Shown here piece by piece: positions 1 through 60,422 of a stretch of 60,422 nucleotides of DNA. The stretch spans positions 1 through 60,422 of the IMG/VR virus record IMGVR_UViG_3300032047_000013. One strand, 5' to 3'. The notes below the pieces were generated by a model that was not told where the DNA came from, made no database searches, and was given only the letters and a program-made list of their open reading frames with translations. A program made the translations under genes and the position numbers. The DNA comes from a virus. Lineage: Duplodnaviria > Caudoviricetes. Positions within the stretch are counted from its first letter, which is position 1; each line of letters opens with the position of its first letter.

Positions 1-75
1 GCTGCCATCACCAAGAAGTATGGTGACCAGTTGAGTGAGAAGCAAGTAGCAGGACTCCAGAAGTTTGTACGATGA
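1..75 (+). CDS. 3' end of a truncated gene (possibly a ssDNA-annealing/recombination protein)
   Basis: Open frame AAITKKYGDQLSEKQVAGLQKFVR* from the window edge; its stop overlaps the next ATG. The function is only a guess from the neighbouring exonuclease. Confidence 0.35.
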   Translation, partial: AAITKKYGDQLSEKQVAGLQKFVR

Positions 76-221
76 AGAACGCACTACTAATCTCCGCCTT
101 TGTGTCTATGACATTGTCTCTGACGCTATGGTTTATGGGCAGTCAAATGGCTGGCCTGTACGTTGGGATCTGGTGTCCCACCATTCTTGCACTTGAATCC
201 TTTTTACCCAAAGGCAAGTGA
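72..221 (+). CDS. small two-TM membrane protein (49 aa, not in ORF track)
   Basis: MKNALLISAFVSMTLSLTLWFMGSQMAGLYVGIWCPTILALESFLPKGK*; ATGA/TGATG translational coupling at both ends. Confidence 0.6.
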   Translation: MKNALLISAFVSMTLSLTLWFMGSQMAGLYVGIWCPTILALESFLPKGK

Positions 222-505
222 TGAAAACCAAGCTCAACAAAGGTGGCCTGTTTATACCTCTGACGAATAGAGGTAAGGACAAGCGCCTGATACCTTGGTC
301 TCTCATTCACAAAGAAACAGTCATGAAGTCTGTCAAGCACTGCACATCACCCAAGTACGGCATAGACGTGTACGTAGTAGACAAAACAATCAATGGTCAA
401 AAGCTTAGTCAGGTGTTCCCTAACAAAAGGGAAGCCCTCAAAGCTATTGATATGCTACTAATCCGTAATGGGCGTGAGCCCGAACATATACTGAAACGAT
501 CATGA
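221..505 (+). CDS. hypothetical protein
   Basis: ORF track 218..505; the ATG at 221 overlaps the previous stop, and its stop overlaps the next start. Confidence 0.65.
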   Translation: MKTKLNKGGLFIPLTNRGKDKRLIPWSLIHKETVMKSVKHCTSPKYGIDVYVVDKTINGQKLSQVFPNKREALKAIDMLLIRNGREPEHILKRS

Positions 506-1266
506 CTATGCGAGAACAACTAACGGAGCGTGTGGGCAAGCCCCACCTCTCCTACTCCTCTCTCAAGTACGCTCTCGGAGACATGCGTCTCTGGGAGATG
601 TACATGAGGGGGCAACTGAAGAAAGAGTCTGAGGCCTTGACCTTTGGCTCTATGTATGACATGCTTTTGTTTGAACCAGACAAAGCCCACGACAAGTACG
701 TTGTGCTTGACGACCTAGCAATCGTTGACACAATCGGAGGTAAGTTCCCCCGCAACACTAAGCGCTACCGCGAATGGAAGGCTCAGTTTGCAGAGGAGCA
801 TGTGGGAAAGGAGGTAGTGGGCCAAGCTGACTGGAAGAAAGCGCATGAGATGATACAACGCCTCAGGGACTGCGGCCTCTATGACAAGAGGTTTGCAGGA
901 GGCAAGTATCAGGTAGAGTTCAACGTAGACGTTGATGGTGTCCCCCTCAAGGGATTTCTCGACTGCCTACAGGATGACTGCATCATTGACTCCAAGTCGT
1001 CACGCTCGATCGACAAGTTCAGGTACGACGTCAACAGCTGGAGCTATGACATCCAAGCATACATATACACCAAGGTATTTGACATACCTAATTTCTACTG
1101 GGTGGTTCAAGAGAAGGCCTTTCCCTTTTACCCTGCAGATGTTAAATGCACAGAGGAGACTCTGTTCCGAGGAGAGATGAAGTTTCATCAAGCCCTCGAA
1201 AACATCCAAGTGTACCTAAGTAGCGATAAAAAACCAGAAACACATTATGCAGAATTTGTGGTCTAA
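502..1266 (+). CDS. PD-(D/E)XK exonuclease (RecE/DUF3799/Cas4-like)
   Basis: HLSYSSLK, FGSMY, LKGFLDCL..IIDSKS and YDIQAYIY motifs, typical of phage exonuclease VIII-like proteins. Confidence 0.85.
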   Translation: MTMREQLTERVGKPHLSYSSLKYALGDMRLWEMYMRGQLKKESEALTFGSMYDMLLFEPDKAHDKYVVLDDLAIVDTIGGKFPRNTKRYREWKAQFAEEHVGKEVVGQADWKKAHEMIQRLRDCGLYDKRFAGGKYQVEFNVDVDGVPLKGFLDCLQDDCIIDSKSSRSIDKFRYDVNSWSYDIQAYIYTKVFDIPNFYWVVQEKAFPFYPADVKCTEETLFRGEMKFHQALENIQVYLSSDKKPETHYAEFVV

Positions 1267-1335
1267 AGTCAGAATTTTAATTTACGCAGTTATTTTTGTT
1301 TTCCTTAATTACACCTTTTTTAATTTCATCACATC

Positions 1336-1638
1336 ATGAGCGATAAGCAATATGATTCAGTACTCGTAGGGTACGCCGAAGAACCCCGTTACAATGACGA
1401 GGGCCAACTAATGTCTTGGAACGTCCGTTTCAAGGATAACGAACTCACCGAGATGGTTGAGAAATACGCTACATCCCGCAATGCCGAAGGGCAGGGTGGT
1501 AATCTGTACGTAACCATGTTTATGTCTAAGAACGGTAAGGCTTGCTGCCGCGTGTTCGATCCTAACAGCGCAGCTGCCAAGGAGAAGCGAGCGGCCAAGG
1601 CTGCCTCTCAGGAGACAACAAGTGACCTCCCCTTCTAA
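1336..1638 (+). CDS. putative single-stranded DNA-binding protein
   Basis: 100 aa, beta-rich, with an SSB-type C-terminal tail (TSDLPF); lies in the replication module. Confidence 0.6.
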   Translation: MSDKQYDSVLVGYAEEPRYNDEGQLMSWNVRFKDNELTEMVEKYATSRNAEGQGGNLYVTMFMSKNGKACCRVFDPNSAAAKEKRAAKAASQETTSDLPF

Positions 1639-1921
1639 GGGAGCACCTATCTACTACATGAGCGCTCGTGTCGCCTTCAAGAAAAAGAAGGTTGTACACG
1701 AGCGTCTTGTGTGGATAGTATCCGTCTTCGACAACCCCAATGACATACGCAACTATGACGCAAAAACAATGAGTAGAATCGAACAAGAGTTCTACGGAAA
1801 GACAAAGGCGGTCAGGAGCGTGATGATACGGGAGATCGTAGACAAGAAGCTTTTATCACATTCAAACCTAACACTCGATGAGCACAAGAAGCAGTATCAG
1901 GAGCAAATGCAAAGAACTTGA
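1622..1921 (+). CDS. hypothetical protein
   Basis: ORF track; fills the operon; the true start may be the ATG at 1658. Confidence 0.6.
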   Translation: MTSPSKGAPIYYMSARVAFKKKKVVHERLVWIVSVFDNPNDIRNYDAKTMSRIEQEFYGKTKAVRSVMIREIVDKKLLSHSNLTLDEHKKQYQEQMQRT

Positions 1922-2243
1922 GGAGTTACTCCTCTCGAAGAACGAAAAATATGGAAACTCAGCTCTTGAACCGCTGAATGTTTTCTCAGAGGCTGGGGCT
2001 GTCGCAGGCATCAAGATGCGTATCGACGACAAGCTCAAGCGAATCAAGAACGCAGGACTTGTAGATGCAACGGAGGACACGCTACAGGATCTTGCTGGTT
2101 ACCTAATCCTCCTCATGATTGCCAAAGAAAATGAAAGTCACGATATTCAAAAACGTCTACGACAAAACGAACCCACACCACATAGCTCTGGAAACCGCAC
2201 TGCAACGTATCCAGACAGGGAAGTCGTCTACGCTGGTATCTGA
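1878..2243 (+). CDS. nucleotide modification-associated domain 1 (DUF1599/Nmad1-like) protein
   Basis: LLLSKNEKYGNSAL..RIDDKLKRI..EDTLQDLAGYLIL signature. Confidence 0.75.
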   Translation: MSTRSSIRSKCKELEELLLSKNEKYGNSALEPLNVFSEAGAVAGIKMRIDDKLKRIKNAGLVDATEDTLQDLAGYLILLMIAKENESHDIQKRLRQNEPTPHSSGNRTATYPDREVVYAGI

Positions 2244-3927
2244 CGTCCGCAATGGCGATAAAGAGAAGAAGAAAGAGCTCCCTGTTGTATGTTTCAGCGG
2301 GGAGTTTTCGTCGAGATCCGATGACGCGCTCTTCGAGCATTCGGGATTTCTTGTTCTGGACTTTGACCACGTTGACGTTGACTCGACCAAGGCGGCCCTT
2401 GGCATGGACGATTTCATTCATTCATGCTGGACTTCGCCTAGTGGAAACGGCATCAAGGCGCTGGTCCATATCACGAACCCTGAGCGACACAGAGACCACT
2501 TTAGAGCGCTTGTCAAGTATTTCGAAAGAACCCATGGACTAGATCTTGACGAGTCAGGCATCAATGAGTCCCGTGCATGCTTTGAGTCATACGACCCAGA
2601 GATCATCATCAAAGATGACTACAACAAGTTCGGTCACTTTACTACTGAACATGCTGAGGCACAGACACCCACCAACGAAGCCTACGACTATACCGACTAC
2701 ATGAAGCTCAACCTAGCTGCCCGCATGATCAGGCAAGCTAAGGATGGGGAGAAATGGATTACGCTCAACAGGGCGGCTATCCTTTGTGGTGGTTACGTGG
2801 CCGCTGGACGTATGGAAGAGGAGGAAGTACTACGAGTCCTTTTCCGTGAGGTGTGCAAGCGCGAGGTAGACAACGAGGACCATGCCAAGCAGACAATCAT
2901 TGCTGGTGTCGAGAAGGGTAAGCAGATGCCCATCCGTGACATCATCGACGAGGAGAAGTCAGCACAGCGGGAGATGTTGCTTAGCGATGGCGACATGTCT
3001 TTTATCTCATCAGATGATGAGGACTTCCGATGGATCGACGACTTCTCACAGGGTAAGATTGAGATTGGTCTTGACACAGGCGACCCCAAGCTTGACGAGT
3101 TCTTCCGTTACAAGAAGGAGTTTGTCATTGTCAATGGTCACTCCAACGTGGGCAAGACCACCACTATGCTATACCTTATTGCCAACTCATCCATTCGTCA
3201 CGACTGGAAGTGGGTCATCTACTCCTCAGAGAACCGCACCGCATCCGTGAAGATGCAGCTCATGCAGTTCGCTATGGACAAGAAGGTTGCTGATATGACG
3301 TATGCTGAGCGCAAGCAGGCGTACAAGTGGGTGCAAGGCCACTTCACTATCATCAACAACAACCAGATCTACAGCTACAGTGATATCATCCTGTTCATGG
3401 AGAAGGTAATGCGACAGCAACCCGTAGACGCCATCTTCGTTGACCCCTACAACAGCCTCAAGCTGGACATGAAGGGCAGCGGTATTGGTGTACACGACTA
3501 CCACTACGAGGCAGCCAGTGAGTTCCTCACGTTCAGCAAGGCAAATGATGTAGCCGTGTGGCTCAACATGCATGCTGTTACTGAGGCTCAGCGTCGCAAG
3601 GGTCCTGATGGTCTACCTGTGGCTCCGTATGCTGAGGATACAGAGGGTGGCGGAAAGTTCGTAAACAGAGCGGATTGCTTCATGACGATTCACCGAAAGG
3701 TTCAAGCAATGGACCATGACATACGGAAACTCAGTGAGTTACATGTCCGCAAGGTCAGGGAGGTAGAAACAGGTGGTTCCCCTACTCCACTGGAGGATCC
3801 CTACTGCCTTCAAATGAATCTTTCGCACACTGGATTCACCAACAGATTGGGCCAAAGGGCTATGTTTAAGCCTATTACGTTCGAGGAGTCAACACAAATG
3901 CCCATAAACATGAGCTTCCTGAGTTGA
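2131..3927 (+). CDS. primase-helicase: VirE_N/BT4734-like primase domain fused to a DnaB-like SF4 helicase
   Basis: KKKELPVVCFSG, HSGFLVLDFDH, SPSGNGIK, SRACFESYDP (VirE_N); Walker A GHSNVGKT; FVDPYNSL. ATG at 2131 preferred over TTG at 2119. Confidence 0.85.
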   Translation: MKVTIFKNVYDKTNPHHIALETALQRIQTGKSSTLVSDVRNGDKEKKKELPVVCFSGEFSSRSDDALFEHSGFLVLDFDHVDVDSTKAALGMDDFIHSCWTSPSGNGIKALVHITNPERHRDHFRALVKYFERTHGLDLDESGINESRACFESYDPEIIIKDDYNKFGHFTTEHAEAQTPTNEAYDYTDYMKLNLAARMIRQAKDGEKWITLNRAAILCGGYVAAGRMEEEEVLRVLFREVCKREVDNEDHAKQTIIAGVEKGKQMPIRDIIDEEKSAQREMLLSDGDMSFISSDDEDFRWIDDFSQGKIEIGLDTGDPKLDEFFRYKKEFVIVNGHSNVGKTTTMLYLIANSSIRHDWKWVIYSSENRTASVKMQLMQFAMDKKVADMTYAERKQAYKWVQGHFTIINNNQIYSYSDIILFMEKVMRQQPVDAIFVDPYNSLKLDMKGSGIGVHDYHYEAASEFLTFSKANDVAVWLNMHAVTEAQRRKGPDGLPVAPYAEDTEGGGKFVNRADCFMTIHRKVQAMDHDIRKLSELHVRKVREVETGGSPTPLEDPYCLQMNLSHTGFTNRLGQRAMFKPITFEESTQMPINMSFLS

Positions 3928-3958
3928 CTTTCAAGATTTCCCTTGGTACCTTCACGAT

Positions 3959-4417
3959 ATGAAAAAACGGACAAAGACTCCGAAAAGGCGTTCAGCCAAG
4001 AAAAAAAATCTCGGAAGGTACGCTAGTGGACTAGAGAAGTATTGTGCTGACCAGCTCAAAGAATACGGGCTAGCTTTTGATTATGAAGAACACCAGTTCG
4101 AATTGATGGAAAGGTTTCGGTACCCCAACAAGTACTTCAAGATGACTTCCAAAGGTAAGGAGATGGCAGATCGAACAGGGTCTGTCATCCTCCCTATCAC
4201 TTACAAGCCCGACTTCGTCGGCAGAGACCACGACTGGATCATAGAAACAAAGGGTTATTTGCCTTCTCATCATGATTTTACGATGAGGTGGAAACTTTTT
4301 CTTCGCCATCTAGTTGGAAATCAAGCCAAAACGATTGTATTTTTAGCCAAGAATAGCGGTCAAGTAGACAAAGCTATCCAAGAAATCCTACAATCAATCA
4401 AAAATGGAGATATCTAA
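3959..4417 (+). CDS. T7 endonuclease I-like Holliday junction resolvase
   Basis: YASGLE, YE, YKPDF, IIETKG motifs. Confidence 0.8.
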   Translation: MKKRTKTPKRRSAKKKNLGRYASGLEKYCADQLKEYGLAFDYEEHQFELMERFRYPNKYFKMTSKGKEMADRTGSVILPITYKPDFVGRDHDWIIETKGYLPSHHDFTMRWKLFLRHLVGNQAKTIVFLAKNSGQVDKAIQEILQSIKNGDI

Positions 4418-4631
4418 ACTAAGCTGGTACTATTACCATGCTTGTGATAGGATTCATGAGGTCGTGGACGACCTGTATGAGGCCTTGCATGAAGAGACGG
4501 GTGTTCCGAAGGAAGAGTTGGCACTAGTGGAGGAGGCTTTAGAGGGTGTGAAGATGGCAATTTATCAGGAGTTGGACTTGATTAAATCTGCATCAGATGA
4601 GCACCAGTCAGGCGCGAAGGAGGTACAGTAA
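4404..4631 (+). CDS. hypothetical acidic helical protein
   Basis: ORF track; overlaps both neighbours. Confidence 0.6.
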   Translation: MEISKLSWYYYHACDRIHEVVDDLYEALHEETGVPKEELALVEEALEGVKMAIYQELDLIKSASDEHQSGAKEVQ

Positions 4632-5100
4632 CTCCACGGGCCGTATGGCCGAGGTTAGATTCCAAAGGTCGGCTAGGGCCAAAGGATTATTTGTAACCAA
4701 GTCTAGCCGCAACGAAGACATGCACCAGCACATAGACTACTGGCTGGCAATGTCTGAGTCTGGATCTAAATGGGGTGTGGATGTAAAAGGCAATAACCTC
4801 CCAGATGAGATTTGGTGTGAGTTCAAAAATGTAGCTGGAAATCCAGGATGGATGTACGGCGGGGCTACAATCATAGCTTTTGATATGCCAGAGGAAGGCG
4901 GGTTCTCCATAGTAGACAGGGAGGAGCTCGCCCTTTTTTGTGAGAAGAATGTAAAAGACGAGGCTGTCACCGATAAGAAGAATGCGTACCTAAAAAGGTA
5001 CACCCGAAAGGACCGTCAGGACGTCATCACTATACTTAAGTTGCACGATATCAAGACGTTAGTTTCTTATCGTGTCTGGGAGTACGACCAGAATTATTGA
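4597..5100 (+). CDS. putative PD-(D/E)XK nuclease
   Basis: GRMAE..F, HIDYW, VDVKG, EFKN..GNPGW pattern. Confidence 0.65.
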   Translation: MSTSQARRRYSNSTGRMAEVRFQRSARAKGLFVTKSSRNEDMHQHIDYWLAMSESGSKWGVDVKGNNLPDEIWCEFKNVAGNPGWMYGGATIIAFDMPEEGGFSIVDREELALFCEKNVKDEAVTDKKNAYLKRYTRKDRQDVITILKLHDIKTLVSYRVWEYDQNY

Positions 5101-5101
5101 G

Positions 5102-5109
5102 TATCTTTG
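5102..5109 (+). promoter_or_regulatory. Bacteroidota sigma-ABfr -7 element TATCTTTG
   Basis: Matches TAnnTTTG, 7 nt before the ATG at 5117. Confidence 0.6.
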
Positions 5110-5116
5110 ATACCCC

Positions 5117-5326
5117 ATGAAAACAAACCGACACAAACAAATCAAGATGAATATAGATAGACTTCTTGAGCAGAACGCTAAGTATCAAGCCGCACATAAC
5201 TGCGTGACAAACACACCAGAGAGGCAGAAAGAGATCGACGATTACTGCAATAAGAACTTTATTGATCCCATCAGAAACATTGATTGTCGGACTCATGCCT
5301 TGATCGCCAAACAAAGCGACACATAA
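5117..5326 (+). CDS. hypothetical protein
   Basis: ORF track; has its own promoter motif. Confidence 0.6.
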   Translation: MKTNRHKQIKMNIDRLLEQNAKYQAAHNCVTNTPERQKEIDDYCNKNFIDPIRNIDCRTHALIAKQSDT

Positions 5327-5348
5327 TAAGGCATTGATCGGTTGTTTG

Positions 5349-5356
5349 TATCTTTG
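5349..5356 (+). promoter_or_regulatory. Bacteroidota -7 element TATCTTTG upstream of the M43 protease gene
   Basis: Intergenic match to TAnnTTTG. Confidence 0.6.
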
Positions 5357-5379
5357 AATGCTAATCTAATTCGAGATAC

Positions 5380-7140
5380 ATGTTCAACTTTAAGTTCATT
5401 TACTTCATCCTCATTACGCTGTGGTTTGTACAGCTGGATGAGATGTTTGGTCAGGAGGAGTGCATTCAGATGCACACCAAGACACAGATCATGGGGCTCA
5501 AGAAGAGGGCCGATGTAAACCTTGAAGATGTACAGGTTCAGACGCTGCCCATTGTGTTTCACGTTGTGCATACTGGAGCGGGCGAGCCCAACAACATTTC
5601 TGACGATCAAATCCTTTCTCAGGTAGATGTACTGAACGAGGAGTTCGCTGACAGCAAGATTCAGTTCTGCATGGCTGTGCGTGACCCTGACGGCAACCCA
5701 ACGAACGGGATAACTAGGTACGATGCCAGCTGGAACGAGGACTACGTGACTGGGGGTATAGGTAACACCCCCTCAAATCTTGATCCAGTAGGGTGGGAGC
5801 AGACGCAGCTTAAGTCAGCTGCTGGGTGCTGGAATCCTGACGAGTACATCAACTACTACGTAGTCTCAGAGATCAACGGCAATGACGGAAACAATGGAGT
5901 GCAGGGCTACGCATACCTAGGCCCGACAGGTGACTGTAGAGACGGCGTTGTTGTCCTGTACAATGCTACAGGAACCGTAGGGGTGCAGAAGCCTGGAAGA
6001 ACGTTGGGGTTTACAGGGGTACACGAAGTGGGGCACCACCTTTCTTTGTGGCATACGTTCTCCAACACATCCTCGTGTACTTCAGAAAGTAACTGTGAGA
6101 CTCAAGGCGATCAGGTGTGTGACACGCCTACCACTACCTCTAACTCCACAGCTCAGTGTGACGGTGGCGTATGCCCAGACGCCCTTGTAAACAACTTCAT
6201 GGACTACAGCTCTGAGACGTGTAAGGATGCCTTTACTGTGGGTCAGGCTGAGCGCATGCACGAGATGCTTCAGAGCAGCAGACAAGGCCTTGTAGATAAT
6301 CTAGCATGTGTGCCTGTCGTAGACTACGACGTAACCGCTGGTGCCGCCTACTACCAACAAGAGTGGTGCGACCCATACCAAGACATCTGGGTTGATGTTA
6401 TCAATCAAGGCACTCAGCCCATTCCTTTTGTAGATGTCGAGATGTTCTGTAACGGTCCCCAGGAGGTGATCACTTTGTATGACTTACCGCCTGGATCTAC
6501 TCAGGTGCTCTTCGAGGAAGTCTATGTAGAAGGCGCAGATGAGTTTACCATCCAGACAATCTCTAGCCTTGACCAGTTCCCAGACAATGATGCCTCTTGG
6601 TGGCCTCTAGACGTTACAGAAGGAGATTTCATGGAGGTGTGGGTTACACCTGATGTCTTTGGCAACGAAACGTCTTGGGAGTTGAGGGACGGAGAAGGCG
6701 AGATTGTGCTGTCTGACGGTGGCTATGGCACCAACAGCAACGATACCTTCTACTATACAGCCTGTATCTTTGATGACTGCTATGTTTTTGAGATAGAAGA
6801 CACTGCGGGTGACGGATTCTGTACGGTTGACTTTGACAATGACGGCGTATGTGACATCGGTAGTGATGGAATCCTTGCTACTGTTGGCCTTGACACATTG
6901 GTCGACACGGGCTTTGGATTGCAGTTCGATGTAATTCAGTTTGAATTCTGTAACTCACTGTCTCAGTGCAACATGGACTACAACGGTGACGGCTACATAG
7001 GCAACACCGACGTGCTTGAGTTGCTTGTAGACATGGGGTGCGTTGGTGCTTGCTACACCGATCCAAACGATGACAATGTTGTAAACATCCAAGACCTGCT
7101 GCTCATGCTTGCAAGCACTGGTCCATGCCCTAAGGAATGA
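5380..7140 (+). CDS. secreted zinc metalloprotease, M43 (ulilysin/pappalysin) family, with C-terminal dockerin/EF-hand-like repeats
   Basis: Signal peptide; LPIVFHVVH, ISDDQILSQVDVLN, HEVGHHLSLWHTF, GDQVCDTP, Met-turn NFMDYS, FTVGQAERM; C-terminal DYNGDGYIGNTD and DPNDDNVVNIQD. Confidence 0.9.
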   Translation: MFNFKFIYFILITLWFVQLDEMFGQEECIQMHTKTQIMGLKKRADVNLEDVQVQTLPIVFHVVHTGAGEPNNISDDQILSQVDVLNEEFADSKIQFCMAVRDPDGNPTNGITRYDASWNEDYVTGGIGNTPSNLDPVGWEQTQLKSAAGCWNPDEYINYYVVSEINGNDGNNGVQGYAYLGPTGDCRDGVVVLYNATGTVGVQKPGRTLGFTGVHEVGHHLSLWHTFSNTSSCTSESNCETQGDQVCDTPTTTSNSTAQCDGGVCPDALVNNFMDYSSETCKDAFTVGQAERMHEMLQSSRQGLVDNLACVPVVDYDVTAGAAYYQQEWCDPYQDIWVDVINQGTQPIPFVDVEMFCNGPQEVITLYDLPPGSTQVLFEEVYVEGADEFTIQTISSLDQFPDNDASWWPLDVTEGDFMEVWVTPDVFGNETSWELRDGEGEIVLSDGGYGTNSNDTFYYTACIFDDCYVFEIEDTAGDGFCTVDFDNDGVCDIGSDGILATVGLDTLVDTGFGLQFDVIQFEFCNSLSQCNMDYNGDGYIGNTDVLELLVDMGCVGACYTDPNDDNVVNIQDLLLMLASTGPCPKE

Positions 7141-8072
7141 AAAAACTTATCTTTTTCCTCATGCCTCTGCTCAGCTACGGGCAGTGTGACATAGAGATAC
7201 TAGGATTCGATCCTATCTCCACGGACATCATGATGGTTGTCAACGGAGGTGCCTGCTGCACTGAGTCTGACAGCATCGGAGAGTTTATCCTAGCCCTTGG
7301 GTTCAATCCTCCTCAAGACGAATACCCCTGGCCCTGCTTTGGGGATCAAGACTGGATGCTGTTGCTCTACCCTCTAGACTTCCCTGGATTTGAAATGGGT
7401 CAGGGACCTGACAACATCTATCAGACTGGAGATACGATAGCCTTCAACATTATCGAAGATACACCTCTTGCTGGAAGCGGTACGCTACAGTGCTGGGAAC
7501 AAGCCCTTCAGGAAGGTATATTCATGGAGGACTGCATGGTCATTACGGTGTGGCAGATCAACGACAGCGAAACGTTAGACGGTAGCTCCGCAGGCATTGC
7601 AGGTTGCGACTACCCAGACGAGAACATACCTAACAGCTGGCTAGAGTTTTCTATGGAGGCCAACTGTGGACCGCCTCCTCCTCCCGTACCTAACGAGCCA
7701 CAACCATGGGAGCCCGTAGAGACAACGGATACAACAGACACGTCTGGACCTCCACCACCTGAGCCGCCCAACGTAGACGACTGTAAGGACCCGTGCATAT
7801 ACGTATCCAACGTATTCACGCCTAATGGCGACTACGTGAACGACACATGGAGGCCCGTTACAAAGCCTGACTGCTGGTGGAGATGGGAATGCAAGGTCTA
7901 CAACAGATGGGGTGCTGTAGTGTGGGAGAGCTATGATCCCCGTGACAAGTGGATGGGTGAGGGAGGCCTTTCCTATGTGCCTGACGGTGTTTACCTCTGG
8001 ACGATCAGGGGAACCACCTATAGATCAACCAAGGTTGTCAGCATGCAGGGTCATATAACGGTCTTCCGTTAA
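7137..8072 (+). CDS. secreted protein with T9SS type-B CTD (gliding motility-associated C-terminal domain, CHU_C)
   Basis: Signal peptide; Pro-rich linker; IYVSNVFTPNGDYVNDTW..VYNRWGAVVWES..W.G..VPDGVYLW..GHITVFR. Confidence 0.88.
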   Translation: MKKLIFFLMPLLSYGQCDIEILGFDPISTDIMMVVNGGACCTESDSIGEFILALGFNPPQDEYPWPCFGDQDWMLLLYPLDFPGFEMGQGPDNIYQTGDTIAFNIIEDTPLAGSGTLQCWEQALQEGIFMEDCMVITVWQINDSETLDGSSAGIAGCDYPDENIPNSWLEFSMEANCGPPPPPVPNEPQPWEPVETTDTTDTSGPPPPEPPNVDDCKDPCIYVSNVFTPNGDYVNDTWRPVTKPDCWWRWECKVYNRWGAVVWESYDPRDKWMGEGGLSYVPDGVYLWTIRGTTYRSTKVVSMQGHITVFR

Positions 8073-8434
8073 AAGTCGCTCATCAGGACCTCGTCGATCG
8101 CTTCCTGAACGTCACCTTTCGTAGCCTCCATCGTCATCATAATGTTGGCTTGGAATCTCTTCACCTCCTCTCCTTCGTTGAATACAACAATGGTTGGGAC
8201 AACTACAATCTTGTGCTCTTTTTGGAGGTCTGGAGAGGTGGCTATGTCTACACGACTAGTCTCACAGTCGCTAAGCTTTTCGATCCATGGTACACTGTTC
8301 TGTGAGTTAAACGAAGCGTTAAACTCAATCACGCATATGCCCGAACTGCAGGCTTCTTTCTCTTCAGCAACCCCCGCATAGGTGGCCACCAAGAAGAATG
8401 CAGAGAATACAAACAGGGTTAGTATTACTTTCAT
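8069..8434 (-). CDS. exported thioredoxin-fold protein lacking the CxxC motif
   Basis: Hydrophobic N-terminus; VIEFNASFN in place of WCxxC; VDIATSPDLQKEHKIVVVPTIVVFNEGEEVKRF. Confidence 0.7.
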   Translation of the reverse strand: MKVILTLFVFSAFFLVATYAGVAEEKEACSSGICVIEFNASFNSQNSVPWIEKLSDCETSRVDIATSPDLQKEHKIVVVPTIVVFNEGEEVKRFQANIMMTMEATKGDVQEAIDEVLMSDF

Positions 8435-8437
8435 TTT

Positions 8438-8722
8438 TCATTTTAGTTGGTCTATTTTTTCTTCGATCCTCTTCATGTCCTCTTTAATCTCAGTTACGTC
8501 CTCCTGGGTAGTCATGATTGTCTGACGGACGAGCTGGTCCTTCATGTCAAACTCCATGCGCGTAATCTCTGGAGCCAACGGCTCAGGCAGTTCTTTCGCC
8601 TCTGCTATGTCGGCCTGCAAAGCAAACCACATGCTTATCAATACACCCAGCCCTGTGACTGCCATACCTATAGTCTTTAGGTCCAGTGTGACCTTAGTGT
8701 CCTCCCCAATTTGCTGAGCCAT
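8438..8722 (-). CDS. single-TM coiled-coil membrane protein
   Basis: TM segment IGMAVTGLGVLISMWFAL; C-terminal heptads VTEIKEDMKRIEEKIDQLK. Confidence 0.65.
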   Translation of the reverse strand: MAQQIGEDTKVTLDLKTIGMAVTGLGVLISMWFALQADIAEAKELPEPLAPEITRMEFDMKDQLVRQTIMTTQEDVTEIKEDMKRIEEKIDQLK

Positions 8723-8723
8723 G

Positions 8724-9758
8724 TCAGATTATTACGTAGTTAATGCCAATAGAAAAGTCGTGCCATGATCGGTCCCAGTACTTGTGGTACTTGCCCTCAG
8801 CAAACACGCCAAAACTCCTATTGAATCTTTTACCAAAGATAAGGCCTCCTGAGTAATCCAGCCATTGGTCGCTACTTACGAAACGGTGGTAGGAGTATTC
8901 CCCGTCTGTGTCTACGTGGTAGGGGATTAGGTTGCCCCAAGTGTGTACCCAGAAGTCCTTTGTGAAGTGGTAGTAGTCGAATCCTACAACGAATGAATGG
9001 ACCCATTGGTTGGGCAACTCGCCTCTTTTCTTTGTCACGTAATTGTCAAGTACCTGAGGCACAACGACTTCCTCCCACACCTCATAGCTACTGGCTACAA
9101 GCTCACCCTGAGGGTTGAAGAACTCCCCTGTGTTGACGTCTATATTATAGCCCTCCTGAAGCGCCAAAGAGGTGAAGTGGAGCTGGTTGTTGTCCAGAAC
9201 CCATTCGTTCAAAGGATCGTACCCGTATGGCTCTGAGAGGCGCTGCATGATCCCCGCATTCAAGGACAGCTTACCTAGGTTGGCTCTCACCCTCTGTGAA
9301 CCCTCGAAGTAGCTTACGTCCGCAAACCCATCCTGCAGGTACTCTACCTTGGTGATCCAGCGCTCGCCTACGTAGCGCAAGAAGTGATCTTGGTCTAAGT
9401 AGTTGATTCCCTGCTGTCTACGGTAGTCACCCTCGAACAAGAACTCGAATCCTTTTACTTTACCTATCGTAGCAGCGTCCCCGTAGGACTTCTCTGTTCC
9501 GTTGTAGAAGGTGTTGGCCCTGTTCTCGTATCCGAAGCGAGCGATCTTACGCACCCCAGCAGTGAACGAGTAGTCGAATGGCGTCTTGAGTACGTCTGTC
9601 TGTAGCCCGTTGCCTACAGAAAACACCTCTTGATCTGAGATAGAGTTGCCTCCGCTGAACGCTGTGTAGAACGTAGCGAACTTCAGGGCCTTCTTTACTG
9701 CCTGTCCTGATGCGCTGGCGCTGACAAGAAAAAGCAGTAGTGTCGCTACATATCTCAT
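8724..9758 (-). CDS. exported protein, probable outer-membrane beta-barrel
   Basis: Signal peptide with Gln at +1; alternating aromatic beta-strands; C-terminal FSIGINYVII resembles a beta-signal. Confidence 0.6.
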   Translation of the reverse strand: MRYVATLLLFLVSASASGQAVKKALKFATFYTAFSGGNSISDQEVFSVGNGLQTDVLKTPFDYSFTAGVRKIARFGYENRANTFYNGTEKSYGDAATIGKVKGFEFLFEGDYRRQQGINYLDQDHFLRYVGERWITKVEYLQDGFADVSYFEGSQRVRANLGKLSLNAGIMQRLSEPYGYDPLNEWVLDNNQLHFTSLALQEGYNIDVNTGEFFNPQGELVASSYEVWEEVVVPQVLDNYVTKKRGELPNQWVHSFVVGFDYYHFTKDFWVHTWGNLIPYHVDTDGEYSYHRFVSSDQWLDYSGGLIFGKRFNRSFGVFAEGKYHKYWDRSWHDFSIGINYVII

Positions 9759-12187
9759 TGTTTGATGATTTTCTTTTTGACTCTTCTGTTCTCGTAGTCT
9801 ATCACGAACATATATGCTCCGTCAGGCAAGTCACCTAGGCTTACCACCTTGTCTTTTGTAGGGTCTATCACCCTTTGGCCCAGTGAGTTGTATACGGTTG
9901 CAACGGCTCCTGCAGGGGATTGAATCCTTACTATGTCTCTGGTTGGGTTAGGGTTCACTTCGCAGATAGTATTGTCTAGTATGGTTACGTTGGTCACCCC
10001 GTCACCGCAGTACTCGTACAGGTTGATGCAGTACGCATCCCATCCCACCTCACAGCAGTAGGGGTCCACCTCGATCACCCATGAGTAGCAGTAGTCGTTG
10101 GCCCAGTATGGAGATCCAGCACCCGTCACACAGCCAGCGTCATACACGCAGTCATCAGCGTCTGTGTTGGCCTCTTCGTTGTAGTTGTAGGCGTCGATGT
10201 CCAAGCATCCTTCGATCACAGGTATGCAGGAGTCAATGTCTACGTTGGCCTCTGGGTCGTAGTTAAGTGCCTCAGGATCAGTGCATCCGAACATGGCTAG
10301 TGTGACGCAAGAACCGTCATCATAATCAGCCTCAAATCCTTGCTCGTAGTATTCAAGGTACCCAGCCTGTGTACAGCCCGCTGCGTAGTAGCATCCACTA
10401 TCATCAATGTTCGCCACGCTGCTGTAGTTCTGGGCTTCTTCGTCTGTGCATCCAGGCACAAACGGCTCGCACGTATTTCCGCAGTAGGGAGTCACCGAGT
10501 AGGTGTTAGGGTACGGGACCATGCTCCACTGAGCTACGTCGATTAGAGTGTCACCTGTAGGCCCCATCAGCATGAATCCACACTGCTCTACTTGGTTTTG
10601 GGACTGAGGAGTCGTAAAGAAGTAGATCTCAATCTCTTCCTCGGACGACAGGTACACATCAAAGGACTCGTCGTTACCATCGTTAGGTCCCATCTTGTAC
10701 TGAGGTGAGGTCCATCCGTCTTGATAGATGCCTAGCCAGCTACCAAACCATCCATCGCCCACTCCGTCTGTAATGGTCAGGGTGTAGAAACAAGAGTCTA
10801 TGGCATCCTCTGTGTTGGCCAGCTCGTCGTAGTTAAAGAAAGATTCGTCAGTACAGCCATAAACCTTTTGCGTTAAACATAGGTCTTGAGAAAACTCTGT
10901 GGCCATCTCGTTGTACTCAAGGTACTCTGGGTCACCGCAACCCAATACAACCTCTGGTGCCTCGCATGCAGGGACCTCAAGGTTGGCGGCTACAGTGTAT
11001 CCAAAGTCCGCTACCTCTAGATGCCATAAGGTGTCTTGACAGGCGGTGATGTAAGCGTCCCCGTCTTGACCACCCCACTGCGAGGCCCCAAGACCATCAC
11101 CAAACGTATCGTTCAGCTTGAACTCTATGGCACTGCCTACCGCTATGCAAGTATTGAACACGAGTGGTATGCCGACTATCTGATCTGATACCTCACCTAT
11201 TGACACATCAATAATGTTTTCTGCAACGTCTTGATTCTCAAGCGAAAAGCTGGTTTCAGATGGGTAGTTGTCAAGGACAAGGGTTACAGAAACCTCTGTA
11301 TCTCCCTCCTCGCAATCAACATCTCCGCTTGTGGAACACGATCCGTCATCGAAGTTGGCCCAAGGGTTCCAGTTACTGGCACTAGGGTTCACGCACCCAG
11401 GAACAGCGCCACATGGCAGGCAGCTCTCCCAACAAAAAGGGGGTAGTGACAAAGGCCCGTCTACCACAAGGCTCCTGTTTACATAACCAAACTCATCAAA
11501 CAAAAAACAAGGAGACTCAGAAACGCCCACTGGCAACTCCTGAACCTCCCATTCGTCTGCAGAGAACTTCCATAGATAGCTGCCCTGCTGTATGGAAGCG
11601 GTAAGCTCCCACACCCCATCGCCGTCATCATCGTTCATCTGAGAACAACTGCCGCACCATGCGTTCCATTCTCCGTTTACTTCAGGAATGTCTATTTCAG
11701 GCGGATGCGGTCCATTAAGATCCAGCCTAAATGTCACATCGTACTGGCAGTTCTCTAAGTCAAAATATGCCTGTGGGTTGTAGTTGTTGGCCTCTGGGTC
11801 CGTGCAGTCAGAAAGGGGTGGAGGGCAAGGTAGTACTTCGAACAGAACAGTGATCTGAGACTCAGCAAAGTCGTACACAAACTCACTGACACCGCACGTA
11901 TTCTCTATGCCAAACCACCCCTCTCCAAAATCACAGCAGATGCCGTCACCATACTGATCACTTACGACGAGATTGTACTCCCCAACAGGTAGAAGTACGA
12001 GTTGTTGGTTGTAAGAGTTGTTTTCAAAGGGTACTGATGAAGCGTAAACGCTGTCACTACCCACCATAAGGATCTCCCACGTACTTTCTGCACCGTAGTT
12101 GTCAGCCTGAAACTCTACGTTTACCCATCCTATCTGCGCTGTGGCAAACAGCGGCAACAACAAAAGAACAGAGCTTAGCCACTGCAT
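9755..12187 (-). CDS. secreted Cys/Asp-rich repeat protein with T9SS type-A CTD
   Basis: Signal peptide MQWLSS..FATA-Q; about 8 GCTD/GCxD-x-A-NY repeats; CBM48/E-set-like VTFRLDLN..GEWNAW..DDDGDGVW; C-terminal NPNPTRD..VYNSLGQ..LPDGAYM..KKIIKQ. Confidence 0.88.
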   Translation of the reverse strand: MQWLSSVLLLLPLFATAQIGWVNVEFQADNYGAESTWEILMVGSDSVYASSVPFENNSYNQQLVLLPVGEYNLVVSDQYGDGICCDFGEGWFGIENTCGVSEFVYDFAESQITVLFEVLPCPPPLSDCTDPEANNYNPQAYFDLENCQYDVTFRLDLNGPHPPEIDIPEVNGEWNAWCGSCSQMNDDDGDGVWELTASIQQGSYLWKFSADEWEVQELPVGVSESPCFLFDEFGYVNRSLVVDGPLSLPPFCWESCLPCGAVPGCVNPSASNWNPWANFDDGSCSTSGDVDCEEGDTEVSVTLVLDNYPSETSFSLENQDVAENIIDVSIGEVSDQIVGIPLVFNTCIAVGSAIEFKLNDTFGDGLGASQWGGQDGDAYITACQDTLWHLEVADFGYTVAANLEVPACEAPEVVLGCGDPEYLEYNEMATEFSQDLCLTQKVYGCTDESFFNYDELANTEDAIDSCFYTLTITDGVGDGWFGSWLGIYQDGWTSPQYKMGPNDGNDESFDVYLSSEEEIEIYFFTTPQSQNQVEQCGFMLMGPTGDTLIDVAQWSMVPYPNTYSVTPYCGNTCEPFVPGCTDEEAQNYSSVANIDDSGCYYAAGCTQAGYLEYYEQGFEADYDDGSCVTLAMFGCTDPEALNYDPEANVDIDSCIPVIEGCLDIDAYNYNEEANTDADDCVYDAGCVTGAGSPYWANDYCYSWVIEVDPYCCEVGWDAYCINLYEYCGDGVTNVTILDNTICEVNPNPTRDIVRIQSPAGAVATVYNSLGQRVIDPTKDKVVSLGDLPDGAYMFVIDYENRRVKKKIIKQ

Positions 12188-12306
12188 GACTCGCACTCTT
12201 CAGGGCTGTCAAGGTTGCAGCTAATTTCTCCAGACTTAACCTTATCCTCTTGCTTTTTGAGCTTATCCTGATCCAAAAAGCTGATGTCGTCAAACTCGTC
12301 CTCCAT
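12175..12306 (-). CDS. 43-aa acidic mini-protein ending in C-x7-CxxC (not in ORF track)
   Basis: MEDEFDDISFLDQDKLKKQEDKVKSGEISCNLDSPEECESCSG*; exactly fills the gap between the holin and the CTD protein. Confidence 0.7.
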   Translation of the reverse strand: MEDEFDDISFLDQDKLKKQEDKVKSGEISCNLDSPEECESCSG

Positions 12307-12308
12307 GG

Positions 12309-12743
12309 TTATTTTTTTGATTTTTCGATTGTTCTGCCAGCGAAATATGCACCAAATGCTGTTAGCATTAAGATCTCCAGCAAAGATACGTATGAATCTT
12401 TGACGTTAAATGGCCAGTCATCCATGCTGTCAGCCACCATAGTCACCATAAACATGGTCATAAGGGCTATCAAAGTCACTGGCCTGATGAGCTTTGCGAG
12501 CTTTACGTCGCTACCCATGTCGGCCTTCCAGCGCTCCGTTACGTTCTCCTGAAACCTTACCTCTGCGTCGATCATAGCTTGCGCCTCTGCAGGATCTACA
12601 TCAGGCTCGTTGCCAAGAAGGTTCTTAACAATACCCAACGCACCCTTGTCAGGAAGGGCATCACCCATGACATCCAAAACCTTTGGGGCCTTTGACTTTA
12701 GCCAAGCCCCGAGCTTAGTGTCTTTAATTTTCTTATCCTTCAT
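12309..12743 (-). CDS. putative holin (3TM GTA-holin-like)
   Basis: ERWKADM..LAKLIRP..TM..TM..FGAYFAGRTIEK pattern. Confidence 0.75.
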   Translation of the reverse strand: MKDKKIKDTKLGAWLKSKAPKVLDVMGDALPDKGALGIVKNLLGNEPDVDPAEAQAMIDAEVRFQENVTERWKADMGSDVKLAKLIRPVTLIALMTMFMVTMVADSMDDWPFNVKDSYVSLLEILMLTAFGAYFAGRTIEKSKK

Positions 12744-12985
12744 TTTCTTTTCTTTACTCTGTATCTAGAAACCCTACCTTTCTCTCTCTTTTCTTTTCTG
12801 GCCCTTGCCTTCTCAGCAGGCGTTAGCTCCCCCGCTGTCACTGGTGTGTCTTTTGAAATCCTTTTCGTGGGTCTAAACGACCTATCCCCCTTGGAGTAAT
12901 CCTTGTCTCCAGAAAGTGTTCTCCAGTCCTCCTTGAACCAGCGCTTCAGGTTAAGCCCAGCCTTTGTCTTCCTGACCTTAGGCAT
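12740..12985 (-). CDS. small basic phage protein
   Basis: LKRWFKEDW..RPTKRIS..TP.T..EL motif common in marine phages. Confidence 0.75.
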   Translation of the reverse strand: MPKVRKTKAGLNLKRWFKEDWRTLSGDKDYSKGDRSFRPTKRISKDTPVTAGELTPAEKARARKEKREKGRVSRYRVKKRK

Positions 12986-13332
12986 TACTTCTTGCTTTTA
13001 TTGCCCCAGTTGGCAGCCCCAACCTTGCGGCACTTTGCGAGAGCCCCTGATGCGTATGCCGAGGGCCACACGCTATATCTTGCTCGAACCTTGTTATAGC
13101 AAGCGTCTTTCTTGGCCTTCATTTTACCTCCCTTGGCCATCTTTTCGGTCTTTCTGTACCTATACTCCCCACTCTTCGTGTCTTGATAAAGCTTAAAGGA
13201 TGGAGCCCTACTATCTGATGCCCCACTGGTGTACCCTTCTGATCTAAGCTTATTATCAAGCATCTTCTCTGCCGTTTGACGACTCTTGCTGGCCGCGTAA
13301 GCTGGATTTGATTTCTTCTTAACCTTTGGCAT
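12985..13332 (-). CDS. small basic phage protein
   Basis: KDACYNKVRARYSVWPSAYASGALAKCRK motif. Confidence 0.75.
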   Translation of the reverse strand: MPKVKKKSNPAYAASKSRQTAEKMLDNKLRSEGYTSGASDSRAPSFKLYQDTKSGEYRYRKTEKMAKGGKMKAKKDACYNKVRARYSVWPSAYASGALAKCRKVGAANWGNKSKK

Positions 13333-13510
13333 GGTTGGCAGTTTTGAATTTAGCTTTTGCTACAGCCCCAGGATGAGGCTTGTAGTCACCCTTCATCAAG
13401 AAGTAGCGTCCACGCTCTTCCATCCAGTGATATCCTTTAGGAGGCTCCACTGACACGGTCTTCTGAGAAACCTTGAGCTTTCCTCCTTTGTTATACTTAA
13501 CTGTTTTCAT
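13319..13510 (-). CDS. small basic phage protein
   Basis: MKTVKYNKGGK..PPKGYHWM..LMKG.YKPH; start placed at ATG 13510. Confidence 0.7.
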   Translation of the reverse strand: MKTVKYNKGGKLKVSQKTVSVEPPKGYHWMEERGRYFLMKGDYKPHPGAVAKAKFKTANHAKG

Positions 13511-13511
13511 G

Positions 13512-13805
13512 TCAGCAATTCCATTTTCTAAGAGCAAGGGCCTTGCGTGTAGGCTTGCCGTTTGGTTTTCTCATTGGCCCCTTCACTCCGCTCATGCGAG
13601 CGCAGAAGGACTTCCTTCTCCCAGCGGCCTTACTTCCCTTCTTGAGTTTTGATGGAGGGGTAGTTACAGCAGTCTTAAGTTTGCTTCCTGGGTTTGCTCG
13701 CCTGTACGCGGCCACACCAGCCTTGGTCAGCCCACCAGATCTGCTCTTGTGAACACCCATCTTCATCTTAGGCATTACGCCCTTCTTCTTTTTAACCTTA
13801 GGCAT
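13512..13805 (-). CDS. small basic phage protein (DUF6321-like)
   Basis: GGLTKAGVAAYRRANPGSKLKTAV..RRKSFCARM..ALRKWNC. Confidence 0.75.
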   Translation of the reverse strand: MPKVKKKKGVMPKMKMGVHKSRSGGLTKAGVAAYRRANPGSKLKTAVTTPPSKLKKGSKAAGRRKSFCARMSGVKGPMRKPNGKPTRKALALRKWNC

Positions 13806-13810
13806 GACTG

Positions 13811-13818
13811 CAAATATA
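13811..13818 (-). promoter_or_regulatory. -7 element TATATTTG (probably gives a leaderless transcript)
   Basis: 5 nt before the ATG at 13805. Confidence 0.7.
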
Positions 13819-13835
13819 AGAAATTATTAGGCGGC

Positions 13836-16800
13836 TCACTTTCCTTTTAGATTGTTGTAAACCCTGTTGAACTCCATGATAACCTTTCTTTCCTCCTCAA
13901 AAAGCTTTTGCAGCTTAGAGGTTCTCAGAGTGTAGTCCTTTTCTCTTCTCGCTTCTCTTTTAATGGCTCTTAGCTTCTTTAGCTCTCTTTCAGATTTTTT
14001 TAATTGTCTGTCTAGCTTTTTAAGTCCGTCGTATCTGTCTCCTTTGCTGTTTCTCTGAGCCCTGCTTAGCTTCTTGTACTCTCTGCTAAGCTGAACAATT
14101 CCATCCCTTCTGTCAGCATAAAGCTCAAAGTCGTAGTACTTTGATGGCTCCCCGTATAGGGCTCTCATCATTGCAATATCATTGAACTCTACATCTATTG
14201 ATGGGTCAACTGTCTTCGCAGCTACCTTTCTGGTCGCCTCAACACCCCTGGTGATATCCCTTCCCACACCTCCAATAGCGTACTCAAACAAGTACCACAT
14301 TTTGTCTGGGTTGAAATCAACAGATCCAGATACCTCAGAAGACCCTCCTGTTGCCTCATTCATCCACCTAAAGAAACTTTGAACGCTTTCAGGTGATCTA
14401 AACGCCAACTCCGACTCTGGCTTAGGCGCCCCGAATGGTGACTGATCTGCGTGAACCTTTCCCCCGAAGTATGTTTCGTTAGCCAACACGTCAACTATGG
14501 GCTTGAATGGCGTAGGTACGGCACCCTTGCTTATAGATGTAATCAAGTCCTTTGACTGCCCGAAGCTAACTGGTGAGAACGAAGTGAGAATTGAGTTCGT
14601 CATGAACGTAACCCCAGACCAAGGCTTCCTGTGGCCCATAGCCACCTCCGTCATAGACTGACCCATGTTTGCGAATACATTGTACCCGTATGGCATAGGG
14701 ACCTTGATGTAGTTCTCTCCGTCTACCATGATAACCATGGCTCTTTCCTTGACGTAATCTGGAATCTTATTGTAGAACAACTCGTCATCCTCATCTCTGT
14801 CTGATAGAGCTATGTTAAGCATAGTAAGCATGGAGTTGAATAGAACCATGCCCCCAGCAAGCTTCTGAGGCGTAGTAATTCTTTCTCTCCCCTTGCGCGT
14901 CGTACCGTCAGCCTTCTGCTTAGGCTTAAGGGTTCCCATGGATCTAGCAAATCTAGCCGTACCCTGAACGCCAGCGTTGAAGAAGAGGTATACTGCATTG
15001 AGGACTTGTCCGTACTCTCCCTGCTTGTTGAAGTTCACTGTTACGTTCTTAGCAAACTGAGCCGACTTAGATCTGCTCACACCGTTCTTCCTCGCGGCAA
15101 CATACGCGGCCATCCTTACGCTGTTCTCAAAGGCCTCGTTGACACCCTCTACGAACTCGGCAGTGTCGCTAATCTTTCCAAAGAGCTTTTGAGCTACACC
15201 CTTGACTCCTGACTTAGGGTCTGATGTGTCTGATACGATGCCCTCTTGTATTTCCTGAATAGATTTAACGTGACTCCATCCAGTCCTTCCGCCGTCCTCT
15301 TTGAACTCTTCAAAGTACTTCTTGATCAGAGGGTCTGAATCCTTTCCTACAGAGTCTTTAAGGAATGCGCTTAGTGAAGAAGGAACCATCTTCATCATAT
15401 CCTTTACGACCTTCTGTCCGTTCAACACACCTCCCTCAATCTCCGTCTCTGCCGAGGCGTTAAATACAGCGGAGCCTATGTCCCTAACGAAGTTGTTGAT
15501 CGCAAACTCAGGACGCAGGGTAGTGTAAGACCTTCTTAACCAACCAGATAGACCCCTCATGACCTTCAGGAAGGTGTTGGTTTTAGACACCCCCATATCC
15601 CTAAGTGACTGAGCGTGAGATGGATCAGCAAACTGCATAGCCATCTGTTTCCCGTCAACCCTAACACCTACGACGTCCAGGTTGCCTATGCTTCTCTTCT
15701 CCCCCTTCTTCTCTGGATCAAATACACTCCAGACATCCTTGTTTGAATTCTCCTTTATGAGGTTGTATAGAGATTTCATAACCTCGTTCTTCTGACCTCT
15801 TACGTGAGTAGCAGCGTTCATGTGAACCGTTTGGGCGAACAGGTTGATGGCTGGCGTCTTACGGCCTTCTGCCTTCTTTATCCTGCTTCCGCTAACGTGA
15901 AAGCCTGTGCTTCCGCTGGGATATGTGCCTACGTTTTCTCCGCTTTCATCAATGGCAATACCAGCAAGTGGAACGTAATTCTTAAACATGTCCTCAAACG
16001 CATCAATCCGTGCGTCTGTCTCTAGACCGAGCTTCCGCATGGTATTTCTTGTGTCTTGAGCTATGTCTTGAATCTTCTGCCCTGCTTCTTCAAAAGCCTT
16101 AAGCTTTCCAGACTTAGCTATCTCATCAATGATTTCCTGAGCCTCAAGGTCGCTAATACCACTACCGTTGTCAACGCCTTCTCTCTCAAGGAGTAGGGCG
16201 TTTCTCTCAGGTGCGTGAAGGGCATACAGGTAGTCGGTAATGTCTTGCTCTGTGATACCGTTGTCCTTCATTATAGAAGTAATATCACTTACTCTTTCAT
16301 CGAGCTTCTCCAGGGCTGTAGCCGCCTTTCCGTACATGAGCTCCTCGGCCATCTTGAAGTCCTGACTCTCATCAACGGGTCGGCCCTTAGATTTTTCGAC
16401 GTCAGCCTGAATAAGCTCTATCTCTCTGTACTTGTTGGCCATCTTCCGAAGGAAGTTGTCTGTCACCTCTTGAACCCGACTCTTGGATCGCACATCAAAT
16501 GACTTTCCGTCGTGCTCTACTGTTGTCATAGGGTTGGCCTTTGAGAACCTTCCAGCCATCCCGCTGTCAAGCCTACCTCTTATCGAAGACCTTACGGCTT
16601 GTGCAGACTCTTCTGGCTGGAACTTTGGGTCCATCTCTGAAAGATTGGGCCACTCCTGAAGATAAGTGAGGTCCTGTTCAAATCCGTCGATTACAACCTC
16701 GAAGGGGAATGCGCTTTCTGGATTGTTACGAATAAGCACATCGTCTGCGCTTACCACAGGTATTAACTTTGCTGCTACTGCGTGACCTGACTTTGCAGCC

Positions 16801-19800
16801 GCAAGTTCGGCGTCAAGAAACTGAGCCCTAGACAAAGACAAGGAGGGTATAGACTTAAGAGCTCCTCTTTTTCTTGGTGTGGTTTTTCTTGCGTCTATGT
16901 TCAACAACAGCGCCTTCATGAAGTCATTTCTTTTTGAGAAAGAGAGCTCGTTTATACTCTGCACCTCTTTATTTATAACGTTGGAAAGTGTTTCAAATAC
17001 AGCCAGAAGGTTGTTGTTGTCTGGTATGGAGATCTTTAATCCCTTCTCCTTAATCTTCATAACGCCGTTCTTGTAAAGCTTTTCTGCGGTTGCTTGCAGC
17101 TTGTCCTTTCCTCGGCCCTCAATTACTGCTGGGTGACTCTTAAGTCTAAGAAGCACGTTTCTCAACAAATCCGTCCTTTGCTTTGACCCCCCACGTTTAG
17201 AAAAGTCCAATACGTCTTCGACGGCTTCTCTTATTTGCTTTGAAGCCACTGGATCGCTCTCAGCCACCTCCATGATCTGCCTCCAGGTTTGCTCAAAGAC
17301 TTCAGGGTTTCCGTGAACATACTCTTTACCCTGAGTAAAATAGGTGATTACAATTTTTCTGTTTCTGTTCGGAGATGCGTTGTCAGCTCTAATCGCCTTC
17401 TGTATCTTCTTCTTTGTTTCAAGTGCCTGATTTCGGTTTCTGTGAGAAAACAAAACATCGGGCTTAGTTTCTGCAACTCCAGACTTATTAGCGATCCAGC
17501 TTGAGTCGTAAGCCATCGCCACATAAATGGGATTCACCAAGCCCTTGATAAGGCCCTTAAGAGTTCCCATTACAGAGTTTGGTCTCCCCTCCATTGCCTT
17601 AAGCTGCTTCTTTGTTGGCTTCTGCGAAACCACCTCAGAAGGTGCCTTGGCAAATCTTCCCGTGCTTCTTGCGCTCTCTTGCTCTTCAGGATTTTGTTCT
17701 GCGAGCAAAGAGTGCTCTCTTTCGCTTAGGTTGAATAGCTCTGGGTACTTGGCCGTGCTGATCGTATTACCGCGCCCAAGCATATCCTGCATCTCCTCCT
17801 CTGTAATCTCTAGCTCATTGAACAGGTTAATGTTTTCGAGCTGTATCTCTGCTGCCTCAAGCTTAGCCTCTGCAAGCTGCCTCTCAAGACCCAAGGACTT
17901 TCTCACGGGGGCATCCCTTAGGATTTTATCTATAGCTGGAGCAAAGTCAAAGAAGTTGGTGTTTGAGTAATTTGGATTACTCCTCCAAGCATCTCCAGCG
18001 TCTTTTTGTACCTCTGAGGCCTTTTTTCTGATTGCGTCAACTTGGTTGCCCAACTCTAACTTCTTCTCCGTTTGGCGCTCCTGATAAGTGGAGTACCTTC
18101 TCTTAGCCTTTCCAGTTGGACGCTCTTTTGGTTGAGGAAGGATGTACTCCTGTCCATCTATATCAACACGCATCTCAGTAACTCTGTCTGGATATACGTA
18201 TGATCCGTCAGCATTGGTTCCAGCCATACCCCTGTACCAGTTGGCAAAGTGATCGTAGCTGTTGAATGGTCCTGCTGTCTTTGGCCTTCCGTATTCCCCT
18301 TGAGCCACACCGCCAGTTCTTATTACATATTCGTGGCCCTTGTATCTAACTCTAGCTCCTTCCTTTGGCCACTGAGCCTTAGCCATCCTTCCGCTGGCCT
18401 GAGTCTGATCTCCCTGGATATCTACCTGCTTGCCTCTAGTAGCTCTTTCAAGCTTCTTGCCGAGGGCGATAACGTCGTTCTCGCTCTTAATTGTTCCGCC
18501 GAGACCCATGGTGTCAAGAACCTTTTGAGCGGCCTTGATGAACCAATTCTTTTGAGACTTGTACTTTGATGGGTCGTTAGCGTAGTCAATCATGAGGCCC
18601 ATAATGGCCTCTTCCTCAAGCATAGCGGTGTCTTTGCCCTGCTCTCTGGCAGCCTTAGCCATCTGATCGACAGACATTTCAGACGCATCTATATCTCCGT
18701 AATTCTGAAGCCTTTCTCTAAGTATGGCCTCTGCAGCTTTATTCTTCTTCGCCAAAGAGATAAGGCTGTCAAACGTAGCGGCTCTCGTCTTAGAGTCTTG
18801 ACCAATAGCATTAACAAAGGCCTTGTGTGCAAACTCCTCCCTTACGGTGTTTCTTGTTGCCTTTGGACCAAGGTGTATTGTTCCATCTGGAGCCATGTAT
18901 CCATCTATCGGGCCTGCCTCCGCTCTGGTTTGCTCGTCTACGTTCCCAATGGACTCTTGAGTCTTGTGAAACACAACCTTACCCTCCTGCATCGTGTCGC
19001 TCTTGAGGCTTCCCTGAAGAGTCCTTACTTCCTCCGCGATAGTTGTATCTACTGTTTCTGACTCAAGAAGCTTTCCTCCAACATCATCGTTAAGGTCAAA
19101 CTCCTCGAAGTCATCGACAAGCTGCTCCTCTTGTGTTGGTTCTGCCTGCACAGGTTGCTGCTGAGTGTCATCCTCTATGGTAACCTCAGTTGGCTTACCC
19201 TGCTCGTCTGGGATTGCTACAGTCTCTGGCTCCGCCTTTACGCCCAGCAAGTCCCTAAGGTCTCCCTCAAGCTCTGCTTGTTTTGCAGCCGCCTCATTAA
19301 GGTCACCAAACTCTGCAGCCTCTGTAGCTGCTGTTGCTTCTGCGTCTGAGGTTTGCTCTTGAGCTTGACCGACTTCTCCGATAAGTCTTAGTGCCTCCTT
19401 CTTTCTAGCCTTCAAGGTTGCAACCTTTTGAGTTGCTGCTTCTTGAGCTTGAGGCGACTCCGCGTCAATACCTGCCCTCTCTGCAGCCTCATCTACTTCT
19501 GCTTGAGCTTGTTCTATTTCCGAATCAATGCTCTCAAGGGCCTGTGACACTTCGTCACTAAGCGTCTGCTCTTGTGGCTGAGCCTCTTCCGATACATCCT
19601 CCTGAGTCGTCTCTGCTTCAGGTGCAGAAACATCAGCTTCCTCTGACACAGACTCACCTGTTCTTGTTTGATCTTTCTTCGACTCAATGGATTCAATAAG
19701 GGCTCCACCAAAAGCTTCGTCCTCGTTCACCTCAATCTTCATCTTTTGAAGCTGATCGTAGGTGGATGTTGAGACCACATCCTCAAGAGCCTCTTTGGTC

Positions 19801-21203
19801 GTTTCTTGACCATTAAGCCTGTATGTAGGCTTCTTTACGAACGCAGAGGTTATGGCTGTGTTGGCAAGCCCACCTGGGGTTCCAGCAGTAGCCTCCAATA
19901 TGACCTCAACTCCAGACAACTCATCTCCAGCGGCTAGAGTACCAGCGACTTCACCAAGGCCTCCAACAACGCCCTCACCTCCAAGCTCTATAGCTAGTGA
20001 CTTAGCCGTTGTCTTTGTTGACTCAGCTATGACTTTCTCTGCAGTCTTAGCAACAGTTCTTGATCCTTTCGCAAGCTGAGATACTGCAACCCCTCCTACG
20101 AACTCAAAGGCTCCGATAGTAGCTCCTCTAGCTATTGAGGAGTTTCTAATTCTCTTCATTGCATCTTCATTGGACAAGATTTCTCTTAGTCTGTCTGGAG
20201 TAAGGTTTTCTGCACCTCCCGCCTCTTCAGCGAGAGCCTGAGAGAAGTACTGCATTGTCTCCATGGTTGCTCCAGCAGCGCCCATTCCTACTCGAAGAGC
20301 ATAGGGAAGCGCTGCTATGGCTGCGGCGCCCGATCCAACGGGCGTTGCTATAAGACCAGCTGTAGCCGCGCCTGCCTCTACAGTAGCCACGCCAGCTCCG
20401 AAAGCCTTTAATGACTGCTTGTTCAGCATGCTAGTTAGCGATGAAGCCATAACCTCCACCCCAACCCCTGGGTTCTTCGCCATGGCTACAAGAGCCCCCA
20501 GATATTCGTTATCGTACTTTTCTACCTCAGCATTAAAAGACTTCATAGCCTCAGAAGCCCCATGTTTCTTTTGATGATCCTCAGAAGCCTGTAGTGCTTG
20601 GATATACTCTATAGCGTCTTTGTCAGACACCTCTTCCATGTCTCTAAACACATCACCGACTTGACCATTGACCCTAATTTGAGTCATGCCGTCGGCAACC
20701 CCACGAATAGGGTGAGACAAGGCCTCTCCCATCCAACCCATCTCTTCCACGGCCTCAGACAGGGCCATAACCTTGTCTGCAGTTTTTGAGTCTTCTGCTC
20801 TAAAGGCCTCTCCAAAAGCACTCCAACCCTTCTTTACCTCGTCCCAGTTTTGATATATGTCCGCAACGGTCCTTGCCGCCATTCCAATGGGGCTAGAACT
20901 CATCTGCCCAACAGCGCTTACAGCCTCTACAGCGCTAGGTAGTCTACTCTCTGAAGAGTCCGACTTTCCAGAGGGAGCCTGAGAAACTGAAGGAGATACC
21001 CCAGAATCGTCTTTTTTTTTTACAAGAGAGTACTTCGCATCGAACTCCTCACGGCTCTTTGTGTAGAGTCCGTCACGAGTTACAACGCCAAAGACCTTAT
21101 CTCTGTAGGCTGGGTCTGCGTACTGTTCTTGAAAATCCTCAAACGACTTTGTATAGTAGCCCTCTCTTGAGAGAGAGTCGTAAAGCTTCTGTAGTTCTTC
21201 CAT
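13836..21203 (-). CDS. giant polyvalent internal-virion/ejection protein with C-terminal LPD38-like domain
   Basis: 2455 aa; Gly/Ala-rich hydrophobic region; acidic linker; zincin-like REEFAH; C-terminal NFVRD..FENSVR..TVNFNKQG..YLFFNAGVQG..YIKVPMPYG pattern. Confidence 0.75.
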   Translation of the reverse strand: MEELQKLYDSLSREGYYTKSFEDFQEQYADPAYRDKVFGVVTRDGLYTKSREEFDAKYSLVKKKDDSGVSPSVSQAPSGKSDSSESRLPSAVEAVSAVGQMSSSPIGMAARTVADIYQNWDEVKKGWSAFGEAFRAEDSKTADKVMALSEAVEEMGWMGEALSHPIRGVADGMTQIRVNGQVGDVFRDMEEVSDKDAIEYIQALQASEDHQKKHGASEAMKSFNAEVEKYDNEYLGALVAMAKNPGVGVEVMASSLTSMLNKQSLKAFGAGVATVEAGAATAGLIATPVGSGAAAIAALPYALRVGMGAAGATMETMQYFSQALAEEAGGAENLTPDRLREILSNEDAMKRIRNSSIARGATIGAFEFVGGVAVSQLAKGSRTVAKTAEKVIAESTKTTAKSLAIELGGEGVVGGLGEVAGTLAAGDELSGVEVILEATAGTPGGLANTAITSAFVKKPTYRLNGQETTKEALEDVVSTSTYDQLQKMKIEVNEDEAFGGALIESIESKKDQTRTGESVSEEADVSAPEAETTQEDVSEEAQPQEQTLSDEVSQALESIDSEIEQAQAEVDEAAERAGIDAESPQAQEAATQKVATLKARKKEALRLIGEVGQAQEQTSDAEATAATEAAEFGDLNEAAAKQAELEGDLRDLLGVKAEPETVAIPDEQGKPTEVTIEDDTQQQPVQAEPTQEEQLVDDFEEFDLNDDVGGKLLESETVDTTIAEEVRTLQGSLKSDTMQEGKVVFHKTQESIGNVDEQTRAEAGPIDGYMAPDGTIHLGPKATRNTVREEFAHKAFVNAIGQDSKTRAATFDSLISLAKKNKAAEAILRERLQNYGDIDASEMSVDQMAKAAREQGKDTAMLEEEAIMGLMIDYANDPSKYKSQKNWFIKAAQKVLDTMGLGGTIKSENDVIALGKKLERATRGKQVDIQGDQTQASGRMAKAQWPKEGARVRYKGHEYVIRTGGVAQGEYGRPKTAGPFNSYDHFANWYRGMAGTNADGSYVYPDRVTEMRVDIDGQEYILPQPKERPTGKAKRRYSTYQERQTEKKLELGNQVDAIRKKASEVQKDAGDAWRSNPNYSNTNFFDFAPAIDKILRDAPVRKSLGLERQLAEAKLEAAEIQLENINLFNELEITEEEMQDMLGRGNTISTAKYPELFNLSEREHSLLAEQNPEEQESARSTGRFAKAPSEVVSQKPTKKQLKAMEGRPNSVMGTLKGLIKGLVNPIYVAMAYDSSWIANKSGVAETKPDVLFSHRNRNQALETKKKIQKAIRADNASPNRNRKIVITYFTQGKEYVHGNPEVFEQTWRQIMEVAESDPVASKQIREAVEDVLDFSKRGGSKQRTDLLRNVLLRLKSHPAVIEGRGKDKLQATAEKLYKNGVMKIKEKGLKISIPDNNNLLAVFETLSNVINKEVQSINELSFSKRNDFMKALLLNIDARKTTPRKRGALKSIPSLSLSRAQFLDAELAAAKSGHAVAAKLIPVVSADDVLIRNNPESAFPFEVVIDGFEQDLTYLQEWPNLSEMDPKFQPEESAQAVRSSIRGRLDSGMAGRFSKANPMTTVEHDGKSFDVRSKSRVQEVTDNFLRKMANKYREIELIQADVEKSKGRPVDESQDFKMAEELMYGKAATALEKLDERVSDITSIMKDNGITEQDITDYLYALHAPERNALLLEREGVDNGSGISDLEAQEIIDEIAKSGKLKAFEEAGQKIQDIAQDTRNTMRKLGLETDARIDAFEDMFKNYVPLAGIAIDESGENVGTYPSGSTGFHVSGSRIKKAEGRKTPAINLFAQTVHMNAATHVRGQKNEVMKSLYNLIKENSNKDVWSVFDPEKKGEKRSIGNLDVVGVRVDGKQMAMQFADPSHAQSLRDMGVSKTNTFLKVMRGLSGWLRRSYTTLRPEFAINNFVRDIGSAVFNASAETEIEGGVLNGQKVVKDMMKMVPSSLSAFLKDSVGKDSDPLIKKYFEEFKEDGGRTGWSHVKSIQEIQEGIVSDTSDPKSGVKGVAQKLFGKISDTAEFVEGVNEAFENSVRMAAYVAARKNGVSRSKSAQFAKNVTVNFNKQGEYGQVLNAVYLFFNAGVQGTARFARSMGTLKPKQKADGTTRKGRERITTPQKLAGGMVLFNSMLTMLNIALSDRDEDDELFYNKIPDYVKERAMVIMVDGENYIKVPMPYGYNVFANMGQSMTEVAMGHRKPWSGVTFMTNSILTSFSPVSFGQSKDLITSISKGAVPTPFKPIVDVLANETYFGGKVHADQSPFGAPKPESELAFRSPESVQSFFRWMNEATGGSSEVSGSVDFNPDKMWYLFEYAIGGVGRDITRGVEATRKVAAKTVDPSIDVEFNDIAMMRALYGEPSKYYDFELYADRRDGIVQLSREYKKLSRAQRNSKGDRYDGLKKLDRQLKKSERELKKLRAIKREARREKDYTLRTSKLQKLFEEERKVIMEFNRVYNNLKGK

Positions 21204-21204
21204 T

Positions 21205-23097
21205 TTAATCTAGTTCGCCGCTATTTCCTGTGGATGTTGATTCTGCTTCTTGCAAGAAGTCCTTATTCATAAGAGCCGCCAATGTAGCGTCTGGGCCGTA
21301 AACCATCTTCAAGTTGTCCTCGATTTGCTTAAGTATTGATGCTGAAGCCCTATCCCCCTCCTTCAACTCAACATCTGGGATGCGGTTTCCTTTATCTGAA
21401 CCTGTTTCGTGATACAGATTTGTTAGTACAATCTTACCTTCGCTAGGGTAGAACAGGATGTCAACGGGCTCTACATTGACCCTACCGCCGTCACCGTCGG
21501 GAACCGTAACCCTTACGTTTGAGTTCTTAAGGGCCGTGAGAGTATACTGGTGACCCGCTGGGGCCTCGTTTGAAATGGCATGATCCTTAATCCAGGACCT
21601 CATTCTTTCTTGCTCTTCTGCGCCCTTTTCTAGATAGAACTTTTCTTCTTCCTTTGTATTGGAGTCTGTGAGGGTCACGACTTCGTCGCCATCCCACGTT
21701 GTGGCACCAGCGCTTATGTGCTTGAGCTCCTCTCCTTCTAGCTGTTCGTTTAGCCTTCTAGCCACCTTCTTGTCGTTGATGGTGTCTGTAACATTTCCGT
21801 TTTCATCTAGCTCAATTCCAAAGTCAACGCTATCAAGTGTCGAGCTAACCCTCTCTTCTATGGGTACGGGCTCTATTCTTGCAGCTGTTCCTAGCTGCCC
21901 ACGGCGCTCAGTTCTTGCTCTTTCGTCTTTTGTTAGCTTACGGGGATCTTTTGGCTTCTCGTTCTCTTTTGCGAACCTAGACGTTTCTCTCCACCTTCTT
22001 CTCGCGTCCTCCATAGCAAGCTCATTCATGCCTTGGTATTCTCCGTTCTCTATGAACTGCTGCCTTTGTTCCTTGCTGAGGTCTGGGAATATGTCATCCA
22101 CGACAACCCTCCTAAACTTCTGAGTTGTAATGTTGTTGTCCCAATACTGATCTGAAATATACTGCTGCTGTTGTTGCTCGGAAAGGTCTCCGACTTTCTT
22201 TGTTACGTATCCATCTTCATTTTCAGGGTCAGAGGGATCGTAAAATGTTATTGGGCTTGCAGGATCAGCGTTAATCAAACTATCCTGAATCCTTTGCGCT
22301 TGATTCTGATACTCGTCTCCATCAGCGACGTCAAAAAGGGTCTGGCTTGCGATGGTCGTCATATCAGGCTGGAAGGTTCTGGCTCCATCCATAACGTGAG
22401 GCATCTGGAAGATATCCATCTCCTCGCCCTCTTGATAGATGGGCATGCCGTTCTCGTCACGTTCTCCAGTATCAATCTTCATGGTGGAGACAAGTTCTCC
22501 GTTCTCATTGATCCTCATCTTGGTTGTGAAGAACCCTCCTTCGTTAACGAAGTCGAGTCTTTCTTGAGCCCAATCAAATTCATCTATAGGATTGCCGTCC
22601 TCATCCATAAGCGCAAATCCGTTCTCTTCGTAGAACTCCCTTGAGTTGCCATTCGTTGCCCGCTGCATTGAGTCCTGCATCGTAAAGCCAGTGCCTGTAG
22701 CGTTATTGTCTCCGTAAGACTGAATGTAATAGTTCTCAGCCGTGTCTATATATGCGTTAAGCTTTGCAAGGTCCTGAGAAAAACCCTCAGGGTTGTCGTA
22801 ATAGCCTCCGCTTTTCCACTTCTGCGCAAGGTGATCTCTGTAGAACGAGATAGCCTCTCTATGCCCATCGTAAACCTTTCCGAGCTTGGCCCCATAGAGC
22901 TGTTCGTTTTGCTTCTGACGCTCGTCCCTAGCAGCCTTTATCCTTCCAGCATACAGCTCGTCCTTAGTGACGGCCTCTTTTACTCCGTCCTGAAGAGTGG
23001 GCTTTCTGAACGTTTGAGCTGGAGCTGGAACCCCAACACCAGCCTGGCTTACCTGCTGCCCGCCTCTTTGAGGCATATATACTATACCCTGTGGCAT
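21205..23097 (-). CDS. putative internal virion/ejection protein
   Basis: 630 aa, helical; lies between the tail genes and the giant protein. Confidence 0.55.
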   Translation of the reverse strand: MPQGIVYMPQRGGQQVSQAGVGVPAPAQTFRKPTLQDGVKEAVTKDELYAGRIKAARDERQKQNEQLYGAKLGKVYDGHREAISFYRDHLAQKWKSGGYYDNPEGFSQDLAKLNAYIDTAENYYIQSYGDNNATGTGFTMQDSMQRATNGNSREFYEENGFALMDEDGNPIDEFDWAQERLDFVNEGGFFTTKMRINENGELVSTMKIDTGERDENGMPIYQEGEEMDIFQMPHVMDGARTFQPDMTTIASQTLFDVADGDEYQNQAQRIQDSLINADPASPITFYDPSDPENEDGYVTKKVGDLSEQQQQQYISDQYWDNNITTQKFRRVVVDDIFPDLSKEQRQQFIENGEYQGMNELAMEDARRRWRETSRFAKENEKPKDPRKLTKDERARTERRGQLGTAARIEPVPIEERVSSTLDSVDFGIELDENGNVTDTINDKKVARRLNEQLEGEELKHISAGATTWDGDEVVTLTDSNTKEEEKFYLEKGAEEQERMRSWIKDHAISNEAPAGHQYTLTALKNSNVRVTVPDGDGGRVNVEPVDILFYPSEGKIVLTNLYHETGSDKGNRIPDVELKEGDRASASILKQIEDNLKMVYGPDATLAALMNKDFLQEAESTSTGNSGELD

Positions 23098-24005
23098 TAC
23101 TTCTTAAATTGGGGTTCTTTGAAAAGCTTCTTAAGGAAAGTCATGAGTCCTTTCTCGTCTCCGCCTGATATGAGTTTGTCTATGGTCCCTTTTTGATCTG
23201 GATTAAACACTATAACTTCTTCGTCTCCAGTAAACTCAGCCTCCTTGACTCCGCTCTCCTCGTCGACAACGGCCTTCTTGTTTGTTTTGTGAGAGAACTC
23301 ACCGCCAGTCTTAAATCTTCTTGCTGCGTCTAGAGCCGCCTCAACCTTACCCCCCTTCTTCATAGAAGCAACCAGTGGTTCAACAGCACTCAGTCCTACA
23401 TCAAGAGCCATATCTCCAAAAGCCCGCTTCTTAGCCTTCTTAGCCATTCCGAACTGATCTTTTGCCGCCCTCATATCGGCTCTTGAGCCAGTCTTAAGCA
23501 TCTCTGCGGCTGCAATCTCTTTCTGCTTCTGAGCCTCAAAGTTCTCCGTGTTGGCCATGTCAATCTCTGACTCCCTACCAGCTAAAGTTTGGGTAGCCTC
23601 CTGCCTGCCCTGCATGCCCGCAAGAGCGTCCTGTCTAGCCATCTGACCAAAGGCATCACCCTGCATGCTTTGAGCGAGTCTTTGATCTCCTCCGCCTACA
23701 ACTGAGGCCAAGGCTTGCTCCCTAGCTTGAGAGGCAGCGTCTTCTGCCCCTCTACCCATAGCCATATCGTAGGCATCAGTCTCTCTGCTTGAGAGCTTGT
23801 ACTTCTCTGGCTCAAACTCCAGCTTTCCTTCCTTTATGTTTTTAAGAGCCTCACTAGCGATATTCATGTCTCCACGAGATCTACTTCTGTCTTTGGCCGC
23901 CTGCTCCATAACGTCCTTAGCGGCACGTCTTTTCGCAATCATTCCGCGTATGCCACCCGTAAACGCTCCTGCAGCGCCTTGAGCTGATTTTCTAGTTAGT
24001 CCCAT
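23097..24005 (-). CDS. putative internal virion/ejection (pilot) protein
   Basis: Ala/Gln/Met-rich helical protein with GGEFSHKTN..EFTGDE motif; start MGLTRK at 24005 follows a TAACTTTG promoter. Confidence 0.6.
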   Translation of the reverse strand: MGLTRKSAQGAAGAFTGGIRGMIAKRRAAKDVMEQAAKDRSRSRGDMNIASEALKNIKEGKLEFEPEKYKLSSRETDAYDMAMGRGAEDAASQAREQALASVVGGGDQRLAQSMQGDAFGQMARQDALAGMQGRQEATQTLAGRESEIDMANTENFEAQKQKEIAAAEMLKTGSRADMRAAKDQFGMAKKAKKRAFGDMALDVGLSAVEPLVASMKKGGKVEAALDAARRFKTGGEFSHKTNKKAVVDEESGVKEAEFTGDEEVIVFNPDQKGTIDKLISGGDEKGLMTFLKKLFKEPQFKK

Positions 24006-24019
24006 ATTGTCAGTTTTTA

Positions 24020-24027
24020 CAAAGTTA
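24020..24027 (-). promoter_or_regulatory. -7 element TAACTTTG
   Basis: Intergenic TAnnTTTG match upstream of ATG 24005. Confidence 0.55.
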
Positions 24028-24033
24028 ACGAAA

Positions 24034-27000
24034 TCACATCGAAGAGTCAAGGTTAGACGGCATTGAGTCAACGCCTATGCTAAGCAAAGCCCCATTAGTC
24101 TTTGGGATTGCAGCATCTACAATCAGGTACTTATCTCTAAGCTGATCCCCATAGTAGTTAGGGTCTGAAACAATAATAACATCTCTACCGTTTATATCAT
24201 CAAAAAAGTCTGTCGCAATAAACCCCTCGCTGTACTGTATGGACGCCTCGATTATGTTTTCTTTTATAGACTTAACAAAAACGACCTCTACATTAGGTAG
24301 AGAGGACATGCTTGTGATTTGATTCTCAATCCCTACAGAGATGTCTACGGACTCTCCGACATTAAAGGTGTAATCTGAGCTATTGGACAATAAGAACGTC
24401 AACGGAACAAGCTCTCCTGGGCTGCTCTGTTGAGTCAAGGTCATTGATGACAAAATGCCTACGGACTTAATGTTTGAGCTGCCACCAAGCTCACTCCTTG
24501 GGAGGTCGCTGTAAAAGGTGCCTTCTTTTTCAGTAAAACTAGTAAGGCTTGCCTTCTCATTGTCTGTCTCAAACTTCAAAGACCATTGTTCGTCACCTTC
24601 AATAAATGAAGATTTATAGGCGTGAACCGTAGCACCATTGTCATTAAATACAGACCTAAAGTGAGATACAAAGTCGTATCCATGAAATCTGTTTGGAAGG
24701 TCATTCTTGTTGTGCTCATAAAAAAATGAATCTCCATCAATTTGGTTTTTTGAAGACAAAAACGACTCGTTTACAAATGAATAATCAAGCGAATCAAATG
24801 AATAAAAAGTCTTCCAGTAGGGGTCTCCTGCCGCATTAAAGGCAACCGTGTTGTGATTAGTAGAATCTAAATTCCAGTAAGTGTCAGTAAACTGAGATAG
24901 ATTTGATCCAAGATTTGTGCTCATAGAAGAACCTCTAGAAATAATAAGCTCCCTGTTTACTGGATTGTACCCTGTAACAACCTTAAATGATACAGGATCT
25001 TCAGGTGTTTTTAAAAAGTCCCTAAAGAAGCCCCTCATCTTGTTGTTAGAAATCTCCTCTATTGATTTGCCGCTTACTCTTACAACAACCCTGTTGTCGG
25101 TGTCTGCAAAATATACATCGTTGTCTACTATTGTGACCGACTCTGGATGTCCAGACGTTCCAAAGTCATTTGCATAGCCTTGATGATTTTGAAGGACATT
25201 AGAGCTAAGTGCTAAATTTTCAACACCGTCAGCGGTTGACGTGATTGACTTATTTACAAACACGTCCGAAACCTTAGAGTCTTGAATTGCAACAAGTCTG
25301 TTTCCAACCTCAGCCATGTAGTCTATCTTTCCGTATCTCTTAGGGAGGTCATAAAAGTTGGCTGAAGAGGGGAATGAAAAAATGCTAGGCCTAAATGTTT
25401 CAGAAGAGTTCTTCTCTCCAAAAATTATTGAAGCCTCGTTTCTTGTTTCTCCAGAGTCCCTGTTGACGTAATGAATCCTTCCGTAGGATTTAGATTTAGA
25501 TCTGTATAGATCTGTTACAGAGTTTGACTCCATGAAAAATCCCCTAAACCTAGATTTAGACTTATCCTCTTCTGTTGTATTGTCACCTTCTATCAGGTCT
25601 ATAAATTCTGATGTGGCAGCATTGTACTCTCTTGCATTCTGAGGCACCGCCCTAAAGAACACATCCCCCTTGGTTACCCTGATTTTATCTGGTAGATGGC
25701 TGAGGGCGCTCTTTATTCCACGAGCACTTGTTTCGAAGTATGGCAAAAGATCCTCATCTAGGTCTGATTTCTCTGTAACTATTTCAAATACACACCTGTT
25801 TCCCCATTTGTCAACCTGATTTAAAACAGAGGCAGCGTCAAACCCATGAGCGTTTATGTTGTTTCTTAGGACCAGGAATGAGCCTGTTCTTTTGATTTTT
25901 GCATCAAAATCGTCTTCCCCCCCAACGAGCGGGTTATCTTCCTCCGATGATATCTCTTTCGTGCCCATTACGTCAAAGACAAAAGTCCTTGGGTGATAAG
26001 CTACATTTTCGTCGTCAGAAAAACTACTGATTATCCTAACCTTGTCTCCTTCCGAGAAACGATAAAGAGTTGGCTCCAGGGTGTCCTGATCTCTTGCTCC
26101 AAAAGCCTTAGTGTAGGATATTTTGCTACCCTGCAAGTAATTCATGGAAACGTATATGGAGTCGTCCTGATTCCCATTAGATCCCTTTTCAACAAAAGCA
26201 CCTCCAGAAACCATTTGAGTAAACCTTCTTGTACTAGAGGCTCCACCATAAACGATTCTCCATGATTCAGCCCATGTTGGCATAGGGTGAAAAAGCTCTA
26301 TTTCAACGTCAACGCTTCCCCTTCCATTGGCTTGTCCTTCTTGAGAGTAGTTCTGAATAGAAGATCTTTCAGAATCGGAATAACCTGGAACAAATGCGCT
26401 GTCAAGGGGGAAGACAGAACTCGCTCTGCCTTTATTGTCGTAGTACACTATCCCGAAGTTGTGAACGTCGTTTGTTTTAAACGAGTAGTCAATATCTCCT
26501 GAATCCGTTATGATAGAAACAATGTTGCCCACATCTTCAAACCCCCCTGCGCTTAAGTCAGAATTCTCAAATTCATCGTCAGAGGGGAGCATAAAGGTCT
26601 TGTCTATGTTTAGATACGGAAGATTGTCTACAACACCTATCATAGTCGTGTTCCAAACACTACCCCTTCTATTTGATACAGGCAAAGAATCTCCAGTTGC
26701 CTCCCCTCCAAACTCGTCGCCTGGGTTGTAGCTCCTTACTACCTCTGAGCTATATGAAGCCTGACTTCTTCCTCCAGGACCAGCGTCCCCATCTATAACA
26801 GAGAACGAATAAGTTCCATCATCATCGAGCGCATTCTCTCTTATGTCAAGAGTCTCGAATTTTGTTAACCATGCAAATCCGTAACCTCTAAGCTCTAGAG
26901 ACCCAGTGTTTTCTTGTTCTTCGGCTGTAACCTCGTATGGGTATGGAAGCCAGTGAACTGGGTGTCTGGGTCGAAACGTATAACTTCCAGAAAAGTTGTG

Positions 27001-29625
27001 TTTATCGTTGAGTCTTCCCTCAAGAGTCCCGTGCTGACCATTGCTGTTTTTAATGACCACATCCGCTGAAAACTCAAAATCATCCTTCCACGCTCCATAC
27101 AGTGCGTCACTTCCAGAATAAACATACCACTTTCCTATGGCTGTGGGGCCATCACCACCCTGAACCCTTCCGTTGTTTAGTATTCCAAGCTGCTCCCTTG
27201 GAGTTCCGCTGTTATCCTCAAGAGTGTTAGTTACTGACGTGTCGGTGTACGTTTGATATGAAACGTAGGTGCCGTCACTTTTTTTAACTCCAAGACCATT
27301 GCTAGCGGGGTGAGCTATGTTTGAGTTTGGCACATTGTTCCCGCTTACTGTTTTTGCAACAGGCCACCTGTAAGTAAAACTTCCGTCTTCAACCCTTCCT
27401 ACGCAAAAAGGCATAAGAGGAGTAGAGTAATAACTCCAGTTACTCAGTGTTTCCCATTCGTCGTTTGGATCCCAATCCACAGTGTCTGGATCAAGGTTCC
27501 CCTCCTCGTCTGCAAACCCATTGAAGTAAACCTCACCCTTTCTCCATTCAAAGGAATCTCCTTGGGTCCAGCTACCCTGAGATGGAAAAGAAATCATGTC
27601 TTTTCCGTTGCCGCTCATTTGAGCGGAAATGGTCTGAAGTCCAAGCCCCTCCTTTGGAGAAGGAATACATGTAAGTATGTTTTCAAACAAAGCACTTCTG
27701 TAGTATCCGTCTGGCTTAGATCCACTAAACAGCCCGCTATCAAAGTCTGAGCCGTTAGGAAAATCAAAGCTTTTGAGCTTAAACTTATAAAACAAGCTAT
27801 CCGAGTATGGGTTAGTTCCTCCGCTGCCAAAAAGAGGATCGTCTGAAGAGCTTTGAGTGCCCTGAACTTTGGATATTTTGAGGGAGTATTTGGCTCTATT
27901 TACAATGTAGTATGCAATAGGGTGGTTCCCGAACCCCCCAAAAGTTGTGGTCCATCCTCCAAGTTCTCCGTTGGGGGATGCACCGCCTTCAGATCCTCCA
28001 ATTCCACAGACCAAGTCCGCTAGATCAGAATCAGCGTCAAAGCTGTCCTTTGAGTCTAACCCAAGGTCTACAATAAGGTCCACAACGGCCTCTCCTGTTT
28101 CTAATGCTGGAGAGTCAAATACCTCTACATCATCTTCGCTTAGGTTGACAATGGACCCATCATACGACCCAGTAGATACTATTTGGTCGAATAGCGCCAT
28201 AAATGAGTCTCTTGGCAGCTCTACCGTTGTTCTAAAGGCAATCCTAAAGGATATTAGTCTCGATTGAACAATAACTGGGTTGGCTGGGGAGCTACCTATT
28301 TTTGCTTGCCACGCTGAATCACCTTCGGCTCTATTTATGTGACCAACCTGGGCTATGTTGTTTAGCTTTGTCTTTGAGTTAAAGTGCCCAAAGGCATTAT
28401 CTTTATCTCCTATGTATGGTACTCCAGCGCCGTTGCCAGAAAGATCATTGCTCTGAGGGGCAAAAGTGCTTAAGTGTCCAACGGCATTAGGAATGGTGCC
28501 TCCAAATTCCGAGAAAAAATTAGATGCCTGGGCGCTATTTATATTGCCCTGACTGTCCATGAATGGCCACGGGGTTCCAGCAGAGCCATTAAAATACCCG
28601 AAACCAGTAGGGTAGTAGGATTGAGATGAAAAAAAGTGAAGGTTTCGTTTTGGGCGAACATTAACCCTTATGTCATACAATCCAGCCTCCCCCGTCTCTT
28701 CTGGAAGGTTTGAGAAGTTTAAATGAAAGGTTGAGTGAACTTGCTTCCCTATGTTTGTGGTCCCTGTCTCAGGAGTCGCTCCACGAGCATATTCCCCAAG
28801 AGTCTGATCCATTCCCAACTCTATCTCGCCACCGACAAGATTTTCTCTTTTCTCGTTGAAAATGACAGTTGACCTTGATACAGGCTGAACCTGATCAAAG
28901 TTTTCCGTATAGTCTCCATACATCATTCTTTCTCCAACAACAGACTGAGTACCAGCCTTTTGAGGAACACTATCAAAGTTTTTATTTAGGGTTGCAGTTG
29001 ACAACACCCCATAAGTTTTGTCGTTTCTGAACCTATACGTAAGGGTTTCCAGATCCCACTCCTCTATAGACTGATTAACTTTTAGAGATACCTCATCTAT
29101 AATTTTTAAAACTCCACCATTGCCCTCCCTGAAAAGAATCCTTACTCTTATGGCTTCATTACCAATATCAGGTATGTTTATATCTGCGGCGTTCTCAAGA
29201 TCAATAACAGAGACTGAGTTCACCCCTATGCCAAACAAGGCTGTAGGGTACTCCACGTCCGACAAGGGTGATATTGCACTAACAAAACCGTCATTATAAA
29301 CAGCTTGATAGCAAAATTGAAATCCATTAGAACCCTTGAACCTGCTAGGGACTGGGAGGCCAGACGAAATGTCTGTTTCGGTGTCCCATGTTACAGATGG
29401 AGAAATCATAGGGACCCTTGTGCAGGCATCCATAAAGTCTTTTAAATCTTGAGATGAGGATTCATATCCAGTAGCATTCCCTGTAAACTCAGTATCTCCC
29501 TCTATAGACCTTCTTATGTTTATTCTCCTGGGCTCGTTATGACCATCGGTAAAAGCCAAAACGATGTCAACCTCTTCATCAGAGCCAACAAAAGGCGTGA
29601 TGTCTTTATTCTTCTGATAAGCCAT
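24034..29625 (-). CDS. tail stabilisation/muzzle protein, main part (crAss-like)
   Basis: FTDGHNEPRRINI, FQFCY..Y.DG..SAISP, VPQKA..Q..VGERMMYGDY, FGIVYYDNKGR, YGKI, FGTSGHPES, W.TFYSF, EKEG.FY motifs. Confidence 0.8.
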   Translation of the reverse strand: MAYQKNKDITPFVGSDEEVDIVLAFTDGHNEPRRINIRRSIEGDTEFTGNATGYESSSQDLKDFMDACTRVPMISPSVTWDTETDISSGLPVPSRFKGSNGFQFCYQAVYNDGFVSAISPLSDVEYPTALFGIGVNSVSVIDLENAADINIPDIGNEAIRVRILFREGNGGVLKIIDEVSLKVNQSIEEWDLETLTYRFRNDKTYGVLSTATLNKNFDSVPQKAGTQSVVGERMMYGDYTENFDQVQPVSRSTVIFNEKRENLVGGEIELGMDQTLGEYARGATPETGTTNIGKQVHSTFHLNFSNLPEETGEAGLYDIRVNVRPKRNLHFFSSQSYYPTGFGYFNGSAGTPWPFMDSQGNINSAQASNFFSEFGGTIPNAVGHLSTFAPQSNDLSGNGAGVPYIGDKDNAFGHFNSKTKLNNIAQVGHINRAEGDSAWQAKIGSSPANPVIVQSRLISFRIAFRTTVELPRDSFMALFDQIVSTGSYDGSIVNLSEDDVEVFDSPALETGEAVVDLIVDLGLDSKDSFDADSDLADLVCGIGGSEGGASPNGELGGWTTTFGGFGNHPIAYYIVNRAKYSLKISKVQGTQSSSDDPLFGSGGTNPYSDSLFYKFKLKSFDFPNGSDFDSGLFSGSKPDGYYRSALFENILTCIPSPKEGLGLQTISAQMSGNGKDMISFPSQGSWTQGDSFEWRKGEVYFNGFADEEGNLDPDTVDWDPNDEWETLSNWSYYSTPLMPFCVGRVEDGSFTYRWPVAKTVSGNNVPNSNIAHPASNGLGVKKSDGTYVSYQTYTDTSVTNTLEDNSGTPREQLGILNNGRVQGGDGPTAIGKWYVYSGSDALYGAWKDDFEFSADVVIKNSNGQHGTLEGRLNDKHNFSGSYTFRPRHPVHWLPYPYEVTAEEQENTGSLELRGYGFAWLTKFETLDIRENALDDDGTYSFSVIDGDAGPGGRSQASYSSEVVRSYNPGDEFGGEATGDSLPVSNRRGSVWNTTMIGVVDNLPYLNIDKTFMLPSDDEFENSDLSAGGFEDVGNIVSIITDSGDIDYSFKTNDVHNFGIVYYDNKGRASSVFPLDSAFVPGYSDSERSSIQNYSQEGQANGRGSVDVEIELFHPMPTWAESWRIVYGGASSTRRFTQMVSGGAFVEKGSNGNQDDSIYVSMNYLQGSKISYTKAFGARDQDTLEPTLYRFSEGDKVRIISSFSDDENVAYHPRTFVFDVMGTKEISSEEDNPLVGGEDDFDAKIKRTGSFLVLRNNINAHGFDAASVLNQVDKWGNRCVFEIVTEKSDLDEDLLPYFETSARGIKSALSHLPDKIRVTKGDVFFRAVPQNAREYNAATSEFIDLIEGDNTTEEDKSKSRFRGFFMESNSVTDLYRSKSKSYGRIHYVNRDSGETRNEASIIFGEKNSSETFRPSIFSFPSSANFYDLPKRYGKIDYMAEVGNRLVAIQDSKVSDVFVNKSITSTADGVENLALSSNVLQNHQGYANDFGTSGHPESVTIVDNDVYFADTDNRVVVRVSGKSIEEISNNKMRGFFRDFLKTPEDPVSFKVVTGYNPVNRELIISRGSSMSTNLGSNLSQFTDTYWNLDSTNHNTVAFNAAGDPYWKTFYSFDSLDYSFVNESFLSSKNQIDGDSFFYEHNKNDLPNRFHGYDFVSHFRSVFNDNGATVHAYKSSFIEGDEQWSLKFETDNEKASLTSFTEKEGTFYSDLPRSELGGSSNIKSVGILSSMTLTQQSSPGELVPLTFLLSNSSDYTFNVGESVDISVGIENQITSMSSLPNVEVVFVKSIKENIIEASIQYSEGFIATDFFDDINGRDVIIVSDPNYYGDQLRDKYLIVDAAIPKTNGALLSIGVDSMPSNLDSSM

Positions 29626-31634
29626 TATTTACCTAATTTGATATTCCTTTTAGACTCAGTAATTTTTCTTCTTACTGATTCCTCCTTGGTTTCTGTAGAT
29701 GAAGATTCACCCCCTTCTGAGGAGTTATCTTCGTTGATGTCTATTTGGGGGTCCTCTATTTGCTCTACGTTTACTTCAATTAAAGCGGGAGCAGATACAA
29801 TTCTGCCTTCTACTCCACAGCTAGATAGAGACTCAAAACAGTAGGGAACTACGTCCGAAATGTAATCGCCGCTGTCATAAGACATAAAACATGTGTCAGA
29901 CTCGTAACCGCTTATGTCTGTAAAAAACTCTCCGTCTGTATCCTTTGCGCTTACCTCAAAAGTTCTGTAAGCCACCAAAACCGCTCCGTAATTCTCTATT
30001 GTGACTTCGTCTGAGATTTTTTTGTTTTCAGTTTTCTTGCTCCACATAAACGAACCGCTAACGGGGCTTTCATCAAGAACCTCGTTGTCTATTTCGGTGC
30101 TAGAGTTTATGCTAAAGTAAAATCCATTTTTGGCTCTCATCGTGCCACACGAACTCAATCTAGATGGAATGGAAAACCTAAACTTACTGGTAAGGAATGG
30201 CCCAGATGGGTCATAAACATACTGTGTTGAACTAGGAATTGTTTGAGTGTCTCCGCTTTTAAAGTCAATAACTTTTACGTATGGAGTTCCATCAAATGAT
30301 GATTGGTAGATATCTGATATACAGTTAGGTAGCTCAAGAACCTGTATTGTGTTTGAGGGGATTCCATTTCCCACTAGGAAGCTCCACTGAGCAAGAGCTT
30401 CTGACTGAGATGGAAACACATCGAAGCCCTGATAGCTTTCTATTTCTGTTCCTGGGCAATAATAAATGTATACGGTTCCACTAATGTCGTCGTCGTCGTC
30501 ACCTCCTCCAAAGCCTGATCCTACGTCTCCTTCATCAAATCTACCAGCGGTAAACGCTCCATCGTTGTATTGCTGAGACAAAAAGAAAGCGTTCCATTCT
30601 TCTGTTAAAGACATGTCAAGCTCTACAAGAGCTGTGGTAAATCTGTCTTTTACGTACCCTGTACTGGATATACTTGAATTTATGATGTCTATCTCAGTGT
30701 CTCCAGTTAAGAATTCAATCGTAGCTTCTTTTATCGAAACGGACCTGCCAAACAGCCTGATTTCATCTGCCTCAGATAGGTCAGAAGGCGTAGAGTAATT
30801 TGTTATGCTGTATTGATCTTCTGAAGAAAGAATTTCATCTACATACACTTCGGTTGAAATGTCGCTTTCAGAGTTAAGGGTCTGCACAAATGAGTAGCTA
30901 AGAGTCGCATCAGGCTGTTCCCAAATGCTTGCAGAAAAATGAACGTCGTCAATAGCCTGAGCAACCCACCCCCCATGTACGTTTTCCCTAATTTGACAAT
31001 CAAAATCAAGTTGATAGCTTTGATTTAATAGATCGGACTTAGTCCGCCCGACAAAAAACCCAGATGACTGAAATCTCAGTTTTGCTGTATACTCACCAAC
31101 CCCAATGCTTGATGCGCTAAAGCCCTCATTCTCTGCCTCTATGGACATGTCTACAGCCAAATCAAAATTCATTTTGACCGACTCATATACTACTGGTGGC
31201 TCTTCTGGCTCTGGCACATTTATGATAGCCTCTAGGTCTTCAGGAACCCTTCTTAGCCTAAGGACATCCGCCTTAACAAATCCATTTTCAGGGAATGCAA
31301 GAGAGCTATCCTTAAATACAATCCTGTATGTTTTTTTCTTGGAGCTGTATGCCGCTATAAAGTGCTCGTTATTTGAGTTGTGCACAAAGTAGTATATAAC
31401 TCCTAGCTGATCGTCAGAAACGCTCCCTATGACGCTGTTTAGACCCTCAGGGAGGGTCATTGATTCATCAGAGAAAGGAACGGGAGAGTTCCCAGGAGCG
31501 GATCTAACCAATCCGTCCTGATTTTGTAAGCTACTGTCTACCTCGATATTTAGAGAGGAAAGGGTTTCTCCTGGCTTAAGAAGCAGCTTATCATCATCTC
31601 TGTTAATAGACCTTGGTGATACCTTCTTCTTCAT
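29625..31634 (-). CDS. tail stabilisation/muzzle protein, N-terminal part plus an extension
   Basis: INRDDD.LL..GE..SLNI..G.V...PGN..VIGS..D...IYYFV resembles the N-terminus of crAss-like stabilisation proteins. Confidence 0.65.
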   Translation of the reverse strand: MKKKVSPRSINRDDDKLLLKPGETLSSLNIEVDSSLQNQDGLVRSAPGNSPVPFSDESMTLPEGLNSVIGSVSDDQLGVIYYFVHNSNNEHFIAAYSSKKKTYRIVFKDSSLAFPENGFVKADVLRLRRVPEDLEAIINVPEPEEPPVVYESVKMNFDLAVDMSIEAENEGFSASSIGVGEYTAKLRFQSSGFFVGRTKSDLLNQSYQLDFDCQIRENVHGGWVAQAIDDVHFSASIWEQPDATLSYSFVQTLNSESDISTEVYVDEILSSEDQYSITNYSTPSDLSEADEIRLFGRSVSIKEATIEFLTGDTEIDIINSSISSTGYVKDRFTTALVELDMSLTEEWNAFFLSQQYNDGAFTAGRFDEGDVGSGFGGGDDDDDISGTVYIYYCPGTEIESYQGFDVFPSQSEALAQWSFLVGNGIPSNTIQVLELPNCISDIYQSSFDGTPYVKVIDFKSGDTQTIPSSTQYVYDPSGPFLTSKFRFSIPSRLSSCGTMRAKNGFYFSINSSTEIDNEVLDESPVSGSFMWSKKTENKKISDEVTIENYGAVLVAYRTFEVSAKDTDGEFFTDISGYESDTCFMSYDSGDYISDVVPYCFESLSSCGVEGRIVSAPALIEVNVEQIEDPQIDINEDNSSEGGESSSTETKEESVRRKITESKRNIKLGK

Positions 31635-32368
31635 ACCTTAGTGCTCAACTTAAAGTTTTTTCTAATCACTTGGAACACGTCCTCCTTAGCAAAGGACTTC
31701 ATCCTTGAATTAGCTTTTCTTCTTTCGTTGTAGTACTCCTGCCTAGCTCTTTGTTTTTCACCCTGAGGTACGCTAGACTTTCTTTCAATCAGCTTGTAGT
31801 ATATGTATAGCCTCAGAGCCTCTTCAGCGAACACATGGACACTTGGGTCTTCAGACCTGGCTTCGTCAGCTATGTATTCTACAGCTACTTTTTTGTGATC
31901 CATAGAAGAGTTAAACTCTAGTCTGTTTTGATCTAAATTCACTTTGTAAAAGCCAGGTCTGTAGCCACCCCCTACTCCGTAGAGAACGCCGTGCTCTCCA
32001 TTATGGATGAAGTTCCTAAAAACAAAATCGTCGTGATATGAGTCTGGATCAATAGTAGAGAGGCCACTTGAGGGCTCTTTAGTGATGTTGTTGTTTTTAG
32101 AGAACGTAATCACCTGACCTTCGTCAGAAACAAGTCCAACCTTTGTGATACTAACAAAATCGTCAGGAAGTACCGCAGTGTTGTTCTCTTTTACGTCGAT
32201 AGTTTTAGACTTTATAACCTTTAACATGTCAAAGCCCATATCCCTAATGCCCCTCAAGGCGTTATTCCTGATAATAGATTCTGATGTGCCATAGATGTAG
32301 TCTTCGGCATCAATACCCATCATGAATTCCTTCACAATGTCCTTGATTGTTACAGTGTTTTGAGCCAT
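31631..32368 (-). CDS. tail ring/tubular structural protein
   Basis: RGIRDMGFD..LPDDFVSITKV..LEF..VEYIAD..VHVFAEEALRLYIYY..RRKANSR. Confidence 0.7.
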   Translation of the reverse strand: MAQNTVTIKDIVKEFMMGIDAEDYIYGTSESIIRNNALRGIRDMGFDMLKVIKSKTIDVKENNTAVLPDDFVSITKVGLVSDEGQVITFSKNNNITKEPSSGLSTIDPDSYHDDFVFRNFIHNGEHGVLYGVGGGYRPGFYKVNLDQNRLEFNSSMDHKKVAVEYIADEARSEDPSVHVFAEEALRLYIYYKLIERKSSVPQGEKQRARQEYYNERRKANSRMKSFAKEDVFQVIRKNFKLSTKV

Positions 32369-33057
32369 TACGTTTTGTTATCCTCTATTGTCCCATAAGA
32401 CTGAACCGTCTGATCTTTTAGATTGACCCCAATCATCTTTGAAATTTTATAAACAAGCTCATCTTCATACTGCCTTGGCAGCTCAAAGTTTACAGAAAGA
32501 GAGGAGTCAAAAACTTCAACTCTCCCAGACAGGGACTCAAAGTATTTTATCTGATAGGACGGAGAGTTTGGCGTCCTGTAATAAGACAAGTTTATTCTGC
32601 TCACACTTGTCGGAAACACAGAAATGCTTTTACCAAACAAGGCTACAGGAAACTCTTCAGTAGGAGCACTTAAAGAACTTTCTAAAATTCTGTTTGCCTG
32701 CTCCTCGTCATATATTACGTCAGCTTGAGTTGCTGGTACGGTCTTGGTAGAAACAGAAACTAAAGAATACAAATTGTCTGGATACGAAAAAACTCCGCTA
32801 CTCTTTGAGAGGGAGGCCTTTTCCATAAACCGAGAAAGGTCTGATTTGTTTCTCTTCACAAAAGACAATCCGTACTCTGGGTCTAACCTGGCCCTTTTTA
32901 TCTTTTTCGCATCAAGCGTTTCTAGAAAAATCTCTTTAAAAATGTCTTGTTGAGCAAGGGTCGCAAAAGAATTAAACATTTCAAACGTCACAAAGCCCTT
33001 CTGGTCCTTATTGGCCAGATTTTTTACAGACTCGTATACCCTTTGTACGCTTATCAT
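32368..33057 (-). CDS. tail ring/adaptor structural protein
   Basis: MISVQRVY..V..LANKDQKGFVT..FN.FA..AQ; PTEEFP; YYRTP; FELP..LV.KI..GV. Confidence 0.7.
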   Translation of the reverse strand: MISVQRVYESVKNLANKDQKGFVTFEMFNSFATLAQQDIFKEIFLETLDAKKIKRARLDPEYGLSFVKRNKSDLSRFMEKASLSKSSGVFSYPDNLYSLVSVSTKTVPATQADVIYDEEQANRILESSLSAPTEEFPVALFGKSISVFPTSVSRINLSYYRTPNSPSYQIKYFESLSGRVEVFDSSLSVNFELPRQYEDELVYKISKMIGVNLKDQTVQSYGTIEDNKT

Positions 33058-33073
33058 AGCTAATGATTTGAGA

Positions 33074-33081
33074 CAAATATA
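33074..33081 (-). promoter_or_regulatory. -7 element TATATTTG
   Basis: Intergenic, upstream of ATG 33057. Confidence 0.7.
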
Positions 33082-33083
33082 CG

Positions 33084-33108
33084 AAAAAGGCCAGCACTGG
33101 GCTGGCCT
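33084..33108 (-). terminator. Rho-independent terminator
   Basis: AGGCCAGC/GCTGGCCT 8-bp stem followed by a T5 run on the minus strand, after ORF 33134-33973. Confidence 0.75.
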
Positions 33109-33133
33109 CTCTCTCTAAGCTGTAACGCTGAGA

Positions 33134-33973
33134 TTATGCTAGACGCTCAAGTCTCTCTTCTAGAGAGCCAAGAACGGATGATCCTTTCTCGGTCAGGCAA
33201 AACCTAGTCAATACATCAGAGGACTTTTGACCAACTGGGGTTGATACAATAAGGCCGTTTGAGTCAAACCAGTAAGCTCCGTCTTGACGCAAGTCAATGA
33301 TCTGATACTCAGACGCTTGGGTAATAATGCTTCTTGCAGCAACCTGAGGCGAGTCAAAAGCCTTGATAAACTCAGAAGGCTTCTTCTTTGCAATCTTCAA
33401 TAGATCATATCGGATGTCCGATGTGCTTCTGTCTATGTTTAGGCCATAGTAAATGGCGACAGGGAGAAGCTCCTGAATGTCCTTGTCTCTAACAGCGGAA
33501 ATGGCTTCAACTTGACCAAATTCCTTTGCAAGGATATCCTCAGCCTTCTTGGTCTCATTGACGAGGTTGAAAGTGGTTCCCCCGTTAGACATGTTTTGAG
33601 GGTGGTTCTCTAGGAACTTACGAAGGTTTGGCTTCTCCTTGGGGACCATAAGCTTTCCGTTTCGGAAGATTACGGCCTCTTTCTTTGCGTTTTCGCTTTG
33701 CTCGTCAACCCAAATAGAGTTCTCGTTAGGACAATAGCGCATTTGGCGAACCTGATCCTTCTCTTTGTCAAATACAGTGATTCCTCTCTGCTGGATCATG
33801 AAAGCGATACCACCATTCTTTGGAATCTCCCACATGGTGTGTTCAAGCTCTACTTCCTTTCGGAGGATAGGAGCCTTCTTCTTAGCTTTTACTTGAGGCT
33901 CTGGAGCTTCTACGATAGCTTCAGATGAGGCCTTTTTGGGGCGGCCTGGGGCCCGTCTTGTTTGTTGTGACAT
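33134..33973 (-). CDS. conserved structural/head-associated protein
   Basis: RQMRYCPNENSIWVDEQ..IF.NG.L.VP..L.KFL..HP motif; located after the capsid cluster. Confidence 0.6.
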   Translation of the reverse strand: MSQQTRRAPGRPKKASSEAIVEAPEPQVKAKKKAPILRKEVELEHTMWEIPKNGGIAFMIQQRGITVFDKEKDQVRQMRYCPNENSIWVDEQSENAKKEAVIFRNGKLMVPKEKPNLRKFLENHPQNMSNGGTTFNLVNETKKAEDILAKEFGQVEAISAVRDKDIQELLPVAIYYGLNIDRSTSDIRYDLLKIAKKKPSEFIKAFDSPQVAARSIITQASEYQIIDLRQDGAYWFDSNGLIVSTPVGQKSSDVLTRFCLTEKGSSVLGSLEERLERLA

Positions 33974-33997
33974 AAAATTAAATTAAAAGAATTATTG

Positions 33998-34005
33998 CAA
34001 ATATA
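33998..34005 (-). promoter_or_regulatory. -7 element TATATTTG
   Basis: Followed by an AT-rich leader to ATG 33973. Confidence 0.7.
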
Positions 34006-34006
34006 A

Positions 34007-34105
34007 TCAACTTTCTCCTGGGTCAAGAAGCTGTATTATTTCGTTAATCTTGTCTATAATCTCCGCCTGAGTTGCAGAGTCAGAAAGAGCAGATATAAGG
34101 TCCAT
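34007..34105 (-). CDS. 32-aa helical peptide (not in ORF track)
   Basis: MDLISALSDSATQAEIIDKINEIIQLLDPGES*; TGATG-coupled to the collagen-like gene. Confidence 0.55.
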   Translation of the reverse strand: MDLISALSDSATQAEIIDKINEIIQLLDPGES

Positions 34106-35139
34106 CAGGTTATAATTGAAAGGTCTATAAGCATGTACTGAAGCGCAGTTGATGAAATCGTTTGCGCGTCCATCGCAAGTGTTACAAAAACGTAATTTCC
34201 AGCAGTAACACTGGAAGTGGTCGTCATGCTTTCAGTTTTTGCATGATTTGTAAGGCCAGTAGTTATGGCGGTAACGGCTCTAAGCGTACAGGTCACGTAA
34301 CCAAATGAGGAAGTATCGTCGGCTGAAAACTCCCACAACTGTAGGTAATAGGGCAAGGATTGTGAAGATGAGTTTGCTGGCCTGTGAATCGCATCAAGTT
34401 TAATCTTACCCGTGACAGGAACCCTTGTGGCTGCGTAATACTGATTTGCTCTGGCTATACTGGTCGTGGTCGTGTCTACGGTTCCACCCCCAGAAGTCGT
34501 GATGCCCAGGAGAGTACTCCAAAAATTGTAGTTAGTTCCGTAAATCCCTCCAGCAAGAATCATGACGGAATCTTGAGAGGTGGTGTGCTGAAATCTACCA
34601 GAATAACTATTCAAGGGAAGGATCCTATCTTGATAAGCTAGATCGTAGTCAGTGGCAGAAGCTTTTACTAGTATCTGACCACCAGTACCTCCAGTAATTA
34701 AGCCCTGCCCATCAGCACCATTTGTGCCGTTTGTTCCGTTTGTCCCGTCGGCACCATCGGCACCTGCAGCTCCAGTTGGACCCGTCGGCCCTGTTGCCCC
34801 AGCGGGTCCAGTCGTAATACTAGGACTCTCTGTGGTCGTAATGCTTGTGATGCCTGTGACGTCTGTAGTATGAAACTTTCCAGGAGTCGAGGAGGCATCG
34901 TACCTCATGATATCAGCCTTCCCTGCGGTGATCTGATTTGTAATGCGGCTAACCACATCATTTGCTTTGCCGCTGGAGACGGTAAGGACAACCGATATTG
35001 TGGCATCCTTACCGCCTCTTTTGGCATCGAAGTACATAGTAACAGTAGTGTCACTCGTGTACTCAGCATGAGAAAAGGAATCCACGGGGATGACCGCAGA
35101 TTCCGTAGCAGATTTTATGAAAAGAAAATTCCTTTTCAC
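34105..35139 (-). CDS. collagen-like fibre/decoration protein
   Basis: GPAGATGPTGPTGAAGADGADGTNGTNGTNGADG repeats; GG.GGQILVKASATDYD. Confidence 0.75.
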   Translation of the reverse strand: MKRNFLFIKSATESAVIPVDSFSHAEYTSDTTVTMYFDAKRGGKDATISVVLTVSSGKANDVVSRITNQITAGKADIMRYDASSTPGKFHTTDVTGITSITTTESPSITTGPAGATGPTGPTGAAGADGADGTNGTNGTNGADGQGLITGGTGGQILVKASATDYDLAYQDRILPLNSYSGRFQHTTSQDSVMILAGGIYGTNYNFWSTLLGITTSGGGTVDTTTTSIARANQYYAATRVPVTGKIKLDAIHRPANSSSQSLPYYLQLWEFSADDTSSFGYVTCTLRAVTAITTGLTNHAKTESMTTTSSVTAGNYVFVTLAMDAQTISSTALQYMLIDLSIIT

Positions 35140-35147
35140 TTTAGTTA

Positions 35148-35576
35148 TTAGTCAGATGCAGTGTTTGCGGTGCTATCCGCGAATGCTACAAATTCTCCAT
35201 CAGCGTCCATCACAGCGTACCTATCAGCAGAGAGTCCATCACCAGAAGACTGGGTTTGGGGTACTCTCATAAGAGATATGGTTTCTGCAACGTCCAAGAA
35301 GAATGCTTGACCTCCAGCAAGTGTTACCTTAACTTCAGAGTTGGCTCCGACACCTCCAGCGTTTAAGCTTCCAGCAATAAGCTTGAAAACATATCCGACT
35401 GGCACGTCTCTGAGCTCAACATTTACAACGACGGCGGCATCTCCAGCGTCAGCCTTTCCGTCAGATTGAAGTGTAATAACCTGAGCTTCGATATCAGCTT
35501 TTTGTGATGCAGCCACGAGCTTACCAATAGTTTGAGCAAGCTTGACTGGGTAGATTTTATGAAATCCGTTATTCAT
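35148..35576 (-). CDS. putative capsid-associated protein
   Basis: Directly downstream of the major capsid gene. Confidence 0.5.
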   Translation of the reverse strand: MNNGFHKIYPVKLAQTIGKLVAASQKADIEAQVITLQSDGKADAGDAAVVVNVELRDVPVGYVFKLIAGSLNAGGVGANSEVKVTLAGGQAFFLDVAETISLMRVPQTQSSGDGLSADRYAVMDADGEFVAFADSTANTASD

Positions 35577-35597
35577 GTTTATCAGGTTATGAAGTTA

Positions 35598-35623
35598 GAG
35601 CGAGGGCCCGAAAGCCCTCACTC
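35598..35623 (-). terminator. stem-loop after the major capsid gene (terminator or mRNA stabiliser)
   Basis: GAGTGAGGGC-TTTCGG-GCCCTCGCTC on the minus strand; no strong U-tract. Confidence 0.55.
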
Positions 35624-35638
35624 ATCACCTCAGGTTAA

Positions 35639-37036
35639 TTATCCCTTGATAGCAACGTGCTGGTTCGCAGCGCGAGTAATCAAGTTGATTTCAGAGCGGT
35701 AGTGGAACGTAGCAGAGTCCTCACCAGTGTCACCATTGTTGTAGTGACCCAAGACGCTACCAGTTACCCAGTGCTCCATCTCTCTGTTGTAGCCATTAGA
35801 AGCCTTGTAGTTCATCTCCAAAGCTGGGGCCTTAGTACCAGTGCGAGCGTCCGTGACCTGAGTCATTGGAACCATTGCGCCTTGGAACTGAGAAGAGGCA
35901 CCCAACAAAGTAGGATCGTTCAAGAGCTTCCAGTCGTGCTTGTGGAAGGTGTAGCCACCGCGAGTAAACGACTTAAAGCCAAGCTGTACAGCCAAGTCAG
36001 AGTCGTTGTTAAACGCTCCGAACTGACCAGCCAAGCCAGCAGTCACCTGCGTAGCAATACCTCCTGCCAACATGTCGTCGATAGCCAAGGACTGCTTTCT
36101 GTTCAAGTACATAGCGTACTCGGCAGGAGCGCCTTCCTTGTCCAACTCCAAGATGATGTCATCAAACTCAGCAATAGAGTCGAGAGGAGAAGCAGCAGTG
36201 TTAGAAACAACGATACCTCTGTCCTCAATAGCAGAGAAGTAACCTTCAGAGCCAGTGATGTCCTGACCAGCCAATCCAGTCTGACCGAAGAGCATCATCA
36301 TCTCTCTCTTGTCCTCAAAGCGAGCGCGAGTCTCTTGCTCACCCTTCATGTACCATCTGTAGTCACCGTTGCCGATGTTCACCCAGCCGATGTTGGTAGC
36401 TTGAGATCCATTCACCTTGTAGCGCTCCTTCATAATCATGAAAGGATTCACTCTCTTGATGAGATCTGGCTCCATGTAAGCTGAAGGCTGATCGGTTCCC
36501 TGAGCGTACAGGTTACCGAGAACGATAAACTTGGAAGCGTCGCCTTCGTTGGTGAGGGTTCCTCCGTCAAGTGCAGCAATCGTGTACTTCACTGCCAAAT
36601 TTTCGGTAGTAGCTGTGGAGTCTGTCAACGTAGGAGCAGAGCAGAAGAATCTCTGACCGTTAGCAGCAGACATCAAAACGTCATTCTTTCTGACGCCAGC
36701 GCCAGCTGAAATGGTGAGAAGGTTCGCGCCTGTGATTTGTCCTTCGACGATCTTGTGACGACGACCTTCTTCCCAGTACTGTACTTCATCCTGAGTTGCA
36801 GCCGCGTTTACAGCGCCAGTCAACTTCAGAAATCCAGTAATGCCCTGGTCTCCGTAGGTTTTAATCAACAAGTCTCTGTTGTCGGGCTTCGCGTAGGAGC
36901 CGACGAGTTCACCAATAGAGGTGTAAGTGTCTGGGGTAATTTTCAGTGCTGGGTTAACAGAGCCAGAAGCGAGCTTGTTGCCCGATGTTTCTGCCGCTGT
37001 ACCACCAGCTGTTCTACCCGAATTCAAAGTAGCCAT
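35639..37036 (-). CDS. major capsid protein
   Basis: 465 aa; YGDQGITGFL, WEEGR.H, GSQATNIGWV, ETRARFED.REM, GSEG.F.AIEDRG, LGFKSF.RGGYTFHK.DWK.LNDPT; strongly biased codon use. Confidence 0.88.
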   Translation of the reverse strand: MATLNSGRTAGGTAAETSGNKLASGSVNPALKITPDTYTSIGELVGSYAKPDNRDLLIKTYGDQGITGFLKLTGAVNAAATQDEVQYWEEGRRHKIVEGQITGANLLTISAGAGVRKNDVLMSAANGQRFFCSAPTLTDSTATTENLAVKYTIAALDGGTLTNEGDASKFIVLGNLYAQGTDQPSAYMEPDLIKRVNPFMIMKERYKVNGSQATNIGWVNIGNGDYRWYMKGEQETRARFEDKREMMMLFGQTGLAGQDITGSEGYFSAIEDRGIVVSNTAASPLDSIAEFDDIILELDKEGAPAEYAMYLNRKQSLAIDDMLAGGIATQVTAGLAGQFGAFNNDSDLAVQLGFKSFTRGGYTFHKHDWKLLNDPTLLGASSQFQGAMVPMTQVTDARTGTKAPALEMNYKASNGYNREMEHWVTGSVLGHYNNGDTGEDSATFHYRSEINLITRAANQHVAIKG

Positions 37037-37047
37037 AGTAGTCTAGT

Positions 37048-38166
37048 TTATATGTTGAAAGTCATTGGACTTCCACCTCCCATCATAATTTGTTTTAGTT
37101 GATCGGGAACGGAAGCCTCATTTGGTTGTCCCGTGTTTTGGGTTGGGCTTACTGCTCCAACGTTAGCCGCTCTGTCAACCAAACCCCTCTGACCATCACC
37201 CTGTCCTTGGCGATAAGCCGCAGATACGATTTGATCAATGTTGTTTAGGACAGCTCGGTGAGAGTTAAGCATGTCGTAATCCCAGCTACCATCCTCACGG
37301 ATATAAGGATCAAAATAGTTGTCAAGCTTGGAGTTGTTGTCAAATATCTCCTGAAGTTGATTTTGTTCAAGTCCAAAGGTCCACGAGTTTCCGTTGCCTA
37401 GGTCGAACTCCAACCCCTCCATAGATTCTACTTCATCAACAAGCCCACTAATAAAAGCTTCATCAACTATTGGTTCACTATCATCATCCTGCATGTCAGA
37501 CACTTCTGGTTCAAGATATTCAGATCGAATTGCATCAATCTCATCTCTTGCCCGTCCAGCGTCCATCTTAAGCTGAAGATTAGCGAGTCGGACTTCGTCC
37601 TCTGAATAGAGGTCTTCATCCGTTTTGTACTTGCTGCCAACAAGTGTCATTATCTCGTCAGAACTGAGGTTAGGGTAGTCTGTCGCCATCTGAACGCGAA
37701 TAGCGGTCATGTCATCCATTTCGGATGGGTTAAGCGACTGATACGCAAACCAGTCTTGTGGAGATCTGCCAGTGTCCTCAACGAATCGTTGAATGGTGGC
37801 AAGACGCTCGTCAACCTCAAGTGGTTGTGAAAAAGAATCAAGGTCTTCGACTTCTCTCCCAAGCCTTTCGCTTAAGAACGTGAGAACCGCAGCCTCTATT
37901 TCTTCATCAGAGTATTCTTCTTCCTGATTCTGTGAATCTGGTTGCTCTTCGTACACTTCTTCCTGTACGGGAGCTGCCTCAGGGTCCACGTAGCTCGACT
38001 CTTCGAACTGCTCTGGCTCTTCTTGAGGATCAGAAATAAGCGACGCAGCAGCTTCTTCAGTATTGTCAAAAAACTGAAGTCCTGAGCCTTCGCTTTGTTG
38101 CTCAGGAGCTGTCTCCTGAACTTGGTCTTGGGCATTGTCCATGCCCTCAATGGTTTCGTTTTCCAT
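37048..38166 (-). CDS. putative capsid scaffolding protein
   Basis: Very acidic helical protein immediately upstream of the capsid gene. Confidence 0.6.
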   Translation of the reverse strand: MENETIEGMDNAQDQVQETAPEQQSEGSGLQFFDNTEEAAASLISDPQEEPEQFEESSYVDPEAAPVQEEVYEEQPDSQNQEEEYSDEEIEAAVLTFLSERLGREVEDLDSFSQPLEVDERLATIQRFVEDTGRSPQDWFAYQSLNPSEMDDMTAIRVQMATDYPNLSSDEIMTLVGSKYKTDEDLYSEDEVRLANLQLKMDAGRARDEIDAIRSEYLEPEVSDMQDDDSEPIVDEAFISGLVDEVESMEGLEFDLGNGNSWTFGLEQNQLQEIFDNNSKLDNYFDPYIREDGSWDYDMLNSHRAVLNNIDQIVSAAYRQGQGDGQRGLVDRAANVGAVSPTQNTGQPNEASVPDQLKQIMMGGGSPMTFNI

Positions 38167-38188
38167 TTTATTTAAGATTTAGATTTAA

Positions 38189-38539
38189 TTACTTGTATGC
38201 GATCACCTTAGATGAGCCTACGCTTATCTTGGTGAATCTTCCGTACACGGTCATTCCAGAAGCAACAGGAATGTCTATGTCGGCTGTGCCGATAACTTCG
38301 TATATACCAGCAGCGTGGGTGCCAGAAAGAGCACCAGATCCGTCTGACTTAAGGTGAGTGGATCCGTCTGAAGCGTTTTCCGCTAGATACTCAAATATCC
38401 CTCCACCATTAACAGTGACAGACGTACCAGAGATAACGGTAAATGAAGAGAAAAACTCCCCGTCAGATGCAGTCAACACATCACTAGACCCGTCAAGGAC
38501 ATAAGTGTTTCTAGGTATTTTTACTGAAGGATGTGCCAT
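38189..38539 (-). CDS. virion structural protein
   Basis: Beta-rich; C-terminal GMTVYGRFTKISV..VIAY; paralogous to 38539-39213. Confidence 0.55.
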   Translation of the reverse strand: MAHPSVKIPRNTYVLDGSSDVLTASDGEFFSSFTVISGTSVTVNGGGIFEYLAENASDGSTHLKSDGSGALSGTHAAGIYEVIGTADIDIPVASGMTVYGRFTKISVGSSKVIAYK

Positions 38540-39213
38540 TATGCTAGGAATACTATGCAGGTTGTCGCCCCAGAGGTGACAAACTTTATTTCTGTTAGAT
38601 CTGCAAAAACTACTTGGCCGCCAGTAGATGGGGTGATTTCAATGTAGTCGTTGGTTTCGTGAACGTCAGGAACTGGGTTGATGTTTCGATCAGCAACCTT
38701 AACTCTAAATGAGTACTGAACACCAGAGACGGTAAACTTCACCTCAAGGATATCTCCTTCCCTAAAGCCTATATCGTTTCTAAGCTGATCAGCACTGAGG
38801 GTGCCGCTAGTAGTTATAGTGAGAGAGGGAACCCCCTCGGACGTCGTATCTACAGTACCTGCCACAGCCGCAGTAACTGGATTGTTTTGACCTACTACCA
38901 AAAGGACAGAATCAGTAGCCACAGACGACTGACTTACAGGGAGGCCCGAGTAAGACCCAGACACTACATCTACCGAATTAGCAGCAGGAGTGCCAGAGGA
39001 AGAAGTAGAAAGGACTCCAAATCTATCGACAAGCTTAGCCCCTTCAGAAGCTGTATGCCTCTGATAAACACCCTGTCCCTTAAACTTAACAGCAGCAGAT
39101 GTAGTTGTAGCAAAACCATAGGCGCCATCGGGAAGCGAAACACCGTTAGTGGTGCCAGCCTCCGATACGTCAAGGATAATAATCCTTCTTGATGTTTCTG
39201 CTGATGGGTGCAT
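38539..39213 (-). CDS. virion structural protein
   Basis: Ser/Thr/Gly-rich; shares the MxHPS N-terminus and C-terminal pattern with 38189-38539. Confidence 0.55.
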   Translation of the reverse strand: MHPSAETSRRIIILDVSEAGTTNGVSLPDGAYGFATTTSAAVKFKGQGVYQRHTASEGAKLVDRFGVLSTSSSGTPAANSVDVVSGSYSGLPVSQSSVATDSVLLVVGQNNPVTAAVAGTVDTTSEGVPSLTITTSGTLSADQLRNDIGFREGDILEVKFTVSGVQYSFRVKVADRNINPVPDVHETNDYIEITPSTGGQVVFADLTEIKFVTSGATTCIVFLA

Positions 39214-39614
39214 TAGGTGTATCTTATTCCAGAGCTGTCCGTACCAAACACTCCGTACTCCACAAGATCATCTGGAGTCGAAACAATAGCGTGAAAAGAA
39301 GAAGCAACGTCTATTGGAAGAAAAGCAAACTCACCGCCTCTAATCTTAAGAACGGTGTCGTTATTTGTGCTCTCGTACAACGTGACTACGTCAGAATCAT
39401 TTGCCTGAAGGTTTCTTACATAAAGGTAAGCGGAACCAGTTTTATCACCGCCCTTGTATACCACCTCACCGTTAGTTCCGACAACAGTTGAAGCAACCTT
39501 AACCTTTTTAACTGATCCAGAATCAGCTGAAATGTCAGACGACAGCTCCACATTTAGAGGAGAAGACAAGACATCAAGTGACTTCAAAAACAATCTAGCT
39601 GAAACTTTTCCCAT
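39213..39614 (-). CDS. virion structural protein
   Basis: YLYVRN..GGEFAFLP..VEYGVF; paralogous to 39614-40024. Confidence 0.55.
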   Translation of the reverse strand: MGKVSARLFLKSLDVLSSPLNVELSSDISADSGSVKKVKVASTVVGTNGEVVYKGGDKTGSAYLYVRNLQANDSDVVTLYESTNNDTVLKIRGGEFAFLPIDVASSFHAIVSTPDDLVEYGVFGTDSSGIRYT

Positions 39615-40024
39615 TATCCTTCGTAAATAAGCATGTATTCCAGGGTCATAGTAGTAGCTTCGCTTGGAGTGATGGTTACGTCATTTTGCCCAGACCAAGG
39701 AATAAACGCCCAATCTCCAGCATATATGTAACCAACCAATGTTCCGCCAACCTCTACCTGAAAGTACTCAGAGGCAACGTTTGATGTGTTTGCTAGGTAA
39801 AGCTTGTGAGCTTTTTTTGTGGTGCCTGTAAGAGGGGCGTATTCTGCGGCCTGGAAAAGTGTAAACTCAGATTGAGAAGCTGTAGTTTTTCTTCCTACTC
39901 CTGTGGTCTGATCAAGTCCATTAGTGTATCCAGCTTTTGAAATAGCAGAAGATCTGACCAGCGACAAGGCGTCTCCAGTGAGGTCTGAACTTGATAGCTG
40001 TACGGTTGCTGTGGTAGTCGGCAT
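39614..40024 (-). CDS. virion structural protein
   Basis: KLYLAN..AGDWAFIPW..LEYMLI. Confidence 0.55.
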   Translation of the reverse strand: MPTTTATVQLSSSDLTGDALSLVRSSAISKAGYTNGLDQTTGVGRKTTASQSEFTLFQAAEYAPLTGTTKKAHKLYLANTSNVASEYFQVEVGGTLVGYIYAGDWAFIPWSGQNDVTITPSEATTMTLEYMLIYEG

Positions 40025-40053
40025 TTTGGGTGTTTTGGGTGAGTTGCTTTGTG

Positions 40054-40061
40054 CAAATATA
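40054..40061 (-). promoter_or_regulatory. -7 element TATATTTG
   Basis: Intergenic, upstream of ATG 40024. Confidence 0.7.
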
Positions 40062-40065
40062 ACAA

Positions 40066-41118
40066 TTATGAGATAGTCACCTCTATGTCAAGAAAGTTGA
40101 TGGTTCCCGTGCCCGTAGTGTCAATATCATAGTAAACTTTTAGATCGCTGAAGTTTGTCACATTGAAAGTTTTTGTAATAAAAGACGTGACTACGCCAGT
40201 CGAAGAAACAGACACTTCAAATGCAGACTGAAGCACTCTATCGCAGTCAACACGCAAAACACAGGGTTGGGTCAAGTGGGTTTTTATTGACGCATCCACC
40301 TTTACGGTAGCCCCAGTGCTAAGACCACCTATACAAATGTAGTTCCTCTGTCCAGTTCCACGAGTATTGTCCTGGTCGCCAATAGATACTGATCCCTGTA
40401 TAAGTCCGTTTGATATGGATCCGTCAAGAGTTGAATCAGGCAACTCTAATTCTGAATCGTTCCCATTTACTGAAATGTTGTTTACTTCTTGAGCTACGCC
40501 AGAACTAGCCGTAAACTTCCAAACAGAAAGCGGAGCCTGAGAAACCTTAAGCTGGCCCTTTACGTCAACAGTTGAATCTTGAGAATCAGACTTTCCGATT
40601 ATTTTTATCGCCTCCGCAGATTGACCCTGGGTGTTGGCAGTGTTTGATTTCACACTAAGAGTAGTGGTTCCGCCCTCGATTTTTACTTCACTAAGGCCTT
40701 GTTTCATTTGGACCTTATTCTCCTGAACATCAAGCTTGCCTCCTGTGGCGCTGAACTGAACGGATTTTTCGGCTGCAACATCGGTCTTTAGAAGAGCCGA
40801 TATGGGGCTAAGTACCTGATCAAACGTCGCCGTCTTTACGATAGAGCTGGGGTCGTCGTCATCAAGCAAGGAGTCTAGAACGACCTTGAGTCCAGCGCTA
40901 GTGCCCGCATAGCCGTTTCCTGCTTTATTCCTAATCCTTGAGAAAAGAACATTATAAAATATGTAAGCCCCTGTGTAGGAGTCTTTTAGGTGTATGTAGT
41001 CACCATCTCTCTCAGCCTCTAGAGATTCCGCATCATAAAGAGCTGGAGATCCATAAGGTAGCTTTACTGCAATCGCACCAAAGCTCTCATAAATTTTAAA
41101 TAAAGAATCTAGAGGCAT
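40066..41118 (-). CDS. putative fibre/appendage protein
   Basis: Beta-rich 350-aa protein in the fibre cluster. Confidence 0.5.
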   Translation of the reverse strand: MPLDSLFKIYESFGAIAVKLPYGSPALYDAESLEAERDGDYIHLKDSYTGAYIFYNVLFSRIRNKAGNGYAGTSAGLKVVLDSLLDDDDPSSIVKTATFDQVLSPISALLKTDVAAEKSVQFSATGGKLDVQENKVQMKQGLSEVKIEGGTTTLSVKSNTANTQGQSAEAIKIIGKSDSQDSTVDVKGQLKVSQAPLSVWKFTASSGVAQEVNNISVNGNDSELELPDSTLDGSISNGLIQGSVSIGDQDNTRGTGQRNYICIGGLSTGATVKVDASIKTHLTQPCVLRVDCDRVLQSAFEVSVSSTGVVTSFITKTFNVTNFSDLKVYYDIDTTGTGTINFLDIEVTIS

Positions 41119-41119
41119 G

Positions 41120-42694
41120 TTAAATGTTTGATACTGGTGGCGTTATCCATAAAAACCTTAGCTTTTTGAGCTTCGCGTCCCAGAGGCTTTGATCAAGCTG
41201 AGAGGCGACGCCCACCCTGACATCAACGTAGTCTACATCATCACTAATAAACAACTGAAAAGTACTAGTAGTAAATCCTTCCTCTTGAGGGTCGTTCAGC
41301 ATCACGGTGTATTTGTATGAGCCCTGGTCGCCAATACCCCCAATAGGGCCTGAAGGATTTGTAAGAACCATAGTGCTAACCGCCTCTTGAGCGAGGCCTG
41401 GAAAGTACGTTTGTGGATTACACACATCGTAATACAAAACATCATCCTCTATAACCTGAGCACCAGCTCCAATGTCTCCCAAAAGACTAAATGTAGGGCC
41501 ATTCAAATATGTAGAGTTGGCTGCTGGGGCAAAGCCTTGGTTTTGGGAATAAATCCACCCCCTATTCGTACATCTGAAATTCTTAACAGTCCCGTTAGCA
41601 AGAACAGCCGTTCCGTCGAGGATTAAAAAAAGAGGGGTGTGACTTACGTTTGCAATAGACTCTATTGTTGCATCAACCCTAAGGATTCTGTTCGCAAGAC
41701 TACTTTGAGGAGCGTAGCTAGGTCCTTGAAATCTCACGTAATCCTTTTCTGTTTCTGGAGATGGGGATCTGTTGACCGAAAAAGAAGTCCAGCCAAATAA
41801 GTTCTCTTGATTGGAAGTGTCTATGGTTATATTCGCTGGATCGATTGGCCATCTAAAAAAGGCGTGGTCATCAACATTAGCTGCTCTTCCAATAAACTGA
41901 CTGTTAGCTACGGTGTCATCAGGGTAATGATAATGAATCGTATTTAAGTTCAGATATGGCTCATTTGTGTCAAAAGTAACAGAGCATGTAGACGGAGTGT
42001 TTGCCACCGTCGTGCTACCCTGCCCGAATGCAGTCAAGAAGTTTAGCAGGTCGCCCACATTGACGGATCCATCTTGATTAAGATCGTATGGATTTACACT
42101 AGCATCTGGATTTAGGCTTGTTCTAAACTGATATGAATCAACAAAATCTCCAACAATTTGACCCATGACGAAAGTCGGAGAAACAGTTTGAAACTCTCTC
42201 TTGTCTTTCCTCCAAACGAGGAAATCGTAAAGAGTGGGGTTGAGGTCAAAATGAGATTGATCTATTGGGTTGTACTTGTCAAACTGCATACAAAACTCAT
42301 GAAAGTTTGATCGCAGCTGCCAGTCCCTCGCCATGTCAGAAACTGAAGAGTCAAATACAGGGTAAGGATTTCCAGCGTTATAAGTAGTAGTTTCGTCAAC
42401 TCTGCTTATGGCTTGGTAGTAAGTTATAGCGGGCTCATCACTTCCATTAGGATCCTCTGCCGTAACGATGGCACCCTGAACCATTTGATTTCTAGGAGGA
42501 GCTATAGAGTTCTCTATATAGGCGGGTGCGCTAACTCCATTATTGTCAAGAACAGAAAAAGACCCCCTAAGGTGATACACACCTCTGACAGGATTGAAAT
42601 CATTTAAAACGCCTATATCACTAGCCTTTGCTATGTCTAGGACTAAACCATCATCAAATGATGGTTGTACTATGTCACCCGTCTTTATTGGCAT
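41120..42694 (-). CDS. putative fibre/receptor-binding protein with an internal dockerin-like motif
   Basis: MPIKTGD N-terminus; YDLNQDGSVNVGDLLNFLTAFG. Confidence 0.55.
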   Translation of the reverse strand: MPIKTGDIVQPSFDDGLVLDIAKASDIGVLNDFNPVRGVYHLRGSFSVLDNNGVSAPAYIENSIAPPRNQMVQGAIVTAEDPNGSDEPAITYYQAISRVDETTTYNAGNPYPVFDSSVSDMARDWQLRSNFHEFCMQFDKYNPIDQSHFDLNPTLYDFLVWRKDKREFQTVSPTFVMGQIVGDFVDSYQFRTSLNPDASVNPYDLNQDGSVNVGDLLNFLTAFGQGSTTVANTPSTCSVTFDTNEPYLNLNTIHYHYPDDTVANSQFIGRAANVDDHAFFRWPIDPANITIDTSNQENLFGWTSFSVNRSPSPETEKDYVRFQGPSYAPQSSLANRILRVDATIESIANVSHTPLFLILDGTAVLANGTVKNFRCTNRGWIYSQNQGFAPAANSTYLNGPTFSLLGDIGAGAQVIEDDVLYYDVCNPQTYFPGLAQEAVSTMVLTNPSGPIGGIGDQGSYKYTVMLNDPQEEGFTTSTFQLFISDDVDYVDVRVGVASQLDQSLWDAKLKKLRFLWITPPVSNI

Positions 42695-43043
42695 CCTCTA
42701 TGGTTATGAATTCTGAACATCCAATCAGATCTTCAGCAGCCACAGAGATGTCAGAACACTTTGAGAGGTCAATGGTTTCAAGAGACACGTCAACATCAGT
42801 GTCCAAAAGCTCATCAAGTTCTTTCTGGAAGGCCTGGGTCTTCTCTTTTGCTTCTTTAGAATCTGAGTCCTTTATAGCGTTTAACTCGTTTGCTCTTTTT
42901 TCCCTCTCTTTGTAGAAATTGTCTACCACTACGATTAGACTAGAAACGTTTTTGGCGATCCCGAAGCTAACGGCCAGAGGCATTTTGTTTTTAGACAAAG
43001 AAACTAGGCTCTTGTGAGCCTGGAGGCAATTTAATACTTTCAT
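42675..43043 (-). CDS. small helical protein, possibly a fibre-assembly chaperone (DUF1617-like)
   Basis: L..LS..KMPL.VSF.IAKN..L..E..ELLD.DVDV pattern. Confidence 0.5.
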   Translation of the reverse strand: MKVLNCLQAHKSLVSLSKNKMPLAVSFGIAKNVSSLIVVVDNFYKEREKRANELNAIKDSDSKEAKEKTQAFQKELDELLDTDVDVSLETIDLSKCSDISVAAEDLIGCSEFITIEDANKDG

Positions 43044-43061
43044 TTAATTGTTTTTGTTACA

Positions 43062-43069
43062 CAAATATA
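43062..43069 (-). promoter_or_regulatory. -7 element TATATTTG
   Basis: Intergenic, upstream of ATG 43043. Confidence 0.7.
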
Positions 43070-44560
43070 TCAAAAAACAATTACAATGTCAAAGATTTCT
43101 CCAGCCGTCAAGTCCGCCTGTTTCAGCTCAATAACCAAGTCGCCCGTGGAGCTTGAAGGGAGGACCTCCGCTCCAAACAACTCCTGACGTATTGGGACGG
43201 CCACGGACGACGACTGTGAGTGCTTGTAAACAGAAACTGACATAACGTTCAGTGGATCAAATCCAGTAGCGCCGCTTGGGATGTCTATCGTAAGGCGTTT
43301 TGACGTGGCATTAGTGTCAGTGCAGAAAGCCCTGATATTCATTATTCTAGCCGCCCTCACCTTATTGAAGGTTTCAAATCCATTATTAGTGGTGGTGGCC
43401 AAAAGAGTGTTACCTAAAACAGATGTCTGAGTGTTTCCATCCTGAGCCATCGACTGGTTACTAGTGATTGGGCTTGCTAAACTATCTATATCATAGTCGG
43501 AGCCTGCGTTTCCAAACTCATGATAAGTAAACGCCGTCTTTGGGGTCAAGTAGTAGTGATCAAAAGGATCGTTCCCCGTAGCAGTAAAGTAAGCATCGGT
43601 AAAATCTGCAGTCTCTAGAACAGGCACGTTAGGTGTTGCTTCAGCATGAGCTACCTCAGAGTATACGGCGGTTGCGTCTGACGTAGGCGCAGTGAAATGA
43701 GATTTTCTCCAGTGGCTGTCGGCTGCGTCCCAAAAGATACCGACCTGAAGAAAGTCAGACCCAGTTGTCTGCCCATACTGAACCAAGAATCCACCCTGTG
43801 CTGATGCTGCGTTATACGTTCCAGCTGGATCCTGAGTGTTTCCGTCGTTAGACTTGATGTACTGATTGGTTACATCAAGAGAAGAAGAAGTGGTGTTGGA
43901 TCCTTGAGTGAGGTTCCCCGTTACGGTGAAGTCACCTGTAAACGTTCCAGTATCAAGAGTTCCGTTTGAAGTAACCTGAAGGGGAGAAGGCCTAAACTGC
44001 CCATCGCTATCCCACATAGGGATGTTCATGTCGTCGCCATTGTCCATGTCGTAGGTGCTGCTAAGGCCCCCAGAGTCCCCCTCCCCCTTAAGCTTAAGCC
44101 TAAAGGTGTCATTTACGTCAGGCGTAATATCAGTCCTTTCGTTTGAAAGGGCAACGCTGAGACCGCCAGTATCATCAGCCCCAACTCTTACAACAGGTAC
44201 AGAAAACTGGTTGGTGTCGTCGGTGACTGGTGAGGCCTCTGTGCCTGGAAGCTGAATAGCTACATTAGCCTCAAGGTCGCCCAAGTAATCCCTGAGAGGC
44301 TCCCATGATGACCCGTTGTAGACCCTAAACTCCTCAGCACCAGTATCATACCCCAAAGAAGTCATAGACCTCAGGGTAAATAGCCCGCTGGCTGCACTAA
44401 GGTAGGAGTCAAGGGACCCTGCAATCTTAAGACCCCCTCTAACCTCTTGAGTGTCCAAGAGAGGGTTTACAGCTAAATTACTGTCTGCTGTTGATTGTTC
44501 AAATCCACTACCCCCATGGGTTATTTGTCCCCCAAAAACTATATTTGCTGGTCCTGGCAT
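43070..44560 (-). CDS. putative tail fibre/spike protein
   Basis: GDFTVTGNLT..TTSSSLDVTNQYI..GIFWD..W pattern typical of phage fibres. Confidence 0.6.
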   Translation of the reverse strand: MPGPANIVFGGQITHGGSGFEQSTADSNLAVNPLLDTQEVRGGLKIAGSLDSYLSAASGLFTLRSMTSLGYDTGAEEFRVYNGSSWEPLRDYLGDLEANVAIQLPGTEASPVTDDTNQFSVPVVRVGADDTGGLSVALSNERTDITPDVNDTFRLKLKGEGDSGGLSSTYDMDNGDDMNIPMWDSDGQFRPSPLQVTSNGTLDTGTFTGDFTVTGNLTQGSNTTSSSLDVTNQYIKSNDGNTQDPAGTYNAASAQGGFLVQYGQTTGSDFLQVGIFWDAADSHWRKSHFTAPTSDATAVYSEVAHAEATPNVPVLETADFTDAYFTATGNDPFDHYYLTPKTAFTYHEFGNAGSDYDIDSLASPITSNQSMAQDGNTQTSVLGNTLLATTTNNGFETFNKVRAARIMNIRAFCTDTNATSKRLTIDIPSGATGFDPLNVMSVSVYKHSQSSSVAVPIRQELFGAEVLPSSSTGDLVIELKQADLTAGEIFDIVIVF

Positions 44561-44578
44561 TTTGTTCTTTTTTAATGT

Positions 44579-46525
44579 TTAGTCAGAGATCTTAATTACT
44601 GAGCCCCCCGTTGAGTTGCCCGTCTTCTGAACATAAACTCTGTACTTGTTGTTTTCGATTCTTCTGGTGAAAGATCCATACTGAGCGGATCCGTTAAGTC
44701 TTCCGTGAACGTTTATCCCAGAGGAAGCTCCGTACTCAGAAGTTACGAATGCGCCAAGCTGAGGAGTTGTGTTGCTGCCAATTTGCAAATCACCCACCGC
44801 CTCAGAGTTAGACGTGCTTCCAAATGAAATGGAGCTTCCTGAGTTTTCCGCATACATGAAGTAGAACCTCTCCCCAGCAACAGCTCCGTTGGCTACGGTG
44901 TTATCGGGCCTGATGAGGTTTGCAATAGAATCAAACGGGAAGGTCTCAAAGAGCCTTGGGAACTGCAGGGAATCCTCATCAGTAAAGACAGAAGGGGTAA
45001 GACTCGATGCGGCCACAGCATCAACCTTAAGCTCGGACAACTTGTTGGAGTTTATAGAAGACAAAGATCCGTTGGAGATGTTTGCGGAGTCTGTAAACAG
45101 ATAGCTTCCGACAAAAACTGGAAGTCTAAAGTGTATGAAGGATGAGTTATAAGGGGCGGACTCTGCGCTGGAATCAAAGTCGTCGTAACCACTAGTGAAG
45201 TTATTCCAAGAAAAACTATTGTCCGTAAGCATGTTTATGCCCTCGGTTTCAGTGTAGTGGTCAAGTATTATAACCTTATACTGAACTTCAGAAGAATCAA
45301 TGTCAGCAGCCGTAGCGCCTTCGTCATCAAAAGTGATGCCCGTAGCGCTAAAGTTACTTATAGCAACCACCTGGGGTGAACCAAGAGAGGCGAAAACGCC
45401 GAACGACCCATTGACCTTCTCTCTTCTATAAACCTCAAACTTATGAGTTCCTCCAGAGACGGTAGAGTCATTAGCCGAACTAACCGTAACATTAAAGGTT
45501 ACTCTAGAGTCAACATTTGAAGCAACACGAAGAGAATCTGTTTCGTTTTTAGCGAAAGTGGTATTGCTGTACTTTCTTGTAACGCCAGTTACAGTGGCAA
45601 AAGGAGCTACGTAGTTGTTTCTTGTTATATTGGTTGAACCCGTTCCAGTAGCACCAGAAGTATCGGTACAAACGGCTTGAATTTCAAACCCATCGAAATC
45701 AAAGAAGTCGTCTGAAGGAGTAAAGTTTGCGTTAGAAAGGACGACGGTAGCAGTAGCCTGACTGTTGTCGATTTGGGCTTGCGCAAAAGTTCCACTGGGT
45801 ATATCAGTGAAGGTCGAAGAGCCAATTTCTCTCCTTTTAAGCACGATGCTGTCTATGTCTACCCCATTGGCCTTTGGAACATTAACCGTAATGCTTGAAA
45901 CAGTGAAGTCCTGCTCATTAAAAGGCACAGAGGTTGTAGAGCTTATAACAGTTGGAGACAAGCTAAATGCCTCATTCAAAGCATCCCTTATAATCTCCAA
46001 AGCAGTAGCTCCCTGAGAAGAGGCGATAACAGCATAACCAGGGTTTGCTGCCTTTTCAGTCATCCAAGCAGCGACGGGTACGATGCCAACCTGAGAACCC
46101 TGCGAACCAACAGTCTGAGTAAACGAAGGGTGATACTTACCAAAAGTCTTTCCCTCTCCGTTGAAGTCAGAATCAATGTTTACGTCTATGTCTTCTGTCT
46201 GAAGTTCAAGACTACCAACTGACTTCCATGGGGTTCCAGTTTGGCCTGGGGCAATACTGAATAAACCGTCAGTATAAGAAGAAGGTGGGCCAGCGACATC
46301 AGGAGATCCTTCTAGTATGAAAACCTCCGCAGTAGCTTTGTCAACGAGCAGCATACCCTGCTTTCTTTTGTCAGAAGCGATACCCTCTATGGCAGCAGAT
46401 GTGGTACCAGAAAGAGGAAGAATATCGTCCAAGAAAGCAACACCTCTACTCTGGTTGTCCGTTAGGTCAATTACAGCATAAGAGGAGTTTGAATTCTCTA
46501 TAAGGTCTCCAAATTTTATCGGCAT
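44579..46525 (-). CDS. putative fibre/appendage protein
   Basis: MPIKFGD N-terminus; RKQGMLL; Ser/Thr-rich Ig-like segments. Confidence 0.55.
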   Translation of the reverse strand: MPIKFGDLIENSNSSYAVIDLTDNQSRGVAFLDDILPLSGTTSAAIEGIASDKRKQGMLLVDKATAEVFILEGSPDVAGPPSSYTDGLFSIAPGQTGTPWKSVGSLELQTEDIDVNIDSDFNGEGKTFGKYHPSFTQTVGSQGSQVGIVPVAAWMTEKAANPGYAVIASSQGATALEIIRDALNEAFSLSPTVISSTTSVPFNEQDFTVSSITVNVPKANGVDIDSIVLKRREIGSSTFTDIPSGTFAQAQIDNSQATATVVLSNANFTPSDDFFDFDGFEIQAVCTDTSGATGTGSTNITRNNYVAPFATVTGVTRKYSNTTFAKNETDSLRVASNVDSRVTFNVTVSSANDSTVSGGTHKFEVYRREKVNGSFGVFASLGSPQVVAISNFSATGITFDDEGATAADIDSSEVQYKVIILDHYTETEGINMLTDNSFSWNNFTSGYDDFDSSAESAPYNSSFIHFRLPVFVGSYLFTDSANISNGSLSSINSNKLSELKVDAVAASSLTPSVFTDEDSLQFPRLFETFPFDSIANLIRPDNTVANGAVAGERFYFMYAENSGSSISFGSTSNSEAVGDLQIGSNTTPQLGAFVTSEYGASSGINVHGRLNGSAQYGSFTRRIENNKYRVYVQKTGNSTGGSVIKISD

Positions 46526-46526
46526 A

Positions 46527-47615
46527 TCAAGTTGTCTTTAGTCTTATCTTTAAGCTGGATCCCTCTTTGAGAGAGCCCTTTTGAGTGCTTTGGTGCAAAT
46601 ATACATCATAAGAAACTGACCCAAAGACGACAGTATAGAGCTGATTGTTGCTATCGAAAGAGAAGGATCGGTCAGAAACTCCAGCGTCAGCAGTCACCTC
46701 AGCTATAGAGTCTATTCTTAGGGCAGCAGGTATGGCTATGTAGGTGTAGTTGTCAGGAGACTCTGTAAAAGAGCTTCCCTTTAGAAATATCTCATGGCCA
46801 GAGTACTCTTCGGAGTCTGGAACATCAAAAGAAACAGAGTTGGTATATGCTTGATTTGCTAAGGAAGGGTCGGCAGTCAAAGAAGAAGGCAGGTAGGACA
46901 GATAAGCCGCCCTGCCGTAATACAACATGTCCGAATAATCATAGCCGTTAAGACCATTGAAAAATCTAATTACCTTCTTAGAGCCATGCTCCGTAACGGC
47001 TGAGTGAGAAGAACCGTTCATTTCATAATAAACCTTTCTTCCTCCAACTCCAGCCGCAGAACCAGCAGATCCTATCTGACCTCCATCGACAGAAACAGAA
47101 AGAGAGCTATTCGTCGCAGCCCATGGCCTATGCACATCAGCAAAGACGCTGCTAATCGGGAACCCTCGACCTATGGGTATTTTATATCCAGGGTTCAATC
47201 CATAAGACCAGGAAGGCAATACCTCTTTTATAGAAGCATTAGAGGGGGAGAGGATATCCCTTAGGGCCGACTCAATAGTCTCTGGACTAGAGTAAGACTC
47301 CCCAACTGCATCTCCAAGAGCTGGAGAAAAGTTAGTGACGTCAAGGTCCGAAGAAAAAACGCCCCCAGCAACAATGGTTGTAGCGTCTACGTATGTATAT
47401 GTGTTTGTCTGTAAATCATATACTATAATGCTGCCGTCAGAAGGATCACCGCTAACCAACTCTCCAAGACCCACAGCACCAGAGTTGGTGTTTATTTCAA
47501 TAATATCTGGAGTCTCACTTTGAACAGATATAGATCCAGGGAGAACAGAGGGGGTTATGCTTACTGCTACTCCCTCATCAATGGATACTACTATAGAATC
47601 TGGACAAGACATCAA
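46527..47615 (-). CDS. putative fibre/appendage protein
   Basis: DGSIIVYD..TNTY; ESALRDIL resembles EIIRDAL in the neighbouring protein. Confidence 0.5.
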   Translation of the reverse strand: MMSCPDSIVVSIDEGVAVSITPSVLPGSISVQSETPDIIEINTNSGAVGLGELVSGDPSDGSIIVYDLQTNTYTYVDATTIVAGGVFSSDLDVTNFSPALGDAVGESYSSPETIESALRDILSPSNASIKEVLPSWSYGLNPGYKIPIGRGFPISSVFADVHRPWAATNSSLSVSVDGGQIGSAGSAAGVGGRKVYYEMNGSSHSAVTEHGSKKVIRFFNGLNGYDYSDMLYYGRAAYLSYLPSSLTADPSLANQAYTNSVSFDVPDSEEYSGHEIFLKGSSFTESPDNYTYIAIPAALRIDSIAEVTADAGVSDRSFSFDSNNQLYTVVFGSVSYDVYLHQSTQKGSLKEGSSLKIRLKTT

Positions 47616-48100
47616 ACAGACGTTGATGAAGAAACAGTAACGTCTTCATTGAATGTTATTCTTCCTGTAAGCCAGGTTGTAACAACTGGCTCTTCTCCTT
47701 CCGAAGGAACAGTTTCTGCCTGTATGTCATAAAAGTAGGTCCCAGAAAGGATGTTGGCCATGGCTCTCCTGTCGGCAGTAAAAGAAACGTTACCGTTAGA
47801 TCCATCACTTTGATCAACAGTAATAGCTCCCGTCGTATTGTTTACAACATTAGCCCCCGTGCCAAACGTAGTTACAGACGCAGTGGGATCCATATCTGTT
47901 GAAAGGATGGCTGTATTTAGTCCATCATCAAAGGCGTCCTCTCTAACCTGCATGTAAAACAAGTAATTTGCAGCTTGAACTTGCTTTGGGGTCGAGTTTG
48001 AGTTCTTGAACGTAAGGCTAAGCTTAAAGGTATCACCTCGCCTAGCCGTAATATCCAGCCTCTGTGCAACATCAAGATTTACTTTGTTCGTGGTGGCCAT
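47612..48100 (-). CDS. fibre adaptor-like (BppU-N/LtfC-type Ig fold) protein
   Basis: LDITARRGDTFKLSLTF..MQVR..G.YFYDIQ..TWL.GRI..EDVT. Confidence 0.65.
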   Translation of the reverse strand: MATTNKVNLDVAQRLDITARRGDTFKLSLTFKNSNSTPKQVQAANYLFYMQVREDAFDDGLNTAILSTDMDPTASVTTFGTGANVVNNTTGAITVDQSDGSNGNVSFTADRRAMANILSGTYFYDIQAETVPSEGEEPVVTTWLTGRITFNEDVTVSSSTSV

Positions 48101-48114
48101 TGTAGTTGTGTTGT

Positions 48115-50553
48115 TTATGATCTAGTGATTTTAACATTGCTCATCTCCTCTGGAAGCTCACCTCTACTTCCCTGCCTTTGTGACACAAGCTTACTTTGCT
48201 CTACAGCCTGCTGCTTGACCCTATCGTCCTTCCTGTCTTCCTTAAGCACCTCTAGCTTCTCCTTGAACTCCTGCTCCTCAGTCCTGAATCCAAGAGTAGC
48301 CTGAGCCTTAATCATCTCTATCTCTTTCCGTAGAGCGTGAAGCGCCTGAGCAACCTGTATCTCTGACTGAGCCTTAGCCTGGATTTTTTGCATCTCAAAC
48401 TGAGCCTCCATCTGAAGCTTCTGGGCCTCTACCTGGGCAGAAACCTGTTGTTGCTGCATAGCCATCTCTTGCTGCTGCTGAGCCATTTGCTGCTGCTCCT
48501 GCATGGCCTGTTGCTTTCTCTTCTTTCTCCTCACCATCAAAAGACGCTCGGCCTGATCAACATCCTTAAGGTCCCTAATAACCATAGCGTCCTCAAGGTC
48601 TATCTCCTTCTGACCAAGAGAGATTTGAATCATCTGCTCAAGATCCATCTTCTCCTTGTTGCCCATCTCCTTGACCACCTTGACTCCGAAGTTGTACATA
48701 GAAAGGTCTTCGAATGATGAAAGAACCTCCATGTTCTTCTTACCTATGGCGTTAGCATAGGCCTCGTAGATAGCGCTACCCTGGGGTATTATCTGCAGAC
48801 ACTTTACGACGTCCTCGCACACTCTCTTGTAAAGGAGCATGGATGCGTCAGTTACATCATGGATGGCGTTGTTGCTGGCCTGTATAGCCTGCTCCCTAAC
48901 CCCCACCAAGGCCTCACTATTTGGAGAACTTGCATCGGTAACCTCGTTGATACCAGTAGTGTCTCTAATGAGTCTTAGGTAGTGATTGTATATACCGATA
49001 AGCTCATTTATGTTCCTGATGCTGTTTCCGATCTCTCGAATAGGGGGGTTCTGGAAGCCGCCATCGGGGTTTTTGCTTCTGTAGTAGAAAACACCAGTCT
49101 GCTCGTAGATGTCATGAAGATCAAGAGGCTCAAGCTCCCCGCCCTTGCCCAGCTGAACATTCTCTAGCCCCTCTATGTCAATGATCAAACCGTCAGGCTT
49201 GGCCTTGGCTATAGCCTGCTGAATCTTAAGGTGCGTGAGCTGAAGCATATCAGCAAAGCCTAAGCAGCTGCCAACCAGCGACTTAGGCATCATGTCTTGA
49301 AGGTTTGATGCAGACACAGAGTAAGACATTCTAGCCCTTGAGATGTCATGGGCATTCTTTGGAATGTTCTTCTTTTTCCCGTAGTTAAACAGGAAGCCAC
49401 AACCTAGAACGTAGCTACCACCATACACAGTGGTGACGTCCATCTTTACGGGCTTTCTGTCAAAGACACTTCCTGGGCGCTGCTTGTAGGAGCTGCCCTT
49501 AAAGTAAAATCCAGTATTGCCAAACCTACTCTCCTTTTCTTCAAAGAAGATGCAGTCAACGGTAAGGAACTCAAACTCAAGGACATCAACGAGATAGTCG
49601 TCATACCCATAGGCCATGGTGCCAGACATCTCATTTCTTACACGGCGATTCATTCTCGATGAGTCATTACCGTACTTCCCAGCGAACTTGCTAGCAATCT
49701 TCTGATACTGATCCTCGCTGAGATCATCTCCAGCTATTCTTTTTAGCTCATGGATCGCAATCTTCTTAACGTGCCCACCATAAACAACATCAGAGAAGTT
49801 GGGGTCCTCGGTATGGCTATGGACAAAGTTCAAGGGGTCAACATAGTCAACCTTAATGCCATAGTTAGGATCGTTGCTTCTTTTGGTTACAGCCATGCCA
49901 CAAGTGACAAGGTCTTGGACGCATCTGCGGAACGTGGTATCATTGAACTCGTTCCACTCCATCGTCATGTTGGTAGCAACCTGAGCCGCTATCTCTGCAT
50001 CAGTCTTGATGTTGGTCCCCATAAAGATCTCTGCCTCCTCAAGGGTATCAGGTATCTCACCCACATCCCTAGTCACTATCATACCCGTCTTCTGCTGAAG
50101 CTGAGCAAGCTGAGCCTTAGCAGCAACCTCTGCCTCGACCTTCTTTTTTTCAACGTCCTTATAGGAAGAAGAAAGGGGGTCTATGGCCTCGACGTTAGGA
50201 TGAGGGGACTTGGACAATATGTTATTGGCGACTATCCTCACAAACTTCGGGAGGATGGGCACTGGGGTAAAGTCAAGGTTTAGAAGCGTTCCGTCATTTC
50301 CGTTAGGATCCAGCGACGTAAGTAGTTTCTTGTAGATAGAAACATCTTGTGTGCCGTTGGCGTACTTCCTGTTTTTGTTGAATACGTCGTATCGCTTCTT
50401 GAAAACAGAACTACTGTCGTTAACGCTCCCCCATTGAGACTCAATGGCCTTGGCGTAGCTCAAACCATACTCTCTAGACTCCTTCTCCTCAGCGGGGGCC
50501 AGGGGGTTTGGAAAGCTCTTCCCGTCTTTTGGCTTATTGCTGAAATTATACAT
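48115..50553 (-). CDS. portal protein
   Basis: 812 aa next to TerL; YANGTQ, LNLDFTPVPILPKFV, IQQAIAKAKPDG, TGINE, Gln-rich C-terminal helix. Confidence 0.88.
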   Translation of the reverse strand: MYNFSNKPKDGKSFPNPLAPAEEKESREYGLSYAKAIESQWGSVNDSSSVFKKRYDVFNKNRKYANGTQDVSIYKKLLTSLDPNGNDGTLLNLDFTPVPILPKFVRIVANNILSKSPHPNVEAIDPLSSSYKDVEKKKVEAEVAAKAQLAQLQQKTGMIVTRDVGEIPDTLEEAEIFMGTNIKTDAEIAAQVATNMTMEWNEFNDTTFRRCVQDLVTCGMAVTKRSNDPNYGIKVDYVDPLNFVHSHTEDPNFSDVVYGGHVKKIAIHELKRIAGDDLSEDQYQKIASKFAGKYGNDSSRMNRRVRNEMSGTMAYGYDDYLVDVLEFEFLTVDCIFFEEKESRFGNTGFYFKGSSYKQRPGSVFDRKPVKMDVTTVYGGSYVLGCGFLFNYGKKKNIPKNAHDISRARMSYSVSASNLQDMMPKSLVGSCLGFADMLQLTHLKIQQAIAKAKPDGLIIDIEGLENVQLGKGGELEPLDLHDIYEQTGVFYYRSKNPDGGFQNPPIREIGNSIRNINELIGIYNHYLRLIRDTTGINEVTDASSPNSEALVGVREQAIQASNNAIHDVTDASMLLYKRVCEDVVKCLQIIPQGSAIYEAYANAIGKKNMEVLSSFEDLSMYNFGVKVVKEMGNKEKMDLEQMIQISLGQKEIDLEDAMVIRDLKDVDQAERLLMVRRKKRKQQAMQEQQQMAQQQQEMAMQQQQVSAQVEAQKLQMEAQFEMQKIQAKAQSEIQVAQALHALRKEIEMIKAQATLGFRTEEQEFKEKLEVLKEDRKDDRVKQQAVEQSKLVSQRQGSRGELPEEMSNVKITRS

Positions 50554-50577
50554 TCTGGGGGTAGGTCATCATTTGTG

Positions 50578-50585
50578 CAAATATA
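50578..50585 (-). promoter_or_regulatory. -7 element TATATTTG
   Basis: Between terL and portal. Confidence 0.7.
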
Positions 50586-50603
50586 GTAAATGCGGCGGTG
50601 ACG

Positions 50604-52721
50604 TTAGATTTCGTACCTCCTGAAGAATTTCTTATCTACAAAGTTCGAAACTTCTCTTTTCTTTTTGACTTTCTGAGCAGCCAATAGACACAACCCCGAA
50701 CTTATACTTAGGTCAAACTTTGTTCTGTTATCTATCTTAAATCCAATCCAATCCTCAAGGGTTCTGTCAAAATACATGTTCCCAATAGAACCAGTGTCGT
50801 AGTTAAGACCAACATGATCATGGATGTAAGCTTCAATGGCGTGGGCGTGAGCCTGTATTATATCCTGAGAGTTAGAAGGAATGCCTTTGGTCTTGGACTT
50901 CATCCCGCTGTTAACAGCCAGCAAGTGGCGTGGACGATCCATTAAGTATCCGTCGTAACCTCTTGATTCAAAGTATCTTGCGATACCGTACTTATTGTTT
51001 TCAATTAACAAGGGGTAGCCGTAAAACACAGATGCCATAAGACAATCTTCGTAGAAGATCTTAGCTAAAGGCGGACGGGACGCATACTCAAGCACAAACA
51101 TGTTCGATGGATGCTCCATGTGGAACTTGTTGTACAGGTGCAGCGCACCCTTAGACCCCCGTCCATCGACGGTGGCGTCAAGGTCGTAAGAGTCAACCCC
51201 GCCTACCCCCAGCTCTGCATTAGGTGCAACGCGCTTATTCTTATTGAACTTCTTCAGGTTTCTTAACTCATTGGGAGGCATCCAGGAAATACGGAATCTA
51301 CCGTTGACATCAGGAGAGAAAACCACCTCAGTGTCCTGCTCCCCGCCCTTCCAGTGAAAGTTGCCTATGACGACAGGGTTGGGGAATAGCTCCTCGTTAT
51401 GCTGTACCTGTTCGTATATTTTGCCGATATTAAAAAGGCTACCATCTATACTATCCCTAAATGCCTCATCCTCTGTAAAGGGAAACTGACGGGTTATCTC
51501 ATTAAGCTCAGAAGCATCGTTCTTGAGAGCCTCTCTCTCATTTTTGAGATAGGTTCTGGCTCCTATAGTTACTTCTTCGCCGTCGAGACCGTCAACAGGT
51601 TCGGGAGGGTTCTTTACTATGGGGTTGCCATAAAGATCAAAGAATCCCTCAAGCGAGTCGTAGGCAGGGATAAATAAACGATACAGCCCAGACCTAGTCC
51701 TCCCATTCGCGTTCCTCTCTGTAGGATTCGAGTCCCTCCATAGATCCTTGTACTCTTTTCCTCCCTTGTCCATGGGGTTTACGGTGCTTCCCACCATTGC
51801 CTTTCCCACGATTTTTCGCCCTACGATCAAACACGTCCGTTGAATCCTCCAGGCGTCCCTTATGTCTGTTGGTCTTTCCCATTTTCCAGCCTCGTCTAAA
51901 TAAAGTATATGGAGCTTCTCTCCATCATAAGCGTTGTTTGTTGTGTTCTTCCAGTTTATCACAGTGTTCAGGGCCTCTCCAGTCTGGGAGGTCTTGTTGT
52001 TCTTCGTGATTCTTTTACTGGGTTCTCTAAAAGCAAGCTCCATCCGAGGGTTGGTGGTACCGTCCTGAATAGGCTTGAAGAAGAAGGGGTAGTGCCTGAA
52101 CATGTACACCACCTTCTTCATGAAGATGTTCTCCTGCGCGTCTTTACCAGTCTTAGACTGGATACCAAGGAGTTTGTCTTTGACCTGAGTGGCCTCATCA
52201 ACCAAAACGGCGGAACAGATATTCGTATATCCACTCCGCCGACACTTGGTGTACAGCTGCCCTATGCAGCGTGGGTCCGCCTCACACGCAGCCAAATGTA
52301 AGAAAATTTCTCTTTGGAAAGAAAGGAAGCTGGGGTGACCCACATCCATCCTCGTCCACTGAAGCATCATGTAGTGGCGCCCCGTAATATATGTAGGCTC
52401 ACCGTTATTATAAAACCAAAAGCCCTCACGCCTACGGCGAAACTCCTCCTCGATATACGGAGAAAACTTTTGTCGAAACTCCCGTGGCATCTCCCCCCAC
52501 TCATCCATAGACTTAATCCTAGACAGCTCCTCTGGCATAGAAATCCTCTCCCACAGCTGCATGTGGTCTGGACGTCCATGTCCTGCAATTTCTTTTTTGG
52601 GAGGCTGAGCGGGAAGTGCAATGAGTAGCCCACCGAGTTCAATACTTTCACCTTTCGAACCGTTGGGGCAAATTGAGACAGCAGGGTCTTCATATCCTTC
52701 TATGTTTATTAGAACGCTCAA
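50604..52721 (-). CDS. terL: terminase large subunit
   Basis: Walker A KCRRSGYT, Walker B LYLDEAGKW, GSTVN, RQFP, GGVDSYD, LIENN, KFDLSISSG; TTG start. Confidence 0.92.
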   Translation of the reverse strand: MSVLINIEGYEDPAVSICPNGSKGESIELGGLLIALPAQPPKKEIAGHGRPDHMQLWERISMPEELSRIKSMDEWGEMPREFRQKFSPYIEEEFRRRREGFWFYNNGEPTYITGRHYMMLQWTRMDVGHPSFLSFQREIFLHLAACEADPRCIGQLYTKCRRSGYTNICSAVLVDEATQVKDKLLGIQSKTGKDAQENIFMKKVVYMFRHYPFFFKPIQDGTTNPRMELAFREPSKRITKNNKTSQTGEALNTVINWKNTTNNAYDGEKLHILYLDEAGKWERPTDIRDAWRIQRTCLIVGRKIVGKAMVGSTVNPMDKGGKEYKDLWRDSNPTERNANGRTRSGLYRLFIPAYDSLEGFFDLYGNPIVKNPPEPVDGLDGEEVTIGARTYLKNEREALKNDASELNEITRQFPFTEDEAFRDSIDGSLFNIGKIYEQVQHNEELFPNPVVIGNFHWKGGEQDTEVVFSPDVNGRFRISWMPPNELRNLKKFNKNKRVAPNAELGVGGVDSYDLDATVDGRGSKGALHLYNKFHMEHPSNMFVLEYASRPPLAKIFYEDCLMASVFYGYPLLIENNKYGIARYFESRGYDGYLMDRPRHLLAVNSGMKSKTKGIPSNSQDIIQAHAHAIEAYIHDHVGLNYDTGSIGNMYFDRTLEDWIGFKIDNRTKFDLSISSGLCLLAAQKVKKKREVSNFVDKKFFRRYEI

Positions 52722-52864
52722 AAGTAAGGTTGATTGGAAAGAAACTCTAGCCAGTCTAACACAGTGACTATTCCGTCTCCGTCATAATCGTAAAGCTTGT
52801 TGTCCGTTCCGAAGGAGTTGTAAAACCCTGCTACCTCCTGCATAAAGTCGAGAAAGTCCTGCAT
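52718..52864 (-). CDS. 48-aa protein with an EF-hand/dockerin-like loop (not in ORF track)
   Basis: MQDFLDFMQEVAGFYNSFGTDNKLYDYDGDGIVTVLDWLEFLSNQPYF*; coupled to both neighbours. Confidence 0.65.
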   Translation of the reverse strand: MQDFLDFMQEVAGFYNSFGTDNKLYDYDGDGIVTVLDWLEFLSNQPYF

Positions 52865-53046
52865 TAGAATACCTGACCCCACCTGTTGCTTCTGAAGCTA
52901 GGGGCTCCTGTTTTAGGGTTTTTGATATCCATGTGCTTACCGCATGGACACTGTATCTGATGCTGAGCCTTGTCGTCAACAAACCTGATGGTAACACCAG
53001 TCTTATCCTCTTCGTGATCTCCGCACTCGCAAATGTAAGTAGCCAT
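52864..53046 (-). CDS. FmdB-like zinc-ribbon protein
   Basis: MATYICECG..CPCG..M..APSF. Confidence 0.7.
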   Translation of the reverse strand: MATYICECGDHEEDKTGVTIRFVDDKAQHQIQCPCGKHMDIKNPKTGAPSFRSNRWGQVF

Positions 53047-53048
53047 GA

Positions 53049-53180
53049 TTATCGACCTTGTGAAGCATAAGGCTTCTTGTAGTTAACTGAACCCTTACTC
53101 TTGGATGTCTTGGTCTTTGCGTGGACACCCTTCCTGCGAATACGCTTCTTCTTGTATTCTGAAATCTGAACTTTAGCCAT
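53049..53180 (-). CDS. 43-aa basic protein (not in ORF track)
   Basis: MAKVQISEYKKKRIRRKGVHAKTKTSKSKGSVNYKKPYASQGR*. Confidence 0.7.
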   Translation of the reverse strand: MAKVQISEYKKKRIRRKGVHAKTKTSKSKGSVNYKKPYASQGR

Positions 53181-53199
53181 TCCTTTTAATTAAATTTCG

Positions 53200-53273
53200 T
53201 ACACCCGCAGGGACTCGAACCCCGAACCGTCGCCTTAGAAGGGCGATGCTCTATCCAGTTGAGCTACAGGTGC
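53200..53273 (-). tRNA. tRNA-Arg(UCU)
   Basis: Cloverleaf GCACCTG/CGGGTGT, anticodon arm TCGCC-CTTCTAA-GGCGA, T-loop TTCGAGT; CCA not encoded. Confidence 0.92.
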
Positions 53274-53278
53274 ATGTG

Positions 53279-53506
53279 TTACCTGCTTCTTCTTTTTTGC
53301 GGCCTGTTGTTGGCCCTGTTCTTAGATTCTGACTGAGGTGAGGTCTTATCAGACGTACCTACATGCGCTTCATCGAGACCATCACCGTTCCCGTATGTAC
53401 CCTTACGGCGGTTGATTTTGTTCAGAGAAGCCCTGTACTTCTTGGCTTTTCCGCCCTTTCCGTACTTAGCATACTCTTTCTGGTAGTCTCTTTTCTTGAG
53501 CTTCAT
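53279..53506 (-). CDS. small basic protein, degenerate HNH-like
   Basis: RDYQKEY..RA..N..G.GDGLDEAH..SKNR pattern. Confidence 0.6.
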   Translation of the reverse strand: MKLKKRDYQKEYAKYGKGGKAKKYRASLNKINRRKGTYGNGDGLDEAHVGTSDKTSPQSESKNRANNRPQKRRSR

Positions 53507-53510
53507 GGTA

Positions 53511-53518
53511 CAAATATA
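53511..53518 (-). promoter_or_regulatory. -7 element TATATTTG (probably leaderless)
   Basis: 4 nt before ATG 53506. Confidence 0.7.
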
Positions 53519-53526
53519 ATAAATTG

Positions 53527-53600
53527 TTGGGGCGGCGGGACTTGAACCCGCGACTTCCTGTGTATAAGACAGACGCTCTAACCAACTGAACTACGCCCCA
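53527..53600 (-). tRNA. tRNA with UAU anticodon (Ile, reads AUA)
   Basis: TGGGGCG/CGCCCCA acceptor, D-arm GTTC/GAGC, anticodon arm TCTGT-CTTATAC-ACAGG, T-arm GCGGG-TTCAAGT-CCCGC. Confidence 0.88.
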
Positions 53601-53731
53601 GTTGATAAGCCCTTTATGCGTAGAAGGCCGTCTGACGAAAACCAACAACTCAGTCTTCTTTGTCTTCGTTCCAGGAATCCTCCCAGAACTTATAATCTGT
53701 TTTATTGTGTTGCCATACTATTTTCTTCCAA

Positions 53732-54022
53732 TCACTTAGAGAATCTTTCAGCGAAACCTCCGCTGTAGTCTTTTGCTTGTTCAATCCCTCCACTTGTTTG
53801 TAGATCTTTAATCATTTGCTCTAGTCGCTGTCTTTCAACGATGAGTTCTTTGCAATCCGTAGCTGTCTGTTTGATCGACTGCAGCTCAGCTTTTCTGGCG
53901 CTCCCGTTGATCTCAGGATCAACTGGCTTTTTGATCTCATCAATCATATTATCTATGGCAGCTTCCATTGATGACATGAGCCTCTTGGCTGCGCTTACGG
54001 TATCAAACTTCTTCTTCGACAT
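53732..54022 (-). CDS. putative terminase small subunit
   Basis: Helical protein ending GGFAERFSK, upstream of terL; start placed at ATG 54022. Confidence 0.5.
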   Translation of the reverse strand: MSKKKFDTVSAAKRLMSSMEAAIDNMIDEIKKPVDPEINGSARKAELQSIKQTATDCKELIVERQRLEQMIKDLQTSGGIEQAKDYSGGFAERFSK

Positions 54023-54593
54023 ACATAAGGTCTTCACATCGAACCCTGTAGTAGACTACATCGTCGATAGTTATCTTGTATTGCATCTTATCTCTAAAGA
54101 CAACGGTGTCTCCAGCGTACACGTCCATCTCCTTAAGCCAGGGGGCGTCAAAACCAATGGTCCCCCTAGTAGTGGACTTGTCTTCAAGAGACACAACCTC
54201 AATAAGATCAGAAGAGACTTCCTCTTCAACAAACTCAGGTTTAATAAGGGTCCAACCAGCGAGGGTATATATGTGTCCACTTTTTGAACTCTTATATCCA
54301 ATGGCTTGATTGTTGATCGTGTGATCTGGGTCAAACCTAACCACGTAGTGGTTTTCGTGCCCAGTCAGCACCTGCCCTTCGTTCATGACTACCAGGTGGT
54401 GGAAGTACAGGGTGTCGCCCTCCTCTACTCCAGTGTCGTGCTTAAAAGGAGCGCATACGACTGGGCCTTCGGTAACCCTCCACTCGAACTCATTGAACTT
54501 AGAGTCGAGGTACAGCTTGGCGCCGTTGTTAAGCGTAATCTCGTCGTTAACTGGTTTCTCCAGCTCTACGACAAATAAATCAAGAGTCTTCAT
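54003..54593 (-). CDS. groES: GroES-like co-chaperonin with tandem domains
   Basis: Two GroES-like units: G.VV..P....VEEGDTLYF and G.I......GDTVVF..Y.I.IDD..YYRV. Confidence 0.65.
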   Translation of the reverse strand: MKTLDLFVVELEKPVNDEITLNNGAKLYLDSKFNEFEWRVTEGPVVCAPFKHDTGVEEGDTLYFHHLVVMNEGQVLTGHENHYVVRFDPDHTINNQAIGYKSSKSGHIYTLAGWTLIKPEFVEEEVSSDLIEVVSLEDKSTTRGTIGFDAPWLKEMDVYAGDTVVFRDKMQYKITIDDVVYYRVRCEDLMYVEEEV

Positions 54594-54735
54594 TGTTGTA
54601 CGGGAACTTTTTGTTCAAGTACTCTTTTCTTTCCTGACATCCGCAGTCCTTGGAGTACTTCTCCACGAGCTGCTTAATGCCTGTAGCTTTGGTAAGCTTC
54701 TCTACAGTGTCGCCAAGGCCCTTGCTTTTAGACAT
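54580..54735 (-). CDS. 51-aa conserved-type phage protein with CGC motif (not in ORF track)
   Basis: MSKSKGLGDTVEKLTKATGIKQLVEKYSKDCGCQERKEYLNKKFPY. Confidence 0.7.
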   Translation of the reverse strand: MSKSKGLGDTVEKLTKATGIKQLVEKYSKDCGCQERKEYLNKKFPYNNEDS

Positions 54736-54971
54736 CAGAAATTCAAATCGTATTCAATTATACATGGCATATCATCTACAGACTTCCAGAGTACCTGACC
54801 CTCATCTGTTTGGATATAAACAAAGTAACGATTTTTTCCGTAACGATGCAAGTGTTTTCCATCTAATTCTATGGTAGACACTTTGCCGTTTCCAGCCTTC
54901 ATGCCCACGTAGTAAGCCATGGCATCTTTGGGGTCTCTGCCAATGACAATCTTCCTAATAAGTCCCTCCAT
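54735..54971 (-). CDS. conserved hypothetical protein
   Basis: LIRKIVIGRDPKDAMAYYVG..WK..MP.IIEYDLNF. Confidence 0.7.
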   Translation of the reverse strand: MEGLIRKIVIGRDPKDAMAYYVGMKAGNGKVSTIELDGKHLHRYGKNRYFVYIQTDEGQVLWKSVDDMPCIIEYDLNF

Positions 54972-55276
54972 TAGTTTAGTGAAATACCGAGGTCTCCAAG
55001 CATGCCATCCAAATCAGGGCCGCTTTGATCCTCGTATGTGTTCTTTATAAATTCATTCATAATCTCCATCTCGGTATATGACTCCAAGTTGTAGCTGAAT
55101 ATAGCTTTCATGGTGCTGTTGTCGTCGTCGAAAGGAGTCAATACCCCAGTGACCACAACTGAAAGCACCTTCTCTCTCATACCATACCTCTCGATCAGCA
55201 TGTCCATCTTGTGATGGAGCTCCTGCATTTCAATCAAGAAGTCGTATTCCTCTGTATCTTTGTTCTCCATCATCAA
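54971..55276 (-). CDS. hypothetical acidic protein
   Basis: ORF track; TAATG coupling. Confidence 0.6.
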   Translation of the reverse strand: MMMENKDTEEYDFLIEMQELHHKMDMLIERYGMREKVLSVVVTGVLTPFDDDNSTMKAIFSYNLESYTEMEIMNEFIKNTYEDQSGPDLDGMLGDLGISLN

Positions 55277-55284
55277 TTCATTTC

Positions 55285-55704
55285 ATGCCCAAGAGTAGAG
55301 TCGGTAAAAACAAACTCTTTAGGGAGTTTTCCAAGCTTAATCAAAGGTACGTAAAAAACAACTACCTCAAGAGGCTTAGGGTTGTCAGCAGAGACTTCTG
55401 CAAGAAGAATGATATCTTCGAGAAAGAGCTCATGTTTATGCTGTGGGCTTACGACCTAGAGTTCTGGACGCTAAGGTACGCAGCAAAAGATTACGAGTAC
55501 TCAGAAAAGAAGCTATCGGAACGCATTGTGTATGAGCTAGTTAACAACGGTTACATCTACAAACACTTTGACAAGCTTACACCGTCTGACACATACGAAG
55601 ATCACCTCTTTAGAGAGGAAACGAAATACAACTTTAGGGTGAGATACGCCCTTACTCAAAAGGCAAGGCTTCTCGTACAGCGCTTTTACAGCGAGTTTAA
55701 TTGA
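55285..55704 (+). CDS. putative winged-HTH DNA-binding regulator
   Basis: ELMFMLW..ELVNNGYI..YALTQKAR.LV (MarR-like wing); own TATCTTTG promoter at 55255-55262. Confidence 0.6.
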   Translation: MPKSRVGKNKLFREFSKLNQRYVKNNYLKRLRVVSRDFCKKNDIFEKELMFMLWAYDLEFWTLRYAAKDYEYSEKKLSERIVYELVNNGYIYKHFDKLTPSDTYEDHLFREETKYNFRVRYALTQKARLLVQRFYSEFN

Positions 55705-55796
55705 TCGAGAGCCATCTGGCCAAGCTCTTGAGCGTTTTCAAGGCCAGAGTTGGCTTCCATCCAAGCCTCTACGGATGCTATTTGAAGTTCAATCAT
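55686..55796 (-). CDS. 36-aa peptide (not in ORF track)
   Basis: MIELQIASVEAWMEANSGLENAQELGQMALDQLNSL*; TAATG-coupled. Confidence 0.45.
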   Translation of the reverse strand: MIELQIASVEAWMEANSGLENAQELGQMALDQLNSL

Positions 55797-56242
55797 TAGG
55801 AAAGAAGATGACTTGTTCTGACGCCCTTAGAGCAGTAGGCGCCTTCAATAGTATATACGAATTCAAGTTCGATAGTATCTCCTTGAGATGGGTTTGTAAC
55901 ACCCATTGCGGTTAACGTGGTGTTGCTTGACAATAAAATAATATTACCTATAACAACTAAAAGAGTCAGCTCGAAATTAAATCTTTCTTTTTTCTTTGTG
56001 GTGACATTTCTGAACATACCGCTCAAAATAATACCAGAGGGCTGGAATGCGACCTGGGAGGAAAGAAGGCTTGTATCAGAAAGTGTGACGGCAACAGACG
56101 GAGCTATTGTATAAATGTCGTTTGAAGAGGATATAGACACGGCTGGTACGCCATAAGCCTCTATAGTATCGAGCCCCTCAGTAAAGGACTTTCCGTGGCC
56201 GTTATTTATTGATAGAGATGGCATATCAGAGTCCTTTACCAA
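55796..56242 (-). CDS. hypothetical beta-rich protein
   Basis: ORF track; the true start may be MPSLS at 56224. Confidence 0.55.
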   Translation of the reverse strand: MVKDSDMPSLSINNGHGKSFTEGLDTIEAYGVPAVSISSSNDIYTIAPSVAVTLSDTSLLSSQVAFQPSGIILSGMFRNVTTKKKERFNFELTLLVVIGNIILLSSNTTLTAMGVTNPSQGDTIELEFVYTIEGAYCSKGVRTSHLLS

Positions 56243-56705
56243 ATATCACTTCGTAGTAAGTCTTTCCCTCATCATCACGACAAGCCTTGAGACAGCGACC
56301 ACGATTAACGCCATCATGAACATAAGAGACGTGAACCCAATCAGGATTGTCTTCATCACCAAACTCCCAAATGAGCTGATCAAACGTAAGGTTATTGAGT
56401 ATATACTGGAAGATTTCAGCATTCGTACACTTTCCGTATACGTCTGCATCAAGGTCCAATGCTCTTCCCTCCACATGCTGACTACGAGTTGAGCCCCCGA
56501 TCGCAACATTGAGCTCAGCCGAACGATACCCGCTCGAAACGAATATAGGGCACTTGAAAGCACTCCTAAGAGGTTGAAATACGTGTTCTGCAACCGCCTT
56601 GAGATTTCCTTGTACCCAATCATCTGGAGTGTTATCTATATTAAGGCGCTTAGCCGTGATGCTTTTGGTCACCTCGGCGAGTGACAGATTTTTTGATAGC
56701 TTCAT
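56226..56705 (-). CDS. peptidase M15A (probable endolysin)
   Basis: LSKNLSLAE, SSGYRS, SQHVEGRALD, FDQLIWEF, WVHVSY. Confidence 0.88.
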   Translation of the reverse strand: MKLSKNLSLAEVTKSITAKRLNIDNTPDDWVQGNLKAVAEHVFQPLRSAFKCPIFVSSGYRSAELNVAIGGSTRSQHVEGRALDLDADVYGKCTNAEIFQYILNNLTFDQLIWEFGDEDNPDWVHVSYVHDGVNRGRCLKACRDDEGKTYYEVIFGKGL

Positions 56706-56777
56706 TCTTAAGCCTTATTTTTTCATTTTCTACAACAGGGTCCTTTCGCTTGCGCTTGGGATTGAAGTAGAATTTTT

Positions 56778-56993
56778 TCACTTAGTACCAGTAAGCTTCC
56801 TATACTGATCAACAAGAGGCTTAGCAGCAGGTGTACCCTTGGCCTTCTTAATCTTGGCCTCTAGGCCTTTCTTCATTGCCTCTTTTCTAGGGTCATACTT
56901 ACCGCCCTTCTCCATGTAGCCCATCTTGTTACGGACGGCTGTAGGTAGCTTCTTCAGCCCCTTCTGGTCTGCAGTTGCTTTCTTGAGTTTCAT
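56778..56993 (-). CDS. small basic protein
   Basis: KGLKKLPTAVRNKMGYMEKGG motif. Confidence 0.7.
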   Translation of the reverse strand: MKLKKATADQKGLKKLPTAVRNKMGYMEKGGKYDPRKEAMKKGLEAKIKKAKGTPAAKPLVDQYRKLTGTK

Positions 56994-58060
56994 GAGTAGC
57001 GATCTCTCTTCTTATCAAGATTTGCTTTTCTCTTCTCCATTTTATCCTGCTGCTTTCCGTATCGCTTTACAATTCTTGCAGCTCTCTTCTTACCGATAGC
57101 TTTTGTCGTCTCCCTGTCATAGGAGGTAGCGCCTCTTTTCTTATTTTTTCTATCAGAGAAACCGATCTTCTTCTTTGTGATCGTGCCTTCACCAGCATCC
57201 ACCTCTTTTGTGCGCATGCGCTTGTAAGTGTTGCTATCGCCCTTGCCGCTCATCTTAGTCTTCATAGCAACTTTTCTGGTATCCGTAGACGGCCTCAAGG
57301 TTCGCTCATTGTTTGAGTAACCTGGGAGCATGTCTCTTCTATCCAGGGTCTCAATAGTCTTGGACCTACGCTTTGTGCTCTTGTTAGACATCTTGTAATT
57401 TTCAGCCCGACTCTTTCTGCCGCCATCTCTGAAAGACTCAGCTTTTTCTGCCTTCTTTCGCTTGATAGCGTCAGTGACCTTCTTCTCAAGTCGGTTCTTA
57501 ACGGCGCCTGCCTTGTTGTTGGCTTTTCTAATAGCAGCCTTAACCTTCTTCAAGGGACCTTTGCGGCCACCGTCTTCGTATTTACCTCCGTTTTTCATTC
57601 TACCTTTTGTTGCAAATTTATCCATGGCGGAAGACCTTCTGTCTTTCCTCTCCAGGGCACTCATTGATTTCTTATATATATCCTGTGAAGATTCTTTCTC
57701 CTTGGACTCTCCAGAAGATTGTTGTTCTTGTTCTTTGGAGCGAGCCTCCATGTTCTTCTTCATCTCCCCAACCTTATCCTTGAAGTTGGTTCTGCGCTCA
57801 TCGCGCTTAAGAAGCCTGTCCGTCTTGCTCTGTTGCTTAAGCTTATTCTTAGAAGCCTTTAGGTTCTCCTTGGAACCAACATTGTTGAAGCCTTTGGTCA
57901 TCAACTGCTTGGGGCCTCCTGCAGCCTTTGCAGCTTTAGCTCCCTTAGCAGCAGATCCTGCAGCCTTCATAGACTTAGCAGCCTTAAGTGCCTTAGCAGC
58001 TTTAAGTGCTTTTGCGGCTTTAAGTGCTTTTGCGGCTCCGAGTACTAGTGGTAATGGCAT
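56990..58060 (-). CDS. very basic histone-H1-like protein
   Basis: (AAKALK)3 N-terminal repeats; Lys/Arg-rich throughout. Confidence 0.7.
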   Translation of the reverse strand: MPLPLVLGAAKALKAAKALKAAKALKAAKSMKAAGSAAKGAKAAKAAGGPKQLMTKGFNNVGSKENLKASKNKLKQQSKTDRLLKRDERRTNFKDKVGEMKKNMEARSKEQEQQSSGESKEKESSQDIYKKSMSALERKDRRSSAMDKFATKGRMKNGGKYEDGGRKGPLKKVKAAIRKANNKAGAVKNRLEKKVTDAIKRKKAEKAESFRDGGRKSRAENYKMSNKSTKRRSKTIETLDRRDMLPGYSNNERTLRPSTDTRKVAMKTKMSGKGDSNTYKRMRTKEVDAGEGTITKKKIGFSDRKNKKRGATSYDRETTKAIGKKRAARIVKRYGKQQDKMEKRKANLDKKRDRYS

Positions 58061-58064
58061 GGGG

Positions 58065-58072
58065 CAAATATA
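58065..58072 (-). promoter_or_regulatory. -7 element TATATTTG (probably leaderless)
   Basis: 4 nt before ATG 58060. Confidence 0.7.
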
Positions 58073-58084
58073 ACACTAATCAAA

Positions 58085-58549
58085 TTAGTACTTCGTCTTC
58101 CTTAGCTTCATAAAACCACCCTTGGCATAAAGGCCTGCAGCACTAGCAGCCGTCTTGATCAAACCCGACTTTATAAACCCAGTACCCCTCTGATCGAGTA
58201 TACCATCAACCAAAGATCTAGTGTCAAGGTCGTAGTTGTCTCTCAACCCCTGCACAGTATCCTTTATCTCCCCAAGATTACCCATAGCATTTTTGATGCC
58301 ACCAGAAACATCTCCTTTGTCTTCAGGAGCCATCCTCTGAACCAAGTCAAGAAGGCCTTTCATCTCATCATCGGACATACCCTTGAGCTTGTCAAAATTA
58401 AGCCCAGGGAGATCTGTCAAACCCTTCAACTCCCGACCCGACATCTTCTGTGCCCGCTCAAGGAACTCAGATCTAGCGTCTGCACCCTTCTTGGCAGGGT
58501 CGCCTGGGCTGTTCAATGCCCCTCCAGCTTCGTACTTACGTAGTTTCAT
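58085..58549 (-). CDS. hypothetical protein bounded by YxxGG motifs
   Basis: MKLRKYEAGG...LYAKGGFMKLRKTKY; start placed at ATG 58549. Confidence 0.65.
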   Translation of the reverse strand: MKLRKYEAGGALNSPGDPAKKGADARSEFLERAQKMSGRELKGLTDLPGLNFDKLKGMSDDEMKGLLDLVQRMAPEDKGDVSGGIKNAMGNLGEIKDTVQGLRDNYDLDTRSLVDGILDQRGTGFIKSGLIKTAASAAGLYAKGGFMKLRKTKY

Positions 58550-59282
58550 GCTTATATACAACTATTCTCGCGCCATAAAAGAAAAGGACTCCTCTGTGTA
58601 CACACAAAAATCATTTTTGGATGCTTAATCACGTCTGAATCGCTTAGATGCCGTAAAGGTATAAAGGAAAATCTTAAAAGTCAATAGTGAACGAACGGTT
58701 TAAGCAAGGACTCATAATACACTACTAATCAAAGGGTTAGGTAGCAGCCACATAGGTTTTGTTTGTAAGTCATGAATACCGATTAGAGCGAATTTTCGCC
58801 TCTGAAGGCAATGATCCGAAAAAATGCGGTAGAAATGTATAGGGTGGGGATTATATATATACACAGGCGAGGACCACTGAATCCGAAACGGATTCAAAAT
58901 AGCCTCAAACCCTCCCTTTAGGGAGGTTTTGGCATACTTTTCAGCTTTCTGCCAACTGACTGTAAGTCAGTTCTTTGCACCTTCTTACATGAAGCTTCGC
59001 TTTCAGCGGGAGAATCGAGGCAGCAGCTCCGAAACACCGAACAATCCCAACCCTATTCTACGAATAGACTGATTACCACCCCTTTAGGGGGTGATACAGA
59101 ACCGATTTTGGGACTGGCTCAACACTTCGTGTTGGGCATAGGAAACCGAAACTCAAAACCGATTGGCAGAGCGGTGTGTAACGCCGTAGTGTACGTAGTC
59201 AACTTGTTGACTTCCTGTGACTACCGAGGTTTGGCTTCAACCATTACTCTACCTTGTAGAGGAATGAAGTTGGGAAGATATA

Positions 59283-59338
59283 GAGTTGTAGTATAAGAGA
59301 GAAGAAGTCTTATGACTTCTCTCTTATACTACTAACTC
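59283..59338. other. long imperfect hairpin
   Basis: GAGTTGTAGTATAAGAGAGAAGAAGTC-TTAT-GACTTCTCTCTTATACTACTAACTC. Confidence 0.8.
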
Positions 59339-59395
59339 CTAAAGGGTTTGAGAAGTCGTCCTTTAGGAAGTCAAACTTCATTTAATTCATTTCCA

Positions 59396-59917
59396 ATGAA
59401 TAACTTCAATTTCTCCGACTGCCGTAAGGCAGTAAACCAAGCTTCTTTCCGTCCAACAAAGAGCCGAAAGGCTCTTGCTTCAAAGCTTCTTGCAGAAGCT
59501 TTAGAGTTCGTCGCCAACCTCGAAGAGGTTGCTGACAAGCCTTCGAAGAAGGCTAAGAAGACTCGACGTAAGTCGAGGAAGAAAGCAACTCCAACCCAGA
59601 GGGTTGCTGACAGTCAAGAAAAAGCCTTTCATGGAAAGGCTGACAGTCCAGTCAAGCCTTCGAAGAAGGCTAAGACAGCTTCCGTTAAGGAAGCTAAAGC
59701 ATCTCTGAAAGAGATGGATGAGAAGAAAGCCGTCAAGAAGACAGCGAAGCTGAAGGCCAAGCAAGTGGCTTCAGGGGTCAACGAAGTTGACAGAGTAGCT
59801 TCCTTGGAAGCTAAAATCGAGGCTCTCACCGCAGTGCTCGCTGTGCACATGGAGTCTACGACTCTGGCTTCTCCTTCTAACGAAGTTAGCCTTGACGAAG
59901 TTCCTTTCACCCTTTAA
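59396..59917 (+). CDS. Lys/Ala-rich early protein
   Basis: ATG at 59396 after an AT-rich leader; KPSKKAK occurs twice; ends DEVPFTL. Confidence 0.7.
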   Translation: MNNFNFSDCRKAVNQASFRPTKSRKALASKLLAEALEFVANLEEVADKPSKKAKKTRRKSRKKATPTQRVADSQEKAFHGKADSPVKPSKKAKTASVKEAKASLKEMDEKKAVKKTAKLKAKQVASGVNEVDRVASLEAKIEALTAVLAVHMESTTLASPSNEVSLDEVPFTL

Positions 59918-59927
59918 TCCATCGAAG

Positions 59928-60008
59928 ATGATTAACTTAATCCTTTCCTTTGCACTGGCATGCGCTGTCTTGTACTTTGAGTACAAGCTGTTGCTCCGCT
60001 ACCTCTGA
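59928..60008 (+). CDS. 26-aa hydrophobic peptide (not in ORF track)
   Basis: MINLILSFALACAVLYFEYKLLLRYL*. Confidence 0.45.
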   Translation: MINLILSFALACAVLYFEYKLLLRYL

Positions 60009-60015
60009 CCCTTTA

Positions 60016-60075
60016 GAGAGTTACGTGTATATACTCTCTGAACAGAGTGAAGAGAGTATATACACTTAACCTCTC
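60016..60075. other. long hairpin with a 15-bp perfect core
   Basis: GTGTATATACTCTCT (60025-60039) / AGAGAGTATATACAC (60051-60065), extended by GAGAGTTA/TAACCTCTC. Confidence 0.8.
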
Positions 60076-60105
60076 AATAACAAACTTCAATTAAACCCTT
60101 TCCTT

Positions 60106-60246
60106 ATGGACAAGAACCTACGCCGTCAGCTGATTGCTGACCTCCTGACATCCTCTATGGACTTCGAACTTGTGACCTGCACTGATGTGTGGGACGAGCT
60201 GACCTGCGATGAGCAGATGACCTTGGAAGACTTGATTGACTGCTGA
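60106..60246 (+). CDS. 46-aa acidic early protein (not in ORF track)
   Basis: MDKNLRRQLIADLLTSSMDFELVTCTDVWDELTCDEQMTLEDLIDC*, preceded by the CAAACTTCAATT leader. Confidence 0.65.
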   Translation: MDKNLRRQLIADLLTSSMDFELVTCTDVWDELTCDEQMTLEDLIDC

Positions 60247-60251
60247 AAGCA

Positions 60252-60309
60252 GTACAGGTACTCTGATGAGCCTTGTATAGGCGAAACACCCCCTTGGGGT
60301 GTCAGTATC
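60252..60309 (+). ncRNA. type I hammerhead ribozyme
   Basis: Stem I GGTACT/AGTATC; core CTGATGA (60263-69); stem II GCCT/AGGC; GAAA (60283-86); stem III CACCCC/GGGGTG; GTC cleavage triplet (60301-03). Confidence 0.9.
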
Positions 60310-60328
60310 AAACTTCAATTCATCTACG

Positions 60329-60422
60329 ATGACAAAACTTCAAGAACTATATTTCACCCTGCAAGGGTGGGACGGGTTCAGCGTCAAACACGACCTGAAC
60401 GAGTACGGAGGCGGAGGCTACG
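60329..60422 (+). CDS. 5' part of an early gene (truncated by the window)
   Basis: MTKLQELYFTLQGWDGFSVKHDLNEYGGGGY..., directly after the ribozyme and leader motif. Confidence 0.6.
   Translation, partial: MTKLQELYFTLQGWDGFSVKHDLNEYGGGGY

What the first reader, a model, noticed from the sequence alone, without database searches (positions are those of the whole stretch)
58878..60253. Early region saturated with DNA-type GNA-triloop mini-hairpins on both strands: candidate ssDNA/cruciform-level system
Seen: about 30 short inverted repeats in 1.4 kb, most of them perfect, with different stems but a narrow set of loops. GAA: CAACCTC-GAA-GAGGTTG 59515, AGCCTTC-GAA-GAAGGCT 59538 and 59655, CATCTCT-GAA-AGAGATG 59700, CAGC-GAA-GCTG 59742, GTCAAC-GAA-GTTGAC 59777, CTAAC-GAA-GTTAG 59877, CATC-GAA-GATG 59920, ACTGCT-GAA-AGCAGT 60239. 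GTA: AACTGACT-GTA-AGTCAGTT 58954, and 59172 with one G-T pair. GNA on the minus strand: AAGC-TTC-GCTT 58992, CAACAC-TTC-GTGTTG 59120, CTATTC-TAC-GAATAG 59053, GAGTC-TAC-GACTC 59852, AAAGCTTCT-TGC-AGAAGCTTT 59482. GNNA: 59418, 59459, 59562. CTTG: 59197, 59796. I noticed nothing comparable in the other 58 kb, though that was not counted. Established: d(C-GNA-G) triloops (e.g. GCGAAGC) and d(CTTG) loops are exceptionally stable and nuclease-resistant in ssDNA, less so in RNA, and N4 virion-RNAP promoters use such hairpins. Inference: selection acts on DNA rather than mRNA. This is probably the first-entering or first-transcribed end of the genome, folding as ssDNA or cruciforms to resist or decoy host nucleases, bind an ejected protein, or act as hairpin promoters or an origin.
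Basis: partly seen in the sequence, partly recalled or inferred. Interest (0 to 1): 0.88.

Follow-up and report, generated by a model that had tools for sequence, protein, structure and literature searches.

The report
Conserved DNA mini-hairpin array in phage
A group of uncultured marine phages packs dozens of tiny, perfectly paired DNA hairpins into the first 1-2 kb after a unique control sequence, even through protein-coding genes, and the pattern points to the DNA itself, not the RNA, being the folded molecule.

Summary
Window 58878-60422 holds 28 perfect hairpins with stems of 6 bp or more (shuffles 1.3; 63 in the other 58.5 kb).

The array is conserved. All 47 IMG/VR relatives fetched through the embedded gene carry it. 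Density steps from about 3 to 17-31 per kb exactly at a single-copy element, GTGGGGATTATATA (58844-58857), and decays over about 2 kb.

Arms are 6-8 bp and spacers mostly 3 nt. Stems differ in sequence but covary. The array runs through a conserved 173-aa gene (59396-59917).

Several tests point to DNA-level, strand-symmetric constraint rather than mRNA structure:
- no G·T excess over A·C;
- GNA loops enriched on either strand;
- 5'-pyrimidine/3'-purine closing pairs in 245 of 273 hairpins;
- loops replaced by their reverse complement;
- equal folding energy of both strands.

The motif matches the published requirement for supercoil-driven extrusion of phage N4 promoter hairpins. The hairpins are not N4-type promoters, because they share no conserved bases and no virion RNA polymerase was found. 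Function and genome termini remain untested.

The parts
58819..58857 (+). Unique conserved control element. It has an A-tract (58819-58824), a conserved GAG-type block, and the invariant core GTGGGGATTATATA (58844-58857). It is promoter-like. The hairpin array begins about 20-25 nt after it.
   Evidence: Single exact copy in the window; the next-best matches have 3 mismatches. Found with 6 or fewer mismatches to a 23-nt query in 39 of 47 relatives plus the window, with conserved upstream context; the core with 3 or fewer mismatches in 6 of the 8 others. Density step at its 3' end. Also present in related contigs that lack the array.
58878..59395 (.). Leader part of the hairpin array. No conserved ORF was noticed, but this was not tested systematically. 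About 14 perfect hairpins with stems of 5 bp or more, for example 58878 (8 bp, AAA), 58954 (8 bp, GTA), 59053, 59120, 59197, 59247 and 59385. Contains three CCGAAAC repeats (58883, 59029, 59146).
59288..59332 (.). Long near-perfect hairpin (about 20 bp arms, TTAT centre), followed by the motif CAAACTTCA (59372) and the start of ORF1. This is a promoter/terminator-cassette-like unit, different in kind from the mini-hairpins.
   Evidence: Weak sub-threshold Rfam hits only.
59396..59917 (+). ORF1, 173 aa, Lys/Ala-rich, conserved in relatives. It carries 13 perfect hairpins (arms 6-9 bp) superimposed on the coding sequence. The start codon lies in the 3' arm of the hairpin at 59385-59401.
   Evidence: Protein alignment. 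Indels in multiples of three. 47 loci found by tblastn. Synonymous shuffle. Covariation. No Pfam, PHROG, PDB or Atlas name.
59918..60422 (.). Distal, thinner part of the array, cut by the contig end. Hairpins at 59930, 59969, 60125, 60239, 60286, 60320 and 60355. A second long hairpin lies at 60025-60065. CAAACTTCA motifs are at 60081 and 60309. Small conserved ORFs are at 60106-60246 and at 60299 onward (open at the end).
   Evidence: Logan contigs diverge at 60014-60076, showing a shared module in different contexts.

Best explanation
This is a conserved array of DNA-level mini-hairpins, in effect potential mini-cruciforms. Arms are 6-8 bp with a 2-4 nt centre, closed 5'-pyrimidine...purine-3', and about half have a GNA triloop on one or the other strand.

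The array lies directly downstream of the phage's single early control element. It runs through the untranslated leader and the first early genes for about 1-2.5 kb. The phage is a marine podophage with a Bacteroidota-type host.

Shown:
- The palindromes are kept perfect on both strands by compensatory change, with no use of wobble pairs.
- Their preferences are reverse-complement symmetric.
- They constrain synonymous sites of a real gene.

Inferred mechanism: when this first-transcribed stretch of the incoming genome is negatively supercoiled or unwound, both strands snap into stable hairpins of the kind that extrude at physiological superhelicity in phage N4. Transcription, gyrase or a helicase could do the unwinding.

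My preferred role is a structural or topological one at the onset of infection. The array would absorb negative torsion behind the first RNA polymerases on a short, topologically constrained entering DNA, and keep any unwound strands folded so that they are poor substrates for SSB and nucleases. I prefer this to sequence-specific signalling. Intrastrand templated correction and loop inversion probably help keep the arms perfect.

My odds: about 0.7 for the DNA-level, strand-symmetric nature; about 0.25-0.3 for the torsion-buffer or fold-shield role specifically.
For: Enrichment and conservation:
- 28 hairpins with stems >=6 against 1.3 in shuffles.
- The block is present in 47 of 47 loci found through ORF1 and in 4 loci reached from the terminase side.
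- In a metaplot of 33 non-redundant loci, upstream bins hold 1.5-6.7 per kb. Bins from 0 to +1000 hold 16-31 per kb, starting in the first 100-nt bin after the element. Density returns to about background by +1700 to +2500.

Narrow geometry:
- Spacers: 3 nt 442, 2 nt 147, 4 nt 93.
- Arms: 6 bp 354, 7 bp 368, 8 bp 150, 9 bp or more 76.

Covariation:
- On a 20-sequence alignment, 79.4% of cells are paired against 26-46% when partners are slid.
- 36 of 101 pairs change on both sides, against 9-13 slid and 19.7 shuffled; 0 of 500 shuffles reach this.
- 557 compensated pairs across homologous hairpins.

DNA rather than RNA:
- One-mismatch hairpins: G·T 10, A·C 11, other 59, the same as background at 12/10/52.
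- Inner single mismatches at homologous positions: G·T 4, A·C 14, other 16. By contrast, 143 hairpin pairs stay perfect with at least 1 compensated pair.
- In 17 closer pairs: 126 compensated, G·T 52, A·C 77.
- Of 273 unique triloop hairpins, GNA 81 (expected 18.6), TNC 52 (expected 16.6), other 140 (expected 237.8).
- Closing pairs: C..G 155, T..A 90, A..T 16, G..C 12. Loop enrichment against reverse-complement-loop enrichment gives Spearman 0.51, p=0.003.
- 8 of 26 fully different homologous loops are exact reverse complements, where chance is about 1.
- ssDNA minimum free energy is -204.3 for the + strand and -204.5 kcal/mol for the - strand.
- With RNA parameters the sense strand is the less stable one in 28 of 29 loci, by the same offset as in upstream control DNA.
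- Third codon positions are more conserved inside stems (0.67 against 0.59, p=0.02).

Precedent, from passages read in the N4 review PMC4496689:
- 5-7 bp hairpins extrude at superhelical density -0.035 with Mg2+, and in vivo in a gyrase-dependent way.
- Extrusion needs the C:G closing pair and the 5'G and 3'A of the loop.
- The injected linear genome behaves as topologically constrained.

From passages read in the mini-hairpin review PMC13037366: such hairpins resist nucleases and bind SSB poorly.
Against: - No experiment or read-level data show extrusion, transcription start, supercoiling or the order of DNA entry here.
- Only about half of the triloop hairpins (133 of 273) carry GNA on either strand. 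The rest (AAA, CTT, TTT, TAT, AGA) are not the classic extrudable type.
- GNA is somewhat commoner on the sense strand (81 against 52), so some strand bias exists.
- The array peaks at +500 to +700, not at +0. A pure distance-from-promoter torsion model does not predict this.
- Related contigs with the same element work without any array (L190/L199 0 per kb, L193 1 per kb, L154 1 in 779 nt, L207 1 in 462 nt). So the array is dispensable for the element's function.
- A free leading DNA end would dissipate torsion.
- Perfect stems could come from templated mutation rather than selection at the DNA level. That would leave an RNA-level benefit possible.
Confidence: 0.45

Rival explanations
1. RNA-level structure. 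The early leader and first mRNAs are selected to fold into a chain of local hairpins, which would block Rho loading, RNase attack, RNA polymerase backtracking or R-loops. The perfection and symmetry of the stems would be a side effect of how palindromes mutate.
For: The array starts right after a promoter-like element and lies only on its downstream side. It covers both non-coding leader and genes. GAA is commoner on the sense strand than TTC (58 against 31). GNRA-type GTAA and GAAA loops occur.
Against: There is no wobble use: G·T is no more frequent than A·C in three independent counts. UNC loops are enriched 3.1-fold, with no RNA rationale. Loops are exchanged for their reverse complements. 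Spacers of 2-3 nt dominate over the 4 nt or more typical of RNA. The sense strand gains no relative stability with RNA parameters. Start codons sit inside stems (59385-59401, 60320-60332). No Rfam family matched at E<0.05, and every match scored far below its gathering score.
Confidence: 0.2
2. Replication-origin or priming zone. The unique element marks where the duplex is opened. The mini-hairpins on both strands stay free of SSB and serve as entry or priming sites for the phage primase-helicase, as at the G4 origin or RSF1010 ssiA.
For: Mini-hairpins are documented at primase sites (G4, St-1, alpha3 and RSF1010 ssiA with CCGAAGG) and bind SSB poorly (PMC13037366, passages). Hairpins are on both strands. 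The phage encodes a primase-helicase (2119-3927) but no DNA polymerase was recognised. The locus sits at the cumulative GC-skew minimum, though this is confounded with gene orientation. Short CCGAAAC repeats cluster in the leader, 3 of 8 genome copies within 270 nt.
Against: Dozens of sites spread over 1-2.5 kb is far more than any known origin uses. There are no shared flanking bases for a primase to read (0.17 bit or less). The array is on one side of the element only. Relatives with the element lack the array.
Confidence: 0.12
3. Non-adaptive by-product. This stretch is often single-stranded, for example near an end that is resected, a displaced strand, or heavy transcription. Templated (quasi-palindrome) mutation and arm-to-arm conversion would then create and homogenise perfect short palindromes without any function.
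For: Stems are perfect with compensated changes but few intermediates. Loops invert as units (8 of 26). The profile decays with distance from a fixed point. The phage encodes a RecE-like exonuclease and an endonuclease I-like resolvase. Relatives with the element live without the array.
Against: Several hairpins are invariant in 19-20 of 20 sequences that are otherwise 64% identical, including synonymous sites (helices 7 and 10). Third codon positions are more conserved in stems. Arm length is tuned to 6-8 bp and closing pairs are 90% pyrimidine..purine, which looks like selection for a stability class. About 41% of a coding and leader region is tied up, a heavy load for a neutral process.
Confidence: 0.12
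4. Protection or decoy at the first-entering DNA end. When host helicase-nucleases such as AddAB/RecBCD, or other end-sensing defences, unwind the incoming end, both strands fold into nuclease-resistant hairpins that slow degradation or titrate a sensor. Alternatively they bind an ejected protein or the Lys-rich ORF1 product.
For: GNA mini-hairpins resist nucleases (PMC13037366). Both strands are equipped. Density decays with distance from a fixed point. The phage carries a giant polyvalent virion protein with an LPD38 domain, typical of elements that protect entering DNA (the last point is from my own knowledge, not a call).
Against: The physical termini are unknown. All contigs run through the element into the structural genes, and only one contig end (L096) falls near it. 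No read-start data could be had. Relatives with the element lack the array.
Confidence: 0.1
5. N4-type hairpin promoters for an injected virion RNA polymerase.
For: The hairpins have the same geometry (5-8 bp stem, 3-nt loop) and the same C(GNA)G determinant as N4 early promoters.
Against: There are about 30 or more per genome, on both strands. Conserved bases are absent outside the closing pair and loop. No RNA polymerase is recognisable: no Pfam, PHROG or PDB sequence match, and no DFDxD motif in the giant proteins. More GNA loops lie on the sense strand (81) than on the template strand (52), so most would drive antisense RNA.
Confidence: 0.03

Closest known systems
Phage N4 early promoters (DNA hairpins recognised by virion RNA polymerase)
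   Same: Short DNA hairpins (5-7 bp stem, 3-nt loop) with a C:G closing pair and a 5'G...3'A loop. They sit in the first-expressed region of a podophage and extrude from duplex DNA at physiological supercoiling (PMC4496689, passages).
   Different: N4 has three, on the template strand, sharing conserved bases from -17 to +1 that are read by a dedicated polymerase. Here there are dozens per genome on both strands, with no shared bases and no virion polymerase found. They also overlap coding sequence.
Mini-hairpin DNA, d(GCGNAGC)/d(GCGNNAGC), at G4/St-1/alpha3 complementary-strand origins and RSF1010 ssiA
   Same: GNA or GNNA loop closed by C·G. Nuclease resistance and poor SSB binding. Occurrence at sites where nucleic-acid synthesis starts (PMC13037366, passages).
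   Different: Those are single sites in ssDNA replicons or plasmid origins. This is a kilobase-scale array in a dsDNA phage, and only about half of the loops are GNA.
PeSLs (promoter-early stem-loops) of T4-type phages
   Same: Stem-loops plus a conserved short motif flank small, variable early ORFs. They mark recombination joints (abstracts of PMC2839356 and PMC4122927). The long hairpins at 59288-59332 and 60025-60065, with the CAAACTTCA motifs and the divergent Logan contigs at 60014-60076, resemble this.
   Different: PeSLs are repeated intergenic cassettes of one sequence family. The mini-hairpins here all differ in sequence, lie inside genes, and are conserved by covariation.
Structured viral RNAs and intrinsic terminators
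   Same: Dense local stem-loops with covariation.
   Different: No G·U usage, reverse-complement-symmetric loops, and no U-tracts (only 1 terminator-like site on the + strand). No Rfam match reaches a gathering score.

Membership tests
N4-type virion-RNAP hairpin promoters | Hairpin of 5-7 bp stem and 3-nt loop | tested here: met
   Arms: 6 bp 354, 7 bp 368, 8 bp 150. The spacer of 3 nt dominates at 442.
N4-type virion-RNAP hairpin promoters | C:G closing pair with 5'G and 3'A in the loop (needed for extrusion) | tested here: inconclusive
   GNA on one strand in 133 of 273 triloop hairpins. Closing pairs are C..G in 155 and T..A in 90 of 273. So the feature is enriched but not universal.
N4-type virion-RNAP hairpin promoters | Bases conserved among promoters (-17 to +1) that the polymerase reads | tested here: not met
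   0.17 bit or less at every stem and flank position in 132 GNA-oriented hairpins.
N4-type virion-RNAP hairpin promoters | Phage encodes a giant virion RNA polymerase | tested here: not met
   No RNAP family in Pfam or PHROGs for the 2455-aa and 1863-aa proteins. No PDB sequence match. No DFDxD motif in them. No fold search was done, so a very divergent domain is not excluded.
Mini-hairpin DNA (Hirao type) | GNA or GNNA loop closed by 5'-C...G-3' | tested here: met
   The centre pentamers CGAAG (37), CTTCG (15), CTACG (11) and CGTAG (5) are among the 12 commonest listed for the 273 triloop hairpins. C(GTAA)G occurs 13 times.
Mini-hairpin DNA (Hirao type) | Exceptional thermal and nuclease stability of the folded strand | not testable with these tools
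   Needs melting and nuclease assays.
Cruciform-forming inverted repeats | Perfect dyad symmetry with a short centre, equal on both strands | tested here: met
Cruciform-forming inverted repeats | Extrusion in supercoiled duplex DNA | not testable with these tools
   Needs S1, T7 endo I or KMnO4 probing, or 2D gels.
Conserved structured RNA (Rfam-type) | Covarying helices that tolerate G·U, on the transcribed strand only | tested here: not met
   Covariation is present, but G·T is no more frequent than A·C and loops are strand-symmetric. No Rfam match reaches a gathering score.
PeSL-like regulatory cassettes | Repeated intergenic promoter or stem-loop motif flanking small early ORFs | tested here: inconclusive
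   Three exact CAAACTTCA copies lie 14-19 nt before ORF starts, out of 5 in the window. Two long hairpins are present. This applies to those units only, not to the mini-hairpin array.
Intrinsic terminators | GC-rich hairpin followed by a T-run on the transcribed strand | tested here: not met
   Only 1 of the 7 terminator-like sites is on the + strand.

The most novel reading that the evidence does not exclude
The array is a mechanical or topological device written into coding DNA. It would be a string of 30-60 extrudable mini-cruciforms that buffers torsion, or keeps both strands folded, while host RNA polymerase transcribes and pulls in the first kilobases of a topologically constrained incoming genome.

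That would make this the first case of a phage gene region whose codons are shaped throughout by DNA, not RNA, secondary structure. The structure would be maintained by arm-to-arm correction and loop flipping.
Probability: 0.2. Interest if true: 0.92.

Novelty: new variant of a known kind. Interest (0 to 1): 0.8.

Why it matters
DNA hairpins with GNA loops are known as single, sequence-specific signals at N4 promoters and at primase sites. Here the same physical motif appears as a kilobase-scale, clade-conserved array.

The array overrides synonymous and even amino-acid choice in real genes, and it evolves by compensatory change and loop inversion. That combination gives a natural system for asking three things:
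- whether cruciforms or ssDNA hairpins form and matter in vivo during the first minutes of infection;
- how DNA-structure constraints coexist with coding;
- whether templated mutation keeps palindromes perfect.

It also flags a simple scan, inverted-repeat density stepped at a unique element, that could reveal similar devices in other phages. In the searches I ran I found no paper describing such an array (supplements were not open).

Tried and rejected
- **Rfam scan of 58000-60422.** Only sub-threshold chance-level hits.
- **blastn of 58500-60422 and tblastn of ORF1 against 50,697 phage records.** No match.
- **Cultured or complete relatives scanned for arrays.** MW202828, Flavobacterium phage elemoE, Cellulophaga phi38:1 and phi18:3 have at most 5 hairpins per kb anywhere. 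So no experimental system with this feature was found.
- **Naming ORF1.** Nothing from Pfam, PHROGs, PDB sequences or the ESM Atlas.
- **Looking for a virion RNA polymerase.** No family, PDB match or DFDxD motif.
- **Genome termini.**
  - There is no terminal overlap of the contig.
  - Public runs are held only as assembled contigs, so there are no read starts.
  - None of the 29 contig ends compared reaches DNA like the first 3 kb of the window.
  - None of the 47 loci, which extend up to 4 kb past the gene, holds DNA like the first 2.2 kb of the window.
  - Many relatives' contigs stop 0-4 kb downstream of the gene. I read this as a hypervariable early region rather than a physical end, but could not prove it.
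- **RNA runs.** Three short contigs at 59739-60115 in X17 and one at 58485-58754 in X15, at depth 2-3. This is too little to show transcription.
- **Sigma-70 promoter scan.** Nothing useful, and the host is probably Bacteroidota, whose promoter type the scan does not cover.
- **CCGAAAC and AACCGAT as iterons.** Not enriched genome-wide, only locally clustered.
- **Rejected ideas.**
  - Repeated mobile element or CRISPR-like repeats: the stems all differ.
  - Operator sites for a dimeric protein: same reason.
  - Assembly or amplification artefact: the array is present in 47 independent contigs, and the stretch is held in runs of 13 studies.
Full report
**What the window is**

The window is the whole held contig (60,422 nt). 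It is a podophage-like genome.
- Structural and packaging genes (portal, large terminase, giant virion proteins) lie on the minus strand from about 8.7 to 58.56 kb.
- Early and replication genes lie on the plus strand. They start near 58.9 kb and resume at the window start: a RecE-like exonuclease at 502-1266, a primase-helicase at 2119-3927, and an endonuclease I-like resolvase at 3959-4417.
- Two phage proteins carry type IX secretion sorting domains.
- The nearest cultured relatives by terminase infect Flavobacterium and Cellulophaga, at 35-40% identity. The host is therefore probably a marine member of the Bacteroidota.
- The finding lies at the divergent junction between the two gene blocks.

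Yes. The imperfect one at 59172 can be read.

| Stem length | Observed in 58878-60422 | 500 dinucleotide shuffles | Remaining 58.5 kb |
|---|---|---|---|
| >=5 bp | 33 | 4.9 (max 12) | 235 |
| >=6 bp | 28 | 1.3 (max 5) | 63 |
| >=7 bp | 15 | 0.36 (max 3) | 9 |

No other 1.5-kb window exceeds 13 against 29 here. About 41% of 58878-59930 lies inside hairpins with arms of 5 bp or more.

**It overlaps a real gene**

The stretch 59396-59917 encodes a 173-aa Lys/Ala-rich protein.
- Its homologues keep the frame, with indels in threes and conserved N- and C-terminal blocks.
- Permuting synonymous codons leaves 2.0 +/- 1.2 hairpins (max 7 of 2000) against 13 observed.
- Third codon positions are more conserved inside stems than outside (0.67 against 0.59, p=0.02).
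- No family, solved structure or Atlas cluster names the protein.

**It is conserved in a clade**

- A terminase search in IMG/VR gave 80 loci. Four of those that reach far enough upstream show dense blocks.
- A search with the ORF1 alignment gave 47 loci. In all 47, the two 500-nt bins around the gene start hold 7-25 hairpins with stems of 6 bp or more, against 0-3 per bin elsewhere.
- Complete genomes of more distant relatives (MW202828, elemoE, phi38:1, phi18:3) have no such block.
- Runs from 13 studies hold this stretch or part of it. The 14 runs that hold at least half of its sampled words are marine or viral metagenomes.

**Where it starts**

About 20-25 nt before the first hairpin lies GTGGGGATTATATA (58844-58857), preceded by an A-tract and a conserved GAG block.
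- It occurs once in the window.
- It is nearly invariant in the relatives, although the flanks diverge.
- I aligned 33 non-redundant loci on its 3' end and counted perfect inverted repeats (arm >=6, spacer <=12). Density is 1.5-6.7 per kb in every upstream bin.
- Density jumps to 17 per kb in the first 100 nt after the element, stays at 16-31 per kb to +1000, and falls back by about +1700 to +2500.
- In loci where the gene lies farther from the element, the block follows the element rather than the gene.
- An exact scan for the 14-mer in IMG/VR mostly returns chance hits.
- That scan also returns contigs with the full clade-type context but almost no hairpins downstream: L190/L199 0 per kb, L193 1 per kb, L154 1 in 779 nt, L207 1 in 462 nt.
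- The element is therefore a unit of its own, most simply the early promoter or another unique start site. The array is an addition found in one subclade.

**Anatomy of the hairpins**

The geometry is narrow:
- Arms: 6 bp (354), 7 bp (368), 8 bp (150); longer arms are rare.
- Spacers: 3 nt (442), 2 nt (147), 4 nt (93).

Stems all differ in sequence. In 132 hairpins oriented by their GNA loop, no stem or flank position carries more than 0.17 bit. Only the closing pair and the middle loop base (A in 88) are informative.

Among 273 unique triloop hairpins:
- Closing pairs are C..G 155, T..A 90, A..T 16, G..C 12.
- Corrected for trinucleotide content, GAA is 8.3-fold, TTC 5.8-fold, GTA 4.6-fold and TAC 3.4-fold enriched.
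- GNA totals 81 (expected 18.6) and its complement TNC 52 (expected 16.6). All other loops are depleted at 140 against 238 expected.

**Pairing is maintained**

On a 20-sequence alignment of the gene, using the window's own hairpins as the structure:
- 79.4% of cells pair, against 26-46% when partners are slid.
- 36 of 101 pairs change on both sides, against 9-13 slid and 19.7 +/- 2.4 shuffled; 0 of 500 shuffles reach this.

Examples:
- GAGTC-TAC-GACTC against GAGAC-TAC-GTCTC.
- CTAAC/CCAAC/CTATC-GAA-GTTAG/GTTGG/GATAG.
- AGTCAA..TTGACT against AGCCAA..TTGGCT, AGATAA..TTATCT and GCTCAA..TTGAGC.

**DNA or RNA?**

Five independent lines point to DNA and to strand symmetry.
1. *No wobble preference.* One-mismatch hairpins have G·T 10, A·C 11 and other 59, like background. 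At homologous positions, inner single mismatches are G·T 4, A·C 14 and other 16, while 143 hairpin pairs stay perfect with compensated pairs. In 17 closer genome pairs there are 126 compensated, G·T 52 and A·C 77.
2. *Either-strand loops.* Loops that are stable only as DNA GNA triloops are enriched on either strand. Loop preferences correlate with those of their reverse complements (Spearman 0.51, p=0.003).
3. *Loop flips.* Of 26 homologous hairpins whose three loop bases all differ, 8 are exact reverse complements (GAA/TTC, TGC/GCA), where about 1 is expected. A flipped loop leaves a cruciform unchanged but changes an RNA loop. These 8 are not all independent events.
4. *Short spacers.* Spacers of 2-3 nt dominate.
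5. *Equal strand energy.* As ssDNA the two strands fold to -204.3 and -204.5 kcal/mol. With RNA parameters the sense strand is the less stable in 28 of 29 loci, by the same margin as in control DNA upstream.

Against a purely symmetric picture, GNA is somewhat commoner on the sense strand (81 against 52), and the 5' arms are pyrimidine-rich (purine fraction 0.40). Coding bias could cause both.

**What is known that resembles it**

In the N4 review PMC4496689 I read the relevant passages.
- N4 early promoters are 5-7-bp, 3-nt-loop DNA hairpins that extrude at superhelical density -0.035 with Mg2+.
- They extrude in vivo in a gyrase-dependent way.
- Extrusion and stability need the C:G closing pair and the 5'G and 3'A of the loop.
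- The linear injected genome behaves as topologically constrained.

In the 2026 mini-hairpin review PMC13037366 I read passages.
- Natural occurrences are listed at G4, St-1 and alpha3 primase sites, at RSF1010 ssiA, and at N4 promoters.
- Such hairpins resist nucleases and bind SSB poorly.

The array shares the physical motif but fails the membership tests for N4 promoters. It has no shared bases, both strands are used, there are dozens of copies, and no virion polymerase was recognised.

The two long hairpins (59288-59332, 60025-60065), with CAAACTTCA 14-19 nt before the start codons of small ORFs, look like a different thing. They resemble T4-type PeSL cassettes (abstracts). Contigs of public runs diverge exactly at 60014-60076 and at 58831-58865, as expected for shared modules in mosaic genomes.

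**How it most likely works**

What is shown is DNA-level, essentially strand-symmetric maintenance of short perfect palindromes of an extrudable type, downstream of a unique start element and across leader and genes.

What follows is inferred. These sequences leave the duplex as paired hairpins whenever this stretch is underwound or opened at the start of infection.

I favour a structural role. The array would soak up the negative torsion generated behind the first RNA polymerases on a short, constrained piece of entering DNA, and keep any unwound strands folded. Three observations lead me there:
- the lack of any readable sequence;
- the high density, and its decay with distance;
- the dispensability of the array for the element itself.

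I put about 0.7 on the DNA-level reading and about 0.25-0.3 on that specific role.

Rivals that remain open are RNA folding, a priming or origin zone, a neutral product of templated mutation in often-single-stranded DNA, and protection or decoy at an entering end. The tests that would separate them are listed under next steps.

**Limits**

- There are no raw reads, so termini and transcription starts are unknown.
- The contig ends inside the array's tail and probably lacks a few kb of variable early genes. Relatives show no window-start homologues within 4 kb downstream.
- The counts of compensated pairs and loop flips come from related sequences and are not independent events.
- Literature searches returned no description of such an array. 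They cover only the held library.

Noticed in passing
window 58819-58857; also L190, L193, L154, L207: The unique element (A-tract, GAG block, GTGGGGATTATATA) and about 120 nt of conserved leader motifs also occur in related contigs that have no hairpin array. The leader motifs are CCGAAAC(C/G)GAT, ACCCCACCC-like and ACTTTTCAGCTTTT-CTGG-like. In L190 and L193 the 1.2-1.5 kb after the element has no ATG-started ORF of 70 aa or more.
   Followed up: partly
window 59288-59332, 60025-60065; motifs at 59372, 60081, 60309: Two long near-perfect hairpins (15-20 bp arms) are present. The motif CAAACTTCA lies 14-19 nt before the start codons of three small ORFs, which resembles PeSL-type cassettes. Public-run contigs diverge at 60014-60076, showing the module sits in different contexts.
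   Followed up: partly
window 59385-59401 and 60320-60332: The start codons of ORF1 and of the ORF at 60329 lie inside the 3' arm of hairpins (ATTCATT-TCC-AATGAAT and TCATC-TAC-GATGA). A similar TTCATC-TAC-GATGAA is seen at ORF1 of L084.
   Followed up: no
alignment A3 columns 275-291 and others (window 59655-59671, 59482-59502): Homologous hairpins carry loops that are exact reverse complements of each other, for example GAA against TTC and TGC against GCA. This suggests loop inversion as a unit event.
   Followed up: yes
window 13836-21203 (-), 24034-29625 (-): There are two giant virion proteins. The 2455-aa one has an LPD38 'large polyvalent protein' domain, and its C-terminal 880 aa match giant-protein PHROGs of unknown function. 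The 1863-aa one matches a virion structural PHROG. Neither has a recognisable polymerase motif.
   Followed up: partly
window 9755-12196 (-), 7137-8072 (+), 5380-7140 (+): Phage proteins carry type IX secretion C-terminal sorting domains (Por_Secre_tail, CHU_C). An M43 metallopeptidase domain lies next to them. These are host-like export signals in a phage and point to a Bacteroidota host.
   Followed up: no
L098 1707-1821 (-) and 5747-5860 (+): One relative has the small ORF3 homologue twice in inverted orientation. Hairpin-dense DNA runs from about 2.5 to 5 kb between the copies, suggesting an inverted duplication of the early region.
   Followed up: no
IMG/VR loci L085-L131 (contig ends): Well over half of the relatives' contigs end 0-4 kb downstream of ORF1, as the window's own contig does (505 nt after the ORF1 stop codon). 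None of the 29 contig ends compared reaches DNA like the window's first 3 kb. This is either a hypervariable early region that breaks assemblies or a physical genome end.
   Followed up: partly
window 58883, 59029, 59146: Three of the eight CCGAAAC copies in the genome fall within 270 nt of the leader, all on the + strand. They could be iteron-like.
   Followed up: partly
window 21205-23097 (-): A 630-aa virion-module protein has a weak, sub-threshold match to C-5 cytosine DNA methylase (E 0.002).
   Followed up: no

Follow-up and report, generated by a model that had tools for sequence, protein, structure and literature searches.

A dense array of short hairpins overlaps the first early genes in a phage genome and probably marks a site of DNA opening

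The late-early junction and its hairpins

We analysed a 60,422-nt stretch of DNA at its full length (the window; IMG/VR record IMGVR_UViG_3300032047_000013), which comes from an abundant, uncultured marine podophage that probably has a host among the Flavobacteriia. At the junction of its divergent late and early modules lies a putative cis-acting zone of about 1.5 kb, and the first early gene, which codes for a 173-aa protein, sits within it (Table 1). The module headed by this gene codes for a PDDEXK exonuclease and for a primase-helicase fusion (BT4734-like primase, DnaB_C helicase), and no DNA polymerase was found among the ORFs scanned. Sequence-level searches detected no virion RNA polymerase of the N4-like or crAss-like kind, and they matched the 2455-aa and 1863-aa virion proteins to no RNAP family and no PDB sequence and found no DFDxD motif in them; a divergent RNAP may still be encoded.

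The 173-aa protein is rich in Lys and Ala, carries KPSKKAK twice and has a KRRRK-type tract in homologues. In the AF2 model (pLDDT 75, pTM 0.27), it consists of helices and disordered basic linkers, with no compact fold. We found no family match for it in Pfam or PHROGs, where 35 homologues returned only scattered matches (all E ≥ 0.0098), no PDB match in a profile search (best E = 0.58), and no usable functional lead in the ESM Atlas; across Pfam, PHROG and PDB profiles, it matched no linker-histone, Hc1 or other DNA-binding family. The suggestion of a first-pass annotation that the ORF might be secondary to a structural array is not supported, in view of homologues in 698 protein clusters (E ≤ 0.01), a reading frame that is open in all complete loci and a median dN/dS of 0.32. 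The ORF is a genuine protein-coding gene under purifying selection.

Table 1. Features of the hairpin-dense zone, in window coordinates
Feature	Position	Strand	Remarks
Hairpin-dense zone, ~1.5 kb	58878..60369		Divergent intergenic region, 173-aa gene and next small early genes
Divergent intergenic region	58562..59395		Between first - strand (late) gene and first + strand (early) gene
Long imperfect hairpin	59283..59336		17-bp perfect outer stem; just upstream of 173-aa gene
Small hairpin ATTCATT-tcc-AATGAAT	59385..59401	+	Start codon within 3' arm
Early gene, 173 aa	59396..59917	+	First gene of + strand module; homologues, dN/dS, AF2 model
Perfect stems of at least 6 bp (13), first part	59418, 59459, 59482, 59515, 59538, 59562, 59592		
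Perfect stems of at least 6 bp (13), remainder	59623, 59655, 59677, 59700, 59777, 59796		
5-bp stems in the ORF	59852, 59877		
4-bp stem CAGC-GAA-GCTG	59742		Includes GCGAAGC at 59744
GCGAAGC mini-hairpin	59744..59750	+	Sole + strand copy within window
Exact 23-nt duplicate, copy 1	59536..59558	+	Codes KPSKKAK; hairpin AGCCTTC-gaa-GAAGGCT inside
Exact 23-nt duplicate, copy 2	59653..59675	+	
Hairpin, 20-nt arms	60020..60070		Between early genes; followed by motif CAAACTTCAATT

The first-pass annotation had described a chain of 16 stems in this gene, one of them an exact 23-nt duplicate. We confirm that an inverted repeat stands at each of the 16 positions and that both copies of the duplicate are present. 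Thirteen of the stems are perfect over at least 6 bp (6-9 bp, with loops of 3-5 nt), two have 5 bp and one has 4 bp, and the last of these includes GCGAAGC, described as the canonical, extraordinarily stable DNA mini-hairpin sequence (PMC13037366). The observation is real and stronger than first stated. The hairpins are lost on synonymous-codon randomisation: permuting synonymous codons left a mean of 1.62 hairpins and a maximum of 7, compared to the 13 observed. The mean was 0.56 (maximum, 4) when codons were permuted, 0.40 when mononucleotides were shuffled and 0.83 under uniform synonymous recoding, and 13 hairpins were reached in 0 of 1000 sequences in each of these four tests, which rules out chance. 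For either strand, and under RNA as well as DNA parameters, fold energy z-scores lie between -6.9 and -8.5; folding energies discriminate neither the strand nor the molecule. An artefact of composition is ruled out both by the codon permutation, which keeps composition, and by the other Lys/Ala-rich gene of the window (56990-58060), which has 0 hairpins; an artefact of assembly is ruled out by the presence of the hairpins in 35 independent viral contigs.

The hairpins are concentrated in one place. The whole window holds 107, with 21 in the 59-60 kb bin and 0-5 in each other 1-kb bin, and the flanking - strand genes have none. While the chain described in the ORF is present, its density extends outside the ORF over the full zone given in Table 1, where about 35-45 hairpins with stems unrelated in sequence lie mostly within coding sequence. 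In related loci, the dense zone runs from about -500 to +1250/+1500 relative to the gene start. In one relative (L034), three consecutive genes at the head of the operon have hairpin counts of 5, 18 and 13, attained in 0 of 500 permutations per gene, and the equally dense, unrelated neighbour genes at this position include an acidic one. Hairpin density belongs to the position, not to the gene.

Several other elements accompany the array. The intergenic region combines hairpins with conserved blocks, among them one at about 58843-58860 (GGTGGGGATTATATAT) in which some columns are invariant in 15 of 15 aligned relatives. The long hairpin upstream of the 173-aa gene is kept in relatives with changed stem sequences. 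As at the 173-aa gene, small hairpins hold a start codon in their 3' arm at 60320-60332, at 1816 and 2669 in L034, and in 8 of 32 homologues at the 59385..59401 column. Motif CAAACTTCAATT has exactly three copies (59372, 60081 and 60309), each preceding a + strand start codon, and the strong hairpins between small early genes are points where the assemblies of other strains break and exchange sequence. Rfam 15 returned eight weak matches, all well under the threshold and none within the ORF; the best had 25.4 bits, where the gathering score is 84. GC skew tracks gene orientation and is by itself no origin marker. Two candidate iterons were unconvincing: CCGAAAC has three copies in 58883-59152, yet only 8 in the window versus 5.4 expected, and AACCGATT has 2 copies versus 1.4 expected. 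The related contig L017 folds back on itself perfectly around an axis that falls on a natural 22-bp palindrome of the zone. We set aside a protelomerase or hairpin-telomere reading of this contig, as the sequences of the other relatives continue uninterrupted across the axis and the long palindrome (59283-59336) is imperfect through its centre.

The stretch is present in sequencing runs of 13 studies. Among 50,697 phage records, neither a blastn search with positions 58000-60422 nor a tblastn search with the 173-aa protein gave a match. The zone is absent in the nearest named relatives, MW202828.1 and Flavobacterium phage elemoE, and is therefore no general requirement of this type of phage. 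Full-text searches of the literature other than subscription journals yielded no account of hairpin arrays within the genes of a dsDNA phage.

Conservation and paired changes in relatives

Homologues that keep the protein also keep the stems, with a hairpin count above all 200 permutations in 32 of 33 related loci. The positions of the stems are shared, while their sequences differ through compensatory changes. Across 20 aligned homologues, 76.8% of cells pair, compared to 27-43% when the partners are slid, and double changes number 38 pairs, compared to 14-23 in the slid controls; the observed covariation was reached by 0 of 500 shuffles. Stems on the alignment are all-or-none perfect except for 16 hairpins with a single defect, which lies mid-stem in only 2.

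These changes reach the protein. GCTAAC-gaa-GTTAGC codes for A-NEV-S, TCCAAC-gaa-GTTGGA for S-NEV-G and GCAAAC-gaa-GTTTGC for A-NEV-C, so that residues beside a conserved core vary in pairs, as base-pairing predicts. Where a segment of the protein has been replaced (AFHGKADSP versus ALKTNEVGP), each version has its own hairpin, and about one hairpin per ~30 nt is maintained across homologues of 40-95% protein identity. Together, the loss on permutation, the conservation of position and the paired residue changes bear out the earlier proposal that the choice of codons, and even of amino acids, is set by nucleic-acid pairing.

Loop type, pairing rules and strand polarity

We classified the loops of distinct hairpins across the relatives, which are phylogenetically non-independent counts: 46 of 96 triloops are GNA (39 of them GAA) and 16 are the complement TNC, against a GNA background of 7.6%, and 59 tetraloops include 13 GNRA, none of the complement and 5 CUUG. 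A C:G pair closes 28 of the 46 GNA loops and 12 of the 13 GNRA loops, and the UNCG loop is absent from all 169 distinct intragenic hairpins. Elsewhere in the window (1-58000), GNA and TNC together account for just 2 of 16 triloops. Wobble pairs are not tolerated: the alignment cells comprise 1355 Watson-Crick, 78 G:T and 125 A:C pairs; the 35 stems with one mismatch have G:T in 5 and A:C in 7; and of the 188 pairs just outside a stem, 17 are G:T (24.6 expected) and 40 are A:C (37.7 expected). With no tolerance of G:T and mostly C-GNA-G or C-GNRA-G loops on the sense strand, the hairpins look DNA-type.

The loops also have a polarity. Within genes, GNA loops stand on the sense strand in 38 cases versus 13. 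From -500 to -201 relative to the gene start, we counted 6 GNA and 22 TNC loops, compared to 76 GNA and 30 TNC from -200 to +1199, which places the switch about 250 nt upstream of the 173-aa gene (near 59100-59200 in the window); the upstream intergenic part has no + strand bias (20 GNA vs 27 TNC). GAA loops occupy almost only codon frames 0 and 2, and the purine-rich coding strand, with its Lys and Glu codons, may inflate the GAA bias. Hairpins in the two divergent transcripts would account for the sense-strand polarity just as well.

Possible roles of the hairpin array

Short hairpins with such loops have been described in other systems. In phage N4, a C:G closing pair and a loop with 5' G and 3' A allow short hairpins to extrude at physiological superhelicity, after which SSB melts the hairpin of the other strand only, as described in PMC4496689. 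The hairpin promoters of the N4 virion RNA polymerase in that account are found where the early region begins and have a 5-7-bp stem, a 3-nt loop with 5' G and 3' A, and a C:G closing pair, and these loop features are shared by the 28 C:G-closed triloops among the 46 GNA loops counted here. On the other hand, N4 is described with three hairpins in non-coding DNA, a conserved sequence from -17 to +1 and the stable hairpin on the template strand, whereas here about 35-45 hairpins lie mostly in coding sequence, their stems are unrelated and the stable loop is on the sense strand. Mini-hairpins of the C-GNA-G or C-GNNA-G type are also described for the complementary-strand origins of G4, St-1 and alpha3 and for RSF1010 ssiA, as well as the N4 promoters, with poor SSB binding and nuclease resistance (PMC13037366). 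The same loop classes dominate in our zone, which includes GCGAAGC, and where those mini-hairpins stand on the single-stranded template of a primase, the phage here encodes its own primase-helicase. Those origins are described as non-coding, experimentally mapped sites with one to three hairpins, unlike the gene-overlapping array reported here from sequence.

The origin of phage lambda lies inside gene O, which encodes its origin-binding protein, and ColE1-type R-loop origins have a hairpin primosome site on the displaced strand. Our candidate element would resemble these as a cis-acting element of replication that overlaps an early transcription unit or comes directly after it, with structure on the displaced strand. 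Lambda, however, has four near-identical iterons that are bound by the gene's own product, whereas all stems here differ and the sole exact repeat is the 23-nt pair. The promoter-early stem-loop (PeSL) cassettes of T4-type phages likewise separate small early genes by a strong hairpin with a leader motif (CAAACTTCAWTT, three times here), but they are intergenic and so give no account of a hairpin chain inside coding sequence. Many hairpins with variable stems are also superimposed on coding sequence in ssRNA phages such as MS2, as dispersed packaging signals and operators; these are RNA genomes with frequent G:U pairs, unlike a dsDNA phage without wobble tolerance.

Judged from its sequence, the zone is probably a site where the phage DNA is opened. 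The explanation that we favor, which we hold as a tentative one, is that a sense-strand array of DNA mini-hairpins keeps this control region open, in the role of an origin or of a priming zone. Selection would have shaped the DNA of the zone to form short hairpins of strict Watson-Crick pairing each time the duplex opens, with the stable loop on the strand that is the non-template for transcription and would be the lagging-strand template for forks leaving the junction. We infer that the hairpins form in DNA in vivo, where negative supercoiling between or behind divergent transcription, or strand separation by a fork or an R-loop, would lead to their extrusion; GNA-capped hairpins on the sense strand would then withstand SSB and reannealing, the weaker hairpins of the opposite strand would melt, and the zone would remain open with a single-stranded template exposed. 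The likeliest use would be as the unwinding and priming zone of a replication origin for the phage's primase-helicase, and a close second would be as a strand-opening aid for early transcription.

The hairpins could instead act in RNA, by folding in the early sense transcripts and in the leftward leader across the junction. We consider this possible but somewhat unlikely, and the same holds for the roles that it would jointly cover, namely stabilising the first mRNAs against RNases, evading RNA-guided or single-strand-specific defences, blocking Rho loading and tuning translation. The stable loops on the sense strand at either side of the junction, the start codons of several early genes in 3' arms and an RNA fold z-score of -6.85 are consistent with it, as are the 13 GNRA and 5 CUUG among 59 tetraloops, since both are classic stable RNA loops too; contigs from RNA libraries span 59739-60115, which is only a weak hint because such libraries can contain DNA. 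However, typical structured RNAs would tolerate G:U above A:C, which was seen in none of our three separate counts, the UNCG loop is missing, and the dominant loop, the C-GAA-G triloop, is a hallmark of DNA mini-hairpins. It is improbable that the hairpins are functionless by-products of mutation, left where intrastrand template switching perfects quasi-palindromes in an often single-stranded zone (such as the vicinity of an origin or a fork barrier), even though the all-or-none perfection of the stems and the foldback axis of L017 would suit this origin and template switching is described as a source of paired multinucleotide changes of just this kind in coding DNA (PMC8604942). Purifying selection acts on the genes, which makes neutral accumulation at such density unlikely; moreover, the density is kept even in replaced protein segments, and loops and closing pairs are biased to the most stable classes.

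The first-pass annotation had linked the hairpins to the protein, as an H1-like basic product that could bind the hairpins of its own gene, or else suggested that the ORF may be merely tolerated in a structural array. The basic, Lys/Ala-rich composition of the protein with its repeated KPSKKAK and, in homologues, KRRRK-type tract, its predicted helices with disordered basic linkers and the precedent of the lambda origin speak for this reading, but we regard it as very improbable: hairpins are equally dense in unrelated neighbour genes, one of them acidic, and missing from the other Lys/Ala-rich gene; the stems differ in sequence and thus offer no repeated site for sequence-specific binding; searches with the protein gave no match to a histone or DNA-binding family; and the ORF is under purifying selection. 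We give hardly any credence to an antisense insulator, in which - strand hairpins and T-rich tracts would act as stacked intrinsic terminators that shield the late operon from antisense transcription. Positions 58400-60422 do contain 7 terminator-like sites, compared to 2.1 ± 1.4 in shuffles, with six on the - strand, five of these in the ORF, and one on the + strand. However, a purine-rich coding strand with so many hairpins gives such an excess trivially, a T tract is missing from both strands at most of the hairpins, and the bias in loop type and the polarity switch would be left unexplained.

Returning to the sense-strand array of DNA mini-hairpins, we propose with more reserve that the first 1-1.5 kb of the early region, genes included, could be a structure-encoded strand-separation device in a large clade of abundant marine phages. 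Dozens of mini-hairpins with arbitrary stems would flank a central switch point, in the sense strand on either side, and supercoiling or the passage of a fork would fold one strand away and leave the other as a naked template. Such a device would be a sequence-independent element for opening an origin or template, with foldability as its sole "motif". The element may be widespread in marine phages because the family is very common in marine metagenomes, as the 698 clusters and 13 studies indicate. If this explanation is true, the protein-coding sequence of a dsDNA virus can be overlaid by a dense structural code, under a constraint strong enough that residues five codons apart co-vary through the base-pairing of their codons, and a replication or strand-opening element can be recognised by shape rather than by sequence, which would make it invisible to motif-based origin finders. 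For annotation, our findings are a warning that DNA structure can be behind strongly conserved synonymous sites and unusual covariation of amino acids in early genes of phages. The zone is also a natural test bed for cruciform extrusion and for mini-hairpin biology, which has so far been known from a handful of sites (N4, G4 and RSF1010).

Hairpin excess and its conservation in the early gene

Scanning for perfect stems of at least 6 bp with loops of 3-6 nt, we found 13 hairpins in the 173-aa gene, a count in which an inverted-repeat finder concurs. All lie at positions among the 16 hairpins claimed by the first-pass annotation, and the remaining three are two stems of 5 bp and CAGC-GAA-GCTG, which includes GCGAAGC; the 23-nt duplicate it described is exact. 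When synonymous codons were permuted with the protein and codon usage kept, the mean was 1.62 hairpins and the maximum 7, while permutation of all codons, mononucleotide shuffling and uniform synonymous recoding gave means of 0.56, 0.40 and 0.83, and none of 1000 sequences reached 13 under any of the four schemes. The excess is far beyond chance. Synonymous permutations still hold three times the hairpins of codon permutations, so the order of amino acids is in itself palindrome-friendly. The whole window holds 107 hairpins compared to 52 +/- 7 in shuffles, with 21 in the 59-60 kb bin and at most 5 in every other 1-kb bin.

Homologues keep the stems along with the protein. With the short fragments L037 and L038 excluded, the homologous ORF was compared with 200 synonymous permutations in each of 33 related loci, and in 32 its hairpin count (5-17, versus permutation means of 0.8-2.0) exceeds the highest permutation. 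The sole exception is locus L028, with 4 versus a permutation maximum of 6. The hairpins occupy common columns of a codon alignment with dissimilar stems, as at window position ~59597 (CAACCC-aga, CAACTC-aga, CAGCAA-cgag, CACCTTC-aca and CAGCTAC-taga). When a 20-sequence DNA alignment was scored with the window's own structure, 76.8% of 1865 cells paired compared to 27-43% with the 3' partner slid by 1-3 columns, two-sided changes occurred in 38 of 100 pairs compared to 14-23 in slid controls, and 0 of 500 column shuffles gave covariation as high as observed; a structure taken from one aligned sequence is favoured in such controls, chiefly for cells paired, the double-change excess being less exposed. 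These patterns show that the hairpins are conserved as structures rather than as sequences. The array is real, far too dense for chance, and selection has conserved it.

The pairing constraint also extends into the protein sequence, in agreement with the earlier proposal that nucleic-acid structure dictates codon and even amino-acid choice. Residues flanking the conserved C-terminal N-E-V are A...S (GCTAAC-gaa-GTTAGC), S...G (TCCAAC-gaa-GTTGGA) or A...C (GCAAAC-gaa-GTTTGC), precisely the combinations that base-pairing predicts, and a swapped protein segment, AFHGKADSP versus ALKTNEVGP, carries its own hairpin in each version (AGCCTTTC-atg-GAAAGGCT versus GACCAAC-gaa-GTTGGTC).

The ORF is a genuine gene and not, as had been suggested, merely secondary to the structural array. 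Its frame is open in all 30 loci where it can be traced to a stop, and the median pairwise dN/dS of 0.32 (220 of 325 pairs, with 0.05 < dS < 2) indicates purifying selection. A protein-collection search with its product gave 1233 candidates, of which 698 have E <= 0.01; identity is 67-98% for the top 120, and many matches stem from marine surveys. An IMG/VR scan found 35 loci with a homologue (identity 38-98%). Conserved blocks of the product are FSDCRKAVNQATFRPT, a KRRRK tract, TPQQRVADRQEKAFHGKADSPVKPSKKAKTASV, the heptad-like VASLEAKIEALTAVLAVHMES and a C-terminal NEVSxDELPF. AlphaFold2 (35-row alignment; pLDDT 75, pTM 0.27) predicted five helices and low-confidence basic linkers without a compact fold, and Pfam, PHROG, PDB and Atlas gave no lead on function.

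Genomic setting and position of the hairpin zone

The window, 60,422 nt long, is a complete or near-complete viral record (CheckV completeness 98%; end repeats absent). It encodes a large terminase and portal (PHROGs), two giant virion proteins, a PDDEXK exonuclease and a fusion of a BT4734-like primase with a DnaB-type helicase. Type IX secretion sorting domains in three of its proteins, one of them an M43 metallopeptidase, support a Bacteroidota host. Its terminase shares 40-49% identity with the terminases of Flavobacterium, Cellulophaga, Tenacibaculum and Maribacter podophages (99 records), so the host is probably a member of the marine Flavobacteriia. The minus strand carries the structural, late module, whose genes read from 58561 to 8724. 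Plus-strand genes run from 59396 off the record end and on from position 1 to ~8072, so the ORF opens the early/replication module and directly adjoins an 834-nt divergent intergenic region. Two tRNA genes lie upstream of the terminase gene. If it holds, a sub-threshold match to phage endonuclease I, the junction- and cruciform-cleaving enzyme of T7, would be of note alongside a cruciform-prone zone.

Coordinates of features in the window and in the related viral locus L034
Feature	Position	Strand	Detail
ORF	59396-59917	+	173 aa, Lys/Ala-rich
5-bp stems in ORF	59852, 59877
CAGC-GAA-GCTG in ORF	59742
23-nt duplicate in ORF	59536, 59653
Dense hairpin zone	58878-60369
Type IX sorting-domain proteins (CHU_C or Por_Secre_tail, C-terminal)	5380-7140, 7137-8072	+
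Type IX sorting-domain protein (same domains)	9755-12196	-
Endonuclease I match	3959-4417	+	24 bits, cut-off 29.1
tRNA genes Arg(TCT), Ile(TAT)	53199-53273, 53526-53600	-
Lys/Ala-rich protein	56990-58060	-	356 aa, starts with KALKAA repeats (MPLPLVLGAAKALKAAKALKAAKALKAAK...)
Block GGTGGGGATTATATAT	58843-58860
CCGAAAC, three copies	58883-59152		within 270 nt
Hairpin plus CAAACTTCAWTT	59283-59383, 60020-60092, 60286-60320
Start-codon hairpins	59385-59401, 60320-60332
Start-codon hairpins, L034	1816-1830, 2669-2685
Operon-head gene, L034	1998-2564		188 aa

In nearly all loci, the dense zone spans about -500 to +1250/+1500 from the gene start, with background density beyond. Three successive operon-head genes of L034, encoding a 63-aa acidic protein, the 188-aa protein directly upstream of the homologue and the homologue itself, hold 5, 18 (the densest gene seen) and 13 hairpins, each count being reached by 0 of 500 permutations, and genes farther downstream are at or near background. 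The 188-aa product, acidic after its N-terminal RK..A.KLL.EAL....NLEEV, has only a 37-residue N-terminal motif in common with the ORF product (49% identity, E = 8e-6). The window's two flanking minus-strand genes are also at or near background, including the hairpin-free one for the 356-aa protein, a candidate internal or ejection protein that matches no family. Dense unrelated genes and a hairpin-free Lys/Ala-rich gene speak against any specific tie of a basic product to the hairpins of its own gene. Together, these findings tie the property to place and not to gene. The hairpins form a positional, probably DNA-level cis element that extends across several of the early genes.

Within the intergenic region, the GGTGGGGATTATATAT block includes columns invariant in 15 of 15 aligned relatives, looks TATAAT-like on the minus strand and may be a promoter or other key control-region site. 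For several early genes, a small hairpin of the type TTCATY-tNc-RATGAA takes in the start codon with its 3' arm and would sequester the AUG if folded in RNA. A strong hairpin and CAAACTTCAWTT (three exact copies, each before a start codon) precede each small plus-strand early gene, and the hairpins are also where strain variants break; the organisation is similar to the promoter-early stem-loop (PeSL) cassettes of T4-type phages. CCGAAAC, near which the related words CCGAAA and ACCGATT also occur, is a weak iteron candidate (8 copies in the window versus 5.4 expected), and loose ends from other strains show GAAACGGAAACGGAA.

Loop classes, strand polarity and the level of action

Since A:C is G:T on the other strand, we used A:C as an internal control in wobble counts. 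Cells under structure comprise 78 G:T and 125 A:C versus 1355 Watson-Crick, the 35 stems with one internal mismatch include 5 G:T and 7 A:C, and the 188 pairs just outside perfect stems include 17 G:T (24.6 expected) and 40 A:C (37.7 expected); RNA-type wobble tolerance is absent in all three. Only 16 single-defect hairpins occur on the alignment, 2 of them mid-stem, and the stems are essentially all-or-none.

Among 169 distinct intragenic hairpins, GNA makes up 46 of 96 triloops (39 are GAA; background 7.6%) versus 16 for its complement TNC, and GNRA 13 of 59 tetraloops versus 0 for its complement. A C:G pair closes 28 of the 46 GNA and 12 of the 13 GNRA loops, and UNCG does not occur among the 169. 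Elsewhere in the window (1-58000), GNA or TNC accounts for only 2 of 16 triloops. According to PMC13037366, C-GNA-G and C-GNNA-G are 'mini-hairpin DNA' motifs of extraordinary stability that resist nucleases, are poorly bound by SSB and are found at the G4, St-1 and alpha3 complementary-strand origins, RSF1010 ssiA and N4 early promoters; the array here resembles these sites in its C-GNA-G-type loops. In N4, as PMC4496689 describes, the C:G closing pair with loop 5' G and 3' A permits short-hairpin extrusion at physiological superhelicity, after which SSB melts the opposite-strand hairpin only. Folding energies separated neither the strands nor DNA from RNA in our array. Since these energies are uninformative and GNRA and CUUG are stable RNA loops too, action at the DNA level is favoured, short of proof.

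Loop polarity changes along the zone. Among distinct hairpins binned by distance from the gene start, which are phylogenetically non-independent, the stable loop lies on the minus strand from -500 to -201 (TNC 22 versus GNA 6, read on the plus strand) and on the plus strand from -200 to +1199 (GNA 76 versus TNC 30). The switch falls near window 59100-59200, within the divergent intergenic region, and on both sides the stable-loop strand is at once the lagging-strand template for a fork moving away from the switch point and the sense (non-template) strand for outward transcription.

Distribution and possible function

The zone is absent from the two nearest named genomes examined, MW202828.1 and Flavobacterium phage elemoE, so the feature defines an uncultured marine clade. 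MW202828.1, a freshwater relative, has seven copies of one palindrome, GTGTCG-ttaa-CGACAC, among its first early genes (L040 12700-14900, equal to 43715-45901), which resemble an operator, or a repeat associated with promoters, more than an array of diverse hairpins; elemoE has nothing comparable. A full-text literature search found no published description of an intragenic hairpin array in a dsDNA phage. Metagenome runs, marine and viral, from 13 studies contain near-identical sequence, four of these possibly representing the source sample. Strain-level breaks at 58831/58865 and 60014-60076, seen in contigs only, agree with the many related contigs that end within ~3 kb of the ORF. Some strains lack 58867-59280 of the intergenic region (414 nt, several hairpins), one viral metagenome contig joining 58866 to 59281. 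A related viral contig, L017, is a perfect foldback (2783 nt each side, spacer 0) with its axis at locus position 2783, or -217, on a natural 22-bp palindrome (TAATACTAACT/AGTTAGTATTA) present at the same place in locus L024; it is either a replication intermediate or a chimera that arose at a hairpin during amplification or assembly.

An RNA-level role is a tentative alternative, and the sense polarity of the stable loops and the start-codon hairpins fit it, but the absence of wobble and the dominance of the GAA triloop do not. We consider it unlikely that the hairpins are a pure mutational by-product of template switching, since their density is maintained, their loops are optimised and selection is purifying, even though all-or-none stem perfection and the L017 axis, exactly on a palindrome, are what such a process could leave. 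Binding of the H1-like ORF product to its own hairpins, an idea of the first-pass annotation, is more doubtful still, as hairpin density follows place and not the basic-product gene, and a stack of antisense terminators, which we rate as weak, is the least probable.

In the twin-domain model, negative supercoiling is strongest between and behind divergently transcribing polymerases, and the hairpin zone would sit where the model places it. At the DNA level, mini-hairpins could extrude there, or fold once a fork or R-loop parts the strands; GNA-capped hairpins of the sense strand would persist and SSB would melt the complementary ones, leaving the zone open and the other strand exposed. Because a phage primase-helicase is present and no DNA polymerase was detected among the scanned ORFs of the window, the most economical use would be as the unwinding and priming zone of a replication origin. 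A close alternative would be a strand-opening aid for early transcription. In crAss-like phage phi14:2, bioRxiv 10.1101/2020.03.07.982082 reports a virion RNA polymerase that in vitro transcribes only single-stranded DNA, and early transcripts without a common upstream motif; searches with the two giant virion proteins of the window detected no polymerase of this kind. Altogether, we infer that the hairpin zone may serve these phages as a replication origin or in strand opening.

Follow-up and report, generated by a model that had tools for sequence, protein, structure and literature searches.

Close to the end of a virus record from IMG/VR, between two small + strand genes, lies a segment with the look of a self-cleaving RNA, raising the question of whether it is a hammerhead ribozyme or merely resembles one, and what it would do to the transcript that carries it. 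The window, by which we mean the whole stretch of DNA that was analysed, is that entire record, a linear sequence of 60,422 nt that CheckV estimates to be 98% complete. The sequence evidence assembled here leads us to consider it probable (at about 0.85) that 60257-60309 (+) is an active-type minimal type I hammerhead within a polycistronic + strand transcript, and that the phage is probably one of marine Flavobacteriia.

Reading of the sequence, combined with a scan using our own type I descriptor, revealed a full type I hammerhead at 60257-60309 (+), made up of the consensus core and three helices, which confirms the type I form with consensus core claimed by the first-pass annotation. The location that it had given, between two genes, was also borne out: both neighbours are small, conserved ORFs of the + strand. 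The elements of the site and its immediate flanks are as follows:

60106-60246, + strand: upstream ORF of 46 aa, with its UGA stop at 60244-60246, 10 nt before stem I
60240-60252, + strand: hairpin CUGC-UGAAA-GCAG enclosing that stop codon, otherwise present only in the near-identical copy L203
60252-60256, + strand: GUACA, the proposed pseudoknot strand against loop II; A60256 is the near-invariant A described below
60257-60262, + strand: 5' strand of stem I, GGUACU (sequence reading and descriptor scan)
60263-60269, + strand: core C3-A9, CUGAUGA (sequence reading and descriptor scan)
60270-60273, 60274-60278 and 60279-60282, + strand: stem-loop II, GCCU, loop UGUAU and AGGC
60283-60286, + strand: core G12, A13 and A14 plus A15.1, GAAA (sequence reading and descriptor scan)
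60286-60292 and 60296-60302, + strand: stem-loop III, 7 bp including A15.1-U16.1, with loop CUU
60303, + strand: C17, with the predicted scissile bond C60303/A60304 at the consensus position
60304-60309, + strand: 3' strand of stem I, AGUAUC, which would become the 5' end of the downstream RNA
60310-60328, + strand: leader AAACUUCAAUUCAUCUACG, which has no Shine-Dalgarno sequence; relatives conserve it downstream of their hammerheads
60329-60422, + strand: downstream ORF, 31 aa visible, cut by the record end

Stem I contains 6 bp, one of them a G-U, and the strand order (stem I 5' strand, core, hairpin II, GAAA, hairpin III, UC, stem I 3' strand) is that of the type I topology. The cleavage triplet is GUC (60301-60303), with C17 conforming to H17 (not G) after U16.1. 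In the accessible part of a survey of hammerheads (Perreault et al. 2011, PLoS Comput Biol, PMC3088659), candidates are rejected when the N1.1-N2.1, N10.1-N11.1 or 15.1-16.1 pair is broken; here the core-adjacent pairs are all intact, specifically A60304-U60262 (1.1-2.1), G60270-C60282 (10.1-11.1) and A60286-U60302 (15.1-16.1). The ATG at 60329 is 25 nt past the predicted cut, and loop II (UGUAU) finds its complement in GUACA (60252-56), with four Watson-Crick pairs and one G-U. Thus, the core, the three stems, the cut position, the ATG spacing and the GUACA/loop II complementarity of the first-pass annotation are each present where it had placed them. Over both strands of the 60.4-kb window the descriptor found this single site, compared to 0.01 loose matches per window in 200 dinucleotide-preserving shuffles, none of which was as good as the real site. 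When the domain 60257-60309 was folded in isolation, the hammerhead was the minimum-free-energy structure, at -18.6 kcal/mol.

A search of the whole window with Rfam at gathering thresholds returned two tRNAs and no hammerhead, and the comparison with Rfam hammerhead models that had been proposed as a check on the ribozyme thus yielded no model at its gathering score. The best sub-threshold model on the site was RAGATH-1-hammerhead (22.6 bits, E 0.11, threshold 56.3), a weak alignment that arises because the model makes use of the 60240-60252 hairpin. Hammerhead_3 gave a partial match with 17.4 bits against a threshold of 48.5, the one match retained from the hammerhead clan, and in the same search, which extended to E values of 10, Hammerhead_1 (RF00163) did not reach its gathering score of 34, the window scoring below the partial Hammerhead_3 match. 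Blastn of 59300-60422 against cultured phages gave no match, and blastn of the 81-nt ribozyme region gave one weak match (E 0.2), to an uncultured Mediterranean fosmid. Among the titles listed, our literature searches found nothing relevant on marine-phage hammerheads after 2011, and no paper on the present variant under RAGATH-1.

Scores below every Rfam gathering threshold, and the lack of a match in 29 of the 50 related records described below, are what one might expect of a decayed or chance look-alike that is not catalytic and serves, for example, as a structured spacer or a protein-binding site. We regard this explanation as highly improbable. The chance expectation is at most 0.01 per window, the invariant core positions are intact in all 27 copies that were aligned, and all three helices show covariation. 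Moreover, typical members of the class to which the site belongs obtained 27-30 bits on Hammerhead_1, just under the 34 needed, indicating that the Rfam miss is a limit of the model and not a sign of decay. Indeed, when 12 loci with 19 descriptor-defined hammerheads were searched at Rfam gathering thresholds, none of the hammerheads was called. At the level of sequence, the window element has the core, cleavage-site nucleotide, helices and topology by which a hammerhead is recognized, and it falls short of the Rfam model thresholds.

The preferred reading, a genuine hammerhead, draws further support from related phages. A search with the exonuclease gene identified 182 related stretches, 80 of which were kept as loci with 6-kb flanks. 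On these flanks the descriptor matched only locus L010, plus a loose match inside a coding region of L063; searches of whole records were needed because the 6-kb flanks are too short for the homologous region. A covariance model (R1), built from 66 class members (alignment A1), was run on 50 whole related records and gave 29 matches in 21 of them, with up to four copies per genome (G028). Of the 26 records with a completeness of 90% or more, 15 gave at least one match.

We aligned 27 distinct sequences, the window's own included. The invariant core was intact throughout, N7 being U or C and one copy carrying an extra base after A9. All three stems were 100% paired in the 27 copies and 99.5-100% paired in the 66 class members, percentages that are inflated because the alignments were chosen or fitted by structure-aware tools. 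Both sides had changed at four, three and two pairs of stems I, II and III, respectively. The covariation score of 0.407 was reached by none of 500 shuffles, which gave 0.129, and it was at most 0.07 when the partners were slid by 1-3 columns. The hammerhead fold put forward from the window alone is therefore upheld by its homologues, which keep all three stems by compensatory changes.

The R1 search gave no match in 29 of the 50 related records, and in L080/L081 a homologue of the 46-aa ORF is joined directly to the next gene, without a hammerhead. On these grounds the hammerhead is, as judged from sequence, dispensable for this phage type. A different arrangement was seen at L010 551-701 (record G008), where the predicted cut at 594 is followed 42 nt on by a tRNA-like gene, not an ORF; L010 636-701 scored 36.2 bits with the Rfam tRNA model, and ARAGORN found no tRNA.

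The site also belongs to a wider class. An IMG/VR pattern that fixed nothing but the core, two bases of the loop and the pair that closes stem II matched at least 116 stretches, and type I stems I and III, which the pattern does not impose, were found in 118 of 134 among the matches listed. In the 110 unique sequences among the matches listed, stem I usually has 6 bp and stem II 4-5 bp, an A stands just 5' of stem I in 109, and the AA just 3' of stem I is present in 99 and 94 at its two positions. The outer end of stem I is closed by G-C in 64 of the 66 A1 class members. Loop II of the window has a U at position 3, where 100 of the 110 among the matches listed have an A. This pattern of conservation suggests the near-invariant A, the AA 3' of stem I and the UGANU loop II as candidates for a contact of stem I with stem II. 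An ATG-led ORF of at least 30 aa begins 12-35 nt past the cut in 85 of the 110 among the matches listed, with a median of 25, and the 25-nt spacing of the window copy is entirely typical of the class. The window copy is an ordinary, typical member of a very common phage ribozyme. Four IMG/VR phage contigs (L106, L160, L189 and L194) carry three to four hammerheads of the class within a few kilobases; at ~4230-4300 of L106, two apparently stand in tandem, a few nucleotides apart.

The genes on either side recur with the ribozyme in relatives. Neither the 46-aa ORF nor a 189-aa ORF matched a PHROG or Pfam family. Of the 30 hammerhead rows examined, 7 have a homologue of the 46-aa ORF directly before the hammerhead. 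The downstream gene encodes proteins of 119-140 aa in relatives, and its family matches phrog_17808 alone (6.8e-5), the function of which is unknown. This family follows the hammerhead in 9 of the 30 rows and is present in 7 of 32 records (E <= 1e-19), all seven of which have hammerheads beside or near the gene. The order of 46-aa ORF, hammerhead and the same downstream family recurs with different stem sequences, those of L205 being GGCAUA/UAUGUC and GCGC/GCGC. In 29 of the 30 rows the stop codon of the upstream ORF ends at most 20 nt into the ribozyme or at most 13 nt ahead of stem I, and in 28 of the 30 an ATG lies 23-27 nt past the cut. The upstream ORF ends on the core UGA (CUGAYGA) in 7 of the 30 (L201_1501, L204_1501, L206_1501, L209, L210, L211 and L226), such that a translating ribosome would need to unwind stem I and the core.

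One component of the first-pass annotation, a probable loop II pseudoknot, did not hold up: the complementarity is real in the window copy, but it is not conserved among relatives. The full 5-bp pairing is present in 2 of the 27 distinct copies, namely the window and the near-identical L203. Counting outward from stem I, the first pair, A-U, can form in 27 of 27 copies and the following ones in 18, 11, 8 and 15, with no consistent covariation. The five-pair register is found in 5 of the 110 unique sequences among the matches listed. In the same 110, the longest helix irrespective of register averaged 3.25 compared to 3.20 in a flank-swap control, and helices of at least 5 bp numbered 15 compared to 14.5, with 245 of 500 controls having at least as many. 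A mutual-information test of loop II against each flank showed nothing beyond a subfamily effect. The 5-bp pairing between loop II and the 5' tail is thus most likely incidental to the window copy.

The alternative is that the ribozyme is as described and that the GUACA/UGUAU pseudoknot is a lineage-specific tertiary clamp that speeds cleavage. The five pairs are contiguous in a register that abuts stem I, and L203 retains the pairing; L108, L171 and L185 pair five of five in register with different sequences. In addition, pseudoknots between stems I and II have been described in all three hammerhead types, in ~40% of representatives, in the part of the survey available to us (PMC3088659). The clamp is nevertheless confined to 2 of the 27 copies, and these offer no covariation because the window and L203 share their sequence. 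L202 and L178, whose stems and loop are identical or almost identical to those of the window copy, have the flank AAUCA and form two pairs only. Class-wide, pairing is at the level of the swap control and carries no mutual information beyond the subfamily effect, and an isolated 5-bp duplex would be worth just ~-1.9 kcal/mol. Taken together, these data make a clamp unlikely.

The same 5' bases enter a competing structure. When 12 nt of the 5' flank were included (60245-60315), the minimum-free-energy fold was not the hammerhead but an alternative at -22.5 kcal/mol compared to -20.1 kcal/mol, a gap of 2.4 kcal/mol. The competing helix being the more stable, the window copy could fold less efficiently than its relatives; and since this helix draws on the same 5' bases, the flank could help or hinder cleavage or leave it unaffected. 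One might propose that the 5' flank is an attenuator, in which AGUACAGG, made up of the tail and the first two bases of stem I, forms a helix with CCUUGUAU, which covers loop II and the 5' strand of stem II, trapping part of the transcripts in an inactive state and so setting the ratio of coupled to uncoupled messages. Exactly this helix is the minimum-free-energy structure of 60245-60315, and eight more of the 27 copies have a non-hammerhead fold that is more stable by at least 1.8 kcal/mol. However, nearest-neighbour energies leave out the tertiary stabilization of the hammerhead, which is itself the minimum-free-energy fold in 12 of the 27 copies; the remaining copies differ by 0.2-3.6 kcal/mol and have no conserved alternative helix. 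Given that the helix of the window is kept neither in sequence nor by covariation, we consider both the attenuator and the message ratio that it would set distinctly improbable.

Under the favoured interpretation, a self-cleaving hammerhead with no conserved clamp or switch, the nascent RNA would fold its three helices round the core and cut itself between C60303 and A60304. The topology being type I, nearly the whole ribozyme would stay on the upstream RNA, which would retain stems II and III and a 2',3'-cyclic phosphate, and the message of the 46-aa ORF would thereby gain a structured 3' end. The downstream RNA would consist of 5'-OH-AGUAUC, the conserved leader AAACUUCAAUUCAUCUACG and the AUG, and so would keep only six ribozyme bases. 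Such a cut would uncouple the two cistrons and provide the downstream gene with a short, defined, unstructured leader of 25 nt. In E. coli, RNAs with a 5'-OH end are spared the decay that a 5'-monophosphate stimulates. We infer from the sequence that the + strand is transcribed here and that its RNA is cut in vivo; the stability or the translation of the RNA may change as a result.

Parts of the stretch are contained in 22 sequencing runs. Contigs of four RNA-library runs, from three studies, cover the site at a depth of 2-3, in libraries that may also hold DNA. The contigs X5 and X6, from two RNA-library runs, span the cleavage site, contigs being unable to show RNA ends. In one run, two contigs end at ~60299 and begin at 60310; these are different variants, and their ends are not at 60303/60304. 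The RNA-library contigs also include loop III variants that preserve stem III.

The leader that follows the ribozyme is found elsewhere among the + strand genes, next to a further structure upstream of the 46-aa ORF:

60020-60070, + strand: inverted repeat of 20 nt, 95% complementary, with an 11-nt spacer

This repeat is conserved at the DNA level in five relatives, and the leader motif AAACTTCAATT lies 3' of it, at 60082. The sequence AAACTTCA(A/T)TT is present at 59373, 60082 and 60310, 19-24 nt before three consecutive + strand starts, with exact copies at 60082 and 60310. Genome-wide and with mismatches allowed, it occurs 27 times compared to 26.9 by chance; because the count is at the chance level, the signal lies in the position of the leader and not in its frequency. 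Long, near-perfect palindromic hairpins, at 59288-59332 and 60020-60070 of the window and in the relatives L198-L214, stand just upstream of AAACTT(C/T)AA, a leader found ~20 nt before early-gene ATGs. Their arms are 17-24 bp long with spacers of 11-12 nt, the loop is often GAACGTAGTGA and the folding energies lie between -25 and -34 kcal/mol. The window end, taken together with 21 related loci of 3 kb, has 72 leader-motif sites, of which 21 come after a hammerhead, 43 after a strong fold (mostly these hairpins) and 8 after neither.

A tentative and rather doubtful proposal is that the early genes of this phage group share the leader AAACUUCAA, ~20 nt before the AUG and lacking a Shine-Dalgarno sequence, and that one of two interchangeable modules always stands in front of it: a type I hammerhead, or a long, conserved and near-perfect palindromic hairpin. 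The accompanying suggestion, which we hold just as loosely, is that the hammerhead would be a host-independent device giving the leader a free 5' end identical to the one made by the hairpins. The hairpins could create the AAACUUCAA leader end as promoters or as nuclease sites. If true, the phage would be selecting for 5'-end-proximal loading of ribosomes on a defined leader, in a host without Shine-Dalgarno pairing.

The layout of the genome bears on how the flanking genes are to be named. Genes on the + strand extend from ~59348 to the record end and over 1-8072, and those on the - strand over 8069-58561. The + strand block carries the exonuclease and primase/helicase genes, and the - strand carries those for the portal and large terminase. 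Since replication-type genes thus sit on the + strand and portal and terminase on the - strand, 'early', the label applied in the first-pass annotation, is a reasonable one for the + strand genes as far as gene content can tell.

The - strand also carries two giant ORFs, at 13836-21203 (2455 aa) and 24034-29625 (1863 aa), the latter matching a virion structural protein family. As a candidate virion RNA polymerase, the 2455-aa protein matched only PHROGs of unknown function (profiles of 2800-3900 aa) and had no sequence relative in the PDB; such an identity would bear on the question of the hairpins as promoters. The two tRNA genes are at 53200-53273 and 53527-53600 (-), with Rfam scores of 65 and 68.7 bits. 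At the other end of the record, roughly the first 75 nt of the window are 74-89% identical across dozens of relatives and the adjoining DNA is not; this segment resembles the 3' end of a conserved gene truncated at the record boundary. The hammerhead region and the exonuclease gene lie several kilobases apart in relatives. Because of this separation and the conserved 1-75 end, the record may be missing more than the 2% estimated by CheckV.

Several features point to the host. The closest cultured phages by primase/helicase, at no more than 33% identity, infect Maribacter, Cellulophaga, Flavobacterium and Nonlabens. A CHU_C type IX secretion domain occurs in one ORF of the window, and the leaders have no Shine-Dalgarno sequence. 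TAnnTTTG, which we take to be the Bacteroidota -7 promoter element, is enriched in the window, with 54 sites compared to 37.4 expected and with 0 of 100 shuffles as high. A host within Flavobacteriia is likely on the basis of these four observations. At 5380-8072 (+), a Peptidase_M43 metalloprotease-like ORF (586 aa) is followed by the ORF with the CHU_C sorting domain; these ORFs are unusual cargo for a replication-side phage operon and hint at a Bacteroidota host.

These findings add a well-supported natural hammerhead to a phage lineage that has no cultured close relative, and they bring to light an abundant phage type I class that Rfam misses at its gathering thresholds. The class has a fixed design, in which the stop codon is at or just before the ribozyme and the cut is ~25 nt ahead of the next AUG. 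This design is useful in annotating the operon structure of uncultured phages, and it offers compact natural parts for use as insulators. Hammerhead biology as known is unchanged by the present finding.

Among the Rfam families, Hammerhead_1 (RF00163) represents the same ribozyme class and topology as the window site, with its threshold unreached. The RAGATH-1 hammerhead (RF03152) resembles the site in its type I topology and in having a small hairpin 5' of stem I, a hairpin that among the 27 copies only the window and L203 possess. The consensus of the RAGATH-1 model has a one-pair stem II, whereas that of the window site has 4 bp; this difference and the score of 22.6 compared to 56.3 bits exclude membership of the family.

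With respect to function alone, two analogies can be drawn. The early genes of phage T7 are separated by RNase III sites, which need the host enzyme, and RiboJ is a synthetic, engineered insulator. In both, as proposed here, a polycistronic message is cut to give each cistron a defined 5' leader that does not depend on the sequence upstream. The T7 sites use a host enzyme and RiboJ is engineered, whereas the RNA of the window would cut itself.

The closest natural counterparts are the hammerheads of phages and prophages. In its accessible part, the survey of Perreault et al. (PMC3088659) describes hammerheads of all three types, in their hundreds, from bacteria and prophages, so that intergenic phage hammerheads and pseudoknots in natural forms, both invoked in the first-pass annotation, have published precedent. 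Clusters of prophage hammerheads in that account flank single genes and were proposed to turn long phage transcripts into gene-length mRNAs (PMC3088659). The HHphage hammerhead of the haloviruses HF1 and HF2, as presented there, lies 13 nt before the start codon of an early gene, and a mapped transcript 5' end falls within 3 nt of its cleavage site (PMC3088659). On that description, HHphage differs from the window site in having a variant core with a 2-nt insertion, an archaeal virus as its carrier and a spacing of 13 nt, compared to a canonical core and 25 nt here. As they are characterized in the same part of the survey, the phage and prophage type I hammerheads share with the window site the consensus core, the three helices, an open stem I and a position between small phage genes, as well as the proposed transcript-cutting role and, in the present relatives, several copies per genome (PMC3088659). 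The exact subclass may already be listed in the supplementary alignments of that work. Measured against what this part of the survey contains (PMC3088659), the window ribozyme differs in nothing essential from the phage and prophage type I hammerheads, its own setting being marine Flavobacteriia-type phages whose leaders have no Shine-Dalgarno sequence.
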